A stretch of DNA of 62,966 nt, the filler included, from Stramenopiles sp. TOSAG23-6 (lineage: Eukaryota), in NCBI GenBank assembly GCA_900128565.1. It is 8 parts of 8 records of this genome, joined end to end, with 100 filler letters (N's around TTAATTAATTAA, not from the genome) between each part and the next. Parts side by side here need not be neighbours in the genome. Positions count along the whole stretch, not along the records: positions 23,483 to 35,087 come from LT636253.1; 7 more parts are not named here. One strand, given 5' to 3'. Under the pieces are notes generated by a model. That model did no database searches, was not told where the DNA came from, and saw nothing but the letters and a program-made list of their open reading frames with translations. The position numbers were made by a program, and so were the translations under genes. This document shows positions 1-62,966 of this stretch, in pieces (the first letter of the stretch is position 1; every line of letters starts with the position of its first letter).

Positions 1-1318
1 CCCATGGACAAGGTGGATTTTGACTTCTTGCCCATTTCAATACTTCCAAGTGACCTTTTTCAGCTGCCCAACTACACGTACCTTCATTCCATGGACAAGG
101 TGGATTTTGACATCTTAACCACTGTAATACTTCTAATTTACCACCAGAAGCTGCTAAATAACACGTACTTTCATGCCAACGACAAGGTGGATTTTGATTT
201 CTTGCCCATTTCAATACTTCTAAGTGACCATTTTCAGCTGCTAAAGAACATGTTCCTCCATCCCAAGGACAAGGTGGATTTTGACTTCTTAACCATTTCA
301 ATGCTTCTAAGTGACCATTTCCAGCTGCTTTCCAACACGTCATTTCATCCCATGGACAAGGTGGATTTTGACTTTTTACCCATTTGAATACTTCTAAGTG
401 ACCATTTTCAGCTGCTGCAATACACATATTATATTCATTCCAAGGACAAGGTGGATTTTGACTTGTTACCCATTTCAATACTTCCAAGTGACCACCAAAC
501 GCCGCAGCCCTACATGTTTCATCATCCCAAGGACAAGGTGGATTTTGACTTCTTGACCATTTCAATACTTCTACATGACCATTTTGTGCAGCATTAACAC
601 ATGTCCATTTATCCCAAGGACAAGGTGGATTTTGACTTCTTAACCATTTCAATACTTCTAATTGACCAGTAAAAGCTGAATCAGCACATATCATCTCAAT
701 ATTCCATGGACAAGGTGGATTTTGACTTCTTAACCACTGTAATACTTCTAAGTGACCCTTTCTAGCTGCCATAGAGCAAGTACGTTGATCCCATGGACAA
801 GGTGGATTTTGACTTCTTAACCATTGTAATATTTCTAAACTTCCAATATGAGCTGCACAAGAACATGTCCATTCATTCCATGGACAAGGAGGATTCTGAC
901 TTCTTACCCATTGTAATACTTCTAATTGACCATGACTCGCTGCCCACTGACAAGTCTTTTGATTCCACGGACAAGGTGGATTTTGACTTCTTAACCATTG
1001 TAATACGTCCAAGTGACCAGATGAAGCAGCATTACCGCACGTATCTTCATCCCACGGACAAGGTGGCTTTCTAGATCTCAAATATTTTAAAAAAATCAAG
1101 TCACCATGTTTAGCTGTTTCAGTACAACTTACGCTACCCCAATCAACACCAACCATCCAAGGTCGATTTTTGTCCTTTGACACAAGTCTCCCAGAAAGTC
1201 TTTCTTTCAGTGTTAAATGGCTTACAATCAAGACTGCGGGGCCTAACCCGCTAAATACTCTTTGGAGAACTTCTTCTTGATGTTTTGTTCGTTTTTGGCG
1301 GTTAATCATCCTATTCAT
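1..1318 (-). CDS. F-box-like + ankyrin-repeat protein (PCPW-type repeats), runs off the window start
   Basis: My translation of the minus strand from ATG 1318 is open: MNRMINRQ...LIVSHLTLKERLSGRLVSK (F-box-like), then 13 repeats of about 29 aa (87/90 bp), GHLEVLKWLRSQNPPCPWDExTCxxAA. It is missing from the ORF track because there is no stop inside the window. Confidence 0.85.
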   Translation of the reverse strand, partial: MNRMINRQKRTKHQEEVLQRVFSGLGPAVLIVSHLTLKERLSGRLVSKDKNRPWMVGVDWGSVSCTETAKHGDLIFLKYLRSRKPPCPWDEDTCGNAASSGHLDVLQWLRSQNPPCPWNQKTCQWAASHGQLEVLQWVRSQNPPCPWNEWTCSCAAHIGSLEILQWLRSQNPPCPWDQRTCSMAARKGHLEVLQWLRSQNPPCPWNIEMICADSAFTGQLEVLKWLRSQNPPCPWDKWTCVNAAQNGHVEVLKWSRSQNPPCPWDDETCRAAAFGGHLEVLKWVTSQNPPCPWNEYNMCIAAAENGHLEVFKWVKSQNPPCPWDEMTCWKAAGNGHLEALKWLRSQNPPCPWDGGTCSLAAENGHLEVLKWARNQNPPCRWHESTCYLAASGGKLEVLQWLRCQNPPCPWNEGTCSWAAEKGHLEVLKWARSQNPPCPW

Positions 1319-1595
1319 TGTAAGAAAATAATCAAGATATGTTGTGTAGAAAGATACTAATCTTTTTATATTTTAGATTTGATTGAGATTTTTTTGACTT
1401 TTTCATCGAGCGAAAAAAGAAAAATAATCTTTCTAAAGAAGAAAAATATTTCGTGTTTTTTTCTGAACTTGGCCAAAAACGAAACGGAAAAAGTGTGTCA
1501 ACTCTGATCTGATCTGATCAATCATAATATCATATATATGAAAGTTGAAACCAATAATGGCAATTAATAATAAAAAGAGAAAACACCCAACAAGG

Positions 1596-2550
1596 ATGTC
1601 ATATTTCCGGCGTTCATTGACTGCATGTATTGCTATACCTTTTTTGTTATTTATATTCTCATCGAGTCGAAGGGTTTTATTATTATCGATAAGTCTATCT
1701 TTCTGGGGTACTATAGAATGGGAACGTTTGCGAAGTGCCATCATTCGCCAGCTTGTAGAAAGTCTTGGTATGCACATGAATTATCCTACACCAACAAACT
1801 GTGATATTTTAGCTTTATTTTCTTCAACAGTGTGTGCTATTGTATGGTATATACCTAATTGGTTAATCATGTATCAGGTGAATAGTATTGTTGTTGCGAT
1901 TATTATAGTCCTACACGTGAGGCAGTGGATCAACTTTAGAATTGTACAAAGAGGGCCAAAGAAAACTGCGATAAAGTCACGCAATTTATTTGTGTACAGT
2001 ATATGCATCATGGCGATTGATATTTTTGGTATACTATACATACCTTTTTCAATATCGCACATTGTCTTATTATATTCTGATCCACAATTAGGTGAAAGTG
2101 GCATGTATGATTTATTTTTTTCAATTTCGATTTTATTTTTCGTACGAAATTTTGTACCTAACGATTTTTTTTCGAAATATTTTNCCAAAATACATGCATC
2201 ATCGTTTCAATAACTTAAAAAATCGAGTGAAAGTTTTAGAATATGTACTTCGTGAAGTCCTCAGTAATAATAATGAATCTGTAGGTAAAAAAAATAATAA
2301 AATGGACACGACTATTCTAAAAAAATTATTGACAAGTAGTATGGAAGGCCAACCTATATGTTCGGATGCAAGCATGGCTGTGAGTACACCGGGTAACATT
2401 GATGAACAAGTGTGTCTAGATAGTCCTTCTTTACACTTATCTTCTTATTTTCAAACTGAAAAAAAGGAAATTTCACACAATACAGATATTCCAGAAGCTG
2501 TAAGGTTGCCAAACAAAGATAGAATTGAACAAAATAGTAGCAATTTGTAG
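1596..2550 (+). CDS. Hypothetical multi-pass membrane protein with C-terminal coiled coil, 2 exons
   Basis: ORFs 1545..2213 and 2092..2550 join in frame (...GESG-MHHRFNNLK) on removing intron 2105-2195 (GTATGA...ATACAT). Confidence 0.7.
2105..2195 (+). other. Non-canonical GT-AT intron (family member)
   Basis: CAT|GTATGATTT...TTCGTACGAAATTTTGTACCTAAC...CCAAAATACAT|G; removal restores the frame. Confidence 0.8.
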
Positions 2551-2777
2551 CCCAAAAGTAATATATATATATATATAATATTTAATCATAAATTTATGAC
2601 ATTTTATAAAATGAAATTTTAATAATAGAATGTAATCAAATCTAAATCAGTGATTTTGATGGATTGGTTTTCTTTTCGTAGTCTTCGTAAATGCAATTGT
2701 GTCCACTTCCTTGCCGTTCGTTGCCTTTACAGTAAAATCTTCTTTACCCTCTACATAAAATATTCCTTCTAGTTGAT

Positions 2778-4022
2778 TCACTGAGAATTATATACTTTTA
2801 CACGTTTAATGGACAGTCTACGTGAAATAAAATTAATTAGATATTGTACTAATCTACTCTTTCCATGTTCTCGTAGTAGTATTGTTCTTCTTTGTTTGTC
2901 CAAGTTTGTCTTCCACTCACGAGCTATCCATTCCTCAGTAGATCCAACATGTAGATCTTTGACATCTTTGAGAAAGCTCAGAATGTAATTTGTCATTCTT
3001 GGTGAAATATTCAATAATGCGGGTAATAATGATCTGTACGTAGCTACAAATCTCCTCCTTCGTGCTTCTCTAACAAAATTGCGAATGCTTTTTACAAAAT
3101 CCTTATTGTTTAAATTTTGAGAAGTTGCACCAAAGAAGTCGATTAAATTCTTTCTTTCATGATAATATTGTATAACATCAGGATTCTCTTGAGGGCTATC
3201 TTTAATCAGTGTCTCATATTTTCCCTTTGTAATATTTGCTCTAAATGATTGCAAAATAATCTTTACTATAGCGTTTCCATGTTTTAGATCAGCTGTTAAT
3301 ATTTTATTGTGTCGAGATCGAAAGAGCTCTTTCCTCACTTCTAGTCTTTGTGTGATTGCAAATCCAGTCGCTGAATCGGAAGGGTTATGTTTATGCATTC
3401 TACCATTTAATTGTACGGGTTGAAAAGGTATATAACTACTGGTATTAACATTAGCACCTGCATCGACCAAAAGTTGGACAGAAAGGGAATCAAAATTTTG
3501 TATGGCTACAACCAAAGACGTATTGTTATGCTTGTCAAAATATTCAATGTTAGCTCCCGCACTAATAAATAAAGATATCATTCGACTTTTCATGATATTT
3601 GTCTTGTAGAATGACACAACATAGAACAATGGAGACTCCTCATGATTGAATATACAATTTACGTTAGCACCAAATTGAACCAGTGAATAAACCGTGGCTT
3701 CATCTCTCCGTATAATAGCAAGTCCCATCAAGTTCAGTATCAAACCATTTGAACCGTACCAAGACACGTTAATATCACCTAACGGATCTGCCACAATCGC
3801 AGCAATTAAGTGTTTGATTTCTTTCTCACGTTGTTTGATATTTTGTTCAAGAACTCTTTCTTTAAAGTGGAATTTTTCCACAGCTGAATACAGTCTTGAT
3901 TCAGTATGGGAAAGTTGTCGAAAGTGACGTTTAATCTTGTGCGAGTTTTGTTGGTGTGCGCCTCTGACTGTTGCAATACATAAAAAAAGATAAAGAGCAT
4001 AATGAGCATAATGAATCAACAT
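2778..4022 (-). CDS. Ankyrin-repeat protein with predicted signal peptide
   Basis: Hydrophobic N-terminus; repeats LVQFGANVN, FISAGANIE, LLVDAGANVN. Confidence 0.8.
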   Translation of the reverse strand: MLIHYAHYALYLFLCIATVRGAHQQNSHKIKRHFRQLSHTESRLYSAVEKFHFKERVLEQNIKQREKEIKHLIAAIVADPLGDINVSWYGSNGLILNLMGLAIIRRDEATVYSLVQFGANVNCIFNHEESPLFYVVSFYKTNIMKSRMISLFISAGANIEYFDKHNNTSLVVAIQNFDSLSVQLLVDAGANVNTSSYIPFQPVQLNGRMHKHNPSDSATGFAITQRLEVRKELFRSRHNKILTADLKHGNAIVKIILQSFRANITKGKYETLIKDSPQENPDVIQYYHERKNLIDFFGATSQNLNNKDFVKSIRNFVREARRRRFVATYRSLLPALLNISPRMTNYILSFLKDVKDLHVGSTEEWIAREWKTNLDKQRRTILLREHGKSRLVQYLINFISRRLSIKRVKVYNSQ

Positions 4023-4035
4023 TATTATCGGGTCC

Positions 4036-4109
4036 TTTTACCCGTATGATATAGTGTTGATTTTCTCTACACTTTTTACCCGTATGATAAAGTATTGATT
4101 TTCTCTACA
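4036..4109. repeat. 38-bp tandem duplication in the divergent promoter between two ankyrin genes
   Basis: TTTTACCCGTATGATA(T/A)AGT(G/A)TTGATTTTCTCTACA occurs twice. Confidence 0.85.
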
Positions 4110-4317
4110 TAGAGTTTCTTCCTATTCGGGGGATCGGAGATCAGCTGAGTGATGACGAGGTGCGCTGACTACTATTAGAATCTGAAATCGATGCGAATTT
4201 CTGCGTACCATTTTTTCATACTTAATTCAATAAAAATTAACTTTGATTAATTTTTTGACTCAGTTCCTACCTATTGATCCACTTTTTAGTAATACACACG
4301 GTAAAACCTGTACTAAA

Positions 4318-5109
4318 ATGAAACACGTTTTTGCATTTATGGTTTTTGCTATTATTCATACAGTGTCTGCCTCTTATCATATTCGGGAAGGAAAGCGTGC
4401 TTCCCGGAAAGCAAAACATGTGCCCCAGAAAGTCACAACACATTCGTCAACGAGTGTGCCCCGCAAAGCAAATACTGTATCCCCGAAAGGTAATAGTGTT
4501 TCTTGTGAAGCAAAGAAAGAAGCGGCGCATTGTTCCCAAGAAAGTGGATGCAGTGACGAGCAAATGGTGACAGAGCTCCTAGATTTTACGGATAAGGGAG
4601 ATATCTTCATGATGGGATTCTTGATTAATTCGGGTGTTGATGTAAATGCAGAAGGTTACTGTGGTTATACTCCACTTCGAATGGCTGTAAGAAATCAAAA
4701 CTACATGGCTGTGAGATACCTAGTTTACTTTAATGTAAACCTTGATGGAACCGGTTTACGAATGGCGATCAAATATGATGATGAACGAATGGTACAATTA
4801 CTCATCAATTCAGGTGTTGACATTAACAAAATCGACAAGTTTGGCAATACATTTTTAACCATTGCGGCAACGGAAGGTTCTCTTGAAGCAGTGAAAGTAA
4901 TCCTCAAATCTATCAATCAAAATTTAATTTCGTTTGGTGATATTTTAGGGAAGACCGCGAAGGATTATGCTATGATGATGGGCCATGCAGCAGTATATCA
5001 AGAAATACTTCAGTACGAAGCCAAATTGCATAAAAGAAGTGAAGCATGGTCAGTTGTAGAGATTGGCCCTCGAAATCCACAGTCGCTAAAAAAAACACGA
5101 ACGTCCTAA
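4318..5109 (+). CDS. Ankyrin-repeat protein with predicted signal peptide
   Basis: MKHVFAFMVFAIIHTVSA signal-like start; LINSGVDVNAEGYCGYTPLRMA and LINSGVDINKIDKFGNTFLTIAA repeats. Confidence 0.85.
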   Translation: MKHVFAFMVFAIIHTVSASYHIREGKRASRKAKHVPQKVTTHSSTSVPRKANTVSPKGNSVSCEAKKEAAHCSQESGCSDEQMVTELLDFTDKGDIFMMGFLINSGVDVNAEGYCGYTPLRMAVRNQNYMAVRYLVYFNVNLDGTGLRMAIKYDDERMVQLLINSGVDINKIDKFGNTFLTIAATEGSLEAVKVILKSINQNLISFGDILGKTAKDYAMMMGHAAVYQEILQYEAKLHKRSEAWSVVEIGPRNPQSLKKTRTS

Positions 5110-5267
5110 GTAAACATTACAAATTTTCAATGTTGATCTGAAATCTGATCAAGACAAAAACATCTTTAAAAAAGAAAATATGTTTTTGAAGATCAAATAA
5201 ACGAAAGTTCGCGAAAGTTAAATCTTTTAACATTATTTTATTGATCAGTTTTATTTCAATCCAATGT

Positions 5268-6431
5268 TTACCTCATAGTGAAGTCAAGCGGCGTCGTGGC
5301 ACCCGAAGGCATACATTTCATCTGCTCGGCTATCATACTATCAATATTTTCCGGTATCATTCCAGCCATCACATAAAATTTCTTTGCTTGTATCGCACCC
5401 GCATCACCTGAAATTACAGCGAACATACACTCTGTAATACTCTTTGACATAAAACTATTAGTATCCTTATCGATATCCTGACCCGCTCTTGTAAATTTCC
5501 CTGCTCTATATAATCCACGAGCAGCTGCTGACACGTGTGGAGATACACAACCCGCTTTTTCCCATTTAAATAATTCAACCATAGAAGCATCAGAAGTTCT
5601 TGACGCGTTTTCTGCACAACTAAGAGCCCATTCGTCCATAATTTGTAGTGCATTCTTAGCCTCCTTTTGTTGATAAGTGCGAATGCTAGCTGCTTTTCTT
5701 AACCAAGTTTTAGCTTGAATATAGTCTCTCTCGAGATAGCCTGGAATTCCATTTAAATAATCACCTCCCAAGCGAGTGTATGCACCAACAAATTCAGCGG
5801 CAGCTGCTTTACGCAGTAACTTATGAGCTTTCCAATTCATTTTAGGTGTTAGTCCGTTTCCAATCAATCTTGATGCAAGCATAGCATGTGCCCATGGATG
5901 ACCTGCTTTAGACTGCTCTTTTAACTTTGTCATATGTTGTTCAGGCTCTACCATCTGTTTTTTGCACATAAGACAAATACCACCAGGGAATCTCTCGTGA
6001 TAGATTTGGTCGCACTTTGTATGAATAACTCTGCCACAGCATAAATGCCTTGTTCGAATAGTCATTTCAATTGGACCGAACACAGCTGGTGCGGTTGGAC
6101 AGGGTTTTTGGCAAACCGGGCAATTCTCTACTATTTCGTCAACCTCCGGAAGTTCTTCTACTGATTCAAAAAACGATTTTGGAGGATCGGAATTCGCAAT
6201 ATCTCTAGCCTCTTTTTCAATTGCTCCTTTTTTGTCCAACTCTTTGATCTTATTCTTATATTTTGCCGGTTTATGCACTTTTTTATGCTGTTTCCATGCC
6301 TTGGTAAAGCACCTTTTACCACAAAATACTGCTCTAGGTAGACCTAATTTTTCACATGTAGGACAAATCATCTTTGCCGGTTTACCACAGTGACTACAAG
6401 CTTTAGAATAATTTTCTTTCGTACGAGACAT
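5268..6431 (-). CDS. zf-C6H2/MYND-like zinc finger + RING-like + Sel1-repeat protein
   Basis: CSHCGKPAKMICPTC...FCGKRCFTKAWKQHKKVH; CPVC...CCG..H..C...CLMC; AYTRLGGDYLNG...RDYIQAKTWLRKAA. Confidence 0.75.
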   Translation of the reverse strand: MSRTKENYSKACSHCGKPAKMICPTCEKLGLPRAVFCGKRCFTKAWKQHKKVHKPAKYKNKIKELDKKGAIEKEARDIANSDPPKSFFESVEELPEVDEIVENCPVCQKPCPTAPAVFGPIEMTIRTRHLCCGRVIHTKCDQIYHERFPGGICLMCKKQMVEPEQHMTKLKEQSKAGHPWAHAMLASRLIGNGLTPKMNWKAHKLLRKAAAAEFVGAYTRLGGDYLNGIPGYLERDYIQAKTWLRKAASIRTYQQKEAKNALQIMDEWALSCAENASRTSDASMVELFKWEKAGCVSPHVSAAARGLYRAGKFTRAGQDIDKDTNSFMSKSITECMFAVISGDAGAIQAKKFYVMAGMIPENIDSMIAEQMKCMPSGATTPLDFTMR

Positions 6432-6844
6432 TCTATCTTTGTTGAGAGTCCACAGTAACTTTCTTAATTGTCCGTTTTGATGGATACGATAAATGGATGC
6501 TGTGCCACGAGTGCCACTTTCTAAAGTTTCAAATAGAGCGCTTCGACTGTTGCAGGCAGACGGCTACGCCTGATGACAGGAGCACCCAAGATATAGCCCT
6601 AGATTTATCTTATATCCTTGGATGACCGCTTTGAGGAAAAAAAAAGTTTAGAATCCGTTACGTGTCGGTTAACTATTGACATTCCTACTTGAGTAGCCTA
6701 GCTAGTGGTGCAGTAGTACACCGGTACCAACAGTCCCACCCAAAGTCACTTACCGTACATCATGCAACAGACACTGATGATTGAATGAATGAAAAGTTCA
6801 AAGGTTTTCGACCAAAACACATTATTCAGATATAACAATCAGTA

Positions 6845-8262
6845 ATGCGGAAACAGCGAATTGTCCTTGCGATTCTATTTGTTCCAACATCCATCATTAT
6901 TTACGACGTTGTGAAGTGTTTTCTATCAACTAACGACAACATCTCAGCTACAAGCAACCAAAATGAACATTTAGATGTACAAATTGACGCTGTTACTGCA
7001 ACTCGACTTGGTCTGAAACATTGTCCTGTTACAGAAAGATCAGCAGTTGTAGATAAAAAAACAAAAGACCGAGGCATGATAAATAATACGTCATTCTCTC
7101 TAAATAATACTTCAGTGAACAAAAACGAAATGTGTAGAAATCCAAATCCAAAAGTACATAATATTAATAGTGCATTACTAAAAGATATTGATGCAGGAGA
7201 TTGCTTTGATGGTCTAAAAAGTGGAAATCGTGTTTGTCTTCCTATAGCTTTAATCATAGGTGCTCAAAAAAGTGGAACGACGTTTGTTTTATTTTTTTTC
7301 AATTTGGAATTTATATTTTTTCGTACGAAAATTTGTACCTAACAATTTTTAATCCAAAAAAAAAAAATATTTTTTCACAAAACATGTTTATTCAGAGTTG
7401 GTTGACCAGACATCCCCAAATGAAGTTCTCAAAAAATAACGAGATGCATTTTTTCGATTTTTTACATAAATCTTTCAAGTCTCCAAAAGGTTTATTTTTT
7501 GATAGATTTTGGGATATTAATCATTTGCCATTGAGTGAGTCATGGAAGTTGTATCTCAGTCGTCAAGAAGAATTACTTCGGTTACCCGGTACATCACCTT
7601 GGCCTACTACAGGAAAACTTTTCATGTTCGATAAAACTCCTGCATATTTTGATACTGCAGATCCTTCCGACATTTTTGAAATGATGCCATCTGTACGATT
7701 GATACTTATATTACGTCAACCTAGTACTCGCTTTCATTCATCATGGCATCATTGCTTTAGATTTAATCGTTCCTCAACAAAAAAGTGCAGTTTGCATTCG
7801 GAAACTCCAGACGGATTTTTAAAACATTTACAAGAGTCTCTTTGTGTTGATTCATCTGGTACTTTGGTAATAAATGATAATGGCATAAATATTAGTCATA
7901 AAGCCACGACAATGAGAGGACTAAAACTTGGTCAATATCATTTTTATTTAGAAAAATGGATGCAAAATAGCAAATTTATACACGAAAATTTACTTGTTTT
8001 ATTTCATAAAAATCTTATTGAAGATCCATTCACAGCAATGCGTAAAATTGAAGATCATTTAGGATTGTACCATTTTGACTATAAAGGTCTTGCTTATCGA
8101 GATAATGATGCAATGTGGCGTTTGAAACCTTCATCATATGATAATATGTATACAGGAGCAGAAAATTATGAAATCCTTTCTAAGTCGAGGGAAATTTTAG
8201 ATACATTTTATGCTGATAGCATCGAACGACTTCGAAATATTAATGGTAATGTACCGTGGTGA
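6845..8262 (+). CDS. Type II membrane sulfotransferase (heparan sulfate 3-O-sulfotransferase-like), 2 exons
   Basis: Removing intron 7282-7385 gives the PAPS-binding motif IIGAQKSGTTFIQSWLTRHP, followed by EMHFFD, FDKTPAYF and LILILRQPSTRFHS. Confidence 0.88.
7282..7385 (+). other. Non-canonical GT-AT intron interrupting the 5'-PSB motif
   Basis: ACG AC|GTTTGTTTT...CACAAAACAT|G TTT ATT gives KSGTT-FIQSWL with correct motif spacing. Confidence 0.85.
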
Positions 8263-8476
8263 TATGTTATATTAATACATTTCATATTTTAAGAAGTAGT
8301 TATTCTGAATAAATAAAAAATTTCGAAAACATCAATCTTTTGTGCTTTTTTGGAACAGGAATGTTCGAGACCGTAACTGTCACTGCTATATTTATTTCGT
8401 AACGTCTCGTCTGTCAGAAACAACTTACTTTTTCACGCCTTTTTCACAGTGATTTTGAATACATACTAACCTAACC

Positions 8477-10672
8477 ATGGATGCATCTGCAGCGTTCTGG
8501 GATTTATTAGCTTTTACCACGGGCATAACATATCTAGATAAGGAGACTATGCAAGAGCTGAAGACTAAGATTAAGCGACCATCAGTTGCAACCGACGGGA
8601 ATGACGAGTACTTTGATGATATGGACGGCGATGGCTTAGATGACAGATATGAAAGTATGACTACAGATCTTGAGGATCCATCATGGCAAATGATGGAGAT
8701 CGCTCAATTCACACGTGAACAGAGTAATTTGAGAAGCATGTCTCCTGTATCACCAACTGGTAAAAACAAACGAAGGCCCAAGGTGTCGAAGATCTCAACA
8801 AAAGACGATAAGCAGTGGTCGCCTCAGGTGCAAGGTTTACTTCACTTGTATAAGAAGAATTTAGCCCTGGAAAACCCAAAACTTTGGAAAAAGAGTAAAT
8901 ATTGTAATTTTTTCAAAAGTATGAAACTGAAAGCTTTGAATATTTCTAATTTTGATGTTGCTTTCAAAGAATTTAAAAGACTAGATGAACTGAATATTTC
9001 ACAAAACAAAGTTACCACTTTGCGTAACCTTCCACCTCGTCTTCGAGTGCTTTATGCATTCCACAATGAAGTATCAAGAATTGACACAAATGTGTCGCAT
9101 CCAAAATTAGAATGTCTTGGTCTTGGGTGTAATAATTTGGCACAAGTTAATGATATAGTGCTTTGCTTTCCAGATTTACAAATTTTAGATTTGAGTTATA
9201 ATCAACTCATTGATATTGATGATATCGTAAACCAACTAGCAAAATTACCCAACTTGAAGAATCTGACTTTATTGGGTAATCCATGCGCATTGCTTCCAGG
9301 GTACTTAAATGCTGTTGTATCTAAACTGCCAACATTGGAATATCTTGATGATTTGACAGTTGAAGATATTAAACAATATGCCCCAACCCCTGATTTTTTA
9401 CCTCTCACTACAGAAATATTTCCAGAAATAAATAGAAGAGAAATTGTTGGTCAATCTGAAAGTAGTATGTCTGGTAGTACAGAGCAACCCCTCACGAATG
9501 AAAATAATAAGGATAATCCGATGAATCAAAATGATGAAGGATTACCACATAGTACTACAACAACACCAGTTGTGGAACAATGTGATGATAATTCTACAAA
9601 GATAAAGGTAGATCGAAATATTGTAGAACTAAAACTTTCTGTGGAACGATTTTATCGAACTACTGAAGCGGCAGCTCTTAAGCGAGAGTTGAGTAAATCA
9701 AAGTATAATACACCAGAAAGTTCATTGTCACTATCTCCAGTCCCAAGCACCAAATCTAATGATGGGGCTACAAATACTACATTTAATNNNNNNNNNNNNN
9801 NNNNNNNNNNNNNNNNNNCCCGACCAGCTGATGATTCTCAATTAAAGCGAGCTGGTAAAGATATTCATTCATTCTCAATCAAAGTAGAGCTGGCGGGGAA
9901 AATTCTGGAAGCAAATGAAATTACTCTACCTCTTGGTGAAGATGCAAATATTGTGGAGAGACCTGAAGGTCTTGATCAAATAGTGCAGTACACCCCGACA
10001 ACACAGCTACGTGATGCTTTGGCTGTTGATGGATTGAAATGTACTCTATATTGTAATTATATGCCAAAACCTGATAGTGAGTCAGAAAAGAAGCGAAAGA
10101 AAGATTGGTTAATAAAAAACGAACTTTTGAAGGAAGATGCCCCAATAAAAGACAGCACTGAAACAAGAAACTCTGAAGAAGAACAAGGCCAAGAACAAGA
10201 GGAAAACATGGAAAATGAAGCAACATTTTCTGGTAACACAGAAACTGAAACAACACTTGCTGATGACCCTTCCGATGGTAAATTACATTCTGAGCCTAAT
10301 ACTACAACATCAAATACATCATCTATAACTGAAGCTGACTTTCCTCCACCTTCCATGGAAGTGAAACGTGTTGGTGGAAGTTTTAATTTAGATATTTCAC
10401 ATTTACTCCACCCTTGGGCGGACAAAACGCCATTGGTTGCTGGTGGACCATGTACAATTAAAGCAAAGTCTAGATGGAGTGTTCTGTCGAGCAAGGTAAA
10501 AGGTGGTGTTTGGGGAATGATAGATAAGAAATCGAAGAGTCCTGCTTATGATATTGTTATTTCTGTAGAGCTTAATCCAAGGATTTACTATAGTAATGCT
10601 TCGGCATCTCTATCAGAGGAGCCTAAAAATCAGGAGAAAGAAGAAGAAGAAATACCGAATCAGTCTGAGTAA
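8477..10672 (+). CDS. Leucine-rich repeat protein (LRRC43-like)
   Basis: LDELNISQNKV, LECLGLGCNNL, LQILDLSYNQL and LKNLTLLGNP plus an LRRcap; internal N gap at about 9788-9818. Confidence 0.75.
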   Translation: MDASAAFWDLLAFTTGITYLDKETMQELKTKIKRPSVATDGNDEYFDDMDGDGLDDRYESMTTDLEDPSWQMMEIAQFTREQSNLRSMSPVSPTGKNKRRPKVSKISTKDDKQWSPQVQGLLHLYKKNLALENPKLWKKSKYCNFFKSMKLKALNISNFDVAFKEFKRLDELNISQNKVTTLRNLPPRLRVLYAFHNEVSRIDTNVSHPKLECLGLGCNNLAQVNDIVLCFPDLQILDLSYNQLIDIDDIVNQLAKLPNLKNLTLLGNPCALLPGYLNAVVSKLPTLEYLDDLTVEDIKQYAPTPDFLPLTTEIFPEINRREIVGQSESSMSGSTEQPLTNENNKDNPMNQNDEGLPHSTTTTPVVEQCDDNSTKIKVDRNIVELKLSVERFYRTTEAAALKRELSKSKYNTPESSLSLSPVPSTKSNDGATNTTFNXXXXXXXXXXXRPADDSQLKRAGKDIHSFSIKVELAGKILEANEITLPLGEDANIVERPEGLDQIVQYTPTTQLRDALAVDGLKCTLYCNYMPKPDSESEKKRKKDWLIKNELLKEDAPIKDSTETRNSEEEQGQEQEENMENEATFSGNTETETTLADDPSDGKLHSEPNTTTSNTSSITEADFPPPSMEVKRVGGSFNLDISHLLHPWADKTPLVAGGPCTIKAKSRWSVLSSKVKGGVWGMIDKKSKSPAYDIVISVELNPRIYYSNASASLSEEPKNQEKEEEEIPNQSE

Positions 10673-11005
10673 GGTATTTTAAGTAGCCAATGATAAAAAG
10701 ATTATGACGAAAAGACAATCAATATTGATATAAAATAAACTACAAAACTTTTAATAAAATCTAGATTTAATAATCATTTTAATTGATCTATGGCACTCTA
10801 TAATTTATTCAAGGGATCAAGGTCAAATGATGTCAACCAAGGATATAGTACTATTATGATAGTAATTTACAATTCTTGTGTCAGTTGACAAGTCATAAAG
10901 AAGAAAAGTGAAAAGAAAATAACGGCTAACGGGTCAAACGCAAATTGACGCTCTTGATCGGTGAAGAAGAATCTCGAAGGCCTTCTTTCCAATTATTGAA
11001 GAGAA

Positions 11006-11654
11006 ATGTTCAACTTCCTCTCGTTCGTTAGATGCCACACCTCAAAAAGTATGCCTTTAAAGTACAATAATTACCAAAGATTATTATGGGGTGCTTCAAG
11101 TCGAAGCTTTGCTAATGGTATATTTTCTACGGTACGTCATACCTAACAAATTTTTTGAAATGTTTTTGAAACCACTTGTGTTTCTTCACATCTTCACACC
11201 TAACAAAGAATACTATAAAGTGTTCCCTAATGTTTATCAATTATTAATATGTTTACTTCAATTGCTACTCTCTACTTTTATAGGAAACACTCCCTTATCG
11301 TGGAGTTCTGGTAGATTTAGAAGCTGGTTACGATGGTGACACAGATCATTTCGAAACACAACTTGATGAATCAATTAAAGCTTGGAGAAACGAAAATAAA
11401 CTCAGTGCGTGGATAAAAATTCCTTTATCAAAATCGAATTTATTATCTATTGTAGCTCGGCATGGATTCCAATATCATCATGCAGCAGGAACAAGCGCAA
11501 CTCTCGTATCTTGGCTTAGCGAGAGTAAAGAAAACAAGATGTACGTTTTCAAAATTGAATTTCGAATTTAGTTTTTTTTGTATCAAATTTTGTACCTAAC
11601 GAATTTTTTTTTTTTCGCTAAAAAAAACAAATATTTTTTCACAATACATACCTC
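11006..11654 (+). CDS. Nudix hydrolase, NUDT6-like (pre-Nudix domain), 5' part; truncated at contig end
   Basis: Exons 11006-11131, 11284-11540 and 11650-: ...FETQLDESIKAWRNENKLSAWIKIP...GFQYHHA...SWLSESKENKIP. Introns 11132-11283 (GT-AG) and 11541-11649 (GT-AT). Not captured by the ORF track. Confidence 0.8.
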
Positions 11655-11754
11655 NNNNNNNNNNNNNNNNNNNNNNNNNNNNNNNNNNNNNNNNNNNNTT
11701 AATTAATTAANNNNNNNNNNNNNNNNNNNNNNNNNNNNNNNNNNNNNNNNNNNN
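11655..11754. other. Artificial contig linker (N-run TTAATTAATTAA N-run); also at about 23383, 35088, 46789, 58474, 59972, 61470
   Basis: Identical 100-nt stop-codon spacer repeated seven times, between contigs of decreasing length. Confidence 0.97.
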
Positions 11755-12832
11755 AAAATATTTCAAATTGTTTTTTGTTAGGTACAAAATTTCGTACGAA
11801 AAAAAAAATGGAATTTGAAAAAAAATAAAACATACATTCGTGAAAAAGGACTTGAAATGCTGCAATAATTACAATTGAGAGTGGAACTTGGACTAGAGTG
11901 AACAACTGTGTGTAACCTTTATCTTCCGGGCGATCTACATGGATTATGAAAAATATTTCAAAATTTAAAATCGNTANGGTANAAANTTTTTTNAAAAAAA
12001 AAATAAATTCGAAATTGAAATTGAAATGGAAAACATACAGCAGCGTAGAGAAGCTGAATAAATTGAGAATGTTTCCGAACTGGTTTCACAATCATTAGAA
12101 GCATCCACATAATAATATGAACATTCCAGAGACCCCATAACCAAGAATCTTCAGTTGGCATTGGGAGAAGTAAATCCAAAAGTGTTGGTAGGAGAAAAAA
12201 ACCAACATGTATTTTGGAAAAATATTTCAAAAAAAAAATCGTTAGGTATAAAATTTCGTACGAAAAAAAAATTCGAATTTGAAAAAAATAAAACCAACAT
12301 GAACACACTTACGAGTGTAACCAGTGTTCCAATTTTTCAAATAAACTCCAAGCCCCATTACTGCTTGAATTAAAAATAAGATAAAGTTTTTCAAGCCGAG
12401 ACCAATCCAAAACCATTCTTGATTTTTACGTCGTCCCCAATAGCCACCTTCCTGTGCTTCACAACTAGATTTATCCTTGAACTCACTTCTGTCTTTACAA
12501 ACACTTTTTAGGCAAATTGAACAGTGTACAGAAACGTCTAAAGTGAAGTACATGAGAAAAGCAAGCCATACCAATAAACCGCAAATAGACGCATAAAAGA
12601 TATACATTTGTTTAGCTCTAAGCCACTCCGCTGCTGGAGAAGACGAATCACCCCTTGCCTTGGCTCTTTCCATGTCAAGAGAAACCATCTTTTTACCCAT
12701 GCCCCGTTTTGCTTTTTCTTTGAAATCAACTGGCACGGCTACCACAACACTTTTCCCATTACTATCACCCGAATCCACATTGTTTAGAACTTCATCTAAT
12801 GCCATCGTAAATTTAATGATTGGCTGCACCAA
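11755..12832 (-). CDS. Membrane protein of the phytol/dolichol kinase (CTP-transferase-like) family, multi-exon, 3' truncated
   Basis: Spliced product includes GYTRKCVHVGFF and LYAAVDRPEDKGYT. Introns 12207-12298 and 11939-12038 are both GT-AT; a third starts at 11835. Confidence 0.65.
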
Positions 12833-13174
12833 TTGACACTTTCAATTTGTCAAAATATCAATCAAATAACCGAAACGAATCACGATGCTGTTATATATGC
12901 GTGATTGACAGGCACTTCTGCCGCTTTTGCCCCCAATTCCAGTAATTACCGGGTATCATATATATATTTTTTTTTTGAAAGTTGATTTTTGAGGATTTTT
13001 GAGATGATTTTCAATTTGATTGGATTGTCCGAAAAATATACAATATCTATCAAAAAATCCTCTTGTAGCAATAATATGCATGATGCACTTTTAGAATAGG
13101 AATATCTACACCATCGTTGTTTCTCTTGAGAGCCTGTGAGAATAGTTTAAAGTATTACTCTTCAATATAATCAG

Positions 13175-15790
13175 ATGACTGAAACTGGATATGAATCCAG
13201 TAGGATGCGTCGAGCCGACTCTGGTTCTGGAGGAATGAATAGTATCAGTCAAAGAACTTCACGTTTAACCTTGGATTGTCATGACGACGGTGACTATCAT
13301 ATACAATACAATGATAATTTGAACGATGTGAAACTTGACGCTGCAGAAGTCGAAAGAAATATGATGGCAACATTTTTTACTCCACAGGATCAACCTGTCT
13401 TCCAACCTAAGCTTCCTTGCTCACCGTCCCCAGCAAAGAACCGCGCTTTTTCACATAGTCCACAGTGGACTGACAACGATATGGATACAAACGTAGAAGA
13501 GGGTTCTCCAGTTGATTGGGGAATTAATGATTCGGACGAGGAACAATATATAGGTGAATCTAGTGGTGCACCTTCCCCTTTTTTGAGTGACCCCAGTCCA
13601 GGAAGCCGGGCTGCTCCATCGAAGAAAAGTCGCGTCTTTACATCTTGTGGTAAACCAAATGTAGTTGGTTTACATACTGGTCGTCCACCTCTCAAAGCTC
13701 GCAATAATACATTTCGGATCCCGGAGAAAATCAACGAGGAAGAAGAATACGATGGTGACAATGTTGGGGAGCTCCGTGGACTGAAACTTTTCGCATCTCA
13801 GCCGGATAACTCAGCTCAAGAAAATTCCTCTACTGCCTCGAATTCTGATGAAATCTTTCTACCTCCACCCCCACCTCGCCCGCCATCTATGAAATCATCC
13901 AGTAATAATTATTCAATACGCCATGTAGAAAAACGTAAAAGAGGCCATCGCTCTACGTACGAGTACGTTTTCAAAATGAAATGTAAAAATAAATTCGTAC
14001 GAAATTTTGTACCTAACAAAACATTTGAATTTTTGAAATATTTTTTCATGATACAGATCAGGTCGTAGAAATGATGTTGGATTAAATAGACATTCAAATC
14101 ATCGAATTCGTAGAGGAGCTGGTTCGTCATTAATTTCAAGTCAAGGATCTGGTTTACGCCTATATCGAGATTTTGATGCTCATAAAAGAGTTGGTACTGT
14201 AGGTCTTCATCATTAATTTAAAAAAAAACATTTCGTACGAAATTCTGTACCTAACAAAAAACAAATTCTAAAAATATTCTTTTTACAACACATGGAGCAT
14301 TTTCGACGGTTTTTCGCTGTAGGCATGTATTAGATGGTGAATATTATGCAGTGAAACAATACCTCAGACACTTCAAAAGTCGTGCAGCGCGTGCTCTAGC
14401 TCTCCGCGAAGTAAGGACCATGGCTGCTCTTTGTTCAAATGGACATCCGCATTTATTGCGTTACGCTGGTTCTTGGGAAGATATTGGCACATTGCATATT
14501 CAAACGGAGTTTTGTGATGGTGGAAGTCTACAATCTAGATTTATTAAAGCAACATTAGAAAATTCATCTCTGGGTTGTATTAGTGACAAGAACTCTAATT
14601 CGAATGCATCAACATGTATGTTTTTTTTCAATTTTGTTTCAATTTCGAATTTAGTTTTTTTTTTTCGTACGAAATTTCATACCTAACAAAATATTTTTTA
14701 CGAAAAAAAAAAATATTTTTCCACAATATATCGTTTATAAAACCTTACACCCTTGGCCGTTCTGATTCGTATCATAGATCAATGCCATCATTACCTGCTA
14801 ACACTCGAACTCAAAAATCCTTCAATACTAATAATGACGTCAATGTTGTGGATACGATTGATGTTATACCAAAATTAAATGAAGCTAATTTAGTTGTTAT
14901 TCTACAACAAATGTACGTTTTCATTTTAATTTCGAATATATTGTTTTTTTTTTTTTTGAAATTTTTTTTTTTGAAATATATTTTTTTGAAATATTTTTTC
15001 ACAACAAATGGGATCTGCGTTAGAATATATGCATAAAGTTGGCTTTGTTCACTTAGATGTAAAACCTGAAAATATTTTATTATGTAAAGCCGGAAATAGC
15101 GAACTTGGTGGTGTCTGCAAATTAGGAGACTTTGGGATGACATTGCCTGTGGAGAAGGACGGTGGTCCGTCTTCAGCTACCGCTGCTGGATTGGTCGAAG
15201 GAGATAGTCGATATTTATCAATGGAAATTCTCCAAGAAAATTACCGATGTTTACCTGCTGCTGACATGTTCGCACTTGGTGCTACTGTATATGAACTTGC
15301 CCGCATTTCAATTGGTGGTACGCCTCTACCTCAAGATGGTCCTGAATGGTCAAGTTTGCGAAGAGGTGGAAGTAATGGTGGTCCTTTTCTGCCTACAAAA
15401 TCAAACAAATCTCAAATTTTTTCAAAAGTACAATTTCCTCTTGTCAATGAAGAGAATTGTTATTCTGAGGAATTTGTTACGCTTCTTCGACTTTTAATGC
15501 ACCCAGATCCGTGTACAAGACCTACTGCAAAGCAATTATTGCAACATCCTTTGGTATTGAGCAGTATTTGCGCAAAAACGCATACAATGCCAATTTTATG
15601 TTCAGGAAGTGATGACGAAGACACCCCACGAATGAACAAAAATAAATTAGGAATGTTTTTGAGCCAACAAGTTGGGAATGACCTTGCAGGTGAAGTAAAA
15701 ATTTGGAAACAGAAGCACGAAATCTTGAAACAGCAATTGGCAGTAGAAATGGGAAAGCGTGCAGAGATGGAACATAGTCTTTTTGACTAA
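13175..15790 (+). CDS. WEE1: Wee1/Myt1-family protein kinase, 5 exons
   Basis: After removing introns 13963-14056 (GT-AG), 14199-14293, 14616-14731 and 14913-15009 (GT-AT): RLYRDF...VGTGAFSTVFRCRHVLDGEYYAVK, HIQTEFCDGGSL, VHLDVKPENI, KLGDFG, EGDSRYL, ADMFALG. Confidence 0.9.
14199..14293 (+). other. Non-canonical GT-AT intron inside the kinase glycine-rich loop
   Basis: GGT ACT|GTAGGT...CAACACAT|GGA GCA TTT TCG restores GxGxFS; there is no AG between the branch motif and the exon. Confidence 0.88.
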
Positions 15791-16059
15791 AATAATGTAG
15801 TCAATTCTACTGTAACAAAATATCGAAGTTGTTACAAGATTCTTTTTCTTTTTTTTTTGCTTCAATAAATTGATAACTGTCACGTTTACTTTCAATAATT
15901 TGGCTTCAGATTAATTAAAATAAAATAACTCTTTTACCGATAATAAAAAAAAAAGGGAAAAAGATAATTTCACAAGAAATTATATCAATTTCAATAGTTG
16001 ATATTAGTTAATAATAGTTATAGTCAAAAGTCATTTTAATAAATTTATTTTTTAATCAA

Positions 16060-17445
<1,386 letters not shown>

Positions 17446-17885
17446 TTAACAAGCTATTAAAGGTAATATTAAAGCTGGGTATATGTACTTTATAACAGAT
17501 ACGAGCTAAACTTCAATGTAAAATACTTATTATTCAGTGCGCAAAATTCAGATTCGATTTTTCGTCGTCGAGGCTCGCAGAAACTTTTAGATCTGTTTCT
17601 GTTCTTCTGAGATTCGCGAGAGATTCTCTCCACTCTGATTCAGGTTTGTTCCATTTTTTGAATGAAGTAAAAAATTTTAAACTTCACATTCTCTAAATCG
17701 TTCTTGCTAAGCAAAAAGACTTGCTTGCCTAAGATACCAAGATGGCTGATCTTTTCCCTGTTTCAGCCAGGGATATACGGTACTATCTTCGCATTGAGAA
17801 CATCGTAAAAACATTAATATTATAATAATAATAAGTAAGATACGTTCATTGAATCAAAGAATAAGCAAACACTCAGTATAAGACC

Positions 17886-20474
17886 ATGGCATCTTCTTCA
17901 CTTTGGTTCATCATTTTATTGTGTCTGATTTTTTTTGTAAAAGTTGATGCGGCGGCAAGACTACCAGATAATTCCAATGAGGAAAACATTGAGAAGCAGA
18001 CCGCAATAGACGACCTTACCAATATAGGAGCATGGGATCACGATGCAATAAATACTTGGAAGGAGAAACATGAAAAGTTCAAAAATGATTTTGATGTTAT
18101 GAGTGCAGCAGTAAAAAAAAGTCAATATTTTTTTTCCTATGCATCGGAGGCTTTAAAGAACAACGATGCTTTTGTCATGGAGGCTGTTCGTTTCAGTGAA
18201 GAACCCCCACTTGAATTTGCGGGATTAGGACCAAAAAGTAATCGCAATATTGTTTTGGCTGCTGCCATAAAGAGTCCATATGTTTTTCAATTTGCATCAC
18301 CTGATTTAAAGAAAGATAGGGATTTTGTTATGACTGTTGTACAACAAGCTGGCTGGGCACTCGAACATGCTTCCGATGAGTTGAAGAATGATCGTGACGT
18401 TGTGTTGGCTGCTGTCAAAAATAACGGAGAAGCACTCGAATGTGCTTCCGATGAGTTCAAGAAAGATCGTGAGGTTGTGTTGGCTGCTGTCAAAAATGAC
18501 GGTAATGCGTTTTATTGGGCAGATGATCAATTGAAAAAGGATGTTGATTTTGTAAAAGAGGCTTTTCTTATAGCTGGAGGTAGTGGGGGTCCTTATGCTG
18601 TCTGGGGCGGGTTAAATAAAGTTATGAAACATGAACCCCAAATTGCGCTCGCTCATGTTTCTATATCCCCACAAGATGTACTTTCCAGCATTGAGGATGC
18701 CTTAAAAGGAGAAAATTCAGATAAATATCTTGATGTTGTAAAAGTAGCGCTTAAAGTTGATAAAACGCGTCTTTTACCAATGGTGCCTGAAAACATCCTC
18801 AAGCTTCCAGAAATTCAACATATACTGAACAAGTATCAATTGCTTCATGAAGGGAATAAGATAGTTGAAACATTCATTCCTTCATCAGAATATAAGGATC
18901 AATATTTCCCAATAGCTGAGAAAGTTCTTTTGACTGTCGCAAGTTTCAACCTGTTGGATAATCCCAGTAGTAAACCTGAGCAAGATCTCAAACAGCACCT
19001 TAAAAACCATTACATTGATGTCCTTTCAGTTCAAGAAGTCGGTGAGCCTTTTGAAATAGAAGGTTATACACGTCAGGAATATTCTGATGAAGATTTGGCA
19101 ATTTATTTGAAAAACGATTCGCCATGGACTGCTGTTGCGAATAAAAACATAAAATTATTGAAAGATACATGCAACACGCGCCGTCGAGCGATTGCAATTA
19201 CTTTAAGACATTATGATGGCAATGATGTTTTCTTTGAGGATATCACTGTCACTAATATTCATTTATGTGGCGGGAAATATGATGAAGAGGTCATAGGAAC
19301 TGCAATAAAGAATGGAGAAAAAACTCTCAAAGATATTGGTGAAATGAAAAAGGGAATACTAGAAGCTGGGGTAACCGAGAACTCACAAATCATCATTGGC
19401 GACACAAACAGTGATTTGATTGATAATTCTGATGTAGTACTAGATCATATGATAAAGACAATTCAAGCAATTCTTACACCTGAGCCTGAGGCTATGGCAG
19501 ATTCTACTATTGATCATTTTCGCAACACAGATCATCTCAAAAAATTAAATTGGGATACTGATTCCATAATGTATTGGAATAATTTGCCACAAACATATCT
19601 TGAATCAAATGGTTATACTCATGCTCGATTTGAAACTTCCACTTCCCGATTCGGAGCTACTCCCGATGCTATATTTTACAAACAAAAGGAAACTATTCGA
19701 TTACAAAGCTCTGGTCGGTTAGATATGGATATGAAGGAATATGATCCAGAGAACCCAAGCAACGATCGGATGACAAAAGAAAATGGTACAGATCATGATG
19801 GTGTCTATGCAAAATTTGAAGTATCCAGAAGAAATGCGCGTTGCAGAGAGCTACATGCAAAGGATGATTCTAAAATGAAGGTTGTTGACTATTTACATTT
19901 CAATATGGCAAAAACATTGTTCTTTAATAAAATGAAGGAAGAAAATCGTCCCAAGTATCGAGTGACAAAGGTTTTGTTTTGCTCCAATTGGATGCTACAA
20001 AATAGCTTTTTGAGGAAAAAAAATCATTTTCGAGAAAAAGGATGGAGTTTTACTGAGACATGGAACTTTCATGGTACAAAGTCAATGGCTGCTGTGAATG
20101 CCATAATGGAATCTGGCTTCCAACTTCTCCCGAATAATCAGGGTGAATTTGCAAACGGTCCAAGATTTTACACTGCACCAAACCCAGAATTAAGTATTCA
20201 ATATTCTGACAAAGGCACACCTTTGCTTATTGTAAAAGCCATTAAAGGTAAAACAGTATTTGACATTGATTATGATTCAGATGAAGCAGAAAAATACAAA
20301 AACTACTTTGATCATCACAGTGATAATACATGGACTGAAAAGTCAGAGTTTCTTGATGATGATATTCCAGACAGTGTTGAGTCAATAATGAATGGTATAA
20401 TTACTCAGAATAACTTCCGTACATCTGAGCAGTTGCTTCCAGTCTATGGAGTATATTTTGAAAAGATAATGTAA
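17886..20474 (+). CDS. Secreted multidomain protein: DUF4116 repeats + EEP (endonuclease/exonuclease/phosphatase) + PARP-like ADP-ribosyltransferase
   Basis: Signal peptide; ALEHASDELKNDRDVVLAAVK repeats; EEP motifs VASFNL, SVQE, TNIHL, IIGDTN, PDAIFY, TDH; ART motifs FHGT, GPRFYTA..S.QY, QLLPVY. Confidence 0.75.
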   Translation: MASSSLWFIILLCLIFFVKVDAAARLPDNSNEENIEKQTAIDDLTNIGAWDHDAINTWKEKHEKFKNDFDVMSAAVKKSQYFFSYASEALKNNDAFVMEAVRFSEEPPLEFAGLGPKSNRNIVLAAAIKSPYVFQFASPDLKKDRDFVMTVVQQAGWALEHASDELKNDRDVVLAAVKNNGEALECASDEFKKDREVVLAAVKNDGNAFYWADDQLKKDVDFVKEAFLIAGGSGGPYAVWGGLNKVMKHEPQIALAHVSISPQDVLSSIEDALKGENSDKYLDVVKVALKVDKTRLLPMVPENILKLPEIQHILNKYQLLHEGNKIVETFIPSSEYKDQYFPIAEKVLLTVASFNLLDNPSSKPEQDLKQHLKNHYIDVLSVQEVGEPFEIEGYTRQEYSDEDLAIYLKNDSPWTAVANKNIKLLKDTCNTRRRAIAITLRHYDGNDVFFEDITVTNIHLCGGKYDEEVIGTAIKNGEKTLKDIGEMKKGILEAGVTENSQIIIGDTNSDLIDNSDVVLDHMIKTIQAILTPEPEAMADSTIDHFRNTDHLKKLNWDTDSIMYWNNLPQTYLESNGYTHARFETSTSRFGATPDAIFYKQKETIRLQSSGRLDMDMKEYDPENPSNDRMTKENGTDHDGVYAKFEVSRRNARCRELHAKDDSKMKVVDYLHFNMAKTLFFNKMKEENRPKYRVTKVLFCSNWMLQNSFLRKKNHFREKGWSFTETWNFHGTKSMAAVNAIMESGFQLLPNNQGEFANGPRFYTAPNPELSIQYSDKGTPLLIVKAIKGKTVFDIDYDSDEAEKYKNYFDHHSDNTWTEKSEFLDDDIPDSVESIMNGIITQNNFRTSEQLLPVYGVYFEKIM

Positions 20475-21120
20475 GACACTAATAATGAATGCTTTAATAC
20501 CACTTTGTGCTGATGGGGAACTGTGTGGACAGCGTAGGATATATGTAGTGATGAATAAAGTTTGAGAGATTTTTTTTTTTATTATTATTTTAAGTATTTT
20601 AAATGTTTTTCAAACTTACAAATTTACAACATCAAAAAAGAACATTCAATTTATCGTTTCATTTGGTTCCTTTGTCGGCCGAGGTGACTGATTACGGCGA
20701 TTTTTCGATTTTTTGTTTGAATTACCTCTTGAGTAGTATTCAACTTATCGATGGAATGGTACAAAAAATAGTACAAAAGTAGTACAAAAAAAATAAAGGA
20801 GGGGTGACAGATTCGGGCTATAGCAGTTATGATGATGAAGATGAGTATTATAGTGAAAGTGATGATGATATAGAAAATCGGTATATAAAGATCTCGACAA
20901 AGATTGCAATAAAGAAATAAAATCATTTGTGTTTTTTATTATAAGAAACACCCTATTTGCCCAGGATATTAATTAAGTGTATTGACACGATCCGTACCAA
21001 TATTTTGAATGCATTTTGAATTCGTGTTTTTGTACCTTTTCCTTTTTTTTTTTTAATCGGTCAGAGGCGGCCAAAGGAAAGGAAAGAAATAATTCCTTTG
21101 TGTACTAATTTGAAATTAGA

Positions 21121-23382
21121 ATGCAAGACGGTGATAATGTGTCGAAATCAAATCATCCCAGCGACAGTTGTTTGTTGCAATCTATAGATGCTTGTCTGCG
21201 CCTTGTTTCGTCTGGTACTAAAGAAAAAAGCAGTCATCAGTCTTTAGATTCAAAGCAGAAGATCTTGAGAGATTTATTCCAATCACTACAAGACTCCATC
21301 TCTCGAACTGCTGTAACAAATGATTATGGAGTAATGAGTTCAGTACCTCGCATATTAACCGTAATTATGGAAGACGAAACACTCTGTGCATTATCCCTCG
21401 ATTCTGGCGCTTTGGTGTCCTGTCTACTTCAATTTGTTACACTTCGAATACCGCAAGAACGCACGAACGATGGAGTAAAGGTGAAGTCCGTTAATGTACC
21501 TCGTCATCAACTAGTTGAACGAGGGCGCACTTGGGCATTATCAGTTCTCAAAACATTGCTTTCGTCTGAAAGAAGTACACAAAAACATCATCGCGAGTTG
21601 ATACAGAGGCCAGAATTTCCAGTTGGTGTTCAGCCTTTATTCGATTCTGTCTTTATTCAGAATGCTGTACACGCTTTAGTTGGTCAAATTGAGTATTTAA
21701 GACAAGAAACAGATACAATTGAAGCTGTGAAAGCTTTTCAACTAATCGTAAACGAATCAATTCCAATTCTGAGGTTAAGTTTCCATGTTCGTTTTCATCA
21801 TGAATTTCCATTTTTTTTTACTATAAAAATTTTGTACCTAACGATTTTTTTTTTTTCGGTAAAAAAAAAAAAAAAAACATTTTTTACAAAACATATTCGA
21901 ACGTACGAAAGGAATATATGGGAAAGTATATCAACTTTAATAGACACTATATTTCTATGGCATCCGAACCCTAACCCTAGAGATAAGAATGTACCTATTA
22001 CAAAAAGTTGGCTTTCTGATGACATTTTTTGTATTTATTTATATTTATCGTGTATGTTTTATTTTTTTTCAAATTCGATTTTTTTTCGTACGCAATTTTG
22101 TACCTAACGATTTTTTTTTTGAAATATTTTTACAAAATACATTGTCTTGGTTTCAACTTGGAATCTTATTATCTTTGGCATCAATTCAACGTTTTTCAGA
22201 TAAAGTTTTGAATCATTTAACACATAGAGTGTTAAAGTATCACCAACAAGTAAAGCAGTTGCAAGAAAGTCCATGCACGTTTTCATCATTCATTTCAATT
22301 TATATTTTATAATTATTTTTATACGAAATGTTGTACCTAACGATTTTTTTTCTAAAATATTATTTCACTTTACTTGGAACCGCATTGAATCAAAGCGAGT
22401 TCGTGAAGCACTATTTCATGATTCTACAAGTAGTAGTAGTAGTAGTAGTAGTAGTAGCAGCAGTGGCAATACCACTGAGAAAAATCAAAATCCAGAAAAA
22501 GATGAAAAATCAAATAGCAATTTTCATATAGGAATGAATATGGCTACAGAATCTGAGTCTGTTGATATAGAAGCATTAATACTACAAACTATTGAGCATA
22601 GTGCCCATGGCTGGGAGCATATCACACCTTCATTACTTCAATTAGCGGTACGACTTTTAGATATGACTGCGAAAACGTCGAGCTTTTCTATCAAGCAAAG
22701 ATCAAAAACATCAAATATAATATTGCCAGTTGATGTCCTCAATCGAACGAATTCAATGAATCACAAGAGTATAGATGCAAAAGAACTTGCGGTTTGTACT
22801 GGGTTTCGCATATTATTTTCTTTGATTCGCGTTCAAAAAGTTGTACGTTCTAGCATTCTCGAACATATATTGACACGTGTCATGTCACGAGCACCAACAG
22901 TTCGTCAATATATCGCATTACTAAAAGCTATTGCATTAGATACACCAATACTATTACTACCATTTTCTCAAAGAGTGAAAGAAAGTTTAGAATATTGTCC
23001 TTTACTTCCCTCCAGCGTTGCGAGTTTGCTGATTATTGCAGTTGAACCTGTTGTTTGCCTTCGTCCGGACCTTCGTGATTATACAGCAGTTATATTACGT
23101 AAAGCAATGTTTAAAAGAGACCCAGGTGCTCGTATTGTTGCAGTGGAAGGAATGATACGTCTTCTTGTACAATTAGAAAATCAAAGAAATTCAAATGAAA
23201 TGGAACGAAAAGCAGCGCAATTACGGTTTTGGTGTCAAATCTCTGGTTTATTCCGCCGGGTCCTTGGTCAACAATATAGTGTTAGAGAATCACTATATAC
23301 TGGTTTAGTACAGGTATATGAAAAAATCCCAGCTGTACGCCATGAAATTTTATCTTTATTGTTACCGCATGTTCAAAATTAT
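21121..23382 (+). CDS. FANCI: Fanconi anemia group I protein, 5' part, multi-exon
   Basis: HSAHGWEHITPSLLQLAVRLLD, LRKAMFKRDPGARIVAVEG and FRRVLGQQYSVRESLYTG resemble FANCI solenoid motifs. Introns 21787-21894, 22052-22142 (GT-AT) and 22275-22375 (GC-TT). Confidence 0.75.
22275..22375 (+). other. Non-canonical GC-TT intron
   Basis: CCA T|GCACGTTTT...TGTACCTAAC...CACTTTACTT|GG AAC joins two ORFs in phase 1. The acceptor register is taken from alignment to the family consensus. Confidence 0.6.
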
Positions 23383-23544
23383 NNNNNNNNNNNNNNNNNN
23401 NNNNNNNNNNNNNNNNNNNNNNNNNNTTAATTAATTAANNNNNNNNNNNNNNNNNNNNNNNNNNNNNNNNNNNNNNNNNNNNTTTTTTTTCGTACGAAAT
23501 TTTGTACCTAACAAATTTCGAATTTAATTTTTTTTACACTACAT

Positions 23545-25167
23545 GTTTCCTTAAAACAATGGAAAATTTAAATTTACGTAAAAATAATATAGGGTGTAAC
23601 CGACACCGACTTCGACCGAGCCAACTTCAAGAATTTTTACAAAAAAAATGTATAATTATTAACATAGATATTGCAAATCGTTTATGTAAGTGTTTTTTCC
23701 GAAATTTTCATTTTTTTGAATTTTTTTTTGTACGAAATTTTGTACCTAATCAATTTTTTAGATTTTTTCAAAATATTTTTCAACATTATATGTAAAATGG
23801 CAGGGACATTTAGTGATGGCAGAGTTAGTTTTGAAGAGCTAAAGGCTGCTGTGAGAGGAGCATCATTAATAATGGATGTATGTTTTAGTTTTTTTTCAAA
23901 TTCCATTTTTTTTTTTTTTTGAAAATTTTGTACCTAACAAAAAAACATTTGAAATATTTTTCCAAAATACATGCGGAATCGTTTCATATTTTATTAGCAA
24001 AAAAAGAAAATACTTTACATAAAACAAAAACCGAATTAGAAGCTCAAAATATAAAAAATATGGAAAATCATGCTGTTTTTATGAGTGAAGGAAAACAAAA
24101 TCTAAAATATGAAATTCAGGATTTACAGACTCAACATGTATGTTTTATTTTTTTTTTTTTTTACCGAAAAAAAAAAATCGAATTTATTTTTCATACGAAA
24201 TTTTGTACCTAACGAATTTTCAATTTTTTTTTTGAAATATTTTTCCAAAATACATGATGATATTATTCAACGAGTACATGAAATCAAAAGAAATGAATTT
24301 GAGAATTTAGAAAAAATGTATCAAAAACAGATTAAAGAAGCCACAGAAAGACATATAGGTTTTCTTTACGAATTTCAATTTTTTTTTTTTTTTTCATTTT
24401 GAATTTCAATTTTTTTTTTTTTTTTTTCATTATGAATTTCAATTTTTTTTTCATACACAATGGTATACCTAACAAAATAACACATAAAAGATATTTTCTT
24501 ACAATGTATGTTGAATCTTTAATGGAAATAGAGCAGAATAAAGCATTTAGAACACATGAGGGTACATTTTATTTTTTTTTTTCAATTATATTTTTTCGTA
24601 GTTAATTTTGTACCTAACAAAAAACAATTCGATATAATTTTTCATTACACAGCTTTAGATAATTGGAGAAAAGGAAGAGACGAAACCGTCAAGCGGTTAC
24701 AAATTTCCCATGGCAAAACATACGATTCAAAAAAACGATTTTTAGCATCAAAAAAACATGCAAAAATCAAAGCGTTAGAGAAGAAATTTCAACGTCAATT
24801 TGACACACATTCTGCATTATTGAAAAAAATGTATGTTTTTTTTTTTTTTTATATTTTTTTTTTTGCGTAAAAAAATGTTATACCTAACAAAAATTGTACA
24901 ATTTTTTTTATTTTAATTTTTTTTTTGTAGTACATTTTATACCTAACAAAAATTGTACATTTAAAAAAATATATTTTCATACAAAACATTCATCAAACAA
25001 ATATAAAACATAGATTAGAAGAAAATATTTCAATTTTACGGAATGAACGTGAGCTGTTGCTTTCTCAAATGAGGAAGGAAATCAGTGGAAATTCTATTAA
25101 AAAGGAAGAAATTCAAGAAGTAAACAATTCATATGAAAACAAAACTATTTGGGAGTCTGATGTATAA
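23545..25167 (+). CDS. 3' part of an EF-hand-like/coiled-coil protein with 7 short exons
   Basis: Continuous frame after removing introns 23686-23791, 23878-23972, 24138-24255, 24355-24509 (AT-AT), 24562-24652 (GT-AG) and 24831-24989; DGRVSFEEL motif; stop at 25165-25167. Confidence 0.7.
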
Positions 25168-25374
25168 TATATAAGATTTCTTGTGTTTAAAAAGGAAGAA
25201 ATTCAAGAAGTAAACAATTCATATGAAAACAAAACTATTTGGGAGTCTGATGTATAATATATAAGATTTCTTGTGTTTAAAAAGGAAGAAATTCAAGAAG
25301 TAAACAATTCATATGAAAACAAAACTATTTGGGAGCCCCAGGAGTCTGATGTATAATATATAAGATTTCGTGTG
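25097..25374 (+). repeat. Three tandem 90-bp copies spanning the last codons, stop and start of the 3' UTR
   Basis: Unit starts at 25097, 25187 and 25277; the third copy has a 9-bp insertion. Confidence 0.9.
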
Positions 25375-25555
25375 AATAGTGTGAATGGGCTAAATAGTAT
25401 ATAATCTTATATACGATAACTATTGCCAACGGCATTGTATTCATTGAACCAAAACATTTAGAAAAAAAAAAAAAAGAATAAAAAAATTGTTTTTTTTTTC
25501 ATACGAAATTTTGTACCTAATGAAAAACAAAAAAAACGTTTCGAACCTTACTTTA

Positions 25556-26389
25556 TTATTTCTTACTTGTTGTATTTAATATATCCATAACAGAACGAAC
25601 TCGTTTTGAACTCTCTCTACAACACTGTTTCCATTGAGCATCATCTAAACCAGGGCCACCAGGTTTGTGTACAGCACAGATATGCCCGAGTGAGTTGCGA
25701 ACTATAGTGACTTTGGAATTTCCAAATAATTTTTCTTCCTTACCTGACAGATCAATAATAATTTTGTCATCAAATCGGCCAAAAGTTGACGAAATTGGTA
25801 TATGTTTAATAGTCAATGGTGTTGATGTACCATTTGGTGTCATTACGATACATCCTGTTTCTTTATCTAATTCAACGCAAGGAATTCGTGTATTGCGCAA
25901 TGCGGCTAAAGATGCAAGTAATGCACAGTCTTCAACGTTACCATCATGGTTTAAACACAACACATCAAGACGAATAATCCATGAATGCTTTCCCTTATTG
26001 ATACACAACGATTTCAAATCAATAGCCTCAGTACTTGAAATGCTTCGGGTAATAAACTGTGATAGAGTAATAGCTTCCTCTGGGGACGCACCTAACGTAA
26101 AGCGCTCAGCACAAATTGGCCACAACTGCACTTGAACATCAATTTCACCCTGATCCGCTGCATCCTGCTTTGGTTGTATAATTTCAAGTTTTACACCAGC
26201 GACTACTGCAGTATTCCCGATGTATGCTAATGCAGAACCATCTGCTGTTGATATTGAACCTTCACTGACAGAAATGTGACGAACGTCCAAGAGATTTCTT
26301 CCATCCGGTCTGACACTCTTCTCCACAAAACGACGATAAAACTTTTCTGGGTATATCCGTTGAAATGCAGCTACACTCTCACATGCCAT
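25556..26389 (-). CDS. EXOSC8: Exosome complex component RRP43 (RNase PH family)
   Basis: FQRIYPEKFYRRF...RPDGR...GSISTADGSAL, DLKSLCI..GK.SW, LNHDGN, HKPGG. Confidence 0.9.
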   Translation of the reverse strand: MACESVAAFQRIYPEKFYRRFVEKSVRPDGRNLLDVRHISVSEGSISTADGSALAYIGNTAVVAGVKLEIIQPKQDAADQGEIDVQVQLWPICAERFTLGASPEEAITLSQFITRSISSTEAIDLKSLCINKGKHSWIIRLDVLCLNHDGNVEDCALLASLAALRNTRIPCVELDKETGCIVMTPNGTSTPLTIKHIPISSTFGRFDDKIIIDLSGKEEKLFGNSKVTIVRNSLGHICAVHKPGGPGLDDAQWKQCCRESSKRVRSVMDILNTTSKK

Positions 26390-27087
26390 TTCAAGTATGC
26401 TTGTGAGTAATCTACAATAATAATAATAATATCTAAATTGTTTATAGTATAGTACAACTTGTACTTATCACAAAAACGACGTACTTACTATAAGTTACTT
26501 CTTCACTATATTATTGATTGCATTGATCATCTCTCACCAAAATTTTCTACTGACTCATTTTTGAAGCATTTTTGAAAAACAAACAAACATTTTTCAATGA
26601 TTTCTGTGGAGTTGGAACCCGGTAACAGTAACAAATTCAACAATGATAATTAACAATGATAATTTAGTATTTCTGGTAATAGTAATTACATATATGGTAT
26701 AGTAGTAGGAACTATAGATAGGCCAAAAGGTGGCGGAAAACGACATGGAAAGCAAATCAGACAATGCTTTGAACATCAACAAAGATGACGTTTTTTATCA
26801 GAATTTGTCAGACTTAGACTAGACATCCATAATTTGTGCATGGAATTGCTAAACTAGGCAACACAAACACACTTTGTCAATTTAAACTTTATTTTTATTA
26901 AATCAATATAATATCTTTGATATAATCACTTAATTTCTTATAATATACATGTTTAAGATGAAGATTAACTAAGTTATTTAGTTCATTTTTGTTTAGTACA
27001 TAAATGTACGCTCGTCGGGCTCCTTTATACTTTTCGAAAATTCCTTCACCATATATTGGAACTTTCTTAGTTATTTTGTTTTGAATC

Positions 27088-27810
27088 TTAAATCCTTTTT
27101 TTTTTTTCAGGATAATATGCCCATAAAGTTGGGTTTAATACATGAAGGTTTTTTCTTTTTTCCTCAGCTTTATATCCATGAATGTCATCCGGATTTGAAT
27201 ATATATACCATATTGGAAATGGATCTTTTCCTTTTTTATATTGTTTTATTGTATATGCTGGATTCAGACATTTTCTGCGTGATTGTTTTGAATAGTGGAT
27301 TTTCATTGCAGTTTTTTGACAATCCTCACAAGGACATCGTGTACCTATAATGCTTCCTCTGCAAGTTTCCAACCCCGCTTGTAATAAATATGGTATTGGA
27401 TCAATTGTATGTGCTACTTTTGTTATGCTTTGTTGAATTATCTTGTCATTGTTTACTTTTTCAAATTCTGACTTATTATTTGATAAAAATATTGACACCA
27501 CATTTTTTAATTGCAGGAGTATGTTTTGTTCCGTGAAACGTGGTTTAATTGTTTTATTTATACGCGTACGTTGTTCTCCCTTTATGAGTTTTTTTACATT
27601 TTTTTGTACGAACGTTAGTATTTGGTTTATGTTTTTCATTTCTTCAAAATTCGTTCGTTCTTGTAATACGTTTTGCATTTTATCCAGTAATGAAATGACG
27701 TATTTTTCCTTAGAAATTGCCTTCGGCACAGCTTTAACGGTTAGCACGTCATTTTCTTTCGCAACCGCCGGTTCTGCATCTCGAACTGCAACAAGTTTCT
27801 TATTTTCCAT
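27088..27810 (-). CDS. Hypothetical Lys-rich protein
   Basis: 240-aa ORF with a small Cys cluster (CRG...CPCEDC); no recognised family. Confidence 0.45.
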   Translation of the reverse strand: MENKKLVAVRDAEPAVAKENDVLTVKAVPKAISKEKYVISLLDKMQNVLQERTNFEEMKNINQILTFVQKNVKKLIKGEQRTRINKTIKPRFTEQNILLQLKNVVSIFLSNNKSEFEKVNNDKIIQQSITKVAHTIDPIPYLLQAGLETCRGSIIGTRCPCEDCQKTAMKIHYSKQSRRKCLNPAYTIKQYKKGKDPFPIWYIYSNPDDIHGYKAEEKRKNLHVLNPTLWAYYPEKKKRI

Positions 27811-28174
27811 TTTACTTTATATACTGATATTTAATTTCACGATGTTTTTTGTAGTGTTTCATAAATGTTATATTATTGAAATGTACATAATCTGAACGAT
27901 AAAATATTTTATATTAGTTCCGCCAAAGTATTGCAACTACTTTTTTTTCGATAGAGTTCAAAAAATAAAGGTCCTTTGAAGTGTTTTTAAAACACTTCCT
28001 AAAAATATAAAACAAACCTGCTTTGCTTATAATATTGAAACTGTAAAAAAAACAAAAAACGAACAAGACAACTTTTTAGTACTACTTTAATTCCACTTAA
28101 CTTAGGTGAAATTCCTTCACTGTAGTGAGTGTATAATACTATAGAAATGAATCAGTAGAGAAATATAAAGTAGG

Positions 28175-29443
28175 ATGCGCACAAGTAAAGAGATAGAGTC
28201 AGATACAACATCACAAAAAATACTGTTGAAAAGCCAAGGAAAAAAAGAACTTTCAGAGTTTTTCACAATTGTTCCACCAAACACTTTTCATCCTTCAACA
28301 TTTTTTGTACCATTATACAATGGTGGTGTATGTAAAGTTGTTGTTCCTCAAGATGTACATCCTGGTGAAACAATTCGAGTCATGAAAGAAGAAAAAACAT
28401 TGATTGAACATCGATCTCTAAGAGGGTATAAATCTGGTTCCTCTACGCCAAATGAAGAAGATTGCGTTTGGTATTCACAAAAATTAAATACTTCTCTTGA
28501 CTTTTTGACTAGGTTACCATTACATTGTTGCTATCCACGTTTCTTTTCTTGTGTACCACCTATAAATACTAACGATACCTCTCAAAAAAAGTCAAAAACA
28601 ACAAAAACAAAAACAAAATCAAGACGAGTCAATTTAGAGACAAAACAAATGATAAATGCAGAAATTTCTGTCAGGGCACCAAAGAATGTTAGAGGTGGCG
28701 AATTAGTCCGAATTAGGAAAATTAATGAAAATCAATGGGAAGCTAGTTCATTAGTTTCATCGAAAGATATTATATTTCTTATATGTATTGATATAGACCC
28801 TAACCCTAACTCTAAAAGCACAAATGAAAAACAAATACAAACCCTAACCCTAACTACACCGGATGGAAGAAAATTACGATTTTCTTTACCCACCCTAAAA
28901 GACCAAGAAGTACAGCACAGTAGACACCAAAATAAAAACATTTTACGAGTAAAAATATCAAAAAATAGTTATAACCAATGGATTATTGACACACAACAAT
29001 GTCAAATACCAATAGAAAACCCTAAAAAACCTAAAAAAAATAACAAAACTAAAAATCCTAAACAAAAAACACAAAAAATAAAAAAAATACCTAGATACGA
29101 AACGAATCAAACATATCAAATATCTCGAAAAAAAAACAAATCTGGATTTTCAACGGGAGAAATATCAATTATTAATAAAATAGTACACGAACGAACGCAA
29201 AAACAAAATTTTGAAAAGGTAAAAACAAATTATTGGGAAAACTCTCGCAAACGAATTTCGAATTTAGAAAACAAATTAGCCACATCTGAGACTCGAAATA
29301 ATGAACTTTGTAGGAGTCTTCGAGCAACTCGAATGGTTGAGTTCGAAGTAATGATGAATGAATATTTTGAGGAAATTAAGAGATTGCGAGCTTTACTTGA
29401 TCACCATAATATAGATTATCAGATAGTAGAGAAAGAGAGATAG
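28175..29443 (+). CDS. Hypothetical protein with C-terminal coiled coil (weakly IQCE-like)
   Basis: 422-aa ORF; the C-terminal TRMVEFEVMMNEYFEEIKRLRALL resembles the IQCE coiled coil. Confidence 0.55.
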   Translation: MRTSKEIESDTTSQKILLKSQGKKELSEFFTIVPPNTFHPSTFFVPLYNGGVCKVVVPQDVHPGETIRVMKEEKTLIEHRSLRGYKSGSSTPNEEDCVWYSQKLNTSLDFLTRLPLHCCYPRFFSCVPPINTNDTSQKKSKTTKTKTKSRRVNLETKQMINAEISVRAPKNVRGGELVRIRKINENQWEASSLVSSKDIIFLICIDIDPNPNSKSTNEKQIQTLTLTTPDGRKLRFSLPTLKDQEVQHSRHQNKNILRVKISKNSYNQWIIDTQQCQIPIENPKKPKKNNKTKNPKQKTQKIKKIPRYETNQTYQISRKKNKSGFSTGEISIINKIVHERTQKQNFEKVKTNYWENSRKRISNLENKLATSETRNNELCRSLRATRMVEFEVMMNEYFEEIKRLRALLDHHNIDYQIVEKER

Positions 29444-29662
29444 ATATTTATATATGATACGTAGAGTACAAAAATTGTCCATTATATACGTCATACCCAA
29501 TAAAACAAATTATATATGTACGAATTTGATATAGATTTAGTCTTTAGAAATTCAGAAATATAGTATAATAATAATAATATTAAATTTTTGTTTTTTTTTT
29601 ATTTTGTTTTTCTTTTTTTTTAATTTCTTTTGATTTTATTAAACACTTAATTAAAAGGCCCC

Positions 29663-30277
29663 TTAGCGCAACCTGCGGTTAGACCCATTCGCAAGAGTCG
29701 CCTGATATGCCTCCATTGTCTCAATCGGAAGAGTCGCCAGATATGCCTCATATGTCTCCTTCAAAGCAGTCTTCGCCGCAATAAGAGCCTCCTCCGCCTC
29801 CTGATATACGTCTTTTGTCTCCTTCAAAGCAACCGCCGCCGCATTAACAGCCTCACCCGCCTCCTTCTTCGCATGAGAAAGTTGTTGATTATATGCCGCA
29901 GCAACATGATCCTTCAAAGCCAAACTCTTCTTCGCCGCCGCCAGTTTCTGCGCCAGTTTCTGCGCACACCCATAACTAGCCGCCTCCGCATCGGTCAAAG
30001 TAAACATAAACATACAAGCAAAACGCTTCTCAGTACAAATCGGAATTTTTGAAACCCAAGANCATAAATGAATACTTTTACACTCTTTTTCATCCACATC
30101 AGGCCGCCACGCACAAATATTCTTAAAACACTTCTGAGTAAGCGAATCCCAATTACAATGAAGATCATCCCGGTGTGTTTTACAAGTTTTTTCTTGAGAA
30201 ATAACGGTACAATTCGCATGCGCCATTGTTTGGACTGCAAGTCCTGCAAATAATGTTGCTTTGAATAGTTTGCTCAT
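29663..30277 (-). CDS. Small secreted Cys-rich/Ala-rich protein
   Basis: MSKLFKATLFAGLAVQTMAHA signal-like start, Cys-rich region, Ala/Glu helical tail with a short internal repeat. Confidence 0.65.
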   Translation of the reverse strand: MSKLFKATLFAGLAVQTMAHANCTVISQEKTCKTHRDDLHCNWDSLTQKCFKNICAWRPDVDEKECKSIHLXSWVSKIPICTEKRFACMFMFTLTDAEAASYGCAQKLAQKLAAAKKSLALKDHVAAAYNQQLSHAKKEAGEAVNAAAVALKETKDVYQEAEEALIAAKTALKETYEAYLATLPIETMEAYQATLANGSNRRLR

Positions 30278-30552
30278 GTTGTGACAATTTTGAAAATACT
30301 TGTTGAAAGAGTTTAGCGATTGATTTGAGATTGAATTGGTGATTTTTGACTTGTATCGAAATGTCCTATCTTCATCATAAACATCCTGTAACGGCAAAAG
30401 CACCGTATCACCGACCCTCTCCATCATTGAATTTCCATTATCGAAATAATTCTCCACTTTGTACAAACTTTTCATTTCTCTATTGATATGCCTATTCATT
30501 ACACGGTTTACAATCATTCATAGGAGACATTCGCATTTAGGATAGAAAAAAA

Positions 30553-31890
30553 ATGAAACTCCACTTGGACGTTGCTCGGAAACACGCTGCACTGACATCG
30601 TTACACATTGGTATCAAAGCACTAGAACAACACTGTAAAAGTTTATTGACGCAACTCTCAAAGACCCCATCACATGAAAAACATCAAAATCTAGCATTTG
30701 AAGCTTTGAAACATGCAAAGGACCAAGCAAAAGTTTATGAAGAAGACCTTAGACAGCAGATAATGACTATGAAATTGAATAGTGCTGACACGCATGAAGA
30801 AACTAAACAACATGCACAGCAAGCTGCAGAATATTTTGAGTCTCACTCAAAAAATGATTACAAGGATATAACTGAAAATATGCACCAAGATAGTCATAAG
30901 CATTCATTTATGTTTAGAGCTTTTGACTTTACAAGATCAAAGGGCAATGCCATTTCTTCGTGCCTTCATGTTGGTGCTCATTACATGTCTGAGCATTGTC
31001 TTCGTTTGCAGAAACATGCAAAATTAAATGAAAAGCATGAAAGCCACAAAACTCACAAGAAACATGCCAGTATAGCAACGCGTTTATCAGCATATGCAAA
31101 TGATCATCTCAGAATATCTTTATCTAGATCACACGTAGCACGTCCAAAGACACCACTAACAAGAAATAAACACGGACATCTTAAACTTACTGAAGAAGTT
31201 ATTAAATTCTTGAAAAAAGCTCAGTTAATGCCATATTCTATAAAATTTGAAATGGCAGGTGTTTGCTCTATGGAAGATATAAAAGCAGCGCAGGATCTAC
31301 ACTCAATATTACATTCTCTTGGTTTGAATGACGTAGAAATCAGACGTCTTCAACGATATGTTTTGGCTCTTCAGAGAGAGAAAGAGCTGTTGGATGATAT
31401 ACAGTACCTAGCTGCAACGTATATACAGGCAATAATGCGTGGTATCCTTATTCGAAATAGGTACATATGGGAAATAAACGAAGTCTGGCGACGAAAACGT
31501 AGACAGAGAAAGTTATATGAACAAAAACGGATGCGAAAACGGATCAAGATGCAAGAGATTGAAGCTGCAAAGCATCACTCAACTAGAATGACAAAGGGTA
31601 GAGAAACATTACACGAACATTCACATGGTTTTCTTTCAAAGATTGCATCTGAAAATAAAATGGAGCCCAATTTTGATTTTTCTACACAAGATCAAAATGA
31701 GCAAAATAAATCAACGCGGATGCTGAATCATTCAAAGCTTTATCCTAAAAATAAAACAAAAAAATATAATAAGATCGCTGCCAAAAAAGTAAAACAAAAC
31801 GAAGAAGACAATGACACGAATTCTTTGTACTTATGTGTCTCCAGACCTGTAGAACGTGGGGATGATCATCATCGGTATTTTTTGCCGTAA
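30553..31890 (+). CDS. IQ-motif coiled-coil protein
   Basis: AATYIQAIMRGILIR IQ motif; His-rich coiled coils. Confidence 0.65.
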   Translation: MKLHLDVARKHAALTSLHIGIKALEQHCKSLLTQLSKTPSHEKHQNLAFEALKHAKDQAKVYEEDLRQQIMTMKLNSADTHEETKQHAQQAAEYFESHSKNDYKDITENMHQDSHKHSFMFRAFDFTRSKGNAISSCLHVGAHYMSEHCLRLQKHAKLNEKHESHKTHKKHASIATRLSAYANDHLRISLSRSHVARPKTPLTRNKHGHLKLTEEVIKFLKKAQLMPYSIKFEMAGVCSMEDIKAAQDLHSILHSLGLNDVEIRRLQRYVLALQREKELLDDIQYLAATYIQAIMRGILIRNRYIWEINEVWRRKRRQRKLYEQKRMRKRIKMQEIEAAKHHSTRMTKGRETLHEHSHGFLSKIASENKMEPNFDFSTQDQNEQNKSTRMLNHSKLYPKNKTKKYNKIAAKKVKQNEEDNDTNSLYLCVSRPVERGDDHHRYFLP

Positions 31891-32157
31891 ACCTTTAATA
31901 ATGTGACAAAAATAAATTCATTGAACCCCTGAAGGACATAAGAATAATTAAAAAATTGATCATAATCAATATTTCTCACCGTACTCTATGAATAATAATA
32001 AACATGTCAAGGACTTCCATAATTTCAATCAACAATTTATTGTACATACACGATAACAAAATGAATAAATACATAAAATAAATACATCTTAATTATAACG
32101 TTTTATTTTATATGTAAAAAAATTAATACTAATAAAACTACTGTACTTTAGCTAGTG

Positions 32158-32722
32158 CTAGCTAGGGTATGTCTTCCAAATAACTTCCATTCGTACATCT
32201 TTTGGATTTCGTGTACCGTCACGAAGTTGCTGCTCAAAGATTTCAATCATTTTCTTAGAATCAAGCGTCGGTGGCTCCCAGCCTAACCCTTTATTATATG
32301 CTTCTAAAGTTGAAAAAAATTGACTTTGAGTGGCGACACATTCTGATGCCGCCATGAAGTTTAGGAAAATATTTTTTTACATTGGATGAATTGCTTTGTT
32401 AGGCACAAAATTTGGTTCAAATAAAAATTATAAAAACAATTTGAAAATTGAAAGCTTACATGACCCAATATTCAGATTGAGGTAGCTCGCCATATTCGCG
32501 ATAGTGTAGATTTGTATTAGTATTCCTTTTGCAATTTTTATTTGCCTCATTATCATAAACTAGATTGCTTAGAATAGTTTGCAATACATCATCTTTGATT
32601 TGTTCTTCTTTTCTTGAAACATCGAGTTTTTTCACCTGTTGTTTTTCATCCCCCATCTTAATGTCTGTTGACATCTGTAGACTATGTATATCTGTATCAT
32701 CGATATTATTACTCGGGTTCAT
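32158..32722 (-). CDS. Hypothetical protein, 2 exons
   Basis: ORFs 32456..32722 and 32158..32355 join (EYWVM-AASEC) through a diverged GT-AT intron at 32354-32459 (GTAAGC...GTGCCTAAC...CTTCAT). Confidence 0.7.
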
Positions 32723-32938
32723 TTAATTAATGAATTATAAAAGACTCAACTAGGAATGGTTTCGTTGTTTTTATCTAGTTCTCTTGTCCTTTTCCTGCTT
32801 CTAGTGGTCTTACAACCGCTTTTGGTTCTAATTTGATTACCTTTTATTATTCAATGTAATAATTATTCATAAAAGATAAAGGGCATCAATGATATAAAGG
32901 CATCGGATCTCTGGTATATGATATTGCAGAGATCGATA

Positions 32939-32981
32939 ATTGAAACATTGAAACATTGAAACATTGAAACATTGAAACATT
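32939..32981. repeat. (ATTGAAAC)5 microsatellite in a divergent promoter
   Basis: Five perfect 8-bp units. Confidence 0.9.
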
Positions 32982-33285
32982 TGGGTGATAATTCTGACTG
33001 ACCCACGAAATCGGGTCTCGATTGATTATATATCGTTACCGGGTATCGGTCAATTTCTTGGCCAACTTCTGGCCAACTTGAGCCTTTCTGAAAGTTTTCA
33101 ATTCGTTTGTGCCCAAGAAAGAGAGAACGAGTCAGTTTGTTTCACCATAAAATTGCATTAATATACACAGCATATACATTATATACATTATAGTAATTAC
33201 ATTTACGTTGCGTTGTTATATTTTTATTCATCCAGGTGTTTTCAATTCATCCGATATATTTGGTTGATTTCAATTGTGGAAAAGT

Positions 33286-34306
33286 ATGCATCCATTCTTG
33301 CGCTTGTCTTCAAAAACAGTGGCTGTAGGAGGTGGTACAACCTTGTTTTTGTATGGTTCTTTTGTCGCCGCGGACTCATGGCAAGGTCGCCCTACAGCCC
33401 TCCCAACATGGTTGAGACCTCTCCATCCATTTGAGAGTTATGCTCATTATAAACAGCTTCGAAGAAGAGAAAGTCAAGTTGTTCCCCCCAAAGTTGATCA
33501 AAAATGGGCACGAACAACTGCTGCTATAGAAATCGCCATGGATACTGCTTTCAGGGGGCCCGTATGGAAAGATGCACAATCTGAAGCTAAAAAGAGATGG
33601 TCTCAAGCAAAACTTAGAATAAAAGATAAAAGAAATAAATTTCGTCAAAAAGTAAAACATGTAAAGAATCGAATGAAACAAACGGTAACATCATCATCAT
33701 CATCATCTACTTCTCTTGGTACGAATAAAGAAATGACTGATGATGATTGGAATACATATTTGACAGAAATAAATGCTCAACATGATGATTCTCAGTGGAA
33801 TAAAAATGAAAATGGAAATCATGATTCAAGTCAAATGGAGTTGACAGGAAACCTAAACAAAAACCCAAAAAAAAATAATAATGAAAACATTGAGAATGTT
33901 GAGAATTTTGATCAAACATTGGAAAAAAAAATGAATCCCAATCCGTTCAAAAAAAACGAAGATCCCCCCAAAAAACAAAGTTTCTTGTCAAAATTACGTG
34001 AACGCTGGCAAGATAGTTTGACAAAATTAGCACCTCTTGGTGAGTCATCGAATGGAAATCATGTAGAAATTTTTTGTGATCCTGACGTAGGTTTTTTTTT
34101 TTTAAAATTTTTTCGTACGAAATTTTGTACCTAACGAAAAAAAAAAAATGAAAACATTTTGAAATTTTTTGAAATTTTTTTTGTACCTAATGATTTTTTT
34201 TTCTTGAATATGGTACACTACATATGCGTATTTTGAAAGTATATGGCAATCTATCGATAAAGCGAATCAACGTGTTTGGTTTGAAATATATACATTAGAG
34301 GATGAT
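33286..34306 (+). CDS. Phospholipase D / cardiolipin synthase-like protein, 5' part
   Basis: Removing intron 34087-34225 gives GNHVEIFCDPDAYFESIWQSIDKANQRVWFEIYTLEDD, typical of a PLD/Cls first domain; the HKD motif is not reached. Confidence 0.7.
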
Positions 34307-34418
34307 GTTTGTTTTATTTTTTTTTTTACAAAAAAATCGATTTTTTTTTTCGTACGAAATTTTGTACCTAACAATTTTTTTTTTAAAGAAAATTTTGAAA
34401 TATTTTTCCAAAATACAT

Positions 34419-34578
34419 TCAGAAATTCTTTGGCCATATACTGGGTTTATAGGTGTTTATATAACAGTGCCAGAATCATCTAAAACATGGAAAGGCATTG
34501 CACGAGGTGATTTAGAGTGTACTGTAATGTCGCCACCTAGGAATGGTAAAAAATGAACGTTTTCATTTCAATTTTTTA

Positions 34579-34618
<40 letters not shown>

Positions 34619-35027
34619 NNNNNNNNNNNNNNNNNNNNNNNNNNNNNNNNNNNNNNNNNNNNNNNNNNNNNNNNNNNNNNNNNNNNNNNNNNNNNNNNNN
34701 NNNNNNNNNNNNNNNNNNNNNNNNNNNNNNNNNNNNNNNNNNNNNNNNNNNNNNNNNNNNNNNNNNNNNNNNNNNNNNNNNNNNNNNNNNNNNNNNNNNN
34801 NNNNNNNNNNNNNNNNNNNNNNNNNNTTTTTTTTTGAAATTTTTTTTTTTAAACGAAATTTTTTACCTAAAAAAAAAAAAAAAAAATATTTTTTCACAAT
34901 ACTTTTAGACTGGAATGGAGATTTTATACATACTAATTTTAATGGTGTTTTTAAAACTTTGATTAGTGCTGGTTTTTATGTTGAAATTCTCTCAACAGAT
35001 TTTAGATGTTTTGATGCGAGTCTTTAT
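34419..35027 (+). CDS. MBTPS1: Internal exons of site-1 protease (subtilisin S1P/SKI-1)
   Basis: Exon 34419-34554 SEILWPYTGFIGVYITV...WKGIARG...TVMSP and exon 34905-35027 LDWNGDFIHTNF...GFYVEIL...CFDASLY match conserved S1P segments. Confidence 0.75.
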
Positions 35028-35275
35028 GTATGTTTTATTTTTTTTTTTTACAAAAAAATCGAATTTTTTTTTCGTACGAAATTTTGTNNNNNNNNNNNNN
35101 NNNNNNNNNNNNNNNNNNNNNNNNNNNNNNNTTAATTAATTAANNNNNNNNNNNNNNNNNNNNNNNNNNNNNNNNNNNNNNNNNNNNAATATTTCAAAAA
35201 AAAAAACTAAAATTTGTTAGGTACAAAATTTCGTACGAAAAAATAAATAAATTCAAAATTGAAATGAAAACGTAC

Positions 35276-36270
35276 AGTTGTGCCGTAGATTCAGTTGTTA
35301 ATTGCATATTGCGATTATTTTGAAGAATGTTTGCATAATCAGCTTTCTTTAAGAATTTCATCTCATCTCCAACTAATCTGACTTGGATTTGAGCAGGATA
35401 TTTGCCATCCCAAGCCGTGGGGTCAATATTTAAATTCGCGGTACTTGCACATTCAAAAACACCAAATATCACTTGGGTCTTGAAATTTTTTAAGAAAACA
35501 TACTGTTTTCCTGGCTCTAGGTGTTTCATTTTTGACAATCGCGATTCAGGGGCACCAAAAAGTTTGGTTGAAAGACACTCTGATTCAGTTAAAGGAGAAC
35601 AATGAAACATCATTCCTCCGATGGATTTATATCCTGGATTAGTAGGAATAAATTTTGGGGCAGTAATAGAGAATTGTTGTTGGGGTTGCCTTGCACGATT
35701 TTTAATTCCAGTTTTAAGCTTTGCAGCATATTTCAATTCTTGTAATTTCCTTTTGTGTAGATCGAGGTCCTTTTGATGTGTAGCTGAGATGTTCTTATTT
35801 TGCTCAGGAATGTTTTCTTTGTCCTTCAATTGGAGGGACTTGTTCAGGTGAATTAAACGTAAAAGTTCATTTCCTTTTTCACTGCCTACGTGAAGGTTGA
35901 TGAATGCATTTTCTAACTCCTTGCGTGTGAAACTTGTAGATCGATCTATAAACAAACTTTGACAAGCATATAACAAATGAGATGTATCACATTCAGAAAT
36001 AGCTCGCAAATCATCGTTTGAACAATAATTATTGGCGTTGACTACTATACCATCCACTTCATCTGAGTTGACTATGTTCGAAGAAACCGGATTTTCACCA
36101 ACATCACCAAGCCTTTTTAAGAGATTTGCTTCTGTGCCTTGGTCGTCGGCTTCACTGTAAAGCGTTTCCTCACTCGCAATTACATTGCTGGGAATAGCAA
36201 CTTGCATTATGAAATTGTGTTTCACAAAAGTTAATAAGGCAAAAGTACCTGAAGTGTTATGACCATTCAT
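35276..36270 (-). CDS. DCD (development and cell death) domain protein, 3' truncated at an intron
   Basis: GGMMFHCSPLTESECLSTKLFG...PG..VFL.NF..IFGVFE...NIDPTAW...YPAQI; intron donor at 35275. Confidence 0.8.
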
Positions 36271-36450
36271 TCACGAATATTATTTTACCGTACCAAATTT
36301 CCGTATGACACGTGGCGTGGATTCAGCTATTACGTAGTATTAGCAGAAGAAGAGCCTTGAGAGCTACTACGAAATTAAATGTTTACCCAGAAGAGATTTC
36401 CATTTCATCCTGCATTGCTTTGAAGATATTCATTTGATACTATCTCTTCT

Positions 36451-38448
36451 ATGGTGAGAGCATTGTTTAAACCCTTATGTCACAGCTACAATAAAGCTGT
36501 AAGTGTTCCACAGTTTTATTATAATGTGCGTTATACTAGAAGTAGAAAACTAGATTTCAAAAGTCGATCATTCTCAAGTGACACTGCAAAGCGCCATAAA
36601 CGATGCAAAATACGAAATAAGAATCAAAAACTGGGCCAATATAGTCGTTCGAGTCCGTTTATTGATTATATTTTAAGTGCAATTATACGCTCGGGTAATA
36701 CACGTAATGCATGGACTCGTTTCAAAGAGTTGGAAATAAATACTTTTCACCAAAATGCAAAATATCGTGTAGCTGGTGCGAAAGAAAATAAACATGTTGA
36801 CAATAGTATACTCACCGTGGCGGAATGCAACGCAATGTTTGATCGATGTTGTTTCACAAGCGAACATCAACGATTTATTTTAAATACAACAATGGTAAAT
36901 TTAGGAATAGTTTCTGATATTGACACTTACAACAAACTTATAAAAATGCTTATTCTTGAGAACAAGCGGTCACACGCGCGTCACGTTTACAATGTCGAAA
37001 TGAGAAAAGCTGGTATCAAACCTAATGATTATACTAAAAAATTGTTAAAACTTAGTAACAAGGAATGTAATACTTATCGGATCAATATCTTAAAAGCTAT
37101 TGGAGAAAGTGCCAAAATAGATCAAGGAGGCCATTCTTTGAAAGTTGCAAAGTCTTTTTTCGAAAAGCTCCTTCTAGCGAAAAATGATTTCCGACATACA
37201 ATTACGTCGTCTGTGTTGTACCCACTAGTAGATAAGTTTTGCCTGAATAGCGACGAGCAGCGGAATATGATTAGTAGAGCTATTATAGCAAAGTCAGAAA
37301 AAAACTTGAATTCTGACTGGAAGCCTGGTTGGAGAGTGTACCAGCTTCTTATTGATAGATTAATACTTGAAGGTGATGATAACGCAGCAATGACTATACG
37401 AGAAAATATGATAAAACATGGCGTTCCAGTTGAGCCAATCAAGAAAAATTCTTGTGAGATGATTTCAAGCCTTCGTGTTGATTTTATACGTTATCTTGTG
37501 CGGCATGGAGGTTTTGAAGCTATAGGTGAAGTCAAATTATTATATCAAAAGCTTATTGAGCGTCGTAAAGTTTGTGTCTATGTTCTCAATGAAATGCTAA
37601 AATTGGTTCCTAGTGATAAACAACGTATACTCATTAATGACTCAGCAAAAATAGGTGTGATACTTGATTGTAGAACTTATAATTCCATGGCTGAAATGTT
37701 GCTTATTGAAGGTGATTATGAGGGTGCGAATAAAGTGATAAAAGAGGAATTGGTTAATGCTGGATTAAGTGGAAATAAATATTCGGAGAATGTGCTAGAA
37801 CTATCTGAAGTTCAATTACAATCTCTGCGTAGATCAACCATAGCAAAGTGGCTTTATCGTGATGATGAATCAGCTGAGGCAGCATGGTGGCTCTATGAAA
37901 CTCTTCTGAATCGTGGTCTGGTTGACTCTCATATTTTCTCAACAATGCTAGAATGGTGTGGGAATATTTCACTTCAGCGTGAGCTGTTTTCGGATTTAAA
38001 TGATTCGGATAATAAGTATATAGAAAAAAATAGACCAAAGCCTAATGCGGACCATTACTACTTTCTTATTGAAGCGTTGCGTCTTGAAGGTAATGATTCA
38101 GCAGCACGTAAAGTTGTAGATGTCGAAATGGCAGCAGCATGTGTGAAACCAAATCCTAAGATACTTTATCTGATGGGTATGTCATCAAATGTTATTCAGA
38201 TACTGCGTATCAATCGTATGAAGCGCTGGTTGGCACAAGGTGGTGATTATTCTATCGATGCTATGCAACTTTTGTTTGAAAAATTAGTTGAATGTGGAGA
38301 TGATACGAGTGAAACTTGGGATATAATGCGTAAGGCAGGCGATGATGCGGTAAGAAGAAACGAACAAAAAATTAAAGATGAGAATACAACCAATTCTAGT
38401 ACTAGTGGTGGTTGGTCTACTGCATCATTACTTCGTTGTTTTCAATAA
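36451..38448 (+). CDS. Pentatricopeptide-repeat (PPR)-like protein, probably mitochondrial
   Basis: Repeated TYNKLIKML...EMRKAGIKPN-type helical units; basic N-terminal targeting-like peptide. Confidence 0.75.
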   Translation: MVRALFKPLCHSYNKAVSVPQFYYNVRYTRSRKLDFKSRSFSSDTAKRHKRCKIRNKNQKLGQYSRSSPFIDYILSAIIRSGNTRNAWTRFKELEINTFHQNAKYRVAGAKENKHVDNSILTVAECNAMFDRCCFTSEHQRFILNTTMVNLGIVSDIDTYNKLIKMLILENKRSHARHVYNVEMRKAGIKPNDYTKKLLKLSNKECNTYRINILKAIGESAKIDQGGHSLKVAKSFFEKLLLAKNDFRHTITSSVLYPLVDKFCLNSDEQRNMISRAIIAKSEKNLNSDWKPGWRVYQLLIDRLILEGDDNAAMTIRENMIKHGVPVEPIKKNSCEMISSLRVDFIRYLVRHGGFEAIGEVKLLYQKLIERRKVCVYVLNEMLKLVPSDKQRILINDSAKIGVILDCRTYNSMAEMLLIEGDYEGANKVIKEELVNAGLSGNKYSENVLELSEVQLQSLRRSTIAKWLYRDDESAEAAWWLYETLLNRGLVDSHIFSTMLEWCGNISLQRELFSDLNDSDNKYIEKNRPKPNADHYYFLIEALRLEGNDSAARKVVDVEMAAACVKPNPKILYLMGMSSNVIQILRINRMKRWLAQGGDYSIDAMQLLFEKLVECGDDTSETWDIMRKAGDDAVRRNEQKIKDENTTNSSTSGGWSTASLLRCFQ

Positions 38449-38533
38449 ATGTATGTTTTATTTATTACATAAATATTCTTTATTTTGTAGTTTAATTTTT
38501 GAAATTGAATGCACATAGAATATATGAAAGTTA

Positions 38534-40714
38534 TCAATAGTTTTCTGTAGCCGTACTTAACATCATAGTTGCATTTGGGACGAGACATGCATTCAATAAA
38601 GTTTCAGACATGTCCTTGTATGCCTTGGATGGGAATGCAGTTCTTAATTGGAATGGAGTCTTAGCTTCACGATGTTTTATTACATAGTGTATCACATCAC
38701 CAATTGTATCGTAACAAGACATCAAAAGAACTAATGTTTGAGTTCCATCTTCGGATCGGATCTGTAGAGTTGTAGTCTCCAAATCAGTCGACAAAGACCG
38801 TATCAGTATTTCTTTTTTTTGCAAAACTCTCGATGTAAAATCTGCTCCTTTTGACGATACATCATGCAATTGCTTTCTTTCCAAATGTCTCTTTGTCAAT
38901 TGTAATACCATATTTGTTTCTACTACTAAAAGTTGATCTACCGCTCGATCCGTATGTCCTCCCCTAGAACGCATTATTTCATCAAATAAATTTTTCTTGA
39001 TGATTTCTAGAGATTCGTAAAATTTTTCAGAACTAGCAATTGGTACATTATTGACTTTGTCACGCTGATTTACAAATGTAAACTCGCTAGACCCAATGTT
39101 CTTCAAACTTCGTAAATTTGATCCTGATGATAAGGATCTTACCGCAACAAGCGCAATTCCCGACACTGGTGTTTTAGCTAAACCACTTTGTCTATTTTTA
39201 TATGATGTATGAGAATGTTGTTGCTGTCGCTGTTGTCGTGTGTTTCTCGGTACCATTTGCTTACCGCGTGAACTAATCGGTCTATTTTGTGAAACACTTG
39301 ATGCCTGAGTACCCTTATTATTTGATATAGTATTATCAAAAGAGTGTGAAACTTCTTGTTTGATTAATATTCTTCTTTTCTGTATTGATTCTCGTGTATT
39401 TTCCGTGGAACGTGTTTCCTGATCTGATAACTTTCTTCCTAACCTTCGATTTATTACACTTCCAACATTAGGATTTTTCCGATTCTCCACAAATTGCGGA
39501 GAACTTAAAGATGACACAAAAGGTAATGTATTGCGCTGTCCTTCTGATTTAGTTTCAGAATTATACAACTTTTCGCGGCAATCTTCAATGGGCGCAAAAA
39601 CAACTCCATCTGGGTAATCAGCCTCAAATTCTGCTGGAAAAAAGCCATCAAAAATATCTTTTAAGAATTGTTTTGTTATTCGCTCATTGTATCGACGCGG
39701 CTCTCCACGATTTACAACGATACAATCAAGGTATATTGAAATTGCTACTGGTGTGGGTTCCACAAGACGTGCTGTATGATTCTTTGTGTGAACTACCTTT
39801 TTCTGATCTTCCTTGGCTACTTTATTGAGACAAATAATCTGTTTCAAAAGGCTGGTAAAATCTATACGTTTTCCAATATCTATTGATGATTCTTCAACAA
39901 CATTTCTCTTTCTATTTTGACGATTTATATTTTTAGAGTTTGGCGATGAACCTACCCAAACAAGACCGTAGTCATTGAGGAACTTTTGAATATCGTTATT
40001 CTCTTTACACAGTTTTTCATTATCTCTGCGCAACCTTCCATTTTCCTGAACGATAGATTTCACTGAACCTGTTCTATTATTATTTTTTAATTCAGTTTGA
40101 AACTTCTTTCCCATTGCTGTTTTATCTGCTATTAACTCCCTACAACGTTGACGCAACTCACTTATTTCATTGTCACGTTCAGTTATTGAAGCTTTCAATT
40201 GTAAATTAGCTGACTTCAAACTACAAATTCGAGACGCGAAACGAGTGTCTGTTATTTTATTACTTGAATCTAATCCTCGTATTGAATTAATTGGCGATCT
40301 AGATAACCCTATATTGACCTTGTTTCTTCTGGGAAGTACAAGTTGTTCGGCAATCGATCGTTTACCACTTTGTAATAATCGANTACTAAGTGCTGCTGTT
40401 TGAACTGCGCATTGCCCTGAGAAATTTTCTGGAGGCTGTGGTGGCGGTGAAAGTCTGTTAGAAGTTGAAGGTTGCCTTGACCTTGACGAAACTGGTAACC
40501 CAAGTCGAATGCTCTTTCGATTTCGTGAGTTTGCTTGAGTATCCTCTTTCGAAATTTCTGTTGACTTTACTGTATATGCACTTCTCGGTCGGCGTAACAC
40601 CACACCAAAACCAGGACTTCTAGAAATCATCGCAAACTCCTCATTTAAGTTTTTATTCTTATCTGATGAAACATCAGAGTTAATGTACTTTCGTAAAACT
40701 TTCTTCGAATCCAT
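38534..40714 (-). CDS. UBXN11: SEP + UBX domain protein, UBXN11-like
   Basis: FLNDYGLVWVG, FLKDIFDGFFPAEF...YPDGV, and a C-terminal UBX domain (TIGDV...FQLRTAFP...ACLVPNA). Confidence 0.8.
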   Translation of the reverse strand: MDSKKVLRKYINSDVSSDKNKNLNEEFAMISRSPGFGVVLRRPRSAYTVKSTEISKEDTQANSRNRKSIRLGLPVSSRSRQPSTSNRLSPPPQPPENFSGQCAVQTAALSXRLLQSGKRSIAEQLVLPRRNKVNIGLSRSPINSIRGLDSSNKITDTRFASRICSLKSANLQLKASITERDNEISELRQRCRELIADKTAMGKKFQTELKNNNRTGSVKSIVQENGRLRRDNEKLCKENNDIQKFLNDYGLVWVGSSPNSKNINRQNRKRNVVEESSIDIGKRIDFTSLLKQIICLNKVAKEDQKKVVHTKNHTARLVEPTPVAISIYLDCIVVNRGEPRRYNERITKQFLKDIFDGFFPAEFEADYPDGVVFAPIEDCREKLYNSETKSEGQRNTLPFVSSLSSPQFVENRKNPNVGSVINRRLGRKLSDQETRSTENTRESIQKRRILIKQEVSHSFDNTISNNKGTQASSVSQNRPISSRGKQMVPRNTRQQRQQQHSHTSYKNRQSGLAKTPVSGIALVAVRSLSSGSNLRSLKNIGSSEFTFVNQRDKVNNVPIASSEKFYESLEIIKKNLFDEIMRSRGGHTDRAVDQLLVVETNMVLQLTKRHLERKQLHDVSSKGADFTSRVLQKKEILIRSLSTDLETTTLQIRSEDGTQTLVLLMSCYDTIGDVIHYVIKHREAKTPFQLRTAFPSKAYKDMSETLLNACLVPNATMMLSTATENY

Positions 40715-41164
40715 GAGGTCAAAAGTTGGAATTTAGTTAATGGTTCTAACTACTATCATTTCTAAAAATTCTTAACTTTGAAATCATAAGAAATCAAAGG
40801 ATAAAAACACCTAAATTTCCCAACCAAAACTACCTTTGTCTCAACGTCAACAGACTCTGATCTTCCGTTTGCATCCAATCCCAGCACTCTGTACTGTGAA
40901 AATATTTTTGGTAGTAGTACGTAGCATAACTACTACGATATATATAAACGTTACTTTTAACGGACGACGATAGGATTTTTGACAAATTTTATTTGCGCGC
41001 GCACTTATTTGTTGAATTCAGTATTTTGTCGTTTCGTGTTCGTCAAAAAAAAATCAAATGTTATTTTTTTTGCTTTTCGGTCAAACGAAGAAAGACATGA
41101 AAAGGACATCAGAAAGACATTAATTATAGTATTGAAACACTGGCGGAGGAATGTGCTAATTGAA

Positions 41165-42259
41165 ATGTCTAAGGTCATTATACTAATATTAGCAATACTA
41201 GTATGTTGTTGTCCCTCGACTGTTTGTGCGGAGGTTGACAAAGTAATGCGTCTCGAATTTGTTCACAAGTATATTGTCGAAGGGCTGAGTTGCAAAATGA
41301 TTGCCTCTTTGTTTCCTCATATATGCTCGTTAAGAACGGTGCAGAGAATAATTAATCATTACTATGCGTATGGTGACGTTAAAGTTCGCAAAGACAAGCC
41401 GGAGACGCGGCAATCCAGCTTTGATAATGACCACTGGCCGACGTTAGTTAAAATAATAGACGAAAACCCAAGGATTTATCTTGATGAAATTCAATGTGAG
41501 CTAAGGAAGAGAGTTGGTTTCCTCTATAGTGCCTCCGTAATAGAACGGAAAATGTTGGAAAATAATATCACGTGGAGACTGCTACAACAACGCGCAAGTC
41601 AACGCGATGAGGACGAGCGCCGCGCTTTTCTTGGTATGATACAAACCTTTGACCCCCGCTGTTTTATTTTCCTAGATGAAAGTCACTTCGATTCGAAAGA
41701 GGTTCGAAGACGAAGAGGAAGAGGATTTTGTAACAGACCCGTCAGTGTAAGTGTGCCTCTAGGCCGGGGACAGTCATATAGTTTATTAGGTGCAATGAAT
41801 ATGAATGGTTTCGTCACATCAGCTTGCGATCTGGTACCGGATAGAGGTGTAGATGCCGAACGATGTGTTCAATGGCTTGAAGAGAAAGTAATCCCAGTGC
41901 TTCAGCCTTATAATCCTTTTGAGCCTAATCCAAACAGCATTTTAATATTAGATAATGCGGCAATTCACCATGACAATCGCGTTAGAGGGCTCATTGAGGC
42001 AACTGGCGCATTGATAAGGTATTTACCTCCTTACTCGCCGGATTTTAATCCTATTGAGTCTTGTTTTCACAATTTGAAAATGTTGCTAAGGCGAAACGAG
42101 ACTTTAGCTATTGCATATCCTCTATTTGCTTGTGCAATGGGTATCGAAAAGATAACTCTAGCACAAGCACGAGCTTCCTTCAGACATTGTGGATATAATG
42201 TTCCAACAACAGAAAGTGATGAACAAATATTATTAGCATTAGCATTGATGCTGCTTTAA
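41165..42259 (+). CDS. DD34E transposase (IS630/Tc1, DDE_3) with N-terminal HTH domains
   Basis: FIFLDES, LILDNAAIH and LPPYSPDFNPIE, with 34 residues between the second D and E; SLRTVQRI and IYLDEIQ HTH-like segments. Confidence 0.92.
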   Translation: MSKVIILILAILVCCCPSTVCAEVDKVMRLEFVHKYIVEGLSCKMIASLFPHICSLRTVQRIINHYYAYGDVKVRKDKPETRQSSFDNDHWPTLVKIIDENPRIYLDEIQCELRKRVGFLYSASVIERKMLENNITWRLLQQRASQRDEDERRAFLGMIQTFDPRCFIFLDESHFDSKEVRRRRGRGFCNRPVSVSVPLGRGQSYSLLGAMNMNGFVTSACDLVPDRGVDAERCVQWLEEKVIPVLQPYNPFEPNPNSILILDNAAIHHDNRVRGLIEATGALIRYLPPYSPDFNPIESCFHNLKMLLRRNETLAIAYPLFACAMGIEKITLAQARASFRHCGYNVPTTESDEQILLALALMLL

Positions 42260-42364
42260 AAAATAAACAATTAAAAAATGTAAAAAAAAAACAGGCACTA
42301 CTAGATTTTATTATACAATAAACAACTTATACTTCGCTTTGTGTACCTATTCTATTTTACTCAT

Positions 42365-45055
42365 TCATTGTGTTAAAACAATTTCATCAACAAACTCCAT
42401 TGCAACTTGAAGCTGTTCATTGCTCATGTCAACAGGTTCTGTAGTCAAGACGTTAACATTTACCAGTCTCTCTACGCCAGAATTAAAGCCTTCTATAACC
42501 AAGCTGTCTTTATGTTGACCAGCTCGTACACTGTGTATTGTGAAATATATTTTTAAATTTTTACTAGCTAGGTAAACAATTTTCTGTGAAAAAAGATATA
42601 TTTGAAATTAACGATGAAAACGTATATTGCGAATATCTGAAGTTTTGTCACGCATTCCTCTCTTAAATGTTTTAAGTTTTTTTTTGATACTATCTCTTTT
42701 TTCCGATTCAAATATTTTTCGTTTTGAAGAATTGTGTTCGATACCAACAAATGCATTGATTATCTTACTATCCACTTTATCAAGCCGAGAATTCTCGATG
42801 AATTCAGCTCCAGCTGCTTGAGTTCCTCCATCATTTTTTGTTTCAATAGCTTGTTTCTCTCCGTCTTTCTTTTGCTGATTCAAAAATTCAAGTTGTTTCA
42901 TTTGAATTAAAGCCTTAATTGAATCCGTAAGTTGTTCAGTTCTGTTATTAGTAGGCGTTTGAAAAGTAGATCTGAAAGTAGAAAAATCATGTGTTGCATT
43001 TACATCATTTTCATCTACAATAGGCAATTCACCAGCATATAACTTATTTTGTCTCAAGTCTTCCCAATCCTTGATTTTTAAATATCCACGAAAATGTGAC
43101 TCTTCCAATTCGAATTTGTGAAAGTCGCAATGGTTTACATCAATATTGAATTTATGTTGTATTCTGGATGCCATGAATGATAAATGTGGCAGTTTAAAAG
43201 CTAAATTAGAGAATGTGTTTATTCCATCGGTTCGGATCCCACCCTGTTTTAGTTTTGAAAAACATTTTCTCACTTTTGTCATCATTGCTTGCAAGCTTAA
43301 ATTAGTCATTTGATTCTCACGTGTTTGTTTCTTTGATGCATTAATTCTTGGAACAAATCTCTTAGGTAAGCAAACAGGAAATTCGTGTGACGGCCATCCG
43401 TTTTCAACGTCAAATGATTTATCTAATGTTGCTGTATCTTCTTCATTCAATTTTTCATTATATGCACTTTCATCATTGGTTCTAAAAGTCAGAAGTATAT
43501 CAACTTGTGATTTACTCTTAATGTACTCGAATAGAGCTTCAGCCGAATGCATATGCTTAAAGCATGTGTGGTTGCCCACACGTGTGGCTACATAGAGCAA
43601 ACCGTTTTCATCATGAGCCAGAATGCTTTTAGTTAGTAAAAGTGATGCTGCTGCTTTCTTCATCTCAATAAGACAATTTGTTTCTTGAAATGTTAAAAAA
43701 TTTGATTCAATCGTTTGAAATTCATTATTTGTATTTTTATTCCTCTTCTGTTTTAGATTGTTTGTTGGATCAGGTAGTATACCTTGACCTGGTATAAAAA
43801 CTGCTGATGATTGGATGACAGCTAATTTTATTCGTTTAGTTCTTATTTTTTTGACTTTTGGTGTGCGACTAGTTGAAGTTTGTTTTTTGGGTTTTGACTT
43901 TTCCTTAGTATTGTTTGAATTTTCGTTGTTTGACTCTTGGTACAAGCATATGTACATAGTATCGTCGGTCAAGTCTTCAAGATACGAACACAATGCATTA
44001 TCCTGTTTTATTGGCTCGAAGGTTTTGCTTGAAAGTGGTTTACCTTTTTTGCTCAATTTAGGCACAAGAAACATGTCTTTGGATAAATTAGTTGGTGCAT
44101 CCTCCATACGATCGGACAGTATATCAATAATTGTTTTCACTTCTGTAGTAGAAGTTTCGCCAATTACTTTTATATCACTGTACACGATTGCTGTGTTGTC
44201 GAATTCTCCAATGTAATTTTGTGGGTTTGATACAATTGTTTTAACAGACTTGGATACATATAGCTTGATTTTTTTTACTGAATCTTTGGATGGCACTTCA
44301 ATACTGTCGTCGTCATTCGTTGCTGGATCTTTACTATCGGTTGTTGAATCGCTATCGTCAAACGATACAGGGTTTAAAGGCAACGATTTTGCTTTACCTG
44401 TACCATCGGTTGTTGTTGAATCGGTATCGCTATCTGAACCCTCGGTTGTTGAATCGCTATCTGAACCCTCGGTTGTTGAATCGCTACTAGATAGGGAATA
44501 CTTAGTCCGTGTGTTTTTTTTTTTGGAGTTATTCTCATCAGAAATCAAATCTAATAACACTTCCCCTGCCGAAATAGTTGAGTCTTTGGAACTAGAGTTA
44601 TCCATCTCGAAAGATTCAGAAACCGAATCAGTGGAGTCGGACTCAGACTCAGACTCGCAGACCACAGCAATCCTGAGTTTCCTGTTTGTATCGACGTGGG
44701 CTGTCATTATGGATTTCACATTCGTTTGTGTCAAAGGAGTCCATGCCGTTTCACGATTCGATAGTCCTGGTGTTCGTAAAACGTAAATGTTCTTATAACT
44801 TTCACTTGAACTGTGTTTCAGAGCCTTCTGTATTCCGTTGACAAGCTGCCCCATGATGGCGTTTCCTGTTCTACTTTGTGATACAACTTTTTTTATTTTT
44901 CCTTTTTCTTTAAAAGACTTTTTCTTTGTGCCAGTATAAAGTGACAGTACGATATAGTCATTACACCTACCTTTGTATAGAGTGGGCATTGCGTGATTAT
45001 TTAACAGCGAATCGTAACTAGGGTAGATAAAAGGTCTTTCTGATGTCCTTTTCAT
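42365..45055 (-). CDS. Transposon ORF2, about 865-aa protein of unknown function, 2 exons
   Basis: The ATG lies within the right TIR (MKRTSER); Ser/Asp/Thr-rich repeats; intron 42533-42625 joins a further 55-codon exon ending at TGA 42365. Confidence 0.7.
42533..42625 (-). other. AT-AC intron of the host family within transposon ORF2
   Basis: AAT|ATACGTTTTCA...TTTACCTAGC...AAATATATTTCACAATACAC|AGT. Confidence 0.6.
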
Positions 45056-45144
45056 GTCTTTCTTCGTTTGACCGAAAAGCAAAAAAAATAACATTTGATT
45101 TTTTTTTGACGAACACGAAACGACAAAATACTGAATTCAACAAT

Positions 45145-45183
45145 ACATCAAATTTGACATCAAATTTGATGTCAATTTGATGT
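45145..45183. repeat. Near-perfect 39-bp palindrome abutting the right TIR
   Basis: ACATCAAATTTGACATCAAATTTGATGTCAATTTGATGT. Confidence 0.85.
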
Positions 45184-45582
45184 TTTCTCTGTATTTTTGA
45201 AGTCGGTCAACTTTTTTTCCGCTCTTAACACTCAGCTCGCTCTTTTCTTCTCTCTCTTCCTCTCCGTTGCTGTCTTTGCTGGCTCTGGTCCCTTTGCTTC
45301 TCTTCCTTTTCTTTCACCGTACTTGTATCAGTAGAGCCTTCGTAATATTAAAGTGATTTAAAGGTAAGTTCACTCACTTTTCACATAATTTCGATTTCAC
45401 TATAATAATTCCTCAAAAGTGTCCCAAAAATTCTACAAACATTCCTTGTAACTTAATTGAAACACGTTCATCTTTGTATAACTGCTATACCCTCCGTAAC
45501 ACCCCCCAATACTTCATTCTAACAAAACAACTCACATTCGCATATATATTCACAATACAGTTTTAAAAAGCCTTATCGTAAA

Positions 45583-46573
45583 ATGTGTAAGAAAATGCAA
45601 GAAGTCAAAGTCGGTTGTGAGTCGAAGAATGTACAGCATGCGAATCGTCGAAGGATGCTGCTTAGGCGAAAAGAAGCCGAGGAGAAGTATGTCCGAAGAA
45701 TGGAACTTGGCCGTGATGATGCGAATCCGCCACCACGTAAATTAGCTGTTCAACCTCGTGATCCGCTCTGTCCTGTTTCGCCGTTGAAATCTGTTAAGCA
45801 ATTCGTTGATCGCATGAAAAAAGCCAAGTCTAAAATGTATGTTTTAATTTTCAATTTCGAATTTGTTTTTCGTACGAAATTTTGTACCTAACAAATTTTA
45901 GTGTTTTTTTTTGAAATATTTTTCCAAAATACATCCCAACAAAGATAGACTTTTCGGATAAGCGCGTACGATTAAAATTGCATAACCGTTACGTGCGTAA
46001 GAAAAAGAGAGCGGCTATGGCTAAAGCATGTTCTCGACAGAGAATATCAGCGCGCAAAAACGAGCTTGATTCTCTCAGGATGTTTTATTTTTTTTAATTT
46101 CGAATTTATTTTTTCGTACGGAATTTTGTACCTAACAAAAAAACGAAAACAAAAATATTTTTTCACAATATATGGGCAATGATGCAGGCCAGAGTGGCTG
46201 ATGCTTTAGCTGCTGAGTTGGCAGAAGAAGAAGCTCAAACAACTCACAACGAAGCAGAAAAAAGCTCAGCAAATGTCAAAGCTTGTGCTCTGATGAGAAT
46301 CTCGGAGCGCAGAGATGAGCTTGATTCGCTCAGGATGTTTTATTTTTTTAATTTCGAATTTATTTTTTTTTTTAATTTCGAATTTATTTTTTCGTACGGA
46401 ATTTTGTACCTAACAAAAAAACAAAAACAAAAATATTTTTTCACAATATATGGGCAATGATGCAGGTCAGACTGGCTGCTGCTATTGATGCTGGTTTGGA
46501 CGAAGAAGATGCCAAAACAACTCACGACGAAGCCTTTCTACTGGCTCAGCAATACCAAAAGGTGTTTGCTTGA
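45583..46573 (+). CDS. Hypothetical basic/coiled-coil protein, 4 coding exons with a duplicated exon-intron unit
   Basis: Frame is continuous after introns 45837-45934 (GT-AT), 46078-46173 and 46333-46451 (GG-AT); a probable 5'-UTR GT-AG intron lies at 45364-45560. Confidence 0.7.
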
Positions 46574-46623
46574 AATGTTAGTTTTCTTTTTCATTTTGTA
46601 AGTTTTTTTCTTTTTTATCGTTT

Positions 46624-46654
<31 letters not shown>

Positions 46655-46888
46655 CCGTTTCCTTTTTCCTTTTTTTTCTACAATGGATTTGTTTTATAGT
46701 TGTGATATTGTTGATTTTGTTTGGAGTATTTTATACGTATGGGTGGTGATGATGTGATGTTTATTTGTGGTGATGATGTGATGTTTATNNNNNNNNNNNN
46801 NNNNNNNNNNNNNNNNNNNNNNNNNNNNNNNNTTAATTAATTAANNNNNNNNNNNNNNNNNNNNNNNNNNNNNNNNNNNNNNNNNNNN

Positions 46889-49246
46889 AAAAATATTTCA
46901 AAAAAAAATCGTTAGGTACGAAATTTCGTATGAAAAAAAAAATCAAATTAGAAATTCATATAAAACATACGTGCACTCGGCAAAGATATTTCCTCACTTT
47001 TAGAATTTATTTTCCCTTTCTTCTCTGGATCTTTCTTTTCACTTTTGATTGATCCAATTTTACCAAACGAATATTTCCCTCGAGAGGGAGAAATTGGTGG
47101 GCAGATTGGTTGTGTATCTTTTGGTGGTGCATGTGTTTGCTTTCTAGCTTTTGGTGGTGCATGTGTTTGTTTTGTAGCTTTTGGTGGTGCATGTGTTTGT
47201 TTTGTAGCTCCAAATGATGTATATGTTGCTTTTGGACTCCTATATGCGCCTTTCTGATCATAAAATTTCTTACGAGCCAAAGGTGATTCGCCAGTGTCTC
47301 GTATGTTTTGTTGAAACGTTTGTTTAGGCTTTGTTTTCTCTGCCGAAATGTCGTGAACGGAAGAATTATCAACTGTTTTGGGTGGCTTACCTGGTTTCCC
47401 TATCTCAGATTTTTCTCTCTGTTCAAATTTCTGCCTTGGATTTCCCTTTGTATTTTCTTCCATCGACGAATCACCTCTTACTTTCTTTTGCTTTCTATGT
47501 TTTTTATCTTTTTTCAACATTTGTTGTTTTCTTTTATTTTGCTGTTTCCATTCCATTTTAGCCCTAGATACATTTAATTTCGTTACATGTGTGGCAGCAG
47601 CCGCAATAGCGGCAGCTTCACTACCAAAAGTAAGCATGGCTAAGTCATATGCAGCTCCAATAGAAGATCCTGCAAGCATTGCTAAATCACCATAGCGCCT
47701 CATTCGTGCTAACCTTGACACTGCAATGCGTGATGCGCTGAGTCTTCGTTTCCATGAAGACAATGCCACCCCAACAGCAGCTAGAGCGTCATTCTTTTCA
47801 GGGGTATTGGACCGTACTCTAGCTAGACGTTGCTGTTGAGACATTAACTTCTTTACTCTTTTTTGTATTGGCAGAGTGTGTTGTTCTAAGGCCCTTAAAA
47901 AGATGGGTCGAGTTTCTAAAGACAATCCTGCGATTACTTGTTGGACAACTTCGGGATATGGAATCGCCTGACCATCCTGCATCGTCAGGTTTAAAGATAT
48001 ATATTACCTATATATCTATCTATCTATCTAGACATTAGGGTAATGCGAACACGCTTTAGAAATGTGCATCTTTCATTCTGAAAAACATTTAAAGCTTACT
48101 AGCTACTACTGAGCGGCTACGTAAGTTGTTTTTTCAAATACAGTTACAAAATAGTACTAAGTAGTCGTTTTTGTCAGAACTCGAATTCAACTCGAACTGA
48201 AACTATTACGTTCAGGTACTCGTGGTTTAAGATCAGTACCTACTATTTCGTAGTTTTCTGTTTGTATTCTATATAGATATGTCTTCTGCTTTAAGTTGTT
48301 TCGACGCCAGTGATTCAAGTGATTATTTGACTAGTGATGAAGATTGTATAGATGAAATTACAGAGTCAAAACGTCAGTATGATGTTCTCAAGTCACGCAT
48401 GTTTGGTCCAGCATTTAAGGAAGGTATGGATGCTTCAGTTGATGCAGCAGTTCAACCTGGATTTAACGCTGCATATCGTGAAGCTATACCTGAAGCAGTT
48501 GTACGTGGCCGTCGCCTCGGATATGCTAGTATTCTTTCTTCATTCTACGACAAGCATAAAGATTTGTGTGATCCGGAAATGTTACTGAAACTTCGTAGTT
48601 TTCGTGATGCTTCGTATGCTGAGGCCAGCAACCTACCTAGTCCGTCACTTTCCGAGTGGGATGGCCAAACAGGTACATGGAAAGTGAATGTCGCAAATAA
48701 CCCTACTGTCGCTAATACCGACCTAGAAAATCCAAATAATGATAATGTCATAGCTTCAAATAAAGCTCAAAGTGAGCAAAAGTTAATTATAACTAGTTTG
48801 AATTTAACAATAGAGCCAATAGAACCAATAGCACTTTCTGATTCGACAGTAATACGTTCGACACCTATAGAAAATACAACGCATATAGATATCGAACATA
48901 CAAATAAATCCATCGATTCGATTGAATATGGACCTGATGGAAAGTCCCTTCTTGTTGGTTCCAAAACTGATTATGCTCCAGTTTTACCTTCTGGCTTGTT
49001 GCTATTTGGTAATGTAAAAACGGCACGAAATTGGCCTCTGATGCAACAACTACAGATCGATGCAGTAGTCAATCTAATAAAATATAAAACAAACAAGAAA
49101 AATAAGTCAGAGAATAAACCATTATTTGCAGATCGTTTATCTGGTGGGTTGTTACACTGTCCAATTGAAGATAAGCCTAATACAGGAATGTCTTGGGCTG
49201 AAAATGTTTCAAAATTTATTGATGAAAAGTTAAAAAATAATCAGAG
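46889..49246. repeat. Left arm of a 2358-bp inverted duplication (partner 56116-58473)
   Basis: Identical ORFs in mirror positions; paired coordinates sum to 105362. Confidence 0.95.
46971..47982 (-). CDS. Hypothetical protein with KATKQTHAPP repeats, first exon (copy 1)
   Basis: ORF ends at the family intron donor at 46970; identical to 57380-58391. Confidence 0.65.
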
Positions 49247-49349
49247 TACTTATTCCTCGAGGATGGAAAATCTATGGAATGTAAAGAGGGAAAATCTATG
49301 GAATGTAAAGAAGGAAAATCTATGGAATTCAAACGTATTGGATTATTAA
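48279..49349 (+). pseudogene. Truncated copy of the Yae1-like/dual-specificity phosphatase gene
   Basis: Identical to 57083-56116 but broken at 49246, just before the HCxxGxSR catalytic motif; possibly an assembly or amplification chimera. Confidence 0.7.
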
Positions 49350-51031
49350 AAACCATGCTAAATAGTTCTTATAATCATGTAGATGGATTTACTACTGCAT
49401 GGGCGTTATTTAAAAAATTATGTGATAAAAACGTTGTCAGAAGAAGTCATGTACATGTGATGCTTGAGTTGGGCTGTCTTTCAAGCTCACATCAGCGTAG
49501 TTTCATTACGATGGTAGCAAATAAAATGAACATAATACCAGATAAAAAAGAATACGAATACGTACTAAATATGTTATTCCTTGAAGGTCGTAGTCAAGAA
49601 CAAAGCTATGACATCATTACAACTGAGGCTTTAAAAACAAATACTGATATTTCTGATATTTCTAGTAACGTTTTAAAAGTTGACCATGATGCTCTACAGA
49701 AAAAACGAATGCATGTATTATTACGCCTGTTACATTTCAGTTCTGATGGTAACTTTCCGTTTTCAATGACACCAATACCAAATTCTTCTTCTGGAGCCTT
49801 TGATACGTCTCGTGTCAACAATGGAGTAAAATCGGCAGTACAGTTCATTGAGAGGTTTCCACTTACGCAAGACGCCTGTGCTAATGCAGCATTATATTCA
49901 GCCGTGATAAATCATATATGTAATCCACATAAATTTGAAAGCAAAGGTGCTTTAATTAAACGTAAAATATTAGGTAATAATAATATTCATAATGAGAAAA
50001 AAACACTATGGAATTCTATCCTTGATGATTCTGGTCTTAGCCTTATGCTTTATCGCGAATGTATGTATAACAATAATGGTCAAATGATGCACATTTATGC
50101 AGGTAATTGTGATGAGAGCAATAGTGGTGTAATAATTTTTCCTTTGGATAGTTCTAAAAGCAAACAACCAAATTTATTACGTATTTCCATGCATGGTGCT
50201 TCGAGAGCTGTAGCATTCGTTAAAATGAGTGATGTTCTTATACAGATCAGAAATAAATATCTTATGAGAGGGTCTGTGGAAGAATCTCTTGCTATAATTG
50301 TAGGTAAAGGACATAATTCGGGGACAACACGTGGTCGTGTAACAAATGCTGTAAAATACATGTCTCGTGGTAATAATCTTCAGGAAGCATTAGTATCGTT
50401 TTTAGGCAAAACAACTGAACCTTTATTAGAGGCTCAGATCAATCCAAACAATACTGGAGAATTACTTTTATCTGCAAAACAATTGCAAGATTGGTGTGAG
50501 GGTAATCAAGCAAAAGAGTGGTCTCTCATCGACAAGCAGGTTTGTTTAAATTTGGAAAGAAGAGATCGTCAAAGAGAAAAAACAACAGTGATAATACAAG
50601 GACTTGGAAGCTTACCTGCTTCCATGTTTGATACAACAATCTCAAATCAAGTTAAAGAATTTGTTTTTGGATTACTTACCCAACGTAGTATTAACAAAGA
50701 TCCAATTGATGATTCTGTGGAATGTTCACGTAAGTCTAGCGGGATTCTAGAACTACGTGTGCCTACTAATAAAAAAGGGCGTTTTCGCGGGCGTGTATAC
50801 GCTGTATTTGACACATCTGCTAATGCTCATGCGGCTGTTATGTCTGCAAATGAATCAATAGCTTGTCTTATCGATGGCACTGCAGATGTTTCTTGTCTAG
50901 ATCTGGTACCTAGCTCAGTAAGTGATGTATCTAAAATTTCAATTTCTCACTCATCAATATCAAATGAAAAAGCAAAGTTAAATGTCTTAAAAATGAGAAA
51001 TCAACAAACTAGGGATTTTTCGAGGAGTTAG
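49247..51031 (+). CDS. PPR-like + Smr + RRM protein, 5' end lost at the inversion breakpoint
   Basis: PPR-like helices; Smr motifs ISMHG, IIVGKGHNS, NPNNTGEL; RNP1-like RGRVYAVF; the frame is open back to the breakpoint. Confidence 0.65.
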   Translation, partial: YLFLEDGKSMECKEGKSMECKEGKSMEFKRIGLLKTMLNSSYNHVDGFTTAWALFKKLCDKNVVRRSHVHVMLELGCLSSSHQRSFITMVANKMNIIPDKKEYEYVLNMLFLEGRSQEQSYDIITTEALKTNTDISDISSNVLKVDHDALQKKRMHVLLRLLHFSSDGNFPFSMTPIPNSSSGAFDTSRVNNGVKSAVQFIERFPLTQDACANAALYSAVINHICNPHKFESKGALIKRKILGNNNIHNEKKTLWNSILDDSGLSLMLYRECMYNNNGQMMHIYAGNCDESNSGVIIFPLDSSKSKQPNLLRISMHGASRAVAFVKMSDVLIQIRNKYLMRGSVEESLAIIVGKGHNSGTTRGRVTNAVKYMSRGNNLQEALVSFLGKTTEPLLEAQINPNNTGELLLSAKQLQDWCEGNQAKEWSLIDKQVCLNLERRDRQREKTTVIIQGLGSLPASMFDTTISNQVKEFVFGLLTQRSINKDPIDDSVECSRKSSGILELRVPTNKKGRFRGRVYAVFDTSANAHAAVMSANESIACLIDGTADVSCLDLVPSSVSDVSKISISHSSISNEKAKLNVLKMRNQQTRDFSRS

Positions 51032-51400
51032 TTGTGTTAGTTCTGTAACTTATATATTTTTGTATATACTGGATCTACTGGATCTACAGTAACAACCCAT
51101 TTCATGTTATATTTACATTACAAGTTTAAAAACTTATCATAAATAAATGAAACTATTATATGTAAAAACAAGGAATTTGTATTAATTTATTTATTTTTTT
51201 ATTATTTTTCATCCTCCATTTTCGGATTTCGTGCTTTTTGCGTATGCGAAATTCCCGGAATATATATTCGGATTCTTTACGTTACTTTTTCACAATGCTT
51301 CGTACGTTTTTTTTCAATCGAAATCTCTACAGATCTTGACTGTATCCTTCTTACACCTGAACTTCTTTTTCACACCACATCTAACAGCATTATCAACACA

Positions 51401-53287
51401 ATGGCTATCAATCGATATTCTGCGCTAATTATCTTACTCACTTATGTATTGAATGTTGCAAAAAACAGTGTTGCACTGAGCACACCAACATTATCTCCTG
51501 GTGCAGTCATACGTGAATATACACTCGTCAAACAACTTTACCCGCATCATCAAACGAAACGTTCTGAGAAGCTCATTGGTTTTGACACTCATGACTCACT
51601 GGGAATCAACAAACAACAAAACGCATTGCGGTTCAAGCAACAAATACTCCAAACGCAGGTACCACAAGAAAACGAAAATATCATGGACATTGGAGGACGG
51701 TCCAGAGGCACAGCTAAATACAAAATAAATAATGGATCTTATGGCGAAGCTTGGCTTGTAAAAAAAGATGACGAGAAGTTTGTAATGAAGTTTATATTGG
51801 ACAAACATGCGCAAAAGAAAGACATTCAAAGATCAAGCAACAAAGAAATAGAAGCTCACAAAAAGGCAAAGAATTGTCTTCATGTTGCACAAATGAGAGA
51901 TTCATTTGAATATGAAAGGGGAGGAAATGTTATCGTCATGGATTACTACAATCAAGCAGACCTATCGGGTTTCTTCACGAAATCAGTGGAAGTTATGGAC
52001 GATTTGATTTTACAGCACAGGCTCAGCAAAGGTCGTCAAGACAATCGTCAACCATTTGGAATACAGACGGCTGAAGTTATCTTGGGGATAGTAAAAGATG
52101 TTGAGAATGGATTAAAATGTCTACATAACCTTGGACTAGTACATTTAGATTTAAAACATGAAAATATATTTGTGAAAGAAACAACTCGAGAAGATGGATC
52201 ATTTAAATACACTGGCTATGTTGGCGATCTTGGAAAGGTAACAGCAGTAGGTGGCACCATAGGGAAAACTACTATAGAATTCGCCAGTCCTGAACTATTT
52301 TTGCGTCGTCGTGTCACAGGAAAGAGCGATGTATTTAGTCTAGCTTCCGTCATTGCTGAACTCACTCGTACATTATCATTGGAGATATCCTGTTTTGATA
52401 GACAGCAGGAAATGCAAAAAAAGTGCACAGAGACTAGTGGGCATGGCTACTGGGGAGGGAACTTTTTTAGACTTATTGAGGGGCTGAATGAAATGCCTTC
52501 GATTCAGAATTACCCTTTATTGAATCAACTCGCTGAGAAGAATTTTTGCAATCGTTTGGCTAATAATTTCAGCCTGAATCCAAACAATAGGCAATATTTC
52601 TGGAATGAGGATGTACGGTACCGAACACCAACGCCAATTGTTTTATCTGCTGATCTGCCATATAAAGCAGCTAACAATCAAGCTAAATCTGATACGGGGA
52701 ATCCAAACAATAGGCAACATTTCTGGAATGAGGATGTACGGTACCGAACACCAACGCCAATTGGTTTATCTGATGAAATGGACGAAGCAGCTAAGAATGA
52801 AGCTAAATCTGATACGGGTCCCGCAGGACGCGTCGACAGCGCTCTCGCAGTTCACATCCGCCCACAAGCTCGCACAGTGGCTCGTGCAGCTGAACAGCCC
52901 CATCGGAGCGTGCGAGAGCGCGCGGGGCCTGCGCAACGAAGCCGAGGACGCCTTCCGCCGCCTGATGCAGTTGATCCTGTTGATGATGGTGATGATGATG
53001 GTGGTGCTTATGATGGTGCTTATGCTGCTGCTTATGCTGCTGCTTATGCTGCTGCTTTTGGTGGTGATGATGGTGGTACCGGTGATAGTGGTAGTCCTCC
53101 AACGCCACCTGATGCATCTGCAATAATGGAGGTAAAAACTAATAATGCTCAACCGCTGCCATCTGAGCTCCAGGATTATCTCCCTGAAAGACGACGTTCA
53201 AAATTTTACGATGCATTTTCTTATGATCACCCCGAATACCTTCAGAATGAGTACTTCAGGGCTGGCGTAGAACACAAGGATCCTTAA
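51401..53287 (+). CDS. Secreted Ser/Thr protein kinase, copy 1
   Basis: Signal-like N-terminus; GSYGE, VMK, HLDLKHEN, GDLG, ASPE, KSDVFSL. Confidence 0.85.
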   Translation: MAINRYSALIILLTYVLNVAKNSVALSTPTLSPGAVIREYTLVKQLYPHHQTKRSEKLIGFDTHDSLGINKQQNALRFKQQILQTQVPQENENIMDIGGRSRGTAKYKINNGSYGEAWLVKKDDEKFVMKFILDKHAQKKDIQRSSNKEIEAHKKAKNCLHVAQMRDSFEYERGGNVIVMDYYNQADLSGFFTKSVEVMDDLILQHRLSKGRQDNRQPFGIQTAEVILGIVKDVENGLKCLHNLGLVHLDLKHENIFVKETTREDGSFKYTGYVGDLGKVTAVGGTIGKTTIEFASPELFLRRRVTGKSDVFSLASVIAELTRTLSLEISCFDRQQEMQKKCTETSGHGYWGGNFFRLIEGLNEMPSIQNYPLLNQLAEKNFCNRLANNFSLNPNNRQYFWNEDVRYRTPTPIVLSADLPYKAANNQAKSDTGNPNNRQHFWNEDVRYRTPTPIGLSDEMDEAAKNEAKSDTGPAGRVDSALAVHIRPQARTVARAAEQPHRSVRERAGPAQRSRGRLPPPDAVDPVDDGDDDGGAYDGAYAAAYAAAYAAAFGGDDGGTGDSGSPPTPPDASAIMEVKTNNAQPLPSELQDYLPERRRSKFYDAFSYDHPEYLQNEYFRAGVEHKDP

Positions 53288-53845
53288 TAGGAAAACCCGT
53301 GGTGGCAGCAGGATAAACACTGATAGATCTATGTATCATCTATTAGGTTTGAATTCTTTTTTTAAATCATCCAAATTTTGGTAATTTTTCTTTGATTTTT
53401 AGTCCTCTTCAGTTGCATTTGCCGACAAAAATTCTGATTTTTGTTTATTATTTTTAGATTACATTACATTATATGATAGTATAAGTAAGGATAGATTAGG
53501 ACTTTGTCTGAACTATAGTCTTGTGATTGTATAATAAAAATGAATTACTATAATATGATGTTGGATCTAGATTCATGCTAGCTATATTTCAAACTTAAAC
53601 CTACCAAAAATAAGTTATAATACAGACAGACACGAAAACAAAAACGTCATCTCCATTTTCGGATTTCGTGCTTTTTGCGTTATTCATGCTATATGCGAAA
53701 TTCCCGGAATATTCGGATTCTTTACGTTACTTTTTCACAATGCTTCGTACGTTTTTTTTCAATCGAAATCTCTACAGATCTTGACTGTATCCTTCTTACA
53801 CCTGAACTTCTTTTTCACACCACATCTAACAGCATTATCAACACA

Positions 53846-55510
53846 ATGGCTATCAATCGATATTCTGCGCTAATTATCTTACTCACTTATGTATTGAATG
53901 TTGCAAAAAACAGTGTTGCACTGAGCACACCAACATTATCTCCTGGTGCAGTCATACGTGAATATACACTCGTCAAACAACTTTACCCGCATCATCAAAC
54001 GAAACGTTCTGAGAAGCTCATTGGTTTTGACACTCATGACTCACTGGGAATCAACAAACAACAAAACGCATTGCGGTTCAAGCAACAAATACTCCAAACG
54101 CAGGTACCACAAAATAAAGGAGAAAATATCATGGACATTGGAGGACGCTCCAGAGGCACAGCTAAAAACAAAATAAAGAATGGATCTTATGGTGAAACTT
54201 GGCTTGTAAAAAAAGATGACGAGACGTTTGTAATGAAGTTTGTATTGGACAAACATGCGCAAAGGGAAGACATTCAACAATTGACGGAGATTGAAATTAA
54301 AGCCCACAATATGGCGGAGAATTGTTTTCATGTTGCACATATGAGAGATTCATTTGAATATCAAAGGGGAGGAAATGTTATCGTCATGGATTACTACAAT
54401 CAAGGAGACTTACGTCAATTCGTCCAAGAAGCACTGAACTACCACCACCACCCCCACGACCAACAGGCAAGACCACAACCTAAACAACCAGTTGGAATAC
54501 AGATGGCTGAAACTATCTTGGAGATATTAAAAGATGTTGAGAATGGATTAAAATGTCTACATAACCTTGGACTAGTACATGTAGATTTAAAACCGGAGAA
54601 TATATTTGTGAAAGAAACAACTCGAGAAGATGGATCATTTAAATACACTGGCTATGTTGGCGATCTTGGTTTGGTAAGAGTAGTAGGGGACAACTGCCTG
54701 GCAACCTCTCTATTATACGCCAGCCCTGAAGCACTTAAACATGATCCTGTCACAGGAAAAAGCGATATATACAGTCTAGCTTCCATCATTTCTTATCTCA
54801 CTGCTACATTACCATCATTGGAGAAATCGCCATATGTTTTTAGACAGCGAGAAATCCAAAAAAAGTGCACAAAGAATAGTAAGTATGGCTACTGGGGAGA
54901 GAACTTTTATGGACTTATTCCTAGTATGTATGTGATAAGAAGCAGTCCTCAGGATTACCCTTTATTGAATCAACTCGCTGAGAAGAATTTTTGCAATCGT
55001 TTGGCTAATAATTTCAGCCTGAATCCAAACAATAGGCAATATTTCTGGAATGAGGATGTACGGTACCGAACACCAACACCAATTAACAATCAAGCTAAAT
55101 CTGATACGGGACCCGCAGGACGCGTCGACCTGAATCCAAACAATAGGCAATATTTCTGGAATGAGGATGTACGGCACCGAACACCAACGTCAATTGTTTT
55201 ATCTGCTGATCTGCCATCTCAAGCAGCTAACAATCAAGCTAAATCTGATACGGGACCCGCAGGACGCGTCGACGGCGCTCTCGCACTTCACATCCGCCCT
55301 CAAGCTCGCGCAGCGGCTCGAGCTGCCGATCGCCACGCTCGTGCAGCTGCACAGCCCCATTGGAGCGTGCGAGTGCACGCGGGGCCTGCGCGAAGCCGAG
55401 GACGCCTTTCGCCGCCTGTTGCAGTTAGTCCTCCAACACCACCTGTTACATCTGCTGTTACGGACGTAAAAACTTATCCTACACTCGAAATTGCAGACGA
55501 GTACTCTTGA
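53846..55510 (+). CDS. Secreted Ser/Thr protein kinase, copy 2 (tandem paralog)
   Basis: Same N-terminus and upstream region as copy 1; HVDLKPEN, GDLG, ASPE, KSDIYSL. Confidence 0.85.
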   Translation: MAINRYSALIILLTYVLNVAKNSVALSTPTLSPGAVIREYTLVKQLYPHHQTKRSEKLIGFDTHDSLGINKQQNALRFKQQILQTQVPQNKGENIMDIGGRSRGTAKNKIKNGSYGETWLVKKDDETFVMKFVLDKHAQREDIQQLTEIEIKAHNMAENCFHVAHMRDSFEYQRGGNVIVMDYYNQGDLRQFVQEALNYHHHPHDQQARPQPKQPVGIQMAETILEILKDVENGLKCLHNLGLVHVDLKPENIFVKETTREDGSFKYTGYVGDLGLVRVVGDNCLATSLLYASPEALKHDPVTGKSDIYSLASIISYLTATLPSLEKSPYVFRQREIQKKCTKNSKYGYWGENFYGLIPSMYVIRSSPQDYPLLNQLAEKNFCNRLANNFSLNPNNRQYFWNEDVRYRTPTPINNQAKSDTGPAGRVDLNPNNRQYFWNEDVRHRTPTSIVLSADLPSQAANNQAKSDTGPAGRVDGALALHIRPQARAAARAADRHARAAAQPHWSVRVHAGPARSRGRLSPPVAVSPPTPPVTSAVTDVKTYPTLEIADEYS

Positions 55511-55589
55511 TAACTATTATCAGTAAAAACAAGGCATTTGTATTAATTTATTTATTTTTTATTATTTTCATCAAACAGTCTCATAAACA

Positions 55590-57083
55590 TCAATCAAATG
55601 GATGGTGTACACTACAACCCTTCCGTTTCACCAAAGCACCAGGAAATTGTTCTTGAAGAATGTCAACAGCAATAAAACCAATTGCATCAATATTATTACT
55701 ACCCTTTTTAGAGATAACTTCCTCGAGCTTAGCCGGTTCATTTGCAAAATCCTTTGCTTGAAAAAGAGCTTTCACACATTCTTCCCTTGGTATCTCCGGA
55801 AAAAGTTCTTGGCAACATTGCAGTCTATATGATTCAATACTAATTGATGTTGTATTTTGAGTCACACAATGTGCATTACTTGTATCGTTTGTAGCTAGTG
55901 TATCTTTTATTAAAGTGTCCTCAATTTTTAGAGGGGCGCGTTGTTGGTCTATCTTTATGAGAGATCTCATGAAACCAATACTGGGACAAATTACTGGTCG
56001 AACATTTTTTAAATGAATATAAGCTGAAGAAAGAGTATATTTGTATCGAGTCATTAAATAATAAAGAGATAAAGACGCTGCTCTAGATATTCCCTGACTA
56101 CAATGAATTAAAGTTCTCTGATTATTTTTTAACTTTTCATCAATAAATTTTGAAACATTTTCAGCCCAAGACATTCCTGTATTAGGCTTATCTTCAATTG
56201 GACAGTGTAACAACCCACCAGATAAACGATCTGCAAATAATGGTTTATTCTCTGACTTATTTTTCTTGTTTGTTTTATATTTTATTAGATTGACTACTGC
56301 ATCGATCTGTAGTTGTTGCATCAGAGGCCAATTTCGTGCCGTTTTTACATTACCAAATAGCAACAAGCCAGAAGGTAAAACTGGAGCATAATCAGTTTTG
56401 GAACCAACAAGAAGGGACTTTCCATCAGGTCCATATTCAATCGAATCGATGGATTTATTTGTATGTTCGATATCTATATGCGTTGTATTTTCTATAGGTG
56501 TCGAACGTATTACTGTCGAATCAGAAAGTGCTATTGGTTCTATTGGCTCTATTGTTAAATTCAAACTAGTTATAATTAACTTTTGCTCACTTTGAGCTTT
56601 ATTTGAAGCTATGACATTATCATTATTTGGATTTTCTAGGTCGGTATTAGCGACAGTAGGGTTATTTGCGACATTCACTTTCCATGTACCTGTTTGGCCA
56701 TCCCACTCGGAAAGTGACGGACTAGGTAGGTTGCTGGCCTCAGCATACGAAGCATCACGAAAACTACGAAGTTTCAGTAACATTTCCGGATCACACAAAT
56801 CTTTATGCTTGTCGTAGAATGAAGAAAGAATACTAGCATATCCGAGGCGACGGCCACGTACAACTGCTTCAGGTATAGCTTCACGATATGCAGCGTTAAA
56901 TCCAGGTTGAACTGCTGCATCAACTGAAGCATCCATACCTTCCTTAAATGCTGGACCAAACATGCGTGACTTGAGAACATCATACTGACGTTTTGACTCT
57001 GTAATTTCATCTATACAATCTTCATCACTAGTCAAATAATCACTTGAATCACTGGCGTCGAAACAACTTAAAGCAGAAGACAT
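55590..57083 (-). CDS. Yae1-like N-terminal domain + dual-specificity phosphatase
   Basis: AFKEGMDAS...VQPGFNAAY (Yae1_N-like); PIED and LIHCSQGISRAAS...RPVICPSIGF (DSP). Confidence 0.82.
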   Translation of the reverse strand: MSSALSCFDASDSSDYLTSDEDCIDEITESKRQYDVLKSRMFGPAFKEGMDASVDAAVQPGFNAAYREAIPEAVVRGRRLGYASILSSFYDKHKDLCDPEMLLKLRSFRDASYAEASNLPSPSLSEWDGQTGTWKVNVANNPTVANTDLENPNNDNVIASNKAQSEQKLIITSLNLTIEPIEPIALSDSTVIRSTPIENTTHIDIEHTNKSIDSIEYGPDGKSLLVGSKTDYAPVLPSGLLLFGNVKTARNWPLMQQLQIDAVVNLIKYKTNKKNKSENKPLFADRLSGGLLHCPIEDKPNTGMSWAENVSKFIDEKLKNNQRTLIHCSQGISRAASLSLYYLMTRYKYTLSSAYIHLKNVRPVICPSIGFMRSLIKIDQQRAPLKIEDTLIKDTLATNDTSNAHCVTQNTTSISIESYRLQCCQELFPEIPREECVKALFQAKDFANEPAKLEEVISKKGSNNIDAIGFIAVDILQEQFPGALVKRKGCSVHHPFD

Positions 57084-58473
57084 ATCTATATAGAATACAA
57101 ACAGAAAACTACGAAATAGTAGGTACTGATCTTAAACCACGAGTACCTGAACGTAATAGTTTCAGTTCGAGTTGAATTCGAGTTCTGACAAAAACGACTA
57201 CTTAGTACTATTTTGTAACTGTATTTGAAAAAACAACTTACGTAGCCGCTCAGTAGTAGCTAGTAAGCTTTAAATGTTTTTCAGAATGAAAGATGCACAT
57301 TTCTAAAGCGTGTTCGCATTACCCTAATGTCTAGATAGATAGATAGATATATAGGTAATATATATCTTTAAACCTGACGATGCAGGATGGTCAGGCGATT
57401 CCATATCCCGAAGTTGTCCAACAAGTAATCGCAGGATTGTCTTTAGAAACTCGACCCATCTTTTTAAGGGCCTTAGAACAACACACTCTGCCAATACAAA
57501 AAAGAGTAAAGAAGTTAATGTCTCAACAGCAACGTCTAGCTAGAGTACGGTCCAATACCCCTGAAAAGAATGACGCTCTAGCTGCTGTTGGGGTGGCATT
57601 GTCTTCATGGAAACGAAGACTCAGCGCATCACGCATTGCAGTGTCAAGGTTAGCACGAATGAGGCGCTATGGTGATTTAGCAATGCTTGCAGGATCTTCT
57701 ATTGGAGCTGCATATGACTTAGCCATGCTTACTTTTGGTAGTGAAGCTGCCGCTATTGCGGCTGCTGCCACACATGTAACGAAATTAAATGTATCTAGGG
57801 CTAAAATGGAATGGAAACAGCAAAATAAAAGAAAACAACAAATGTTGAAAAAAGATAAAAAACATAGAAAGCAAAAGAAAGTAAGAGGTGATTCGTCGAT
57901 GGAAGAAAATACAAAGGGAAATCCAAGGCAGAAATTTGAACAGAGAGAAAAATCTGAGATAGGGAAACCAGGTAAGCCACCCAAAACAGTTGATAATTCT
58001 TCCGTTCACGACATTTCGGCAGAGAAAACAAAGCCTAAACAAACGTTTCAACAAAACATACGAGACACTGGCGAATCACCTTTGGCTCGTAAGAAATTTT
58101 ATGATCAGAAAGGCGCATATAGGAGTCCAAAAGCAACATATACATCATTTGGAGCTACAAAACAAACACATGCACCACCAAAAGCTACAAAACAAACACA
58201 TGCACCACCAAAAGCTAGAAAGCAAACACATGCACCACCAAAAGATACACAACCAATCTGCCCACCAATTTCTCCCTCTCGAGGGAAATATTCGTTTGGT
58301 AAAATTGGATCAATCAAAAGTGAAAAGAAAGATCCAGAGAAGAAAGGGAAAATAAATTCTAAAAGTGAGGAAATATCTTTGCCGAGTGCACGTATGTTTT
58401 ATATGAATTTCTAATTTGATTTTTTTTTTCATACGAAATTTCGTACCTAACGATTTTTTTTTGAAATATTTTT
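56116..58473. repeat. Right arm of the 2358-bp inverted duplication
   Basis: Reverse complement of 46889-49246. Confidence 0.95.
57380..58391 (+). CDS. Hypothetical protein with KATKQTHAPP repeats, first exon (copy 2)
   Basis: Ends at donor GTATGTTTT 58392; the contig ends inside the intron. Confidence 0.65.
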
Positions 58474-58573
58474 NNNNNNNNNNNNNNNNNNNNNNNNNNN
58501 NNNNNNNNNNNNNNNNNTTAATTAATTAANNNNNNNNNNNNNNNNNNNNNNNNNNNNNNNNNNNNNNNNNNNN

Positions 58574-58912
58574 ATTCTCGCCAAGCTTTGTTCGAGTAGT
58601 AAGTTTATCAATTTCAACCTGATAAAGCTTTAAGAGTGAGTCAGTTGAAGAGTCATTTTTGCTCACTGATTGCCGAAAAGCTGTCATCGCTTTCGCCAGT
58701 GCTTTGCGCGATTCATTTCCTCTTAGCTGTGCATCAATAATACGAGAACCACATACTTCAAAAGACTGACGTTGATTTTCGAAATGCAGCTTCTTCCACT
58801 GTTCAGACACGTCAATAATATGGGGAACTTGATCCTCACAGGAAGAGTCCGTCTCATATTCTTCGTCAGTGTCTCCGAGTAAATTTGAAGCTAGCCCAAA
58901 CATATCATCCAT
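58574..58912 (-). CDS. CASP/CUX1 N-terminal coiled-coil (golgin) protein, 5' fragment
   Basis: SRKALAKAMTAFR...LLKLYQVEIDKLTTRTKLGEN. Confidence 0.7.
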
Positions 58913-59206
58913 TGTGCCTAGATCTCACTTCAACAAGGCAGGTAAAACTACTACGTGAAAATCTTTTACGTATACAATGTCTTCAATAATAGGGTAATTT
59001 TATTTGTTATATTTCCCTTTGAGATCTCGGTTTTTAGGTTTTTTGCGAATAAAATTTTTCAATATTATATTGAGGCTTGTTAGTTAGGTTTAGTTAGGGT
59101 TAGGGTTTCCATTCAGTCTCATCTCGCATGTTGAACAAACAAGTCCACTTTATTTTTTATTTACAGGTCAACTTCGCAAATTTCACTATTTCTCAAGACC
59201 TCGTAT

Positions 59207-59919
59207 ATGCCACTATTTACTCTTGACGCGAACATATGTGCACCCAATAAATGCGAAGTTCGCTCTGGAACTTTTTTTGATTCAATATGTACCCCAGCAA
59301 CTTTAATTTCGACTCGTGGTGGAGCTACTCATTATCTAACACCAGACATGGTCACACGTACTACTGGATCTGGTAGTGCGTTTGCGTTAGATATTGGCGC
59401 CTTACGGGGTAGTTTCCCCCATGATATGCTACGAAATCCAAATGTTGATTTGCACAGTTTTTTAGGATTTAAAAAGGGTGGCCATAAACTTTGCCTTTTT
59501 GATCGCAGTATTTTTGATCAGCCAGTACCGGGACAAAACAGTGATAACCTTTTGAAAACGTCAACAGCATCAGGTGTCAAAATAGTTAACCCAAAAGAAC
59601 ATTTCCGAGTAATGAGCGAGATTGCCCCAGATTGCTTTATGTCATTGCCTGATAGCATTTCAATGGATACAGCATTAGGTCGACGCAAACGGCTTGAGGC
59701 TTCAGTAAAGCGAACACTGAAGTGGCTTGATGTATGCTTAACTGCTGCTGCAAAAGATTCAAATAAACATCAAATATTGGGACCAATTGTTGGTGGTCAT
59801 CATGTCCCATTGCGTCGTCTTAGTGCAGAAGAAACAGCAAAACGATCAGAAAATCTTGCAGGTTTCGTTATCACTGATGTTGGTTGTGGTTTACCGAAGG
59901 GAGACTTTGTGATTCTTAT
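59207..59919 (+). CDS. QTRT2: Queuine tRNA-ribosyltransferase accessory subunit, first exon
   Basis: TPATLISTRGGATHYLTPD, APD.FMSLPD, SVKRTLKWLD, GPIVGG; donor at 59920. Confidence 0.75.
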
Positions 59920-60071
59920 GTATGTTTTATTTTTTTTCAATTTCGAATTTATTTTTCGTACGAAATTTTGTNNNNNNNNNNNNNNNNNNNNNNNNNNNNN
60001 NNNNNNNNNNNNNNNTTAATTAATTAANNNNNNNNNNNNNNNNNNNNNNNNNNNNNNNNNNNNNNNNNNNN

Positions 60072-61354
60072 CCAACAACAATACATATATTGTGAAAAAA
60101 TTTTTTTTTTTTTTTTTTTGTAAAATTTGATTTTTTTTTGTTAGGTACAAAATTTACTATGAAAAAAAAAATTTAAAAAAAAATTTAAAAAAAATTTAAA
60201 AAAAATTTAAAAAAAAATTCAAAAAAAAATTCAAAAAAAAAACATACACGAAAAGACTCTCCAACAAAACGAAGTGTCATCAAATAAAATGTAACAAACA
60301 ACAGCCGATCCAATAATTACAAATATACCAGCAACAGCAATTCCTCCTCTAGTAATCCATGTAATGAAAAAAAAAAATCAAAAAAAATCAAAAAAAATTT
60401 TGTTAGGTACGAAATTTTTTTACGAAAAAAAAAAAAAATCAAAATTCAATTTTTTTGTAAAAAAAAAAATAAAATCATACATAATAATTTTTCCAATAAT
60501 TTCAAATCTTCTTCACGCTGTTCTTCTTTTGTCATTTTTTCCATTTCAGCTTTTGATTTAGCAGTTGATGATGTAGTACGTACAGCAAAAATACCCAAAA
60601 TTGAACAGAAAATACCGAGACCAGCAATCCAGAAAGGTAATGCCATGGCATGTATTATGAAAAATAACAAAAATGTCCGAAAAAAAAAATTGTTAGTTAT
60701 AAAAAAAAAANGTCCNGAAAAAAAAAAAAAAATTCTGAAATTTTTTTTTGTTCCAATATAAAAAAAATATAAAAAAAATATAAAAAAATATAAAACATTA
60801 TACAACATACATTCCATAATTGATCCATACCTAAATGAGGAATTTTACGATCCATTGGAAAACTTGGAAATGGTGATAAATTATGGACATCCTATATTGT
60901 GAAATTTTTTTTTTTTTTTTTTTTAAATTTGATTTTTTTTGTTAGGTACAAAATTTACTATAAAAAAACAAAATTTAAAAAAAAACATGAAAAAAAAAAA
61001 AAAACATACATGTCCATCGTGTATCTTAGGAAAGCATGAGGCGGTAGCACCATAAATTGTGGTATATAATTGCTGAAATTTTGACCATGCTTCAGTACCT
61101 TGAGTAAACTCAGCTGCGCCGGAAGGGACAACATTCTCAATATCAATACATGCATTTATATGAGTTGGATTTGTAAAAACATTTTTTGCACATTTTGATT
61201 TAACAAATAATTTCATTTGTTTGCCATCATCTTTTAAAAAGAAAGTGTTAAATACGTTTTGTCCAAAATTGACTCCGCATGATCCAGCTGACATTCCACA
61301 AAATCTTGATCCATCAGTGGTTCCATTACAAGAAGCCACAGGTAGTGATTTACA
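60072..61354 (-). CDS. Internal exons of a membrane protein, probably H+-translocating pyrophosphatase
   Basis: Spliced (introns 60892-61009, 60650-60810, 60359-60480, 60085-60247): AMALPFWIAGLGIFCSILGIFAVRT...LLWITRGG...WRVFSCIVVG resembles mid-protein H+-PPase helices, preceded by a Cys-rich insert. Confidence 0.55.
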
Positions 61355-61404
61355 CTGTATAGTGAAACAATATTTCAATTTTTTTTTTGGTACAAAAAAA
61401 CGTT

Positions 61405-61447
<43 letters not shown>

Positions 61448-61651
61448 TTTTTTACCTAAAAAAAAAAAANNNNNNNNNNNNNNNNNNNNNNNNNNNNNNN
61501 NNNNNNNNNNNNNTTAATTAATTAANNNNNNNNNNNNNNNNNNNNNNNNNNNNNNNNNNNNNNNNNNNNTTTTTTTTCAATTTCGAATTTATTTTTCGTA
61601 CGAAATTTTGTACCTAACGATTTTTGTTTGAAATATTTTTCCGAAACACAT

Positions 61652-62872
61652 GGAATGTAAAGATGAAAGCTACAGTTACAAAACTTGAAATTCGTTCATT
61701 GGTAACAATTAAAAGCTTTACTTCAGTTCCACTTCAATTGCTTCCACTTTTACATTTTCAACGGGCCTCAAACGACAATTTGAAAAATACAAAAAATACA
61801 AAAAAAAATACAAAAAATACAAATAAAATGATGAAATTTTTTAATCGAGTCAAAGAAATTTCAAAAATTACAAAACATATGGATAGTACACATAACCCAC
61901 AGACAAATCCGAAACATTTGAATGAAATTCATGAGTGTACTCGTTTTTGTTTAGATGTATGTTTTCAAAAAAAAACAAAAATTTTAACTTTTTAATTTTT
62001 TTCGTACGAAATTTTGTACCTAACAATTTTTTTTTTTTTTTTAAATATATCCTCAACAAATATGCTTTTGAAACGTATTCTTTACCATTATCTGATGCGG
62101 TTGCATCTGCAATTGTTGTAAAACCAATGTTACATTTCATGCAAAATAAACAATCCAACACCACTAACCCTAATCCTGCTCATCATTCAAACCATGGTGC
62201 AAAAAAAAATACAAAAAATACAAAAAATACAAAAAATATGCATGTTTTATTTTTTTTCAAATACGAAATTTTTTTTATAGTAAATTTTGTACCTAACAAA
62301 TTTAAGTTTTTTTTTTTTCAAATATTTTTCCAAAAAATATGAGTAATGTACAGTACGACGCGGCAGTGTCATTTAGTCAACCTATACCGATTCAACAACC
62401 CATTAGCACAGACGAAACAAAACACACTACAACAACATTTAATAAACAGTCTAACCCTAACCCTAATGATAATGAAATAATAGAAGCTTATCGACTCAGT
62501 AGTAATGTTTTATTATCAAAAATTGGATATACATGTATGTTTTATTTTTTTGAAAATTTGAATTGTTTTTTTTTATAGGAAATTTTGTACCTAATGAATT
62601 TTTTATTTTTTTGAAAATTTGAATTTTTTTTTTTTTTTTATAGGAAATTTTGTACCTAATGATTTTTTTTTGAAATATTTTTCCAAAATACATTTCATTC
62701 ACATGTTTCTGTAGTAAAACACGTGCAGGGCGATATTGAAATATCATTTTTTGCTCCAATTACACTTAATAATTTTTTACCATATGAAGTCGAATTTAGA
62801 CTGCAATATTTGGATAAAGATAAACTTGATTTCATTGATAAAGTAAAATGGATCGTTAAGGACAAAAGACAT
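61652..62872 (+). CDS. Internal exons of a probable VPS13-family protein
   Basis: Introns 61957-62063, 62240-62340 (GC-AT) and 62535-62693; the last exon ISFFAPITLNNFLPYEVEFRL resembles VPS13 adaptor-binding repeats. Confidence 0.45.
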
Positions 62873-62929
62873 GAATGTTTTATTTTTTATTTTTTTTTAA
62901 TCGAAAAAAAAAAAAAAAAAAAAAAATCG

Positions 62930-62962
<33 letters not shown>

Positions 62963-62966
62963 TTTT

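Follow-up and report, generated by a model that had tools for sequence, protein, structure and literature searches.

The shared core of an introner-like intron family in Stramenopiles sp. TOSAG23-6, with CTAAC as a candidate branch point

A partly palindromic 24-mer at 2139-2162 (+) lies within a short intron ending in AT, raising the question of how much of it serves splicing. The original prediction placed it at 2137-2162, the same sequence plus two T, and took it as one unusually long branch-point signal. The window, meaning the whole stretch of DNA analyzed, comprised 62,966 nt including filler from Stramenopiles sp. TOSAG23-6 (GCA_900128565.1), in eight parts from eight records, with positions 1-11,654 being LT636251.1. 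We favor, with a probability of about 0.6, a reading in which the 24-mer is the shared core of an introner-like intron family, CTAAC at its 3' end is the candidate branch point, and the remainder is family sequence. The parts of the focal intron are as follows.

2105..2195 (+): focal family intron, 91 nt, GT..AT, with exon CAT before and exon G after (family-profile alignment)
2105..2113 (+): 5' splice-site block GTATGATTT (family consensus GTATGTTTT); block identity 0.90, n=32
2139..2148 (+): palindromic half TTCGTACGAA, with two CpG; identity 0.81-0.83, perfect in 16 of 41
2149..2162 (+): best-conserved block ATTTTGTACCTAAC; identity 0.94 vs 0.84 for other complex blocks, p=2e-5
2158-2162 (+): CTAAC as candidate branch-point sequence, with 2161 as the candidate branch A and 34 nt between it and the 3' end
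2163..2172 (+): T/A tract following CTAAC, variable; 0.53 identity to consensus, T run or A run depending on the copy
2173..2195 (+): conserved 3' blocks GAAATATTTT-N-CCAAAATACAT, end CAT; identities 0.87 and 0.80, Y-A-Y last in >90%

The intron family and its borders

With at most three mismatches, the 24-mer matched 26 times on both strands of the window (ten exact matches, seven with one, five with two and four with three mismatches). The expectation was 0, none of 100 dinucleotide-preserving shuffles giving a match. An inverted duplication of 2.4 kb within one contig makes the matches at 46911 (-) and 58428 (+) the same sequence. By profile search we found 42 family copies in the 63 kb, and 40 motif instances were aligned. 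Complete copies numbered 24; 23 were testable for reading frame, and 23 complete ones carried the motif. Because the search profile includes the motif, the sample is biased toward motif-bearing copies; in the copies picked by the 3' end block alone, the only control of this bias and a partial one, GTACCTAAC was found upstream (≤1 mismatch) in 18 of 20 and the palindrome in 13 of 20.

The motif was thus predicted correctly to be common to most copies. It was also present, as claimed, in diverged copies (GTGCCTAAC at 32398-32421 (-), TACCTAGC at 42567-42590 (-)) and in the GT..AG introns 13957-14056 and 24562-24652, to which we add 60892-61009 (-). The 40 aligned instances ended in CTAAC (33), CTAAT (4), CTAAA (1) and CTAGC (1), and one contained an N. 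ACCTAAC occurred 32 times in sense and never in antisense within family spans, and six times elsewhere in the window, on both strands.

Outside the window, a metagenome scan with the family 3' block gave at least 117 loci; none of those listed had the 5' block or the motif properly placed, pointing to chance matches in AT-rich DNA. A scan of viral contigs with 17 nt of the motif gave six loci, all in unrelated coding sequence. Among the matches listed in a full-text literature search for motif strings there were only primers and unrelated sequences.

The host is probably an uncultured marine protist of the MAST group, judging from a MYST acetyltransferase in the window. Its best named match was a EukProt entry, GSMAST32..., with 78% identity and 100% coverage, and further matches were protist transcriptomes and genomes. 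Tunicates were absent among the 120 matches listed. A fritillariid larvacean, an idea derived from the Y-A-Y rule and the 3' AT ends described in passages of PMC13326754, was rejected as host, the best MYST matches being protist. The statement in those passages that the U2 branch-recognition sequence is conserved is therefore inapplicable to this host.

The family copies lie over at least 15 different genes on eight contigs. The other copies considered individually are listed below.

7282..7385 (+): family intron GT..AT, motif 7320-7343; frame restored
11541..11649 (+): family intron GT..AT, motif 11577-11600, contig end 5 nt beyond; profile alignment
11939..12038 (-): family intron GT..AT, N in the motif region; frame restored
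12207..12298 (-): family intron GT..AT, motif 12241-12264; skipped in RNA contig, frame restored
13957..14056 (+): family intron GT..AG, exact 24-mer 13994-14017, 5' border alternatively 13963; frame restored
14199..14293 (+): family intron GT..AT, motif 14232-14255; skipped in RNA contigs
14616..14731 (+): family intron GT..AT in a protein-kinase domain, motif 14664-14687; frame restored
14913..15009 (+): family intron without motif, in the kinase domain; frame restored, excision leaving 104 codons open
21787..21894 (+): family intron GT..AT, other sequence in place of the palindrome, GTACCTAAC retained at 21818-21842; frame restored
22052..22142 (+): family intron GT..AT, motif 22085-22108; frame restored
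22275..22375 (+): diverged family intron, GC..TT by homology, motif 22318-22341; frame restored
23686..23791 (+): family intron GT..AT, motif 23727-23750 ending CTAAT; frame restored
23878..23972 (+): family intron GT..AT, palindrome lost, GTACCTAAC kept 23915-23938; frame restored
24138..24255 (+): family intron GT..AT, motif 24190-24213; frame restored
24562..24652 (+): family intron GT..AG, motif 24595-24618; frame restored
32354..32459 (-): diverged family intron GT..AT, GTGCCTAAC 32398-32421; frame restored
34307..34418 (+): family intron GT..AT, exact motif 34349-34372; frame restored
42533..42625 (-): diverged family intron, AT..AC by homology, TTTACCTAGC 42567-42590; frame restored
45837..45934 (+): family intron GT..AT, exact motif 45869-45892; frame restored
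46078..46173 (+): family intron, GG..AT by homology, motif 46113-46136; frame restored
60359..60480 (-): family intron GT..AT, motif 60402-60426; frame restored
60892..61009 (-): family intron GT..AG, motif 60941-60964; frame restored
62240..62340 (+): family intron GC..AT, motif 62274-62297; frame restored
62535..62693 (+): family intron with internal duplication and two motifs, 62572-62595 and 62637-62660, both ending CTAAT; profile alignment

A near-duplicate of 46078-46173 was present at 46365-46451.

Excision of the exact length gave the longest two-sided sense frame in all 23 testable copies, compared with excision lengths of +1 and +2 (median 61 open codons vs 14 and 16). For the focal intron, exact excision left at least 117 codons open on both sides, and the lengths +1 and +2 left 6 and 4. 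The sense frame exceeded the antisense frame in 23 of 23 copies, and all 23 were sense-oriented. Two family introns split a Pkinase domain.

Contigs from RNA libraries of seawater metatranscriptomes (two studies) skipped 12198-12289 and 14198-14292, with at least 31 nt on both sides. These are assembled contigs, which may contain DNA and in which branches are invisible; the intron status of the other 21 testable copies is judged from the reading frame. The first skip, in an X4 contig of 463 nt, joined 12197 to 12290 (92 nt skipped, 12-nt ambiguity, shorter side 41 nt). The second, in the X1 and X6 contigs, joined 14197 to 14293 (95 nt skipped, 2-nt ambiguity), and the only GT-starting register of this intron, 14199-14293, is GT..AT. 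The intron 14616-14731 was skipped in one X4 contig, weakly, with just 21 nt on one side. The RNA contigs cover 12001-23380 partially, and the uncovered parts count neither for nor against splicing.

We adopted GT..AT borders since they fit all three RNA-skipped introns; an AT..AC register, considered for the copies that follow exon AT, fitted one of the three and was rejected. In agreement with the predicted non-AG 3' ends, 17 of the 24 complete copies are GT..AT, the 3' dinucleotide varying between AT, AG and AC. The last three intron bases are Y-A-Y (97%, 94% and 91%), and the upstream exon triplet follows the same pattern with Y 52%, A 80% and Y 94%. Exon positions -2/-1 are A/T in 80%/81% (n=30-32), and the intron ends in AT in 88-94%. 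This pairing of exon AT with intron-end AT could be a duplication of 2-3 nt or a splice-site consensus. At the 5' splice site, position +5 is G in 97% and +6 is T in 88%. The ends are nearly symmetric (ATGTAT...ATACAT), offering GT..AT in either orientation.

When we looked for introns outside the family, to see whether CTAAC is a general branch consensus of this host, the AT-rich islands between same-strand frames of the window were nearly all family copies, and the rest looked intergenic. In practice, gene models of this genome will be wrong unless family GT..AT introns are allowed.

Conservation within the element

The element of ~95 nt is conserved throughout except in its T or A runs. Identity was highest in ACCTAAC (0.95, perfect in 31 of 39) and ATTTTGT (0.94), followed by the 5' splice-site block (0.90), the two 3' blocks (0.87 and 0.80) and AATTTCGAAT (0.78). 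The 14-nt block ATTTTGTACCTAAC reached 0.94 vs 0.84 for the other complex blocks (p=2e-5), and it held 0.95 in copies <80% identical elsewhere; in the 12 most diverged copies the values were 0.95 in the block vs 0.73 outside it. CCTAA was intact in 38 of 40 copies. The tract after CTAAC was only 0.53 identical to consensus, confirming that the flanking tracts vary.

The palindrome TTCGTACGAA, at 0.81 vs 0.84 for other blocks (Wilcoxon p=0.52), was not better kept than the rest, and the idea of one unusually long branch-point signal fails on this point. Nor are the 24 nt conserved uniformly: A11-A23 stand at 80-100%, but columns 3, 4, 7 and 8, where the palindrome has its two CG, are at consensus in just 62-67% of copies. 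A perfect palindrome does exist; in pristine copies it is 12 nt long, TTTCGTACGAAA.

The palindrome could be a mobilization signal, one of several boxes that bind the copying enzyme, are kept in source copies and decay after insertion. Three related palindromic boxes are legible in the copies, namely a central TTTCGTACGAAA, AAATTCGAATTT within the 5' arm and TTYGAAAT within the 3' one, and such boxes could coexist with a branch-point role of CTAAC. Their CpG columns are the least conserved complex columns (50-67%), as expected if the boxes matter only in source copies, and the palindrome is perfect in copies with very different arms (e.g., 13957-14056, 14199-14293). However, no autonomous partner with matching ends was found in the window, whose sole DDE ORF (40961-42259, DDE_3, E=2.6e-25) has ends unlike the family and no family-like terminal repeats. 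Whole-element self-complementarity did not exceed that of shuffles (31, 117 and 42 of 300 as high), and a cut-and-paste DNA transposon would not be expected to insert in sense only, barring selection against the other insertions. We find this explanation improbable.

Another reading has the proposed hairpin, GUACGA-AAUU-UUGUAC, folding in the pre-mRNA and leaving CUAAC single-stranded just 3' of the stem. GTACGA/TTGTAC can indeed be drawn as a stem with one G-U pair, and the stem is part of the minimum-energy folds of pristine copies (e.g., 45840-45937, 22052-22142). But covariation is absent, with 74.6% of cells paired vs 73.2% in shuffled alignments (102 of 500 as high), and of 23 distinct rows, 11 fail to form the pair 4-19 and 10 the pair 7-16. 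Whole-intron folds were no stabler than shuffles (z from -2.15 to +0.63 in seven introns). The hairpin is largely refuted, and its folding in the pre-mRNA is barely credible.

The original prediction had the motif decaying more slowly than its neighborhood. This was not upheld at the level of single copies: private substitutions affected 12 of 571 cells in the 14-nt block and 30 of 1446 in the other blocks, 0.021 in both cases (Fisher p=1.0), a comparison with little power at 42 copies. Variants seen at most twice were mildly depleted in the block (odds ratio 0.53, p=0.03). As the private-change rate equals that of the other blocks, the extra conservation of the 3' block lies between subfamilies and not in single copies. 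Private-substitution rates thus do not demonstrate purifying selection on each copy.

CTAAC as a candidate branch point

In the 23 complete motif-bearing copies, 34-53 nt separate the second A of CTAAC from the 3' end, matching the roughly 30-55 nt upstream of the acceptor that had been predicted for the motif. Branch points generally lie ~18-40 nt from the 3' end, which puts these distances at the long end. A competing YTRAY downstream of CTAAC was present in two of 22 copies, and CTAAC is nearly alone as a YTRAY-type sequence within the final third of the intron. The tract that follows is a T run in some copies and A-rich in many, with a conserved TATTTTT nearer the 3' end. As a branch-point motif, the 24-mer is credible at its CTAAC end, which is well placed, most invariant and has few YTRAY rivals, but not in its palindromic half, which is not specially kept.

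Common descent might explain the motif entirely. It would then be functionless, being just the part of a young repeat with the highest complexity and the least tendency to slip, and branching would in truth take place at another A. The equal singleton rates inside and outside the 14-nt block fit this, as does an element conserved wherever it is not homopolymer. The motif-less copy at 14913-15009, with identity 0.93 outside the 14-nt block and 0.43 within it, persists in the kinase gene and restores its frame, showing that the motif is not indispensable or that this gene copy is dead. Against descent alone, the 14-nt block is common to all subfamilies despite their differing arms and stays at 0.95 vs 0.73 in the 12 most diverged copies. 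Its CCTAA core has one substitution in the 39 motif-bearing copies, and the alternative downstream YTRAY is absent in 20 of 22. The orientation is strictly sense despite the near-symmetric ends, a combination that calls for an internal directional signal. On balance, we consider descent alone unlikely.

Our preferred reading, the family core ending in a branch-point sequence, would work as follows. Family introns of 91-122 nt have spread, always in sense, through the genes of an uncultured marine protist. Each element comprises, after exon (Y)AT, the 5' block GTATGTTTT, a T-rich arm with AATTTCGAAT, and TTCGTACGAA-ATTTTGTACCTAAC, then a T or A tract, GAAATATTTTT and YCAMAATAYAT before exon G. 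The splicing signal within the motif would be its 3' end only, with CTAAC, or more broadly ACCTAAC, as the branch-point sequence. We infer that the CUAAC core pairs with an ordinary U2 branch-recognition sequence and that branching occurs at the second A of this core, with 34-53 nt left to a 3' site that in most copies is AT and not AG. The palindrome and ATTTTGT would be family sequence, conserved by the descent of all copies from a few recent source elements and as the sole intron parts outside the slippage-prone T/A runs.

The yeast-type branch sequence UACUAAC pairs with U2 GUAGUA, and the general consensus is yUnAy, with CUAAC the best. U12-type introns have the 5' site RTATCCTT, the branch site TCCTTAAC ~10-20 nt from the 3' end, and variable terminal dinucleotides. 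The core was originally said to differ from both U2 TACTAAC and U12. The two bases before CUAAC do differ (AC instead of UA, or an extra C), and so does the U12 block, but CUAAC itself is identical to the yeast-type sequence and plausibly positioned. The conserved block runs ~9 nt farther upstream than a yeast-type branch sequence. U12-like features are the length of the conserved 5' and branch blocks, a 3' end that may be AT, AC or AG, and a pyrimidine tract that is weak or absent in many copies. Unlike U12, the 5' block GTATGTTTT has no CC, the branch block differs and the distance is 34-53 nt.

In a bolder proposal, a co-evolved snRNA would recognize these introns by the long blocks at their 5' end and branch site, and not by the 3' dinucleotide. 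The snRNA would be either a U2 whose branch-recognition sequence has an extra base matching GUACCUAAC or a remodeled minor-spliceosome RNA, and we regard it as a long shot. If true, it would represent a lineage-specific third style of branch recognition, spread by an introner, and a remodeled minor-spliceosome RNA would act at an unusually long branch-to-acceptor distance. That a U2 or U12-like branch-recognition sequence is complementary to GUACCUAAC, the extended helix offsetting the missing AG, is very improbable. In its favor, ATTTTGTAC is conserved upstream of CTAAC, longer than the usual metazoan branch site, and a long 5' block (9 nt) with a variable 3' dinucleotide qualitatively follows a U12-like logic. 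The title of an Entamoeba preprint announces a co-evolved snRNA. On the other side, CUAAC already fits canonical U2 (GUAGUA/UACUAAC), and pairing canonical U2 upstream of CUAAC needs an extra bulged C. The distance of 34-53 nt and GTATGTTTT misfit the U12 consensus, with its CC-containing 5' site and branch at ~10-20 nt. Rfam gave no match in the window, and so no snRNA, at the gathering score or at E≤1.

The candidate branch point should be accessible in an unculturable host. Since the initial 9 bases and the CCTAA-ending block are common to all copies, lariat junctions across the whole family would be nearly identical. Raw metatranscriptome reads could then be searched with a single word, ...TTTTGTACCTA(A) followed by GTATGTTTT, to map the branch point, and such lariat reads could also reveal how 3' splice sites are selected when AG is missing.

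Comparison with known intron families

The family consists of many similar copies that are spliceosomal introns in sense orientation, three features of introner families. Two MAST genome papers do not discuss intron families: the word 'intron' appears twice in one, in the methods only (PMC5778133), and is absent from the other (PMC8163842). Our search for literature on introners in stramenopiles or MAST returned nothing relevant.

For introners of the DNA-transposon type in Micromonas and Aureococcus (Huff et al. 2016, as cited in Gozashti et al. 2022, PMC9860276), passages describe a short direct repeat over both borders, resembled here by exon ...AT and intron ...AT, such that excision removes the element and one repeat copy. 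The short inverted ends ATGTAT/ATACAT are a further likeness to that description. These ends, with T4/A4 added, are directly legible in the element; unlike those of DNA-transposon introners, they measure just 6-10 nt and coincide with the splice-site consensus, and therefore demonstrate neither a terminal inverted repeat nor a target-site duplication.

Fritillaria borealis and its relatives have short non-canonical introns, which in two Fritillaria genomes terminate most often in AT, according to passages of Soo et al. 2026 (PMC13326754). A transposon origin was proposed for them (Henriet et al. 2019, as reported in parts of PMC11282704 and PMC13326754). Fritillaria and the present family have in common the non-AG 3' ends and a Y-A-Y triplet both just ahead of the intron and at its very end. 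However, the main Fritillaria classes in those passages of PMC13326754 start with AG (AG/AC, AG/AT), and the present family starts with GT. The main-text passages of PMC13326754 describe no conserved internal branch block.

A further close description is that of the Micromonas introner elements, whose families share no motifs but the 5' splice site, a GacUGAC branchpoint block and CAG at the 3' end, and which are also sense-only, in the relevant passages of Simmons et al. 2015 (PMC4540971). As in that account, near-identical introns stand at unrelated sites, in sense, and are removed by the spliceosome, with the 5' site, branch block and 3' end conserved, plus U-rich segments. Compared by description, Micromonas introners end in CAG, are GT/AG or GC/AG and carry GacUGAC, whereas the present ones end in AT in 17 of 24 and carry GTACCTAAC. 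The hosts differ as well, Micromonas being a green alga and the present host a heterotrophic marine protist. Introners with their own splice signals are thus already known, and the conserved branch block has a direct Micromonas precedent. What is less ordinary here is the probable MAST host, and AT ends in most copies beside a canonical-looking GTATGT start and CTAAC.

A repeated unit centred on the 24-mer

The motif, TTCGTACGAAATTTTGTACCTAAC, recurs in the window as originally noted, with 26 matches at ≤3 mismatches (10 exact, 7 with one, 5 with two and 4 with three) and none in any of 100 dinucleotide-preserving shuffles of the window. Inspection of the flanks revealed that it is not free-standing, being the centre of a repeated unit of ~91–122 nt. 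Read 5′ to 3′, GTATGTTTT follows exon (Y)AT and leads into a T-rich arm with AATTTCGAAT; next come the 24-mer, a tract of T or A, GAAATATTTTT and YCAMAATAYAT, and then exon G. A family profile built from 15 copies found 42 copies in the window (E ≤1e-3); a second round aligned 43, from which one duplicate locus was removed. Both ends were complete in 24 copies, one of which runs into N, leaving 23 testable.

Features referred to in the text
2139-2162, + strand: the 24-mer, focal copy
14913-15009, + strand: family copy with well-kept ends and arms, without 24-mer or CTAAC
16060-17445, - strand: MYST acetyltransferase
40961-42259, + strand: open frame of 432 codons encoding a DDE_3 transposase domain (E=2.6e-25)
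46889-49290 and 56070-58473: arms of a perfect inverted duplication of ~2.4 kb (100% identity, 500-nt bins)
51302-51332 and 53747-53777, + strand: identical 31-nt GT..AG segment

The contigs are joined by N44-TTAATTAATTAA-N44 linkers (11655-11754, 23383-23482, 35088-35187, 46789-46888, 58474-58573, 59972-60071 and 61470-61569), and adjacent contigs are unlinked. At least 9 of the 14 linker-adjoining contig ends lie inside, or ≤5 nt from, a family copy, so the repeat evidently interrupts assembly, as expected of a high-copy repeat. The inverted duplication occupies both ends of contig 46889-58473 and contains a phosphatase gene as well as a family intron; therefore, the motif matches at 46911(-) and 58428(+) are one locus counted twice. 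Possibly the duplication is a chimera that arose in amplification or assembly.

Among contigs assembled from seawater metatranscriptome runs, summed depth over family copies was thousands-fold higher than over adjacent exons (12001-12380, 13901-14280, 21881-22260), and hundreds of contigs with other flanks matched the element (870 contigs for run X1, 789 for X2). These samples thus contain the element in very high copy number.

Some introns had internal duplications with two GTACCTAAC blocks (62535-62693, 34087-34230, 24831-24989 and 46078-46451), the last apparently a tandemly repeated stretch of exon and intron. In the 31-nt segments a family-like 5′ arm is fused directly to CTCTACAG. Each sits immediately upstream of the probable start codon of one of two kinase genes in tandem, and may represent what is left of a family copy after deletion, or else a very short intron of the 5′-UTR.

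Intron status, borders and host

The family copies are introns, all in sense orientation. Excision of the exact span predicted by homology left, in each of the 23 testable copies, a sense frame reading through for ≥33 codons on each side of the junction (median 61). In 23/23 this cut was better than cuts 1 or 2 nt longer (median 14 and 16 codons), and the sense frame exceeded any antisense frame. Two family introns interrupt a protein-kinase domain. Skipping was seen in an X4 contig for 12198-12289 (shorter side 41 nt, positional ambiguity 12 nt), in X1 and X6 contigs for 14198-14292 (sides of 45 and 34 nt, 2-nt ambiguity) and, weakly, for 14614-14729 (only 21 nt on one side); as assemblies from RNA libraries, these contigs are evidence that the joined form exists, not that the joined form is RNA. 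The only GT-starting register fitting all three skipped introns was GT..AT, and the GT..AG introns noted originally were found as a minority.

Termini of the 24 complete copies, by homology
GT..AT: 17
GT..AG: 3
GC..AT: 1
GC..TT: 1
AT..AC: 1
GG..AT: 1

In 66% of copies the first exon base 3′ of the intron was G; the two exon bases before the intron were A and T in ~80%. The borders AT/GT...AT/G correspond to the canonical AG/GT...AG/G with T replacing G at each -1 position. The (Y)AT shared by the two borders may have arisen by target-site duplication or may reflect a splice consensus. In 6 of 22 introns (23686-23791, 32354-32459, 34307-34418, 42533-42625, 45837-45934 and 62240-62340) there was an AG 3–16 nt past the candidate branch A, which was not the frame-restoring 3′ end. 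Consequently, the acceptor is not defined by the first downstream AG.

Fritillaria had first been suspected as host, on account of the Y-A-Y pattern and of 3′ ends in AT. This was ruled out by the MYST acetyltransferase, whose best named relative was the EukProt entry GSMAST32... (78% identity, full query); the other 119 matches listed all came from protists (transcriptomes and genomes), amoebozoans and stramenopiles among them, and none of the 120 was from a tunicate. We take the identifier GSMAST32 to denote a marine-stramenopile (MAST) single-cell assembly, a reading consistent with the short contigs and the 2.4-kb inverted duplication. Amplification from single cells commonly creates inverted duplications as an artefact. 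Of more interest in this family are its non-AG ends and the lineage of its host; two MAST genome papers (PMC5778133, PMC8163842) do not discuss introns.

Conservation across the element

The element was conserved throughout, homopolymers excepted, and the tracts flanking the motif varied, as claimed before. The 24-mer itself splits into two halves, a 5′ palindrome and a 14-nt 3′ block.

Identity to consensus over 42 copies
GTATGTTTT (5′ splice site): 0.90
AATTTCGAAT: 0.78
TTCGTACGAA (palindrome): 0.83; perfect in 16/41
ATTTTGT: 0.94
ACCTAAC: 0.95; perfect in 31/39
Tract after the motif: 0.53
GAAATATTTTT: 0.87
TCACAATACAT: 0.80

In the 35 copies with enough coverage, the 3′ half (0.94) outscored both the palindrome (0.81; p=1.6e-4) and a set of 41 other complex positions (0.84; Wilcoxon p=2e-5). 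In these copies the palindrome was no different from the other blocks (p=0.52), its weak columns being its two CpG (62–67%). The motif does stand out, as noted originally. The CCTAA core had one substitution in 39 motif-bearing copies and one further copy lacked the motif, in a sample biased towards motif-bearing copies since the profile contains the motif. In a partial control, with copies picked by the 3′ end block alone, 18/20 had an upstream GTACCTAAC (≤1 mismatch) and 13/20 the palindrome.

The 3′ half was still 0.95 in the 12 copies <80% identical elsewhere. Private variants did not bear out a slower decay than that of the neighbouring sequence. Single-copy variants were as frequent in the 14-nt block (12/571 cells, 0.021) as in four other blocks (30/1446, 0.021; Fisher p=1.0), and variants seen ≤2 times showed mild depletion only (odds ratio 0.53, p=0.03). 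Single insertions thus gave no sign of slower decay, and the extra conservation reflects sharing between subfamilies, whose arms differ while the block is the same. Given 42 young copies, these figures are compatible both with selection on each intron and with its absence. This is consistent with selection on a few propagating source elements. The block is not indispensable, as the motif-less copy 14913-15009 has to be removed for the kinase-domain frame.

The CTAAC end as candidate branch point

From its sequence and position, the CTAAC end of the 24-mer is a credible candidate branch point built into an introner-like family. It fits the general branch consensus and is identical to the final five bases of the yeast branch-point sequence. 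Its second A lies 34–53 nt upstream of the 3′ end (23 copies), matching the roughly 30–55 nt noted originally, and a further YTRAY follows in only 2/22 introns. ACCTAAC occurred 32 times on the sense strand of the family spans (4.3 kb), and never antisense; outside these spans the window had 6 occurrences, counting both strands. The element ends are nearly symmetric (ATGTAT...ATACAT), so that an inverted copy would also present GT..AT; the strict sense orientation thus points to an internal strand-specific signal, the obvious candidates being CTAAC and the U-rich tracts.

The original prediction of an unusually long branch signal fared less well; for the length of the 24-mer, common descent from a small number of source elements is the best explanation. 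Recognition of its extended branch region by a variant snRNA is very improbable: CUAAC would pair with canonical U2 unchanged, and the upstream bases only with an extra bulge. Rfam searches gave no snRNA in the window at any threshold, and neither the 5′ site nor the distance to the 3′ end agreed with the U12-type consensus.

The proposed hairpin GTACGA/TTGTAC forms in pristine copies and is not maintained. Its pairing was kept in 74.6% of cells versus 73.2% in shuffles (102/500 as high), and two of the six pairs were each disrupted in nearly half of the distinct sequences. Whole-intron folds were not more stable than shuffles, nor does the complete element form a foldback. The palindromes TTTCGTACGAAA (centre) and AAATTCGAATTT (5′ arm) could be candidate protein-binding boxes for mobilisation, but the ends of the only transposase-like frame in the window, the DDE_3 frame, do not match the family; no convincing terminal inverted repeats surround it, and none are family-like.

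For a branch point carried within the repeat, the introner elements of Micromonas are a direct precedent: they are likewise sense-only, and their families share the 5′ splice site, a conserved branchpoint block and the 3′ end (PMC4540971).

What the first reader, a model, noticed from the sequence alone, without database searches (positions are those of the whole stretch)
14161..14350. Conserved motif shows the AT acceptor is needed: Wee1 glycine-rich loop
Seen: VGT and GAFSTVFRC are separated by a 95-nt insert GTAGGT...CAACACAT with no AG after the branch motif. The first downstream AG lies inside the GGA GCA codons, and using it would shift the frame. The same gene carries one GT-AG and three GT-AT introns, so both types must be handled in one pre-mRNA (inference). 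Shifting the register by 1-2 nt gives TG-CA or CT-AC, which are also non-canonical.
Basis: partly seen in the sequence, partly recalled or inferred. Interest (0 to 1): 0.8.

Follow-up and report, generated by a model that had tools for sequence, protein, structure and literature searches.

The report
GT-AT introner intron in Wee1 gene
A 95-base intron that splits the ATP-binding loop of a cell-cycle kinase gene in an uncultured marine protist ends in AT instead of the near-universal AG, is still cut out of the RNA, and belongs to a repeated intron family in which most copies end the same way.

Summary
Window 14199-14293 is a 95-nt insert, GTAGGT...CACAT, between codons VGT and GAFSTVFRC of a Wee1-family kinase gene. 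It has no AG after its branch-like motif, and the first downstream AG is out of frame. Two poly-A metatranscriptome contigs cover exon 2 exactly and continue on exon 3, skipping these 95 nt. They keep C14197, which excludes the CT-AC register. A 71%-identical orthologue reads IGTGGFS across the junction without a gap. An independent DNA metagenome contig keeps the intron with GT and AT intact.

The wider picture is the more interesting part. All four Wee1 introns belong to one repeated, introner-like family: GTATGTTTT ... TTCGTACGAA ... TACCTAAC ... T-run ... AYAT. Of 23 copies I could delimit in the window, 20 end AT and 3 end AG. At the 5' end, 20 start GT, 2 GC and 1 GG. AT precedes the donor in 16.

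The signals look U2-like, not U12-like. The organism appears to be a MAST-3-like marine stramenopile. I found no paper describing a genome dominated by GT-AT introns.

Verdict: real. It is a new variant of transposon-like, non-canonical introns. The mechanism of AT acceptance is inferred, not shown.

The parts
13175..13962 (+). Wee1-like gene, exon 1 (ATG at 13175; may end at 13956 or 13962)
   Evidence: ORF and spliced model. Both donors are in frame.
13963..14056 (+). Intron 1, GT-AG, a family member (alternative donor at 13957)
   Evidence: RNA contig pieces begin at 14057 (table 8).
14057..14198 (+). Exon 2, ending ...HKRVGT
   Evidence: X7 record 18 and X10 record 2 lie on 14057-14197.
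14199..14293 (+). Intron 2, the finding: 95 nt, GTAGGT...CACAT, GT-AT
   Evidence: Skipped in RNA contigs. Present with GT and AT intact in DNA contig X3 record 10.
14232..14241 (+). Palindrome TTCGTACGAA in the intron core
   Evidence: 16 copies in the window against 0.06 expected.
14248..14255 (+). Branch-like motif TACCTAAC, 39 nt from its 3' A to the intron end
   Evidence: The branch point itself was not mapped.
14280..14293 (+). T-run plus ACAACACAT tail; terminal AT at 14292-14293
   Evidence: Family alignment A1.
14294..14615 (+). Exon 3, starting GAFSTVFRC (kinase N-lobe)
   Evidence: Pkinase profile positions 10-90. Best solved relatives are Wee1 and Wee2.
14616..14731 (+). Intron 3, GT-AT, 116 nt (ends at the second AT of ATATAT)
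14732..14912 (+). Exon 4 (variable insert of the kinase domain)
14913..15009 (+). Intron 4, GT-AT (ends AAT). Its core has decayed to T-runs. A 10-nt direct repeat ACAACAAATG spans both junctions.
   Evidence: The junction is colinear with P0001.
15010..15790 (+). Exon 5, kinase C-lobe and tail, stop TAA 15788-15790
   Evidence: Pkinase positions 109-262. Best solved relatives are Wee1-like kinases at 2.7e-23.

Best explanation
Window 14199-14293 is a genuine spliceosomal intron of a Wee1-family kinase gene. It is removed between T14198 and G14294, so it begins GT and ends AT.

It is one copy of a high-copy, introner-like intron family of a marine stramenopile, MAST-3-like by a protein label. 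The family consensus runs: AT | GTATGTTTT, a T-run, TTCGTACGAAATTTTG, TACCTAAC, about 20 nt, GAAATA, a T-run, (C)CA.AAYAT | G.

I infer that the major, U2-type spliceosome removes these introns. The donor is yeast-like (GTATGT). A TACTAAC-like branch motif sits about 40 nt upstream of the 3' end. A T-run follows it, and then a Y-A-K acceptor. In that acceptor the pyrimidine at -3 and the A at -2 are kept, but the last base may be T (20 of 23 copies) or G (3 of 23).

I further infer that the family spread as a small DNA element with GTAT...ATAC ends that duplicates or prefers an AT target. Splicing from the element's own GT to the end of the downstream AT would then restore the reading frame exactly. 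This requires a 3'-site recognition and second-step machinery that tolerates U in place of G at the last intron position.

Shown: the sequence, its removal from RNA, the register, the family and its end statistics. Inferred: which spliceosome acts, the branch point, the AT duplication and the protein or RNA change that permits AT.
For: RNA:
- X7 record 18 (222 nt, 0 other letters) lies on 14057-14197 with 35 and 46 further letters at its two ends. X10 record 2 (188 nt, 1 other letter) lies on the same stretch with 13 and 34 further letters.
- At place 14323, X7's total depth of 6.1 equals record 19 (3.6) plus record 18 (2.5).
- X10's only contig there has depth 4.6, which is record 2's depth, and lies 4 letters from its end. 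That matches 34 letters laid from 14293.
- Both contigs therefore bridge exon 2 to exon 3 with a 95-nt skip and keep C14197.

DNA: X3 record 10 covers 14180-14664. Its 4 other letters and 1 gap are all accounted for at 14229, 14289, 14323, 14482 and 14220. GT and AT are unchanged.

Orthologue: the spliced model has 735 codons and no stop. It aligns to P0001 without a gap at VGT|GAF (P0001: IGTGGF) and at QQM|GSAL (P0001: RQVGSAL).

Gene identity: Pkinase on exons 3 and 5. The best solved relatives are Wee1, Wee2 and Myt1.

Family:
- Motif excess.
- 18 copies align to one consensus, A1, with G+1 and the A at -2 invariant.
- The 23 delimited copies comprise 22 seeded on the branch-like motif plus Wee1 intron 4, which has no such motif and came from the gene model. 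Of them, 20 end AT and 3 end AG. At the 5' end 20 start GT, 2 GC and 1 GG. AT precedes the donor in 16 of 23, against a 9.7% dinucleotide background.
- 12 of 13 CAT tails and 3 of 3 CAG/TAG tails keep a common open frame over 90-nt flanks. My own arithmetic puts the chance of 12 of 13 at about 2e-5 if p = 1/3.
- At least 9 of 14 internal contig ends lie inside a family copy.
Against: - Table 5 was filled by repeat-derived joints. The joint 14197>14293 is therefore not printed; I reconstructed it from tables 3 and 8.
- The RNA data are assembled contigs at depth 2.5-4.6, from two samples of one study.
- X8 record 28 shows the unspliced form of intron 2. X7 record 20 runs 19 nt into intron 4. 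For introns 3 and 4 I have no spliced RNA.
- GT-AT, TG-CA and TA-TG give the same mRNA and cannot be told apart here.
- One CAT tail (34223) is out of frame; the TAT two bases further on (34225) is in frame.
- The preference for AT before the donor cannot be told from an insertion-site preference without duplication.
- The terminal inverted repeat is only GTAT/ATAC plus T/A runs.
- No snRNA or splicing-factor gene could be examined, because no whole genome is held.
- The sample is 23 introns from one 63-kb window of draft contigs.
Confidence: 0.8

Rival explanations
1. The introns are removed by a minor, U12-type spliceosome whose signals have shifted. GT-AT is a known rare U12-type ending, and U12-type 3' sites tolerate several end dinucleotides (recalled knowledge).
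For: The conserved 5' motif GTATGTTTT is long and shares 7 of 9 positions with the recalled U12 consensus GTATCCTTT. The internal motif is strongly conserved. The 3' end base varies between T and G.
Against: None of the 23 donors has ATCC at +3 to +6. The CTAAC motif lies 23-53 nt from the 3' end in 20 copies, at 91 nt in one, and is absent in two; the recalled U12 distance is about 10-20 nt. A T-run precedes the acceptor, as in U2-type introns.
Confidence: 0.08
2. The true register is two bases to the left. Most family copies would then be AT-AC introns (ATGTATG...ATAC), and the Wee1 copy would be CT-AC, giving G-N-G in the loop.
For: 16 of 23 copies have AT before the GT and end ..AYAT. For those copies AT-AC and GT-AT give the same mRNA.
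Against: For the Wee1 intron, both RNA contigs match the genome through C14197 (table 8); the -2 register would read A there. The orthologue has T, not N. In 7 of 23 copies the -2 register would start AC, GA, CT, GT, GG or CA. The three AG-ending copies share the same tail and fit only register 0.
Confidence: 0.03
3. The insert is not spliced in this strain. It would be a transposon insertion that disables the gene (or the gene is a pseudogene), and the joined RNA would come from related strains whose gene lacks the insert.
For: Introner-like elements are often polymorphic between strains (Gozashti et al. 2022, passages read). Unspliced forms occur in the RNA libraries (X8 record 28 and X7 record 20).
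Against: The same RNA contig ends its exon-2 piece at both intron 1 and intron 2. That contig matches the window without a single difference over 141 nt. All five exons stay open and colinear with the orthologue. 12 of 13 CAT-tailed and 3 of 3 CAG/TAG-tailed copies elsewhere in the window keep the frame.
Confidence: 0.04
4. The inserts are removed at the DNA level, like ciliate internal eliminated sequences bounded by a short direct repeat.
For: Short AT-rich inserts with an AT repeat at both borders and short inverted ends.
Against: DNA metagenome contigs carry exon and intron contiguously (X3 records 9-11). The inserts have donor, branch-like and T-run signals in the sense orientation only. 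TAA is used as a stop codon.
Confidence: 0.01

Closest known systems
Introners / introner-like elements (Micromonas, Aureococcus, Chrysochromulina, Symbiodinium, Polarella and others)
   Same: Many near-identical short introns in unrelated genes, in the sense orientation. One splice site lies in the element and the other possibly comes from a duplicated target, so that splicing restores the mRNA. They are typical of marine protists. Sources: review PMC11282704, passages read; Gozashti et al. 2022, PMC9860276, passages read.
   Different: In the passages I read, described families use G[T/C/A] donors and AG acceptors. Here the family consensus acceptor is AT (20 of 23). The putative duplication is only 2 nt and the same in all copies, so it cannot be proved by within-copy matching.
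Non-canonical MITE-derived introns of the tunicate Fritillaria borealis (AG-AC, AG-AT)
   Same: [quoted passage not shown] An exonic motif before the intron relates to the 3' end. The major spliceosome copes by means of changed 3'-site factors, namely U2AF paralogues (passages; abstract of PMC13326754).
   Different: There both ends are non-canonical and diverse. Here the 5' site is a strong canonical GTATGT, and only the last intron base is changed. Whether U2AF is duplicated here is unknown.
Non-canonical introner introns of Amoebophrya (parasitic dinoflagellates)
   Same: More than 60% non-canonical, repeated introns with duplications and inverted ends (passages; PMC7789003 seen only in the search listing).
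   Different: Their borders are highly variable and U1 snRNA was reported missing. Here the borders are uniform and the donor looks U1-compatible.
U12-type introns with rare GT-AT ends, and U2-type AT-AC introns
   Same: They show that spliceosomes can use a non-G last base. GT-AT occurs as a rarity in several surveys (search listings; the rest is recalled).
   Different: Those are a handful per genome with ATCC donors. Here GT-AT is the majority form and has U2-like signals.
Wee1/Myt1 family of Cdk-inhibitory kinases
   Same: Pkinase domain. The best solved relatives are human Wee1 and Wee2, then Myt1.
   Different: A long non-conserved N-terminal exon and an insert between the lobes. Function not tested.

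Membership tests
Wee1/Myt1 kinase family | Protein kinase domain | tested here: met
   Pkinase on exon 3 (7.4e-11, profile positions 10-90) and exon 5 (8.1e-23, profile positions 109-262).
Wee1/Myt1 kinase family | Closest characterised relatives are Wee1-type kinases | tested here: met
   Exon 5: Wee1-like chains at 2.7e-23, Wee2 at 2.4e-20, Myt1 at 2e-16, the next family at 4e-9. Exon 3: Wee2 at 1.2e-13, Wee1 at 2.5e-10.
Wee1/Myt1 kinase family | Phosphorylates Cdk1 on Tyr15 | not testable with these tools
   Biochemical property.
U2-type (major) spliceosomal intron | 5' site GTRNGT-like | tested here: met
   GTAGGT in the finding. Family consensus GTATGTTTT. GT in 20 of 23, GC in 2, GG in 1.
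U2-type (major) spliceosomal intron | Branch motif followed by a pyrimidine tract upstream of the 3' site | tested here: inconclusive
   TACCTAAC lies 39 nt from the end in the finding and 23-53 nt in 20 of 23 copies, and a T-run sits before the tail. The branch nucleotide was not mapped.
U2-type (major) spliceosomal intron | Terminal AG | tested here: not met
   AT in the finding and in 20 of 23 copies. Y at -3 is kept in 22 of 23 and A at -2 in 23 of 23.
U2-type (major) spliceosomal intron | Removed from mRNA | tested here: met
   Two RNA contigs bridge exon 2 to exon 3 (tables 3 and 8; reconstructed, since the joint row is not printed).
U12-type (minor) intron | 5' site RTATCCTT | tested here: not met
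   0 of 23 donors have ATCC at +3 to +6. The consensus is recalled.
U12-type (minor) intron | Branch motif TCCTTAAC about 10-20 nt from the 3' end | tested here: not met
   CTAAC lies 23-91 nt from the end. The expected distance is recalled.
U12-type (minor) intron | Minor snRNAs present in the genome | not testable with these tools
   No whole genome is held. No Rfam match in the window.
Introner (transposon-like repeated intron) | Many similar copies as introns of unrelated genes | tested here: met
   23 copies in at least 10 genes of a 63-kb window. Motif excess.
Introner (transposon-like repeated intron) | Target-site duplication | tested here: inconclusive
   AT before the donor in 16 of 23 and AT at the 3' end in 20 of 23. 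The repeat is the same in all copies, so it cannot be told from a site preference. A third matching base occurs in only 5 of 12 copies by my reading.
Introner (transposon-like repeated intron) | Terminal inverted repeats | tested here: inconclusive
   GTAT...ATAC plus T-run and A-run. The folds of 6 copies show no consistent pairing of the ends.
Introner (transposon-like repeated intron) | Presence/absence polymorphism or an autonomous partner | not tested
   A DDE_3 transposase ORF lies at 40961-42256, but no matching ends were found.
Fritillaria-type non-canonical intron | Non-canonical 5' end (AG...) | tested here: not met
   The 5' end is GT in 20 of 23.

The most novel reading that the evidence does not exclude
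In this lineage of uncultured marine stramenopiles, most spliceosomal introns are GT-AT. On this reading a single introner family with an AT target duplication has flooded the genes, and the major spliceosome has shifted its 3'-site rule from YAG to YAK. The likely route is changed U2AF1-type recognition and second-step proofreading, with G+1 facing U at the last intron position. Public gene models made with GT-AG rules would then be wrong on a large scale for this organism.
Probability: 0.5. Interest if true: 0.85.

Novelty: new variant of a known kind. Interest (0 to 1): 0.75.

Why it matters
The terminal AG of introns is among the most constant signals in eukaryotic genes. Known mass departures from it (Fritillaria, Amoebophrya, euglenids) change both ends or use other mechanisms.

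Here a strong canonical donor is combined with a last base that is T in most copies and G in a few. That isolates one variable of 3'-site choice in nature. It makes three questions directly testable:
- how U2AF1 and the second catalytic step read the last intron base;
- whether a 2-nt target duplication can supply an acceptor;
- how fast a spliceosome adapts to an invading element.

There is a practical side too. Gene prediction with GT-AG rules will break or mis-splice genes of this abundant ocean grazer lineage. The one public model I could compare removes three blocks from an intact histone acetyltransferase ORF.

Tried and rejected
- **Protein collection, exon 2 as query.** No candidate, so no RNA-derived peptide across the junction was found there.
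- **Scan of metagenome contigs with exon 3.** Two weak loci only. L001 is a high-GC contig with long bacterial-type ORFs, a false lead. L002 was not examined.
- **Exact scans for the 24-nt intron core in genome contigs and viral contigs.** 0 matches.
- **Rfam over the window.** 0 matches, so no snRNA is available to compare.
- **Whole genome and earlier findings.** Neither was available.
- **Read laying.** The joint table lists 15 of 226 joints, all between repeated intron cores, so the Wee1 joints are not printed. I have no spliced RNA for introns 3 and 4. Parts of the gene without RNA cover say nothing.
- **Word depths of the intron-core bins in X3.** They are 541 to 26,973 against 3-24 in unique bins (table 2). 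This fits a high-copy repeat, but the tool warns that it is not a copy number.
- **RNA folds of 6 copies.** z-scores were -1.89, 0.09, 0.21, -2.80, -0.35 and -1.12. No conserved helix joins the ends. A small hairpin GUACGA/UUGUAC before the branch-like motif shows in the minimum-energy folds of three of six copies, one of them in 5-bp form. I rejected a structure-guided 3' choice as unsupported.
- **Pfam on the exons flanking intron 7282-7385 of a sulfotransferase gene.** The match does not reach the junction, so it is uninformative.
- **Inverted repeats around the DDE_3 ORF.** Nothing resembles the intron ends.
- **Atlas search.** It confirmed a MYST acetyltransferase but gave no useful taxon.
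- **Scan for strong donors without the branch-like motif.** Mostly chance sites; no further clear introns.
- **Literature.** Searches found GT-AT only as a rarity. The motif search returned only unrelated papers. Three MAST genome papers do not mention splice sites in their main text. Supplements were not read and could hold intron statistics.
Full report
**What is there**

The window is eukaryotic DNA with 22-41% G+C. It is made of eight contigs joined by N-TTAATTAATTAA-N linkers.

On the + strand, 13175-15790 holds a five-exon gene. Its exons 3 and 5 carry a protein kinase domain. Their best solved relatives are human Wee1 and Wee2, followed by Myt1.

Exon 2 ends ...CAT AAA AGA GTT GGT ACT, and exon 3 starts GGA GCA TTT TCG ACG GTT TTT CGC TGT. 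Between them lie 95 nt, 14199-14293, from GTAGGT to CACAT.

The insert contains TTCGTACGAA (14232-14241), TACCTAAC (14248-14255), a T-run and the tail ACAACACAT. It has no AG after the branch-like motif. The first AG downstream, at 14296-14297, is out of frame, as are the three YAG sites within 58 nt.

There are two small corrections:
- Intron 3 must end at 14731, the second AT of ATATAT. Ending at 14729 breaks the frame.
- Register +1 (TA-TG) also gives the same mRNA as GT-AT.

**Is it spliced, and in which register?**

Public runs holding this stretch are seawater metagenomes and metatranscriptomes. I laid three RNA runs and one DNA run on 12900-22400.

Two RNA contigs from different samples of one study lie on 14057-14197, which is exon 2, and carry further letters at both ends:
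- X7 record 18: 222 nt, no difference, with 35 and 46 further letters.
- X10 record 2: 188 nt, one difference, with 13 and 34 further letters.

The printed joint table was filled by joints between repeated intron cores, so the joint itself is not listed. Table 3 nevertheless fixes the tails:
- At 14323, X7's depth of 6.1 is the sum of record 19 (3.6) and record 18 (2.5).
- X10's single contig there has record 2's depth (4.6) and is 4 letters from its end, as expected for 34 letters laid from 14293.

The skip is therefore 95 nt. The RNA keeps C14197, which the CT-AC register would replace by A.

Three further points from the same call:
- The left ends of both pieces sit right after the AG of intron 1, so one RNA molecule has lost both an AG-ending and an AT-ending intron.
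- An independent DNA contig (X3 record 10, 14180-14664) keeps the intron. All its differences are accounted for elsewhere, so GT and AT are intact.
- Unspliced forms also occur in RNA libraries (X8 record 28; X7 record 20 for intron 4).

**Comparative support**

The only relative found with exon 3 is P0001, 71% identical. It is a fused gene model with an LRR, a PfkB kinase and the Wee1 part.

The spliced model, with three GT-AT introns, has 735 codons without a stop. It aligns colinearly with P0001:
- HKRVGT|GAFSTVFRC against HKRIGTGGFSVCFRC.
- ILQQM|GSALEYMH against ILRQVGSALQYVH.

Neither junction needs a gap. The threonine predicted by the GT-AT register is present in the orthologue.

**The family**

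The intron motifs are far too frequent for chance. Contexts of all TACCTAAC sites show the same architecture in many genes on both strands.

I fixed donors by similarity to GTATGTTTT and asked which Y-A-[T/G] ends keep a common open frame over 90-nt flanks. By this test 12 of 13 family tails ending CAT are in frame. The exception, 34223, has an in-frame TAT two bases on. All 3 tails ending CAG or TAG are also in frame.

Hand checks covered the tandem pair at 46078 and 46325, which has GG at the donor. Only the first of that pair is counted. With these, I delimited 23 introns:

| Feature | Count |
|---|---|
| 3' end | AT 20, AG 3 |
| 5' end | GT 20, GC 2, GG 1 |
| A at -2 | 23 of 23 |
| Pyrimidine at -3 | 22 of 23 |
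| AT just before the donor | 16 of 23 (background 9.7%) |
| CTAAC to 3' end | 23-53 nt in 20, 91 nt in one, absent in two |

Eighteen copies align to one consensus, A1. They include all four Wee1 introns. Intron 4 has lost the core, and intron 1 ends AG. At least 9 of 14 internal contig ends fall inside a copy, as expected for a high-copy repeat in a short-read assembly.

**Mechanism**

The signals are U2-like:
- a yeast-like donor;
- a TACTAAC-like motif about 40 nt upstream of the 3' end;
- a T-run;
- an acceptor that keeps Y and A but allows T or G as the last base.

They are not U12-like. No donor has ATCC, and the motif is too far from the 3' end. The U12 consensus and distance are recalled, not tested.

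The ends GTAT...ATAC are reverse complements, and AT flanks most copies. This fits a small DNA element with a 2-nt AT duplication whose downstream AT is spliced out with the element, as described for introners that co-opt one splice site from the duplication (passages read). Because the repeat is the same in all copies, it cannot be proved here.

Folding gave no conserved pairing of the ends. A DDE_3 transposase ORF lies in the window, but I found no matching ends.

How the last base U is accepted is an inference. By analogy with Fritillaria, changed U2AF-type factors are the first candidates (abstract).

**Organism and literature**

The histone acetyltransferase ORF at 16063-17445(-) is identical to a EukProt protein labelled GSMAST32..., apart from three removed blocks. 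I read this label as a MAST-3-like marine stramenopile.

Three MAST genome papers do not mention splice sites in their main text:
- PMC5778133.
- PMC12614181.
- PMC8163842.

Searches for GT-AT introns return only sporadic cases. Supplements were not read.

**Verdict**

It is a new variant of the introner / non-canonical intron theme, in which AT is the majority acceptor behind a canonical donor. Its scope beyond this window, and the machinery that allows it, remain to be shown.

Noticed in passing
window 11655-11754, 23383-23482, 35088-35187, 46789-46888, 58474-58573, 59972-60071, 61470-61569: The window is a chain of eight contigs joined by N44-TTAATTAATTAA-N44 linkers. At least 9 of 14 internal contig ends stop inside a copy of the intron family.
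   Followed up: partly
window 46889-49251 and 56111-58473: One contig has 2,363-nt perfectly complementary terminal arms. The dual-specificity phosphatase gene is whole in one arm's continuation (55593-57131, 513 aa) and diverges after about 340 aa in the other (48231-49349). This looks like an amplification or assembly chimera.
   Followed up: partly
window 16063-17445 (-): An intact 461-codon MYST histone acetyltransferase ORF. The public model P0002 is identical except that three blocks are removed, one of them the stretch [19 protein letters not shown]...ISIKDIS. These are probably false introns in the public annotation.
   Followed up: partly
window 46026-46451: A tandem duplication of an exon plus its family intron. 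Both copies have GG instead of GT at the donor and end ATATAT (GG-AT, or equally AT-GG) while keeping the frame.
   Followed up: partly
window 14903-14913 and 15000-15010: Wee1 intron 4 is bounded by a 10-nt direct repeat, ACAACAAATG. Nine or more registers therefore give the same mRNA. The intron core has decayed to T-runs.
   Followed up: no
window 40961-42256 (+): A DDE_3 (IS630/Tc1-mariner type) transposase ORF of 432 codons. No terminal repeats resembling the intron ends were found around it.
   Followed up: partly
window 51143-53284 and 53621-55510 (+): Two tandem paralogous protein kinase genes with repeated NPNNRQYFWNEDVRYRTPTP units and Ala/Pro/Gly-rich tails.
   Followed up: no
P0001 (protein, 1245 aa): The relative's gene model fuses an LRR stretch, a PfkB sugar kinase and the Wee1 orthologue. 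It is probably a merged prediction of neighbouring genes.
   Followed up: no
window 14289: In the independent DNA metagenome contig the intron tail reads T instead of C at this place. That makes it AATACAT, the family consensus (table 3).
   Followed up: no
window 22366-23382 (+), 59135-59971 (+), 25559-26464 (-): Other genes in the window: a FANCI-like protein (interrupted upstream by three family introns), a queuine tRNA-ribosyltransferase-like protein that ends in an intron at a contig break, and an RNase PH exosome subunit.
   Followed up: no

What the first reader, a model, noticed from the sequence alone, without database searches (positions are those of the whole stretch)
23683..24510. 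Intron ends are complementary with compensatory changes: TIR-like/hairpin introns flanked by a duplicated AT
Seen: the consensus AT|GTAT(G)TTT pairs with AAAATACAT, with G+5 bulged. Variants co-vary: 23686 AT|GTAA(G)TGTT with AACATTATAT; 24355 CAT|ATA with TGTAT|G (G-C pair replaced by A-U); 7282 and 21787 GTT with AAC; 32459(-) CAT|GTAAG with CTTCAT|G. Some copies (22275, 14913) do not pair. Equivalent reading: an element GTATGTTTT...AAAATAC with short TIRs and an AT target-site duplication that supplies the acceptor. Established: MITE-derived introners can take a splice site from their TSD, and euglenid nonconventional introns use end-pairing. Inference: an introner family targeting (C)AT(G), or structure-guided splice-site definition.
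Basis: partly seen in the sequence, partly recalled or inferred. Interest (0 to 1): 0.85.

Follow-up and report, generated by a model that had tools for sequence, protein, structure and literature searches.

The report
Mobile intron family with GT–AT ends
Almost every intron in this stretch of an uncultured marine protist is a copy of one roughly 100-base element that starts with GT but ends with AT instead of AG, so it looks like a self-spreading intron; the claimed compensating base pairs between its two ends are no more than chance.

Summary
The region 23683-24510 holds four introns: 23686-23791, 23878-23972, 24138-24255 and 24355-24509. They belong to one stereotyped family with 43 profile hits in 63 kb. 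Introns of unrelated genes are up to 93% alike. Of 29 complete copies, 26 begin with GT, and 25 end with AT, 3 with AG and 1 with TT. Reading frames, Pfam coordinates and nine of nine sulfotransferase homologues that align without a gap across one junction support these non-AG borders. RNA evidence of splicing was not obtained.

The end complementarity is real only in the consensus. 73.1% of cells pair, against 71.6% after shuffling (86 of 500 shuffles reach this). Double changes number 5 against 4.3 expected. Only 7 of 16 folds close the ends. The compensatory changes are therefore not supported.

The two junctions do share copy-specific direct repeats of 0-12 nt. Three of 28 reach 9 nt or more, against 0 of 756 cross pairs, with permutation p about 2e-5. 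"AT" is only their shortest form. Best reading: an introner carrying U2-type signals and a non-AG 3' end, inserted with duplication or microhomology. This is a new variant of a known kind.

The parts
23686..23791 (+). family intron, GT..AT (GTAAGT type 5' end), phase 1; 7-nt junction direct repeat
23878..23972 (+). family intron, GT..AT, phase 0; consensus-type ends
24138..24255 (+). family intron, GT..AT, phase 0
24355..24509 (+). family intron with A at +1 (AT..AT) and internal tandem duplication
24562..24652 (+). family intron, GT..AG
24831..24989 (+). family intron, GT..AT, two branch-site units (internal duplication)
2105..2195 (+). family intron, GT..AT
7282..7385 (+). family intron, GT..AT, inside the sulfotransferase P-loop; exact 104-nt removal supported by 9 of 9 homologues
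11541..11649 (+). family intron, GT..AT by family alignment; exon 2 cut by assembly gap
13963..14056 (+). family intron, GT..AG (kinase gene)
14199..14293 (+). family intron, GT..AT (kinase gene)
14616..14731 (+). family intron, GT..AT (kinase gene)
14913..15009 (+). family intron, GT..AT; 9-nt exon-1 tail repeated as intron tail; no CYTAAY motif; Pkinase profile resumes at the acceptor
21787..21894 (+). family intron, GT..AT (FANCI gene)
22052..22142 (+). family intron, GT..AT (FANCI gene); acceptor supported by homologue HSP edge
22275..22375 (+). family intron, GC..TT (FANCI gene); donor supported by homologue HSP edge
34087..34225 (+). family intron, GT..AT, two branch-site units
34307..34418 (+). 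family intron, GT..AT
45837..45934 (+). family intron, GT..AT
46082..46171 (+). family intron in a tandemly duplicated exon; GT..AT 90 nt (a GG..AT 96-nt placement is also in frame)
46337..46449 (+). paralogous copy of the previous intron, with an internal duplication
61957..62063 (+). family intron, GT..AT
62240..62340 (+). family intron, GC..AT; 10-nt exon-1 tail repeated as intron tail
62535..62693 (+). family intron, GT..AT, two branch-site units; 6-nt junction repeat
60892..61009 (-). family intron, GT..AG
60359..60480 (-). family intron, GT..AT
60085..60247 (-). family intron, GT..AT by family alignment; exon 2 cut by assembly gap
32354..32459 (-). diverged family intron, GT..AT
12207..12298 (-). 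family intron, GT..AT; 12-nt direct repeat spans both junctions (intron head = exon-2 head for 9 nt)
23483..23544 (+). 3' part of a family intron cut by a contig end
35188..35275 (-). 5' part of a family intron cut by a contig end
58392..58473 (+). 5' part of a family intron cut by a contig end (same sequence as 46889-46970 on the minus strand, part of a perfect inverted duplication)
61570..61651 (+). 3' part of a family intron cut by a contig end
11755..11835 (-). 5' part of a family intron cut by a contig end
42531..42624 (-). degenerate family copy at the 3' end of ORF 42608-45136 (A at +1, ends CAG)
25490..25528 (+). partial family copy (branch-site core only) outside any long ORF

Best explanation
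The introns are copies of one short non-autonomous mobile intron, an introner, with median length 106 nt. Each copy carries its own yeast-like 5' splice site (GTATGT), a branch-site box (TACCTAAC) 34-56 nt from the 3' end, and a T-rich tract. The 3' end is usually ...ACAT or ...ATAT instead of ...YAG.

Shown here: the copies form one family. Every copy that could be assigned sits in genes in the sense orientation. Removing exactly GT...AT restores the reading frames and conserved protein motifs. The two junctions of a copy share copy-specific direct repeats of variable length.

Inferred: the spliceosome removes these copies from RNA and must therefore accept AT, and occasionally AG or TT, at the 3' splice site. 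New copies arise by DNA-level insertion at (C)AT|G-like sites. That insertion duplicates target bases, or uses microhomology between the element's ends and the target, so that the end of the element is sometimes rewritten to the target's sequence.

The complementarity of the two ends is a property of the master sequence. It may be a short terminal inverted repeat or a coincidence of GTAT with ATAC. It is not maintained by compensatory change.
For: Family. The 9-mer branch box occurs 46 times with at most 1 mismatch, against 5.85 expected. A profile built from 23 introns finds 43 hits. The alignment shows conserved blocks well beyond splice signals. Mean pairwise identity is 0.71, and nearest neighbours reach 0.93 between introns of different genes and contigs. 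Seven of the assembly's contig joins fall inside family copies. In seawater metagenome X3, bins holding typical copies have summed contig depth of 1,126-27,867, against 0-10.9 in bins without a copy. This is not a copy number.

Borders. In 27 of 29 complete copies the chosen borders join ORFs of at least 31 codons on both sides, and the other 2 are cut by gaps. 5' ends are GT 26, GC 2, AT 1. 3' ends are AT 25, AG 3, TT 1. At 7281|7386, nine of nine sulfotransferase homologues align contiguously across the junction, and none of the five equivalent border placements ends in AG. The Pkinase profile stops at position 90 in exon 14294-14614 and resumes at position 109 at residue 2 of the exon starting at 15011. 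FANCI homologue P0123 residues 326-369 cover exactly the exon 22143-22274.

Recent insertion. Intron phases 0/1/2 are 10/8/11. Junction direct repeats total 12, 11, 10, 7, 6, 5, 5, 5 ... nt. Three of 28 reach 9 nt or more, against 0 of 756 cross pairs. Permutation gives p = 2e-5 for the sum and 0 of 50,000 for the count at 9 nt or more. Taken separately, exon-1 tail versus intron tail gives p = 1e-4, and intron head versus exon-2 head with 4 or more matches occurs in 4 of 29, p = 7e-4. Where an intron end departs from the family majority, the base equals the exon base at the other junction in 29 of 76 cases (38%), against 26% for other introns' exons.
Against: No RNA evidence of splicing. The one read-laying run listed no contig that skips an intron cleanly, and 277 joints were not shown. 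One RNA contig (X6 record 9) runs 20 nt from the exon into intron 24831.

Mobility is inferred from similarity only. No empty site, no presence/absence polymorphism and no autonomous partner were seen.

Most junction repeats are only 1-3 nt. Only 5 of 28 reach 6 nt or more, so a single mechanism with a fixed duplication length does not fit.

The sample is 29 complete copies from eight small contigs of a fragmentary assembly. That assembly contains at least one artefactual inverted duplication.

A 3' splice site ending in AT or TT has no precedent that I could find as a majority class. An error in my border model therefore cannot be fully excluded for copies without a homologue check.
Confidence: 0.7

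Rival explanations
1. Structure-guided splicing. Pairing of the two intron ends, plus the flanking CAT/ATG, brings the junctions together and defines the 3' cut, as in euglenid nonconventional or intermediate introns.
For: Consensus ends are complementary in the proposed register: 73.1% paired against 23.5-59.9% in slid registers. Seven of 16 minimum-energy folds close the ends. RNAduplex energies of native end pairs are slightly better than permuted pairs, p = 0.034. The 3' dinucleotide is not fixed (AT, AG, TT). Each copy has 2-6 unused AT dinucleotides between the branch site and the used end, so something other than the dinucleotide must pick the site.
Against: There is no covariation. Paired cells are 73.1% against 71.6% shuffled (86 of 500 shuffles reach it), and double changes are 5 against 4.3. 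Fixed-register permutations give p = 0.12-0.32. Nine of 16 folds leave the ends open, and z-scores mostly lie within 1.6 sd of shuffles. Whole subfamilies carry mismatches in the stem. The introns have a strong U1-type 5' site, a branch box and a T-tract, which euglenid nonconventional introns lack (passages of PMC6221363 and PMC11282704).
Confidence: 0.12
2. A classical TIR DNA transposon (MITE) with a fixed AT or TA target-site duplication, moved by a DDE transposase such as the DDE_3 gene in the window.
For: Short imperfect terminal inverted repeat of about 7-10 nt in the consensus. AT occurs at both junctions in 20 of 29 copies. An intact-looking DDE_3 ORF lies at 40961-42259. TIR elements make up about 82% of classified introner families (passage of PMC12130899).
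Against: Junction repeats vary from 0 to 12 nt. The AT-AT coincidence is no more than expected from the two consensus frequencies (20 against 19.0). No inverted repeats resembling the intron ends flank the DDE_3 gene. A TA duplication does not fit the geometry, because the spliced product keeps only CAT|G. The inverted repeat tolerates G-T oppositions: 6 of 23 copies have G+1 opposite T-3.
Confidence: 0.12
3. A retroposed (SINE-like) element, or insertion by double-strand-break repair. Copies enter by target-primed reverse transcription or by microhomology-mediated repair, which gives variable-length duplications. This refines the insertion step of the best explanation and is not a separate identity.
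For: Variable repeat lengths with the intron end rewritten to the target's sequence are seen at 14913, 62240 and 12298(-), with 10, 11 and 12 nt. On the antisense strand the T-rich 5' part of the intron reads as an A-rich 3' tail. Short telomere-like hexamer pairs inside ORFs are strongly enriched, 6 against 0.03 expected. From my own knowledge, such insertions in other organisms are ascribed to break repair.
Against: No reverse transcriptase or endonuclease ORF was found among the 26 long ORFs scanned. Most repeats are 1-3 nt, short for target-primed reverse transcription. No 5'-truncation series was seen.
Confidence: 0.3
4. Old, ordinary introns whose similarity reflects an unusually demanding spliceosome (convergence or constraint), not mobility.
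For: The best-conserved blocks include the splice signals: 5' site, branch box and T-tract. In some reduced eukaryotes introns share long motifs (recalled, not checked here).
Against: Conserved blocks also cover sequence with no known splicing role. Identity reaches 93% over about 90 columns. Internal tandem duplications of the unit occur in 5 introns. Phases are even at 10/8/11. Junction repeats are copy-specific. The assembly breaks inside the copies and their word depth is very high.
Confidence: 0.06
5. DNA-level eliminated sequences (ciliate-IES-like, bounded by short direct 'pointers') rather than RNA introns.
For: Short, AT-rich, intragenic elements bounded by variable short direct repeats.
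Against: Every copy that abuts an ORF is in the sense orientation and none was seen antisense inside an ORF. Three short hits (25490, 34835, 35026) could not be assigned. The copies carry canonical spliceosomal 5' and branch signals. Long ORFs are open under the standard code.
Confidence: 0.03

Closest known systems
Introners of Micromonas, Aureococcus and about 200 other species (Gozashti et al. 2022, 2025: passages of PMC12130899 read; Huff et al. 2016 recalled only)
   Same: A high-copy, near-identical intron family at unrelated gene positions, with splice signals carried by the element and short repeats at the junctions.
   Different: The 2025 survey's curation text lists only AG and AC as 3' splice sites (passage). 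Here 25 of 29 copies end in AT. The junction repeats vary in length instead of matching a fixed target-site duplication. Whether this family is in their datasets could not be checked, because supplements are closed.
Amoebophrya introner elements (Farhat et al. 2021, PMC7789003; passages read)
   Same: Repeated non-canonical introns with an inverted repeat joining the 5' and 3' ends and 3-5 nt direct repeats overlapping the exon/intron borders. No transposase link.
   Different: Those have 8-20 nt inverted repeats, many families and highly variable splice dinucleotides. Here a single family has a conserved GTATGT 5' site, a branch box and a T-tract, with only about 7-10 nt of imperfect complementarity and no covariation.
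Euglenid nonconventional and 'intermediate' introns (passages of PMC6221363 and PMC11282704); hemistasiid diplonemid noncanonical introns (PMC12621601, sections 5 and 9 read)
   Same: Non-AG ends, end complementarity, TSD-like repeats at the junctions and a suspected MITE origin.
   Different: Those lack conserved borders, a U1-complementary 5' end and a polypyrimidine tract. The diplonemid ones have G+C-rich ends (CT-CG, TG-GC and so on). The present introns are A+T-rich and keep all U2-type signals except the AG.
Fritillaria borealis non-canonical introns (Henriet et al. 2019; only as cited in PMC11282704)
   Same: MITE-derived introns removed by a U2 spliceosome that tolerates non-canonical ends.
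   Different: There it is mainly the 5' end that departs (AG-AN patterns, as quoted). Here the 5' end is canonical and the 3' end departs.
Recent Daphnia intron gains flanked by short direct repeats, ascribed to double-strand-break repair (Li et al. 2009; recalled, not read)
   Same: Variable-length short direct repeats at both junctions of new introns.
   Different: Those inserts are unique sequences, not copies of one element.
U12-type AT-AC introns
   Same: A non-GT-AG reading, AT...AC, is possible for some copies by shifting the borders 2 nt.
   Different: That shift works in only 11 of 29 copies (from the table). The 5' site is not ATATCC-like. The branch box lies 34-56 nt from the 3' end, not about 10-20 nt (the U12 consensus is recalled).

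Membership tests
Introner (mobile spliceosomal intron family) | Many copies of recognisably the same sequence at non-homologous gene positions | tested here: met
   43 profile hits in 62,966 nt. Nearest-neighbour identity is up to 0.93 between unrelated genes.
Introner (mobile spliceosomal intron family) | Copies interrupt coding sequence in the sense orientation and their removal restores the frame | tested here: met
   27 of 29 complete copies join ORFs of at least 31 codons on both sides, and 2 are cut by gaps. Homologue continuity was shown at 7281|7386 in 9 of 9 homologues.
Introner (mobile spliceosomal intron family) | Removal from RNA shown by transcripts | tested here: inconclusive
   Read laying on three metatranscriptomes listed no clean intron-skipping joint, and 277 joints were not shown.
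Introner (mobile spliceosomal intron family) | Signs of insertion (target-site duplication or similar) | tested here: met
   Copy-specific junction direct repeats: 3 of 28 reach 9 nt or more against 0 of 756 cross pairs, p(sum) = 2e-5.
Introner (mobile spliceosomal intron family) | Presence/absence polymorphism or lineage-specific positions | not testable with these tools
   No relatives were found: the core 22-mer gave 0 loci in metagenome contigs and genome contigs, and the FANCI exon gave no relatives.
TIR-MITE (e.g. Tc1/mariner-derived) | Terminal inverted repeats kept at DNA level | tested here: inconclusive
   About 7-10 nt of imperfect complementarity in the consensus. 73% of cells pair, but with G-T oppositions and whole subfamilies mismatched.
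TIR-MITE (e.g. Tc1/mariner-derived) | Fixed-length target-site duplication (TA for Tc1/mariner) | tested here: not met
   Junction repeat lengths range from 0 to 12 nt. TA geometry does not give the observed spliced product (sequence).
Euglenid-type nonconventional intron | No conserved borders and no U1-complementary 5' end | tested here: not met
   GT at the 5' end in 26 of 29 copies, with GTATGT-like consensus.
Euglenid-type nonconventional intron | Stable end-to-end pairing maintained across copies | tested here: not met
   No covariation. Ends are closed in 7 of 16 folds.
Euglenid-type nonconventional intron | Excision as full-length circles, independent of the conventional pathway | not testable with these tools
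   Needs RNA of the organism.
U12-type (minor) intron | 5' /[AG]TATCCTT and a branch site close to the 3' end | tested here: not met
   The 5' consensus is GTATGTTTT. The distance from the branch A to the 3' end is 34-56 nt. The U12 consensus is recalled.

The most novel reading that the evidence does not exclude
GT-AT is the default intron type of this free-living marine protist. Nearly its whole intron complement descends from one mobile element, and its major spliceosome routinely cuts after AT, tolerating AG and TT, rather than requiring AG. The matching AT at exon positions -2 and -1 and at the 3' end could mean that one altered RNA or protein reader recognises both. Candidates are the part of U1 that pairs with the exon tail, U5 loop 1, or the small U2AF subunit. 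If so, the 3' splice-site code itself has shifted in step with an intron invasion.
Probability: 0.4. Interest if true: 0.85.

Novelty: new variant of a known kind. Interest (0 to 1): 0.62.

Why it matters
Introners are now seen as a main source of new introns, but the 2025 survey text that I read lists only AG and AC as 3' splice sites for them. This family keeps every U2-type signal except the AG. It appears to supply almost all introns of its host, which was also detected in recent seawater metagenomes. That would give a natural system for asking how the 3' splice site is chosen without AG. It would also let one ask how a spliceosome and an invading element adapt to each other. The variable, copy-specific junction repeats are a direct clue to the insertion chemistry, which is unknown for many introner families. 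On the negative side, the attractive 'compensatory hairpin' story does not survive a control and should not be carried forward without a genome-wide test.

Tried and rejected
1. Whole genome and earlier findings were not available.

2. Rfam and tRNA scans of the window found nothing, so no snRNA could be inspected.

3. A collection scan with a 17-mer of the core gave 6 single matches in viral contigs. I took them for chance and did not follow them. The 22-mer core gave 0 loci in metagenome contigs and 0 in genome contigs. The FANCI exon gave no relatives in metagenome contigs.

4. Read laying on X6, X7, X8 (RNA) and X3 (DNA) produced listed joints that are all repeat-to-repeat artefacts with short sides of 18-31 nt. 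No clean intron-skipping joint was listed. This is no evidence either way about splicing.

5. The AT-AC (border shifted by 2 nt) and U12 readings were rejected, because the shift works in only 11 of 29 copies and the signals do not fit.

6. A Tc1/mariner link was rejected. No inverted-repeat pair around the DDE_3 gene matches the intron ends.

7. A diplonemid origin was considered. Hemistasiid noncanonical introns have G+C-rich ends and no conserved sites. The best MYST hits are not euglenozoan: Hemimastix, a MAST single-cell assembly and amoebozoans at 74-81%.

8. The taxon stays unresolved. The FANCI best hit is an unnamed EukProt protein at 48%, and cluster look-up added no names.

9. Paper searches with motif words and 'GT-AT introns' returned only unrelated primer and virus papers. 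Searches for introners in single-cell genomes found no description of this family. The Tara stramenopile single-cell paper and a 2026 preprint on single-cell genomes mention introns only in passing. Gawryluk et al. 2016 is not held.

10. A word-indexed homologue search for the sulfotransferase found nothing. The full HMMER search did find homologues.

11. A scan for GT..AG introns joining ORFs of at least 60 codons found only 2 candidates outside family copies, and both are unconvincing.
Full report
**What the window is.** The 62,966 bases are eight small contigs joined by 100-nt N linkers at 11655, 23383, 35088, 46789, 58474, 59972 and 61470. G+C is 22-41%. Long ORFs are open under the standard code. 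They encode ordinary eukaryotic proteins:
- a MYST acetyltransferase, protein kinases, PPR, LRR, ankyrin, UBX/SEP, DUF4116 and a dual-specificity phosphatase;
- FANCI, an RNase PH subunit, TGT, a sulfotransferase and one DDE_3 transposase.

No whole genome is held. The source runs are two small DNA runs of 2015. Unique parts of the contig 23483-35087 recur at 97-100% identity in a seawater metagenome of 2024, for example 317 nt with 0 differences and 983 nt with 8. The organism is therefore an uncultured marine eukaryote. Its lineage stayed unresolved.

**The observation.** The region 23683-24510 holds four introns: 23686-23791, 23878-23972, 24138-24255 and 24355-24509. These introns are copies of one element, not four unrelated sequences.
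- The branch box GTACCTAAC occurs 46 times with at most one mismatch, against 5.85 expected.
- A profile built from 23 aligned introns finds 43 hits in the window.
- The alignment is conserved well outside the splice signals.
- Mean pairwise identity is 0.71, and nearest neighbours reach 0.93 between introns of different genes and contigs.
- Contig ends fall inside copies.
- In metagenome X3 the bins that hold typical copies have summed contig depths of 1,126-27,867, against 0-10.9 elsewhere. The bin with the diverged copy 32354-32459 is not raised, at 5.19. The tool warns that this is not a copy number.
- A scan for conventional GT..AG introns joining long ORFs found nothing convincing outside the family.
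- The one likely GT-AG intron, about 11049-11274, contains a decayed family core.

**The borders.** I fixed 29 complete copies by coordinates.
- In 27 of them the borders join ORFs of at least 31 codons on both sides. The other two run into assembly gaps.
- For the tandem paralogues at 46082 and 46337, two in-frame placements exist: GT-AT of 90/113 nt, or a 6-nt longer one starting GG. The statistics used acceptors 2 nt further on for these two, which does not change any conclusion.
- 5' dinucleotides are GT 26, GC 2 and AT 1. 3' dinucleotides are AT 25, AG 3 and TT 1.

Three junctions were checked against proteins.
- At 7281|7386, nine of nine sulfotransferase homologues from the full HMMER search align without any missing or extra residue across the nucleotide-binding loop. 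Exactly 104 nt must therefore go, and none of the five equivalent placements ends in AG.
- In the kinase gene the Pkinase profile covers positions 10-90 in exon 14294-14614. It resumes at position 109 at residue 2 of the exon that starts at 15011.
- FANCI homologue P0123 residues 326-369 match exactly the 132-nt exon between acceptor 22143 and donor 22275.

RNA proof is missing. The single read-laying run listed only repeat-driven joints.

**The hairpin.** The consensus ends are therefore complementary. Dealing the 3' letters out anew among copies gives 71.6 +/- 1.4%, and 86 of 500 shuffles reach the observed value. Double changes are 5 cells against 4.3 expected. My permutation of whole 3' ends among 29 introns gave p = 0.32, 0.18 and 0.12 for fixed registers, and 0.034 for free duplex energy. 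Seven of 16 folds close the ends and nine do not. Z-scores run from +0.49 to -3.0.

The quoted compensations (23686, 24355, 7282, 21787) are matched by uncompensated variants. Copies 34307 and 12298(-) have GTT opposite TAC. The GTACG subfamily has C opposite A. Copies 2105 and 60480(-) have A at +6. I conclude that the complementarity belongs to the master sequence and is not maintained.

**What does co-vary.** The two junctions of a copy resemble each other as direct repeats. The tail of exon 1 tends to equal the tail of the intron, and the head of the intron tends to equal the head of exon 2.
- Total exact repeat lengths are 12, 11, 10, 7, 6, 5, 5, 5, 4, 4, then 3 or less (n = 28).
- Cross pairs never reach 9 (0 of 756).
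- Permutation gives p = 2e-5 for the sum, 0.008 for the count at 6 or more, and 0 of 50,000 for the count at 9 or more.
- Each side is significant alone, p = 1e-4 and 7e-4.
- In the long cases the intron end departs from the family consensus exactly where the exon at the other junction does (14913, 62240, 12298(-), 23686, 7282).
- Over all copies, 29 of 76 departing positions equal the own exon base, against 26% for other introns' exons.

The plain 'AT' is no more linked copy by copy than its two frequencies predict: 20 observed against 19.0 expected.

**Mechanism.** The element carries a U1-type 5' site, a branch box and a T-tract. Every copy that could be assigned is in the sense orientation, and none was seen antisense in an ORF. 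Three short hits could not be assigned. Phases are even, at 10/8/11. This is what an introner looks like. The variable junction repeats, with ends rewritten to the target, argue for insertion with duplication or microhomology at sites that resemble the element's own end-to-end junction, (C)AT|G(T). They argue against a transposase with a fixed stagger. Whether the intermediate is DNA or cDNA is open. No reverse transcriptase was seen among the 26 long ORFs scanned, and the DDE_3 gene shares no ends with the element.

How the 3' end is chosen is also open. The branch A lies 34-56 nt upstream. Each copy has 2-6 unused AT dinucleotides in between. 22 of 28 copies have no AG there.

**Comparison.**
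- Introners are established in about 200 species, but the curation text of the 2025 survey lists only AG and AC as 3' splice sites.
- Amoebophrya introner elements combine inverted and 3-5 nt direct repeats with non-canonical ends, but come in many families without conserved splice signals.
- Euglenid and hemistasiid noncanonical introns lack the U2-type signals seen here.

I found no description of a GT-AT majority class in my searches. Supplements and several subscription papers could not be seen. I file this as a new variant of a known kind.

Noticed in passing
46889-49251 and 56111-58473: The contig 46889-58473 ends in a perfect 2,363-nt inverted repeat (100% complementary). This is most likely a chimera of whole-genome amplification or assembly, not biology. 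The intron fragments at 46889-46970(-) and 58392-58473(+) are thus one sequence counted twice.
   Followed up: partly
21967, 28796-28852, 59095(-), 62453: Two-unit telomere-like hexamer runs (AACCCTAACCCTA, at most 1 mismatch) occur 6 times against 0.03 expected. Four of the five places shown lie in frame inside long ORFs in different frames, read as NPNP or TLTL. They look like interstitial telomeric insertions in coding sequence. From my own knowledge such insertions are elsewhere ascribed to break repair.
   Followed up: partly
40961-42259 (+): An intron-less ORF with a DDE_3 (IS630/Tc1-mariner-type) transposase domain, E = 2.6e-25. No inverted-repeat pair around it matches the intron ends, and no link to the intron family was seen.
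   Followed up: partly
e.g. 23734-23750, 24197-24213, 45876-45892: Directly upstream of the branch box most copies can form a small hairpin of 6 pairs with a 4-nt loop. It appears in most folds. Variants of the upstream arm (ATAC, ATAG) are not compensated, so it may only reflect the repeated GTAC.
   Followed up: no
24355-24509, 24831-24989, 34087-34225, 46337-46449, 62535-62693: Five introns contain internal tandem duplications of part of the unit. Three of them have two branch boxes. The element grows by local duplication after insertion.
   Followed up: partly
joints 23974>24136 and neighbours, metagenome X3: In the seawater DNA run, 9 contigs join the 3' end of one element to the 5' end of another with only 2-3 bases between (short sides of 22-24 nt). 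This could be adjacent insertions, tandem copies, a circle-like junction or an assembly-graph artefact. It stays unexplained.
   Followed up: no
about 11049-11274 (+): A likely 226-nt GT..AG first intron after a short ATG exon. Its middle holds a decayed copy of the family's branch-site core, so an old copy may have moved its 3' site to a downstream AG.
   Followed up: partly
24355 (+) and 42624 (-): Two copies have A instead of G at intron position +1. Their 3' ends (TAT and CAG) do not change in step.
   Followed up: no
23500-34500, RNA runs X6-X8: Contigs of three metatranscriptomes hold the intron element at far higher summed depth than the flanking exons, for example 1,422-4,965 against 0-20. 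This could be unspliced RNA, stable excised introns or DNA carry-over, and it was not resolved.
   Followed up: no
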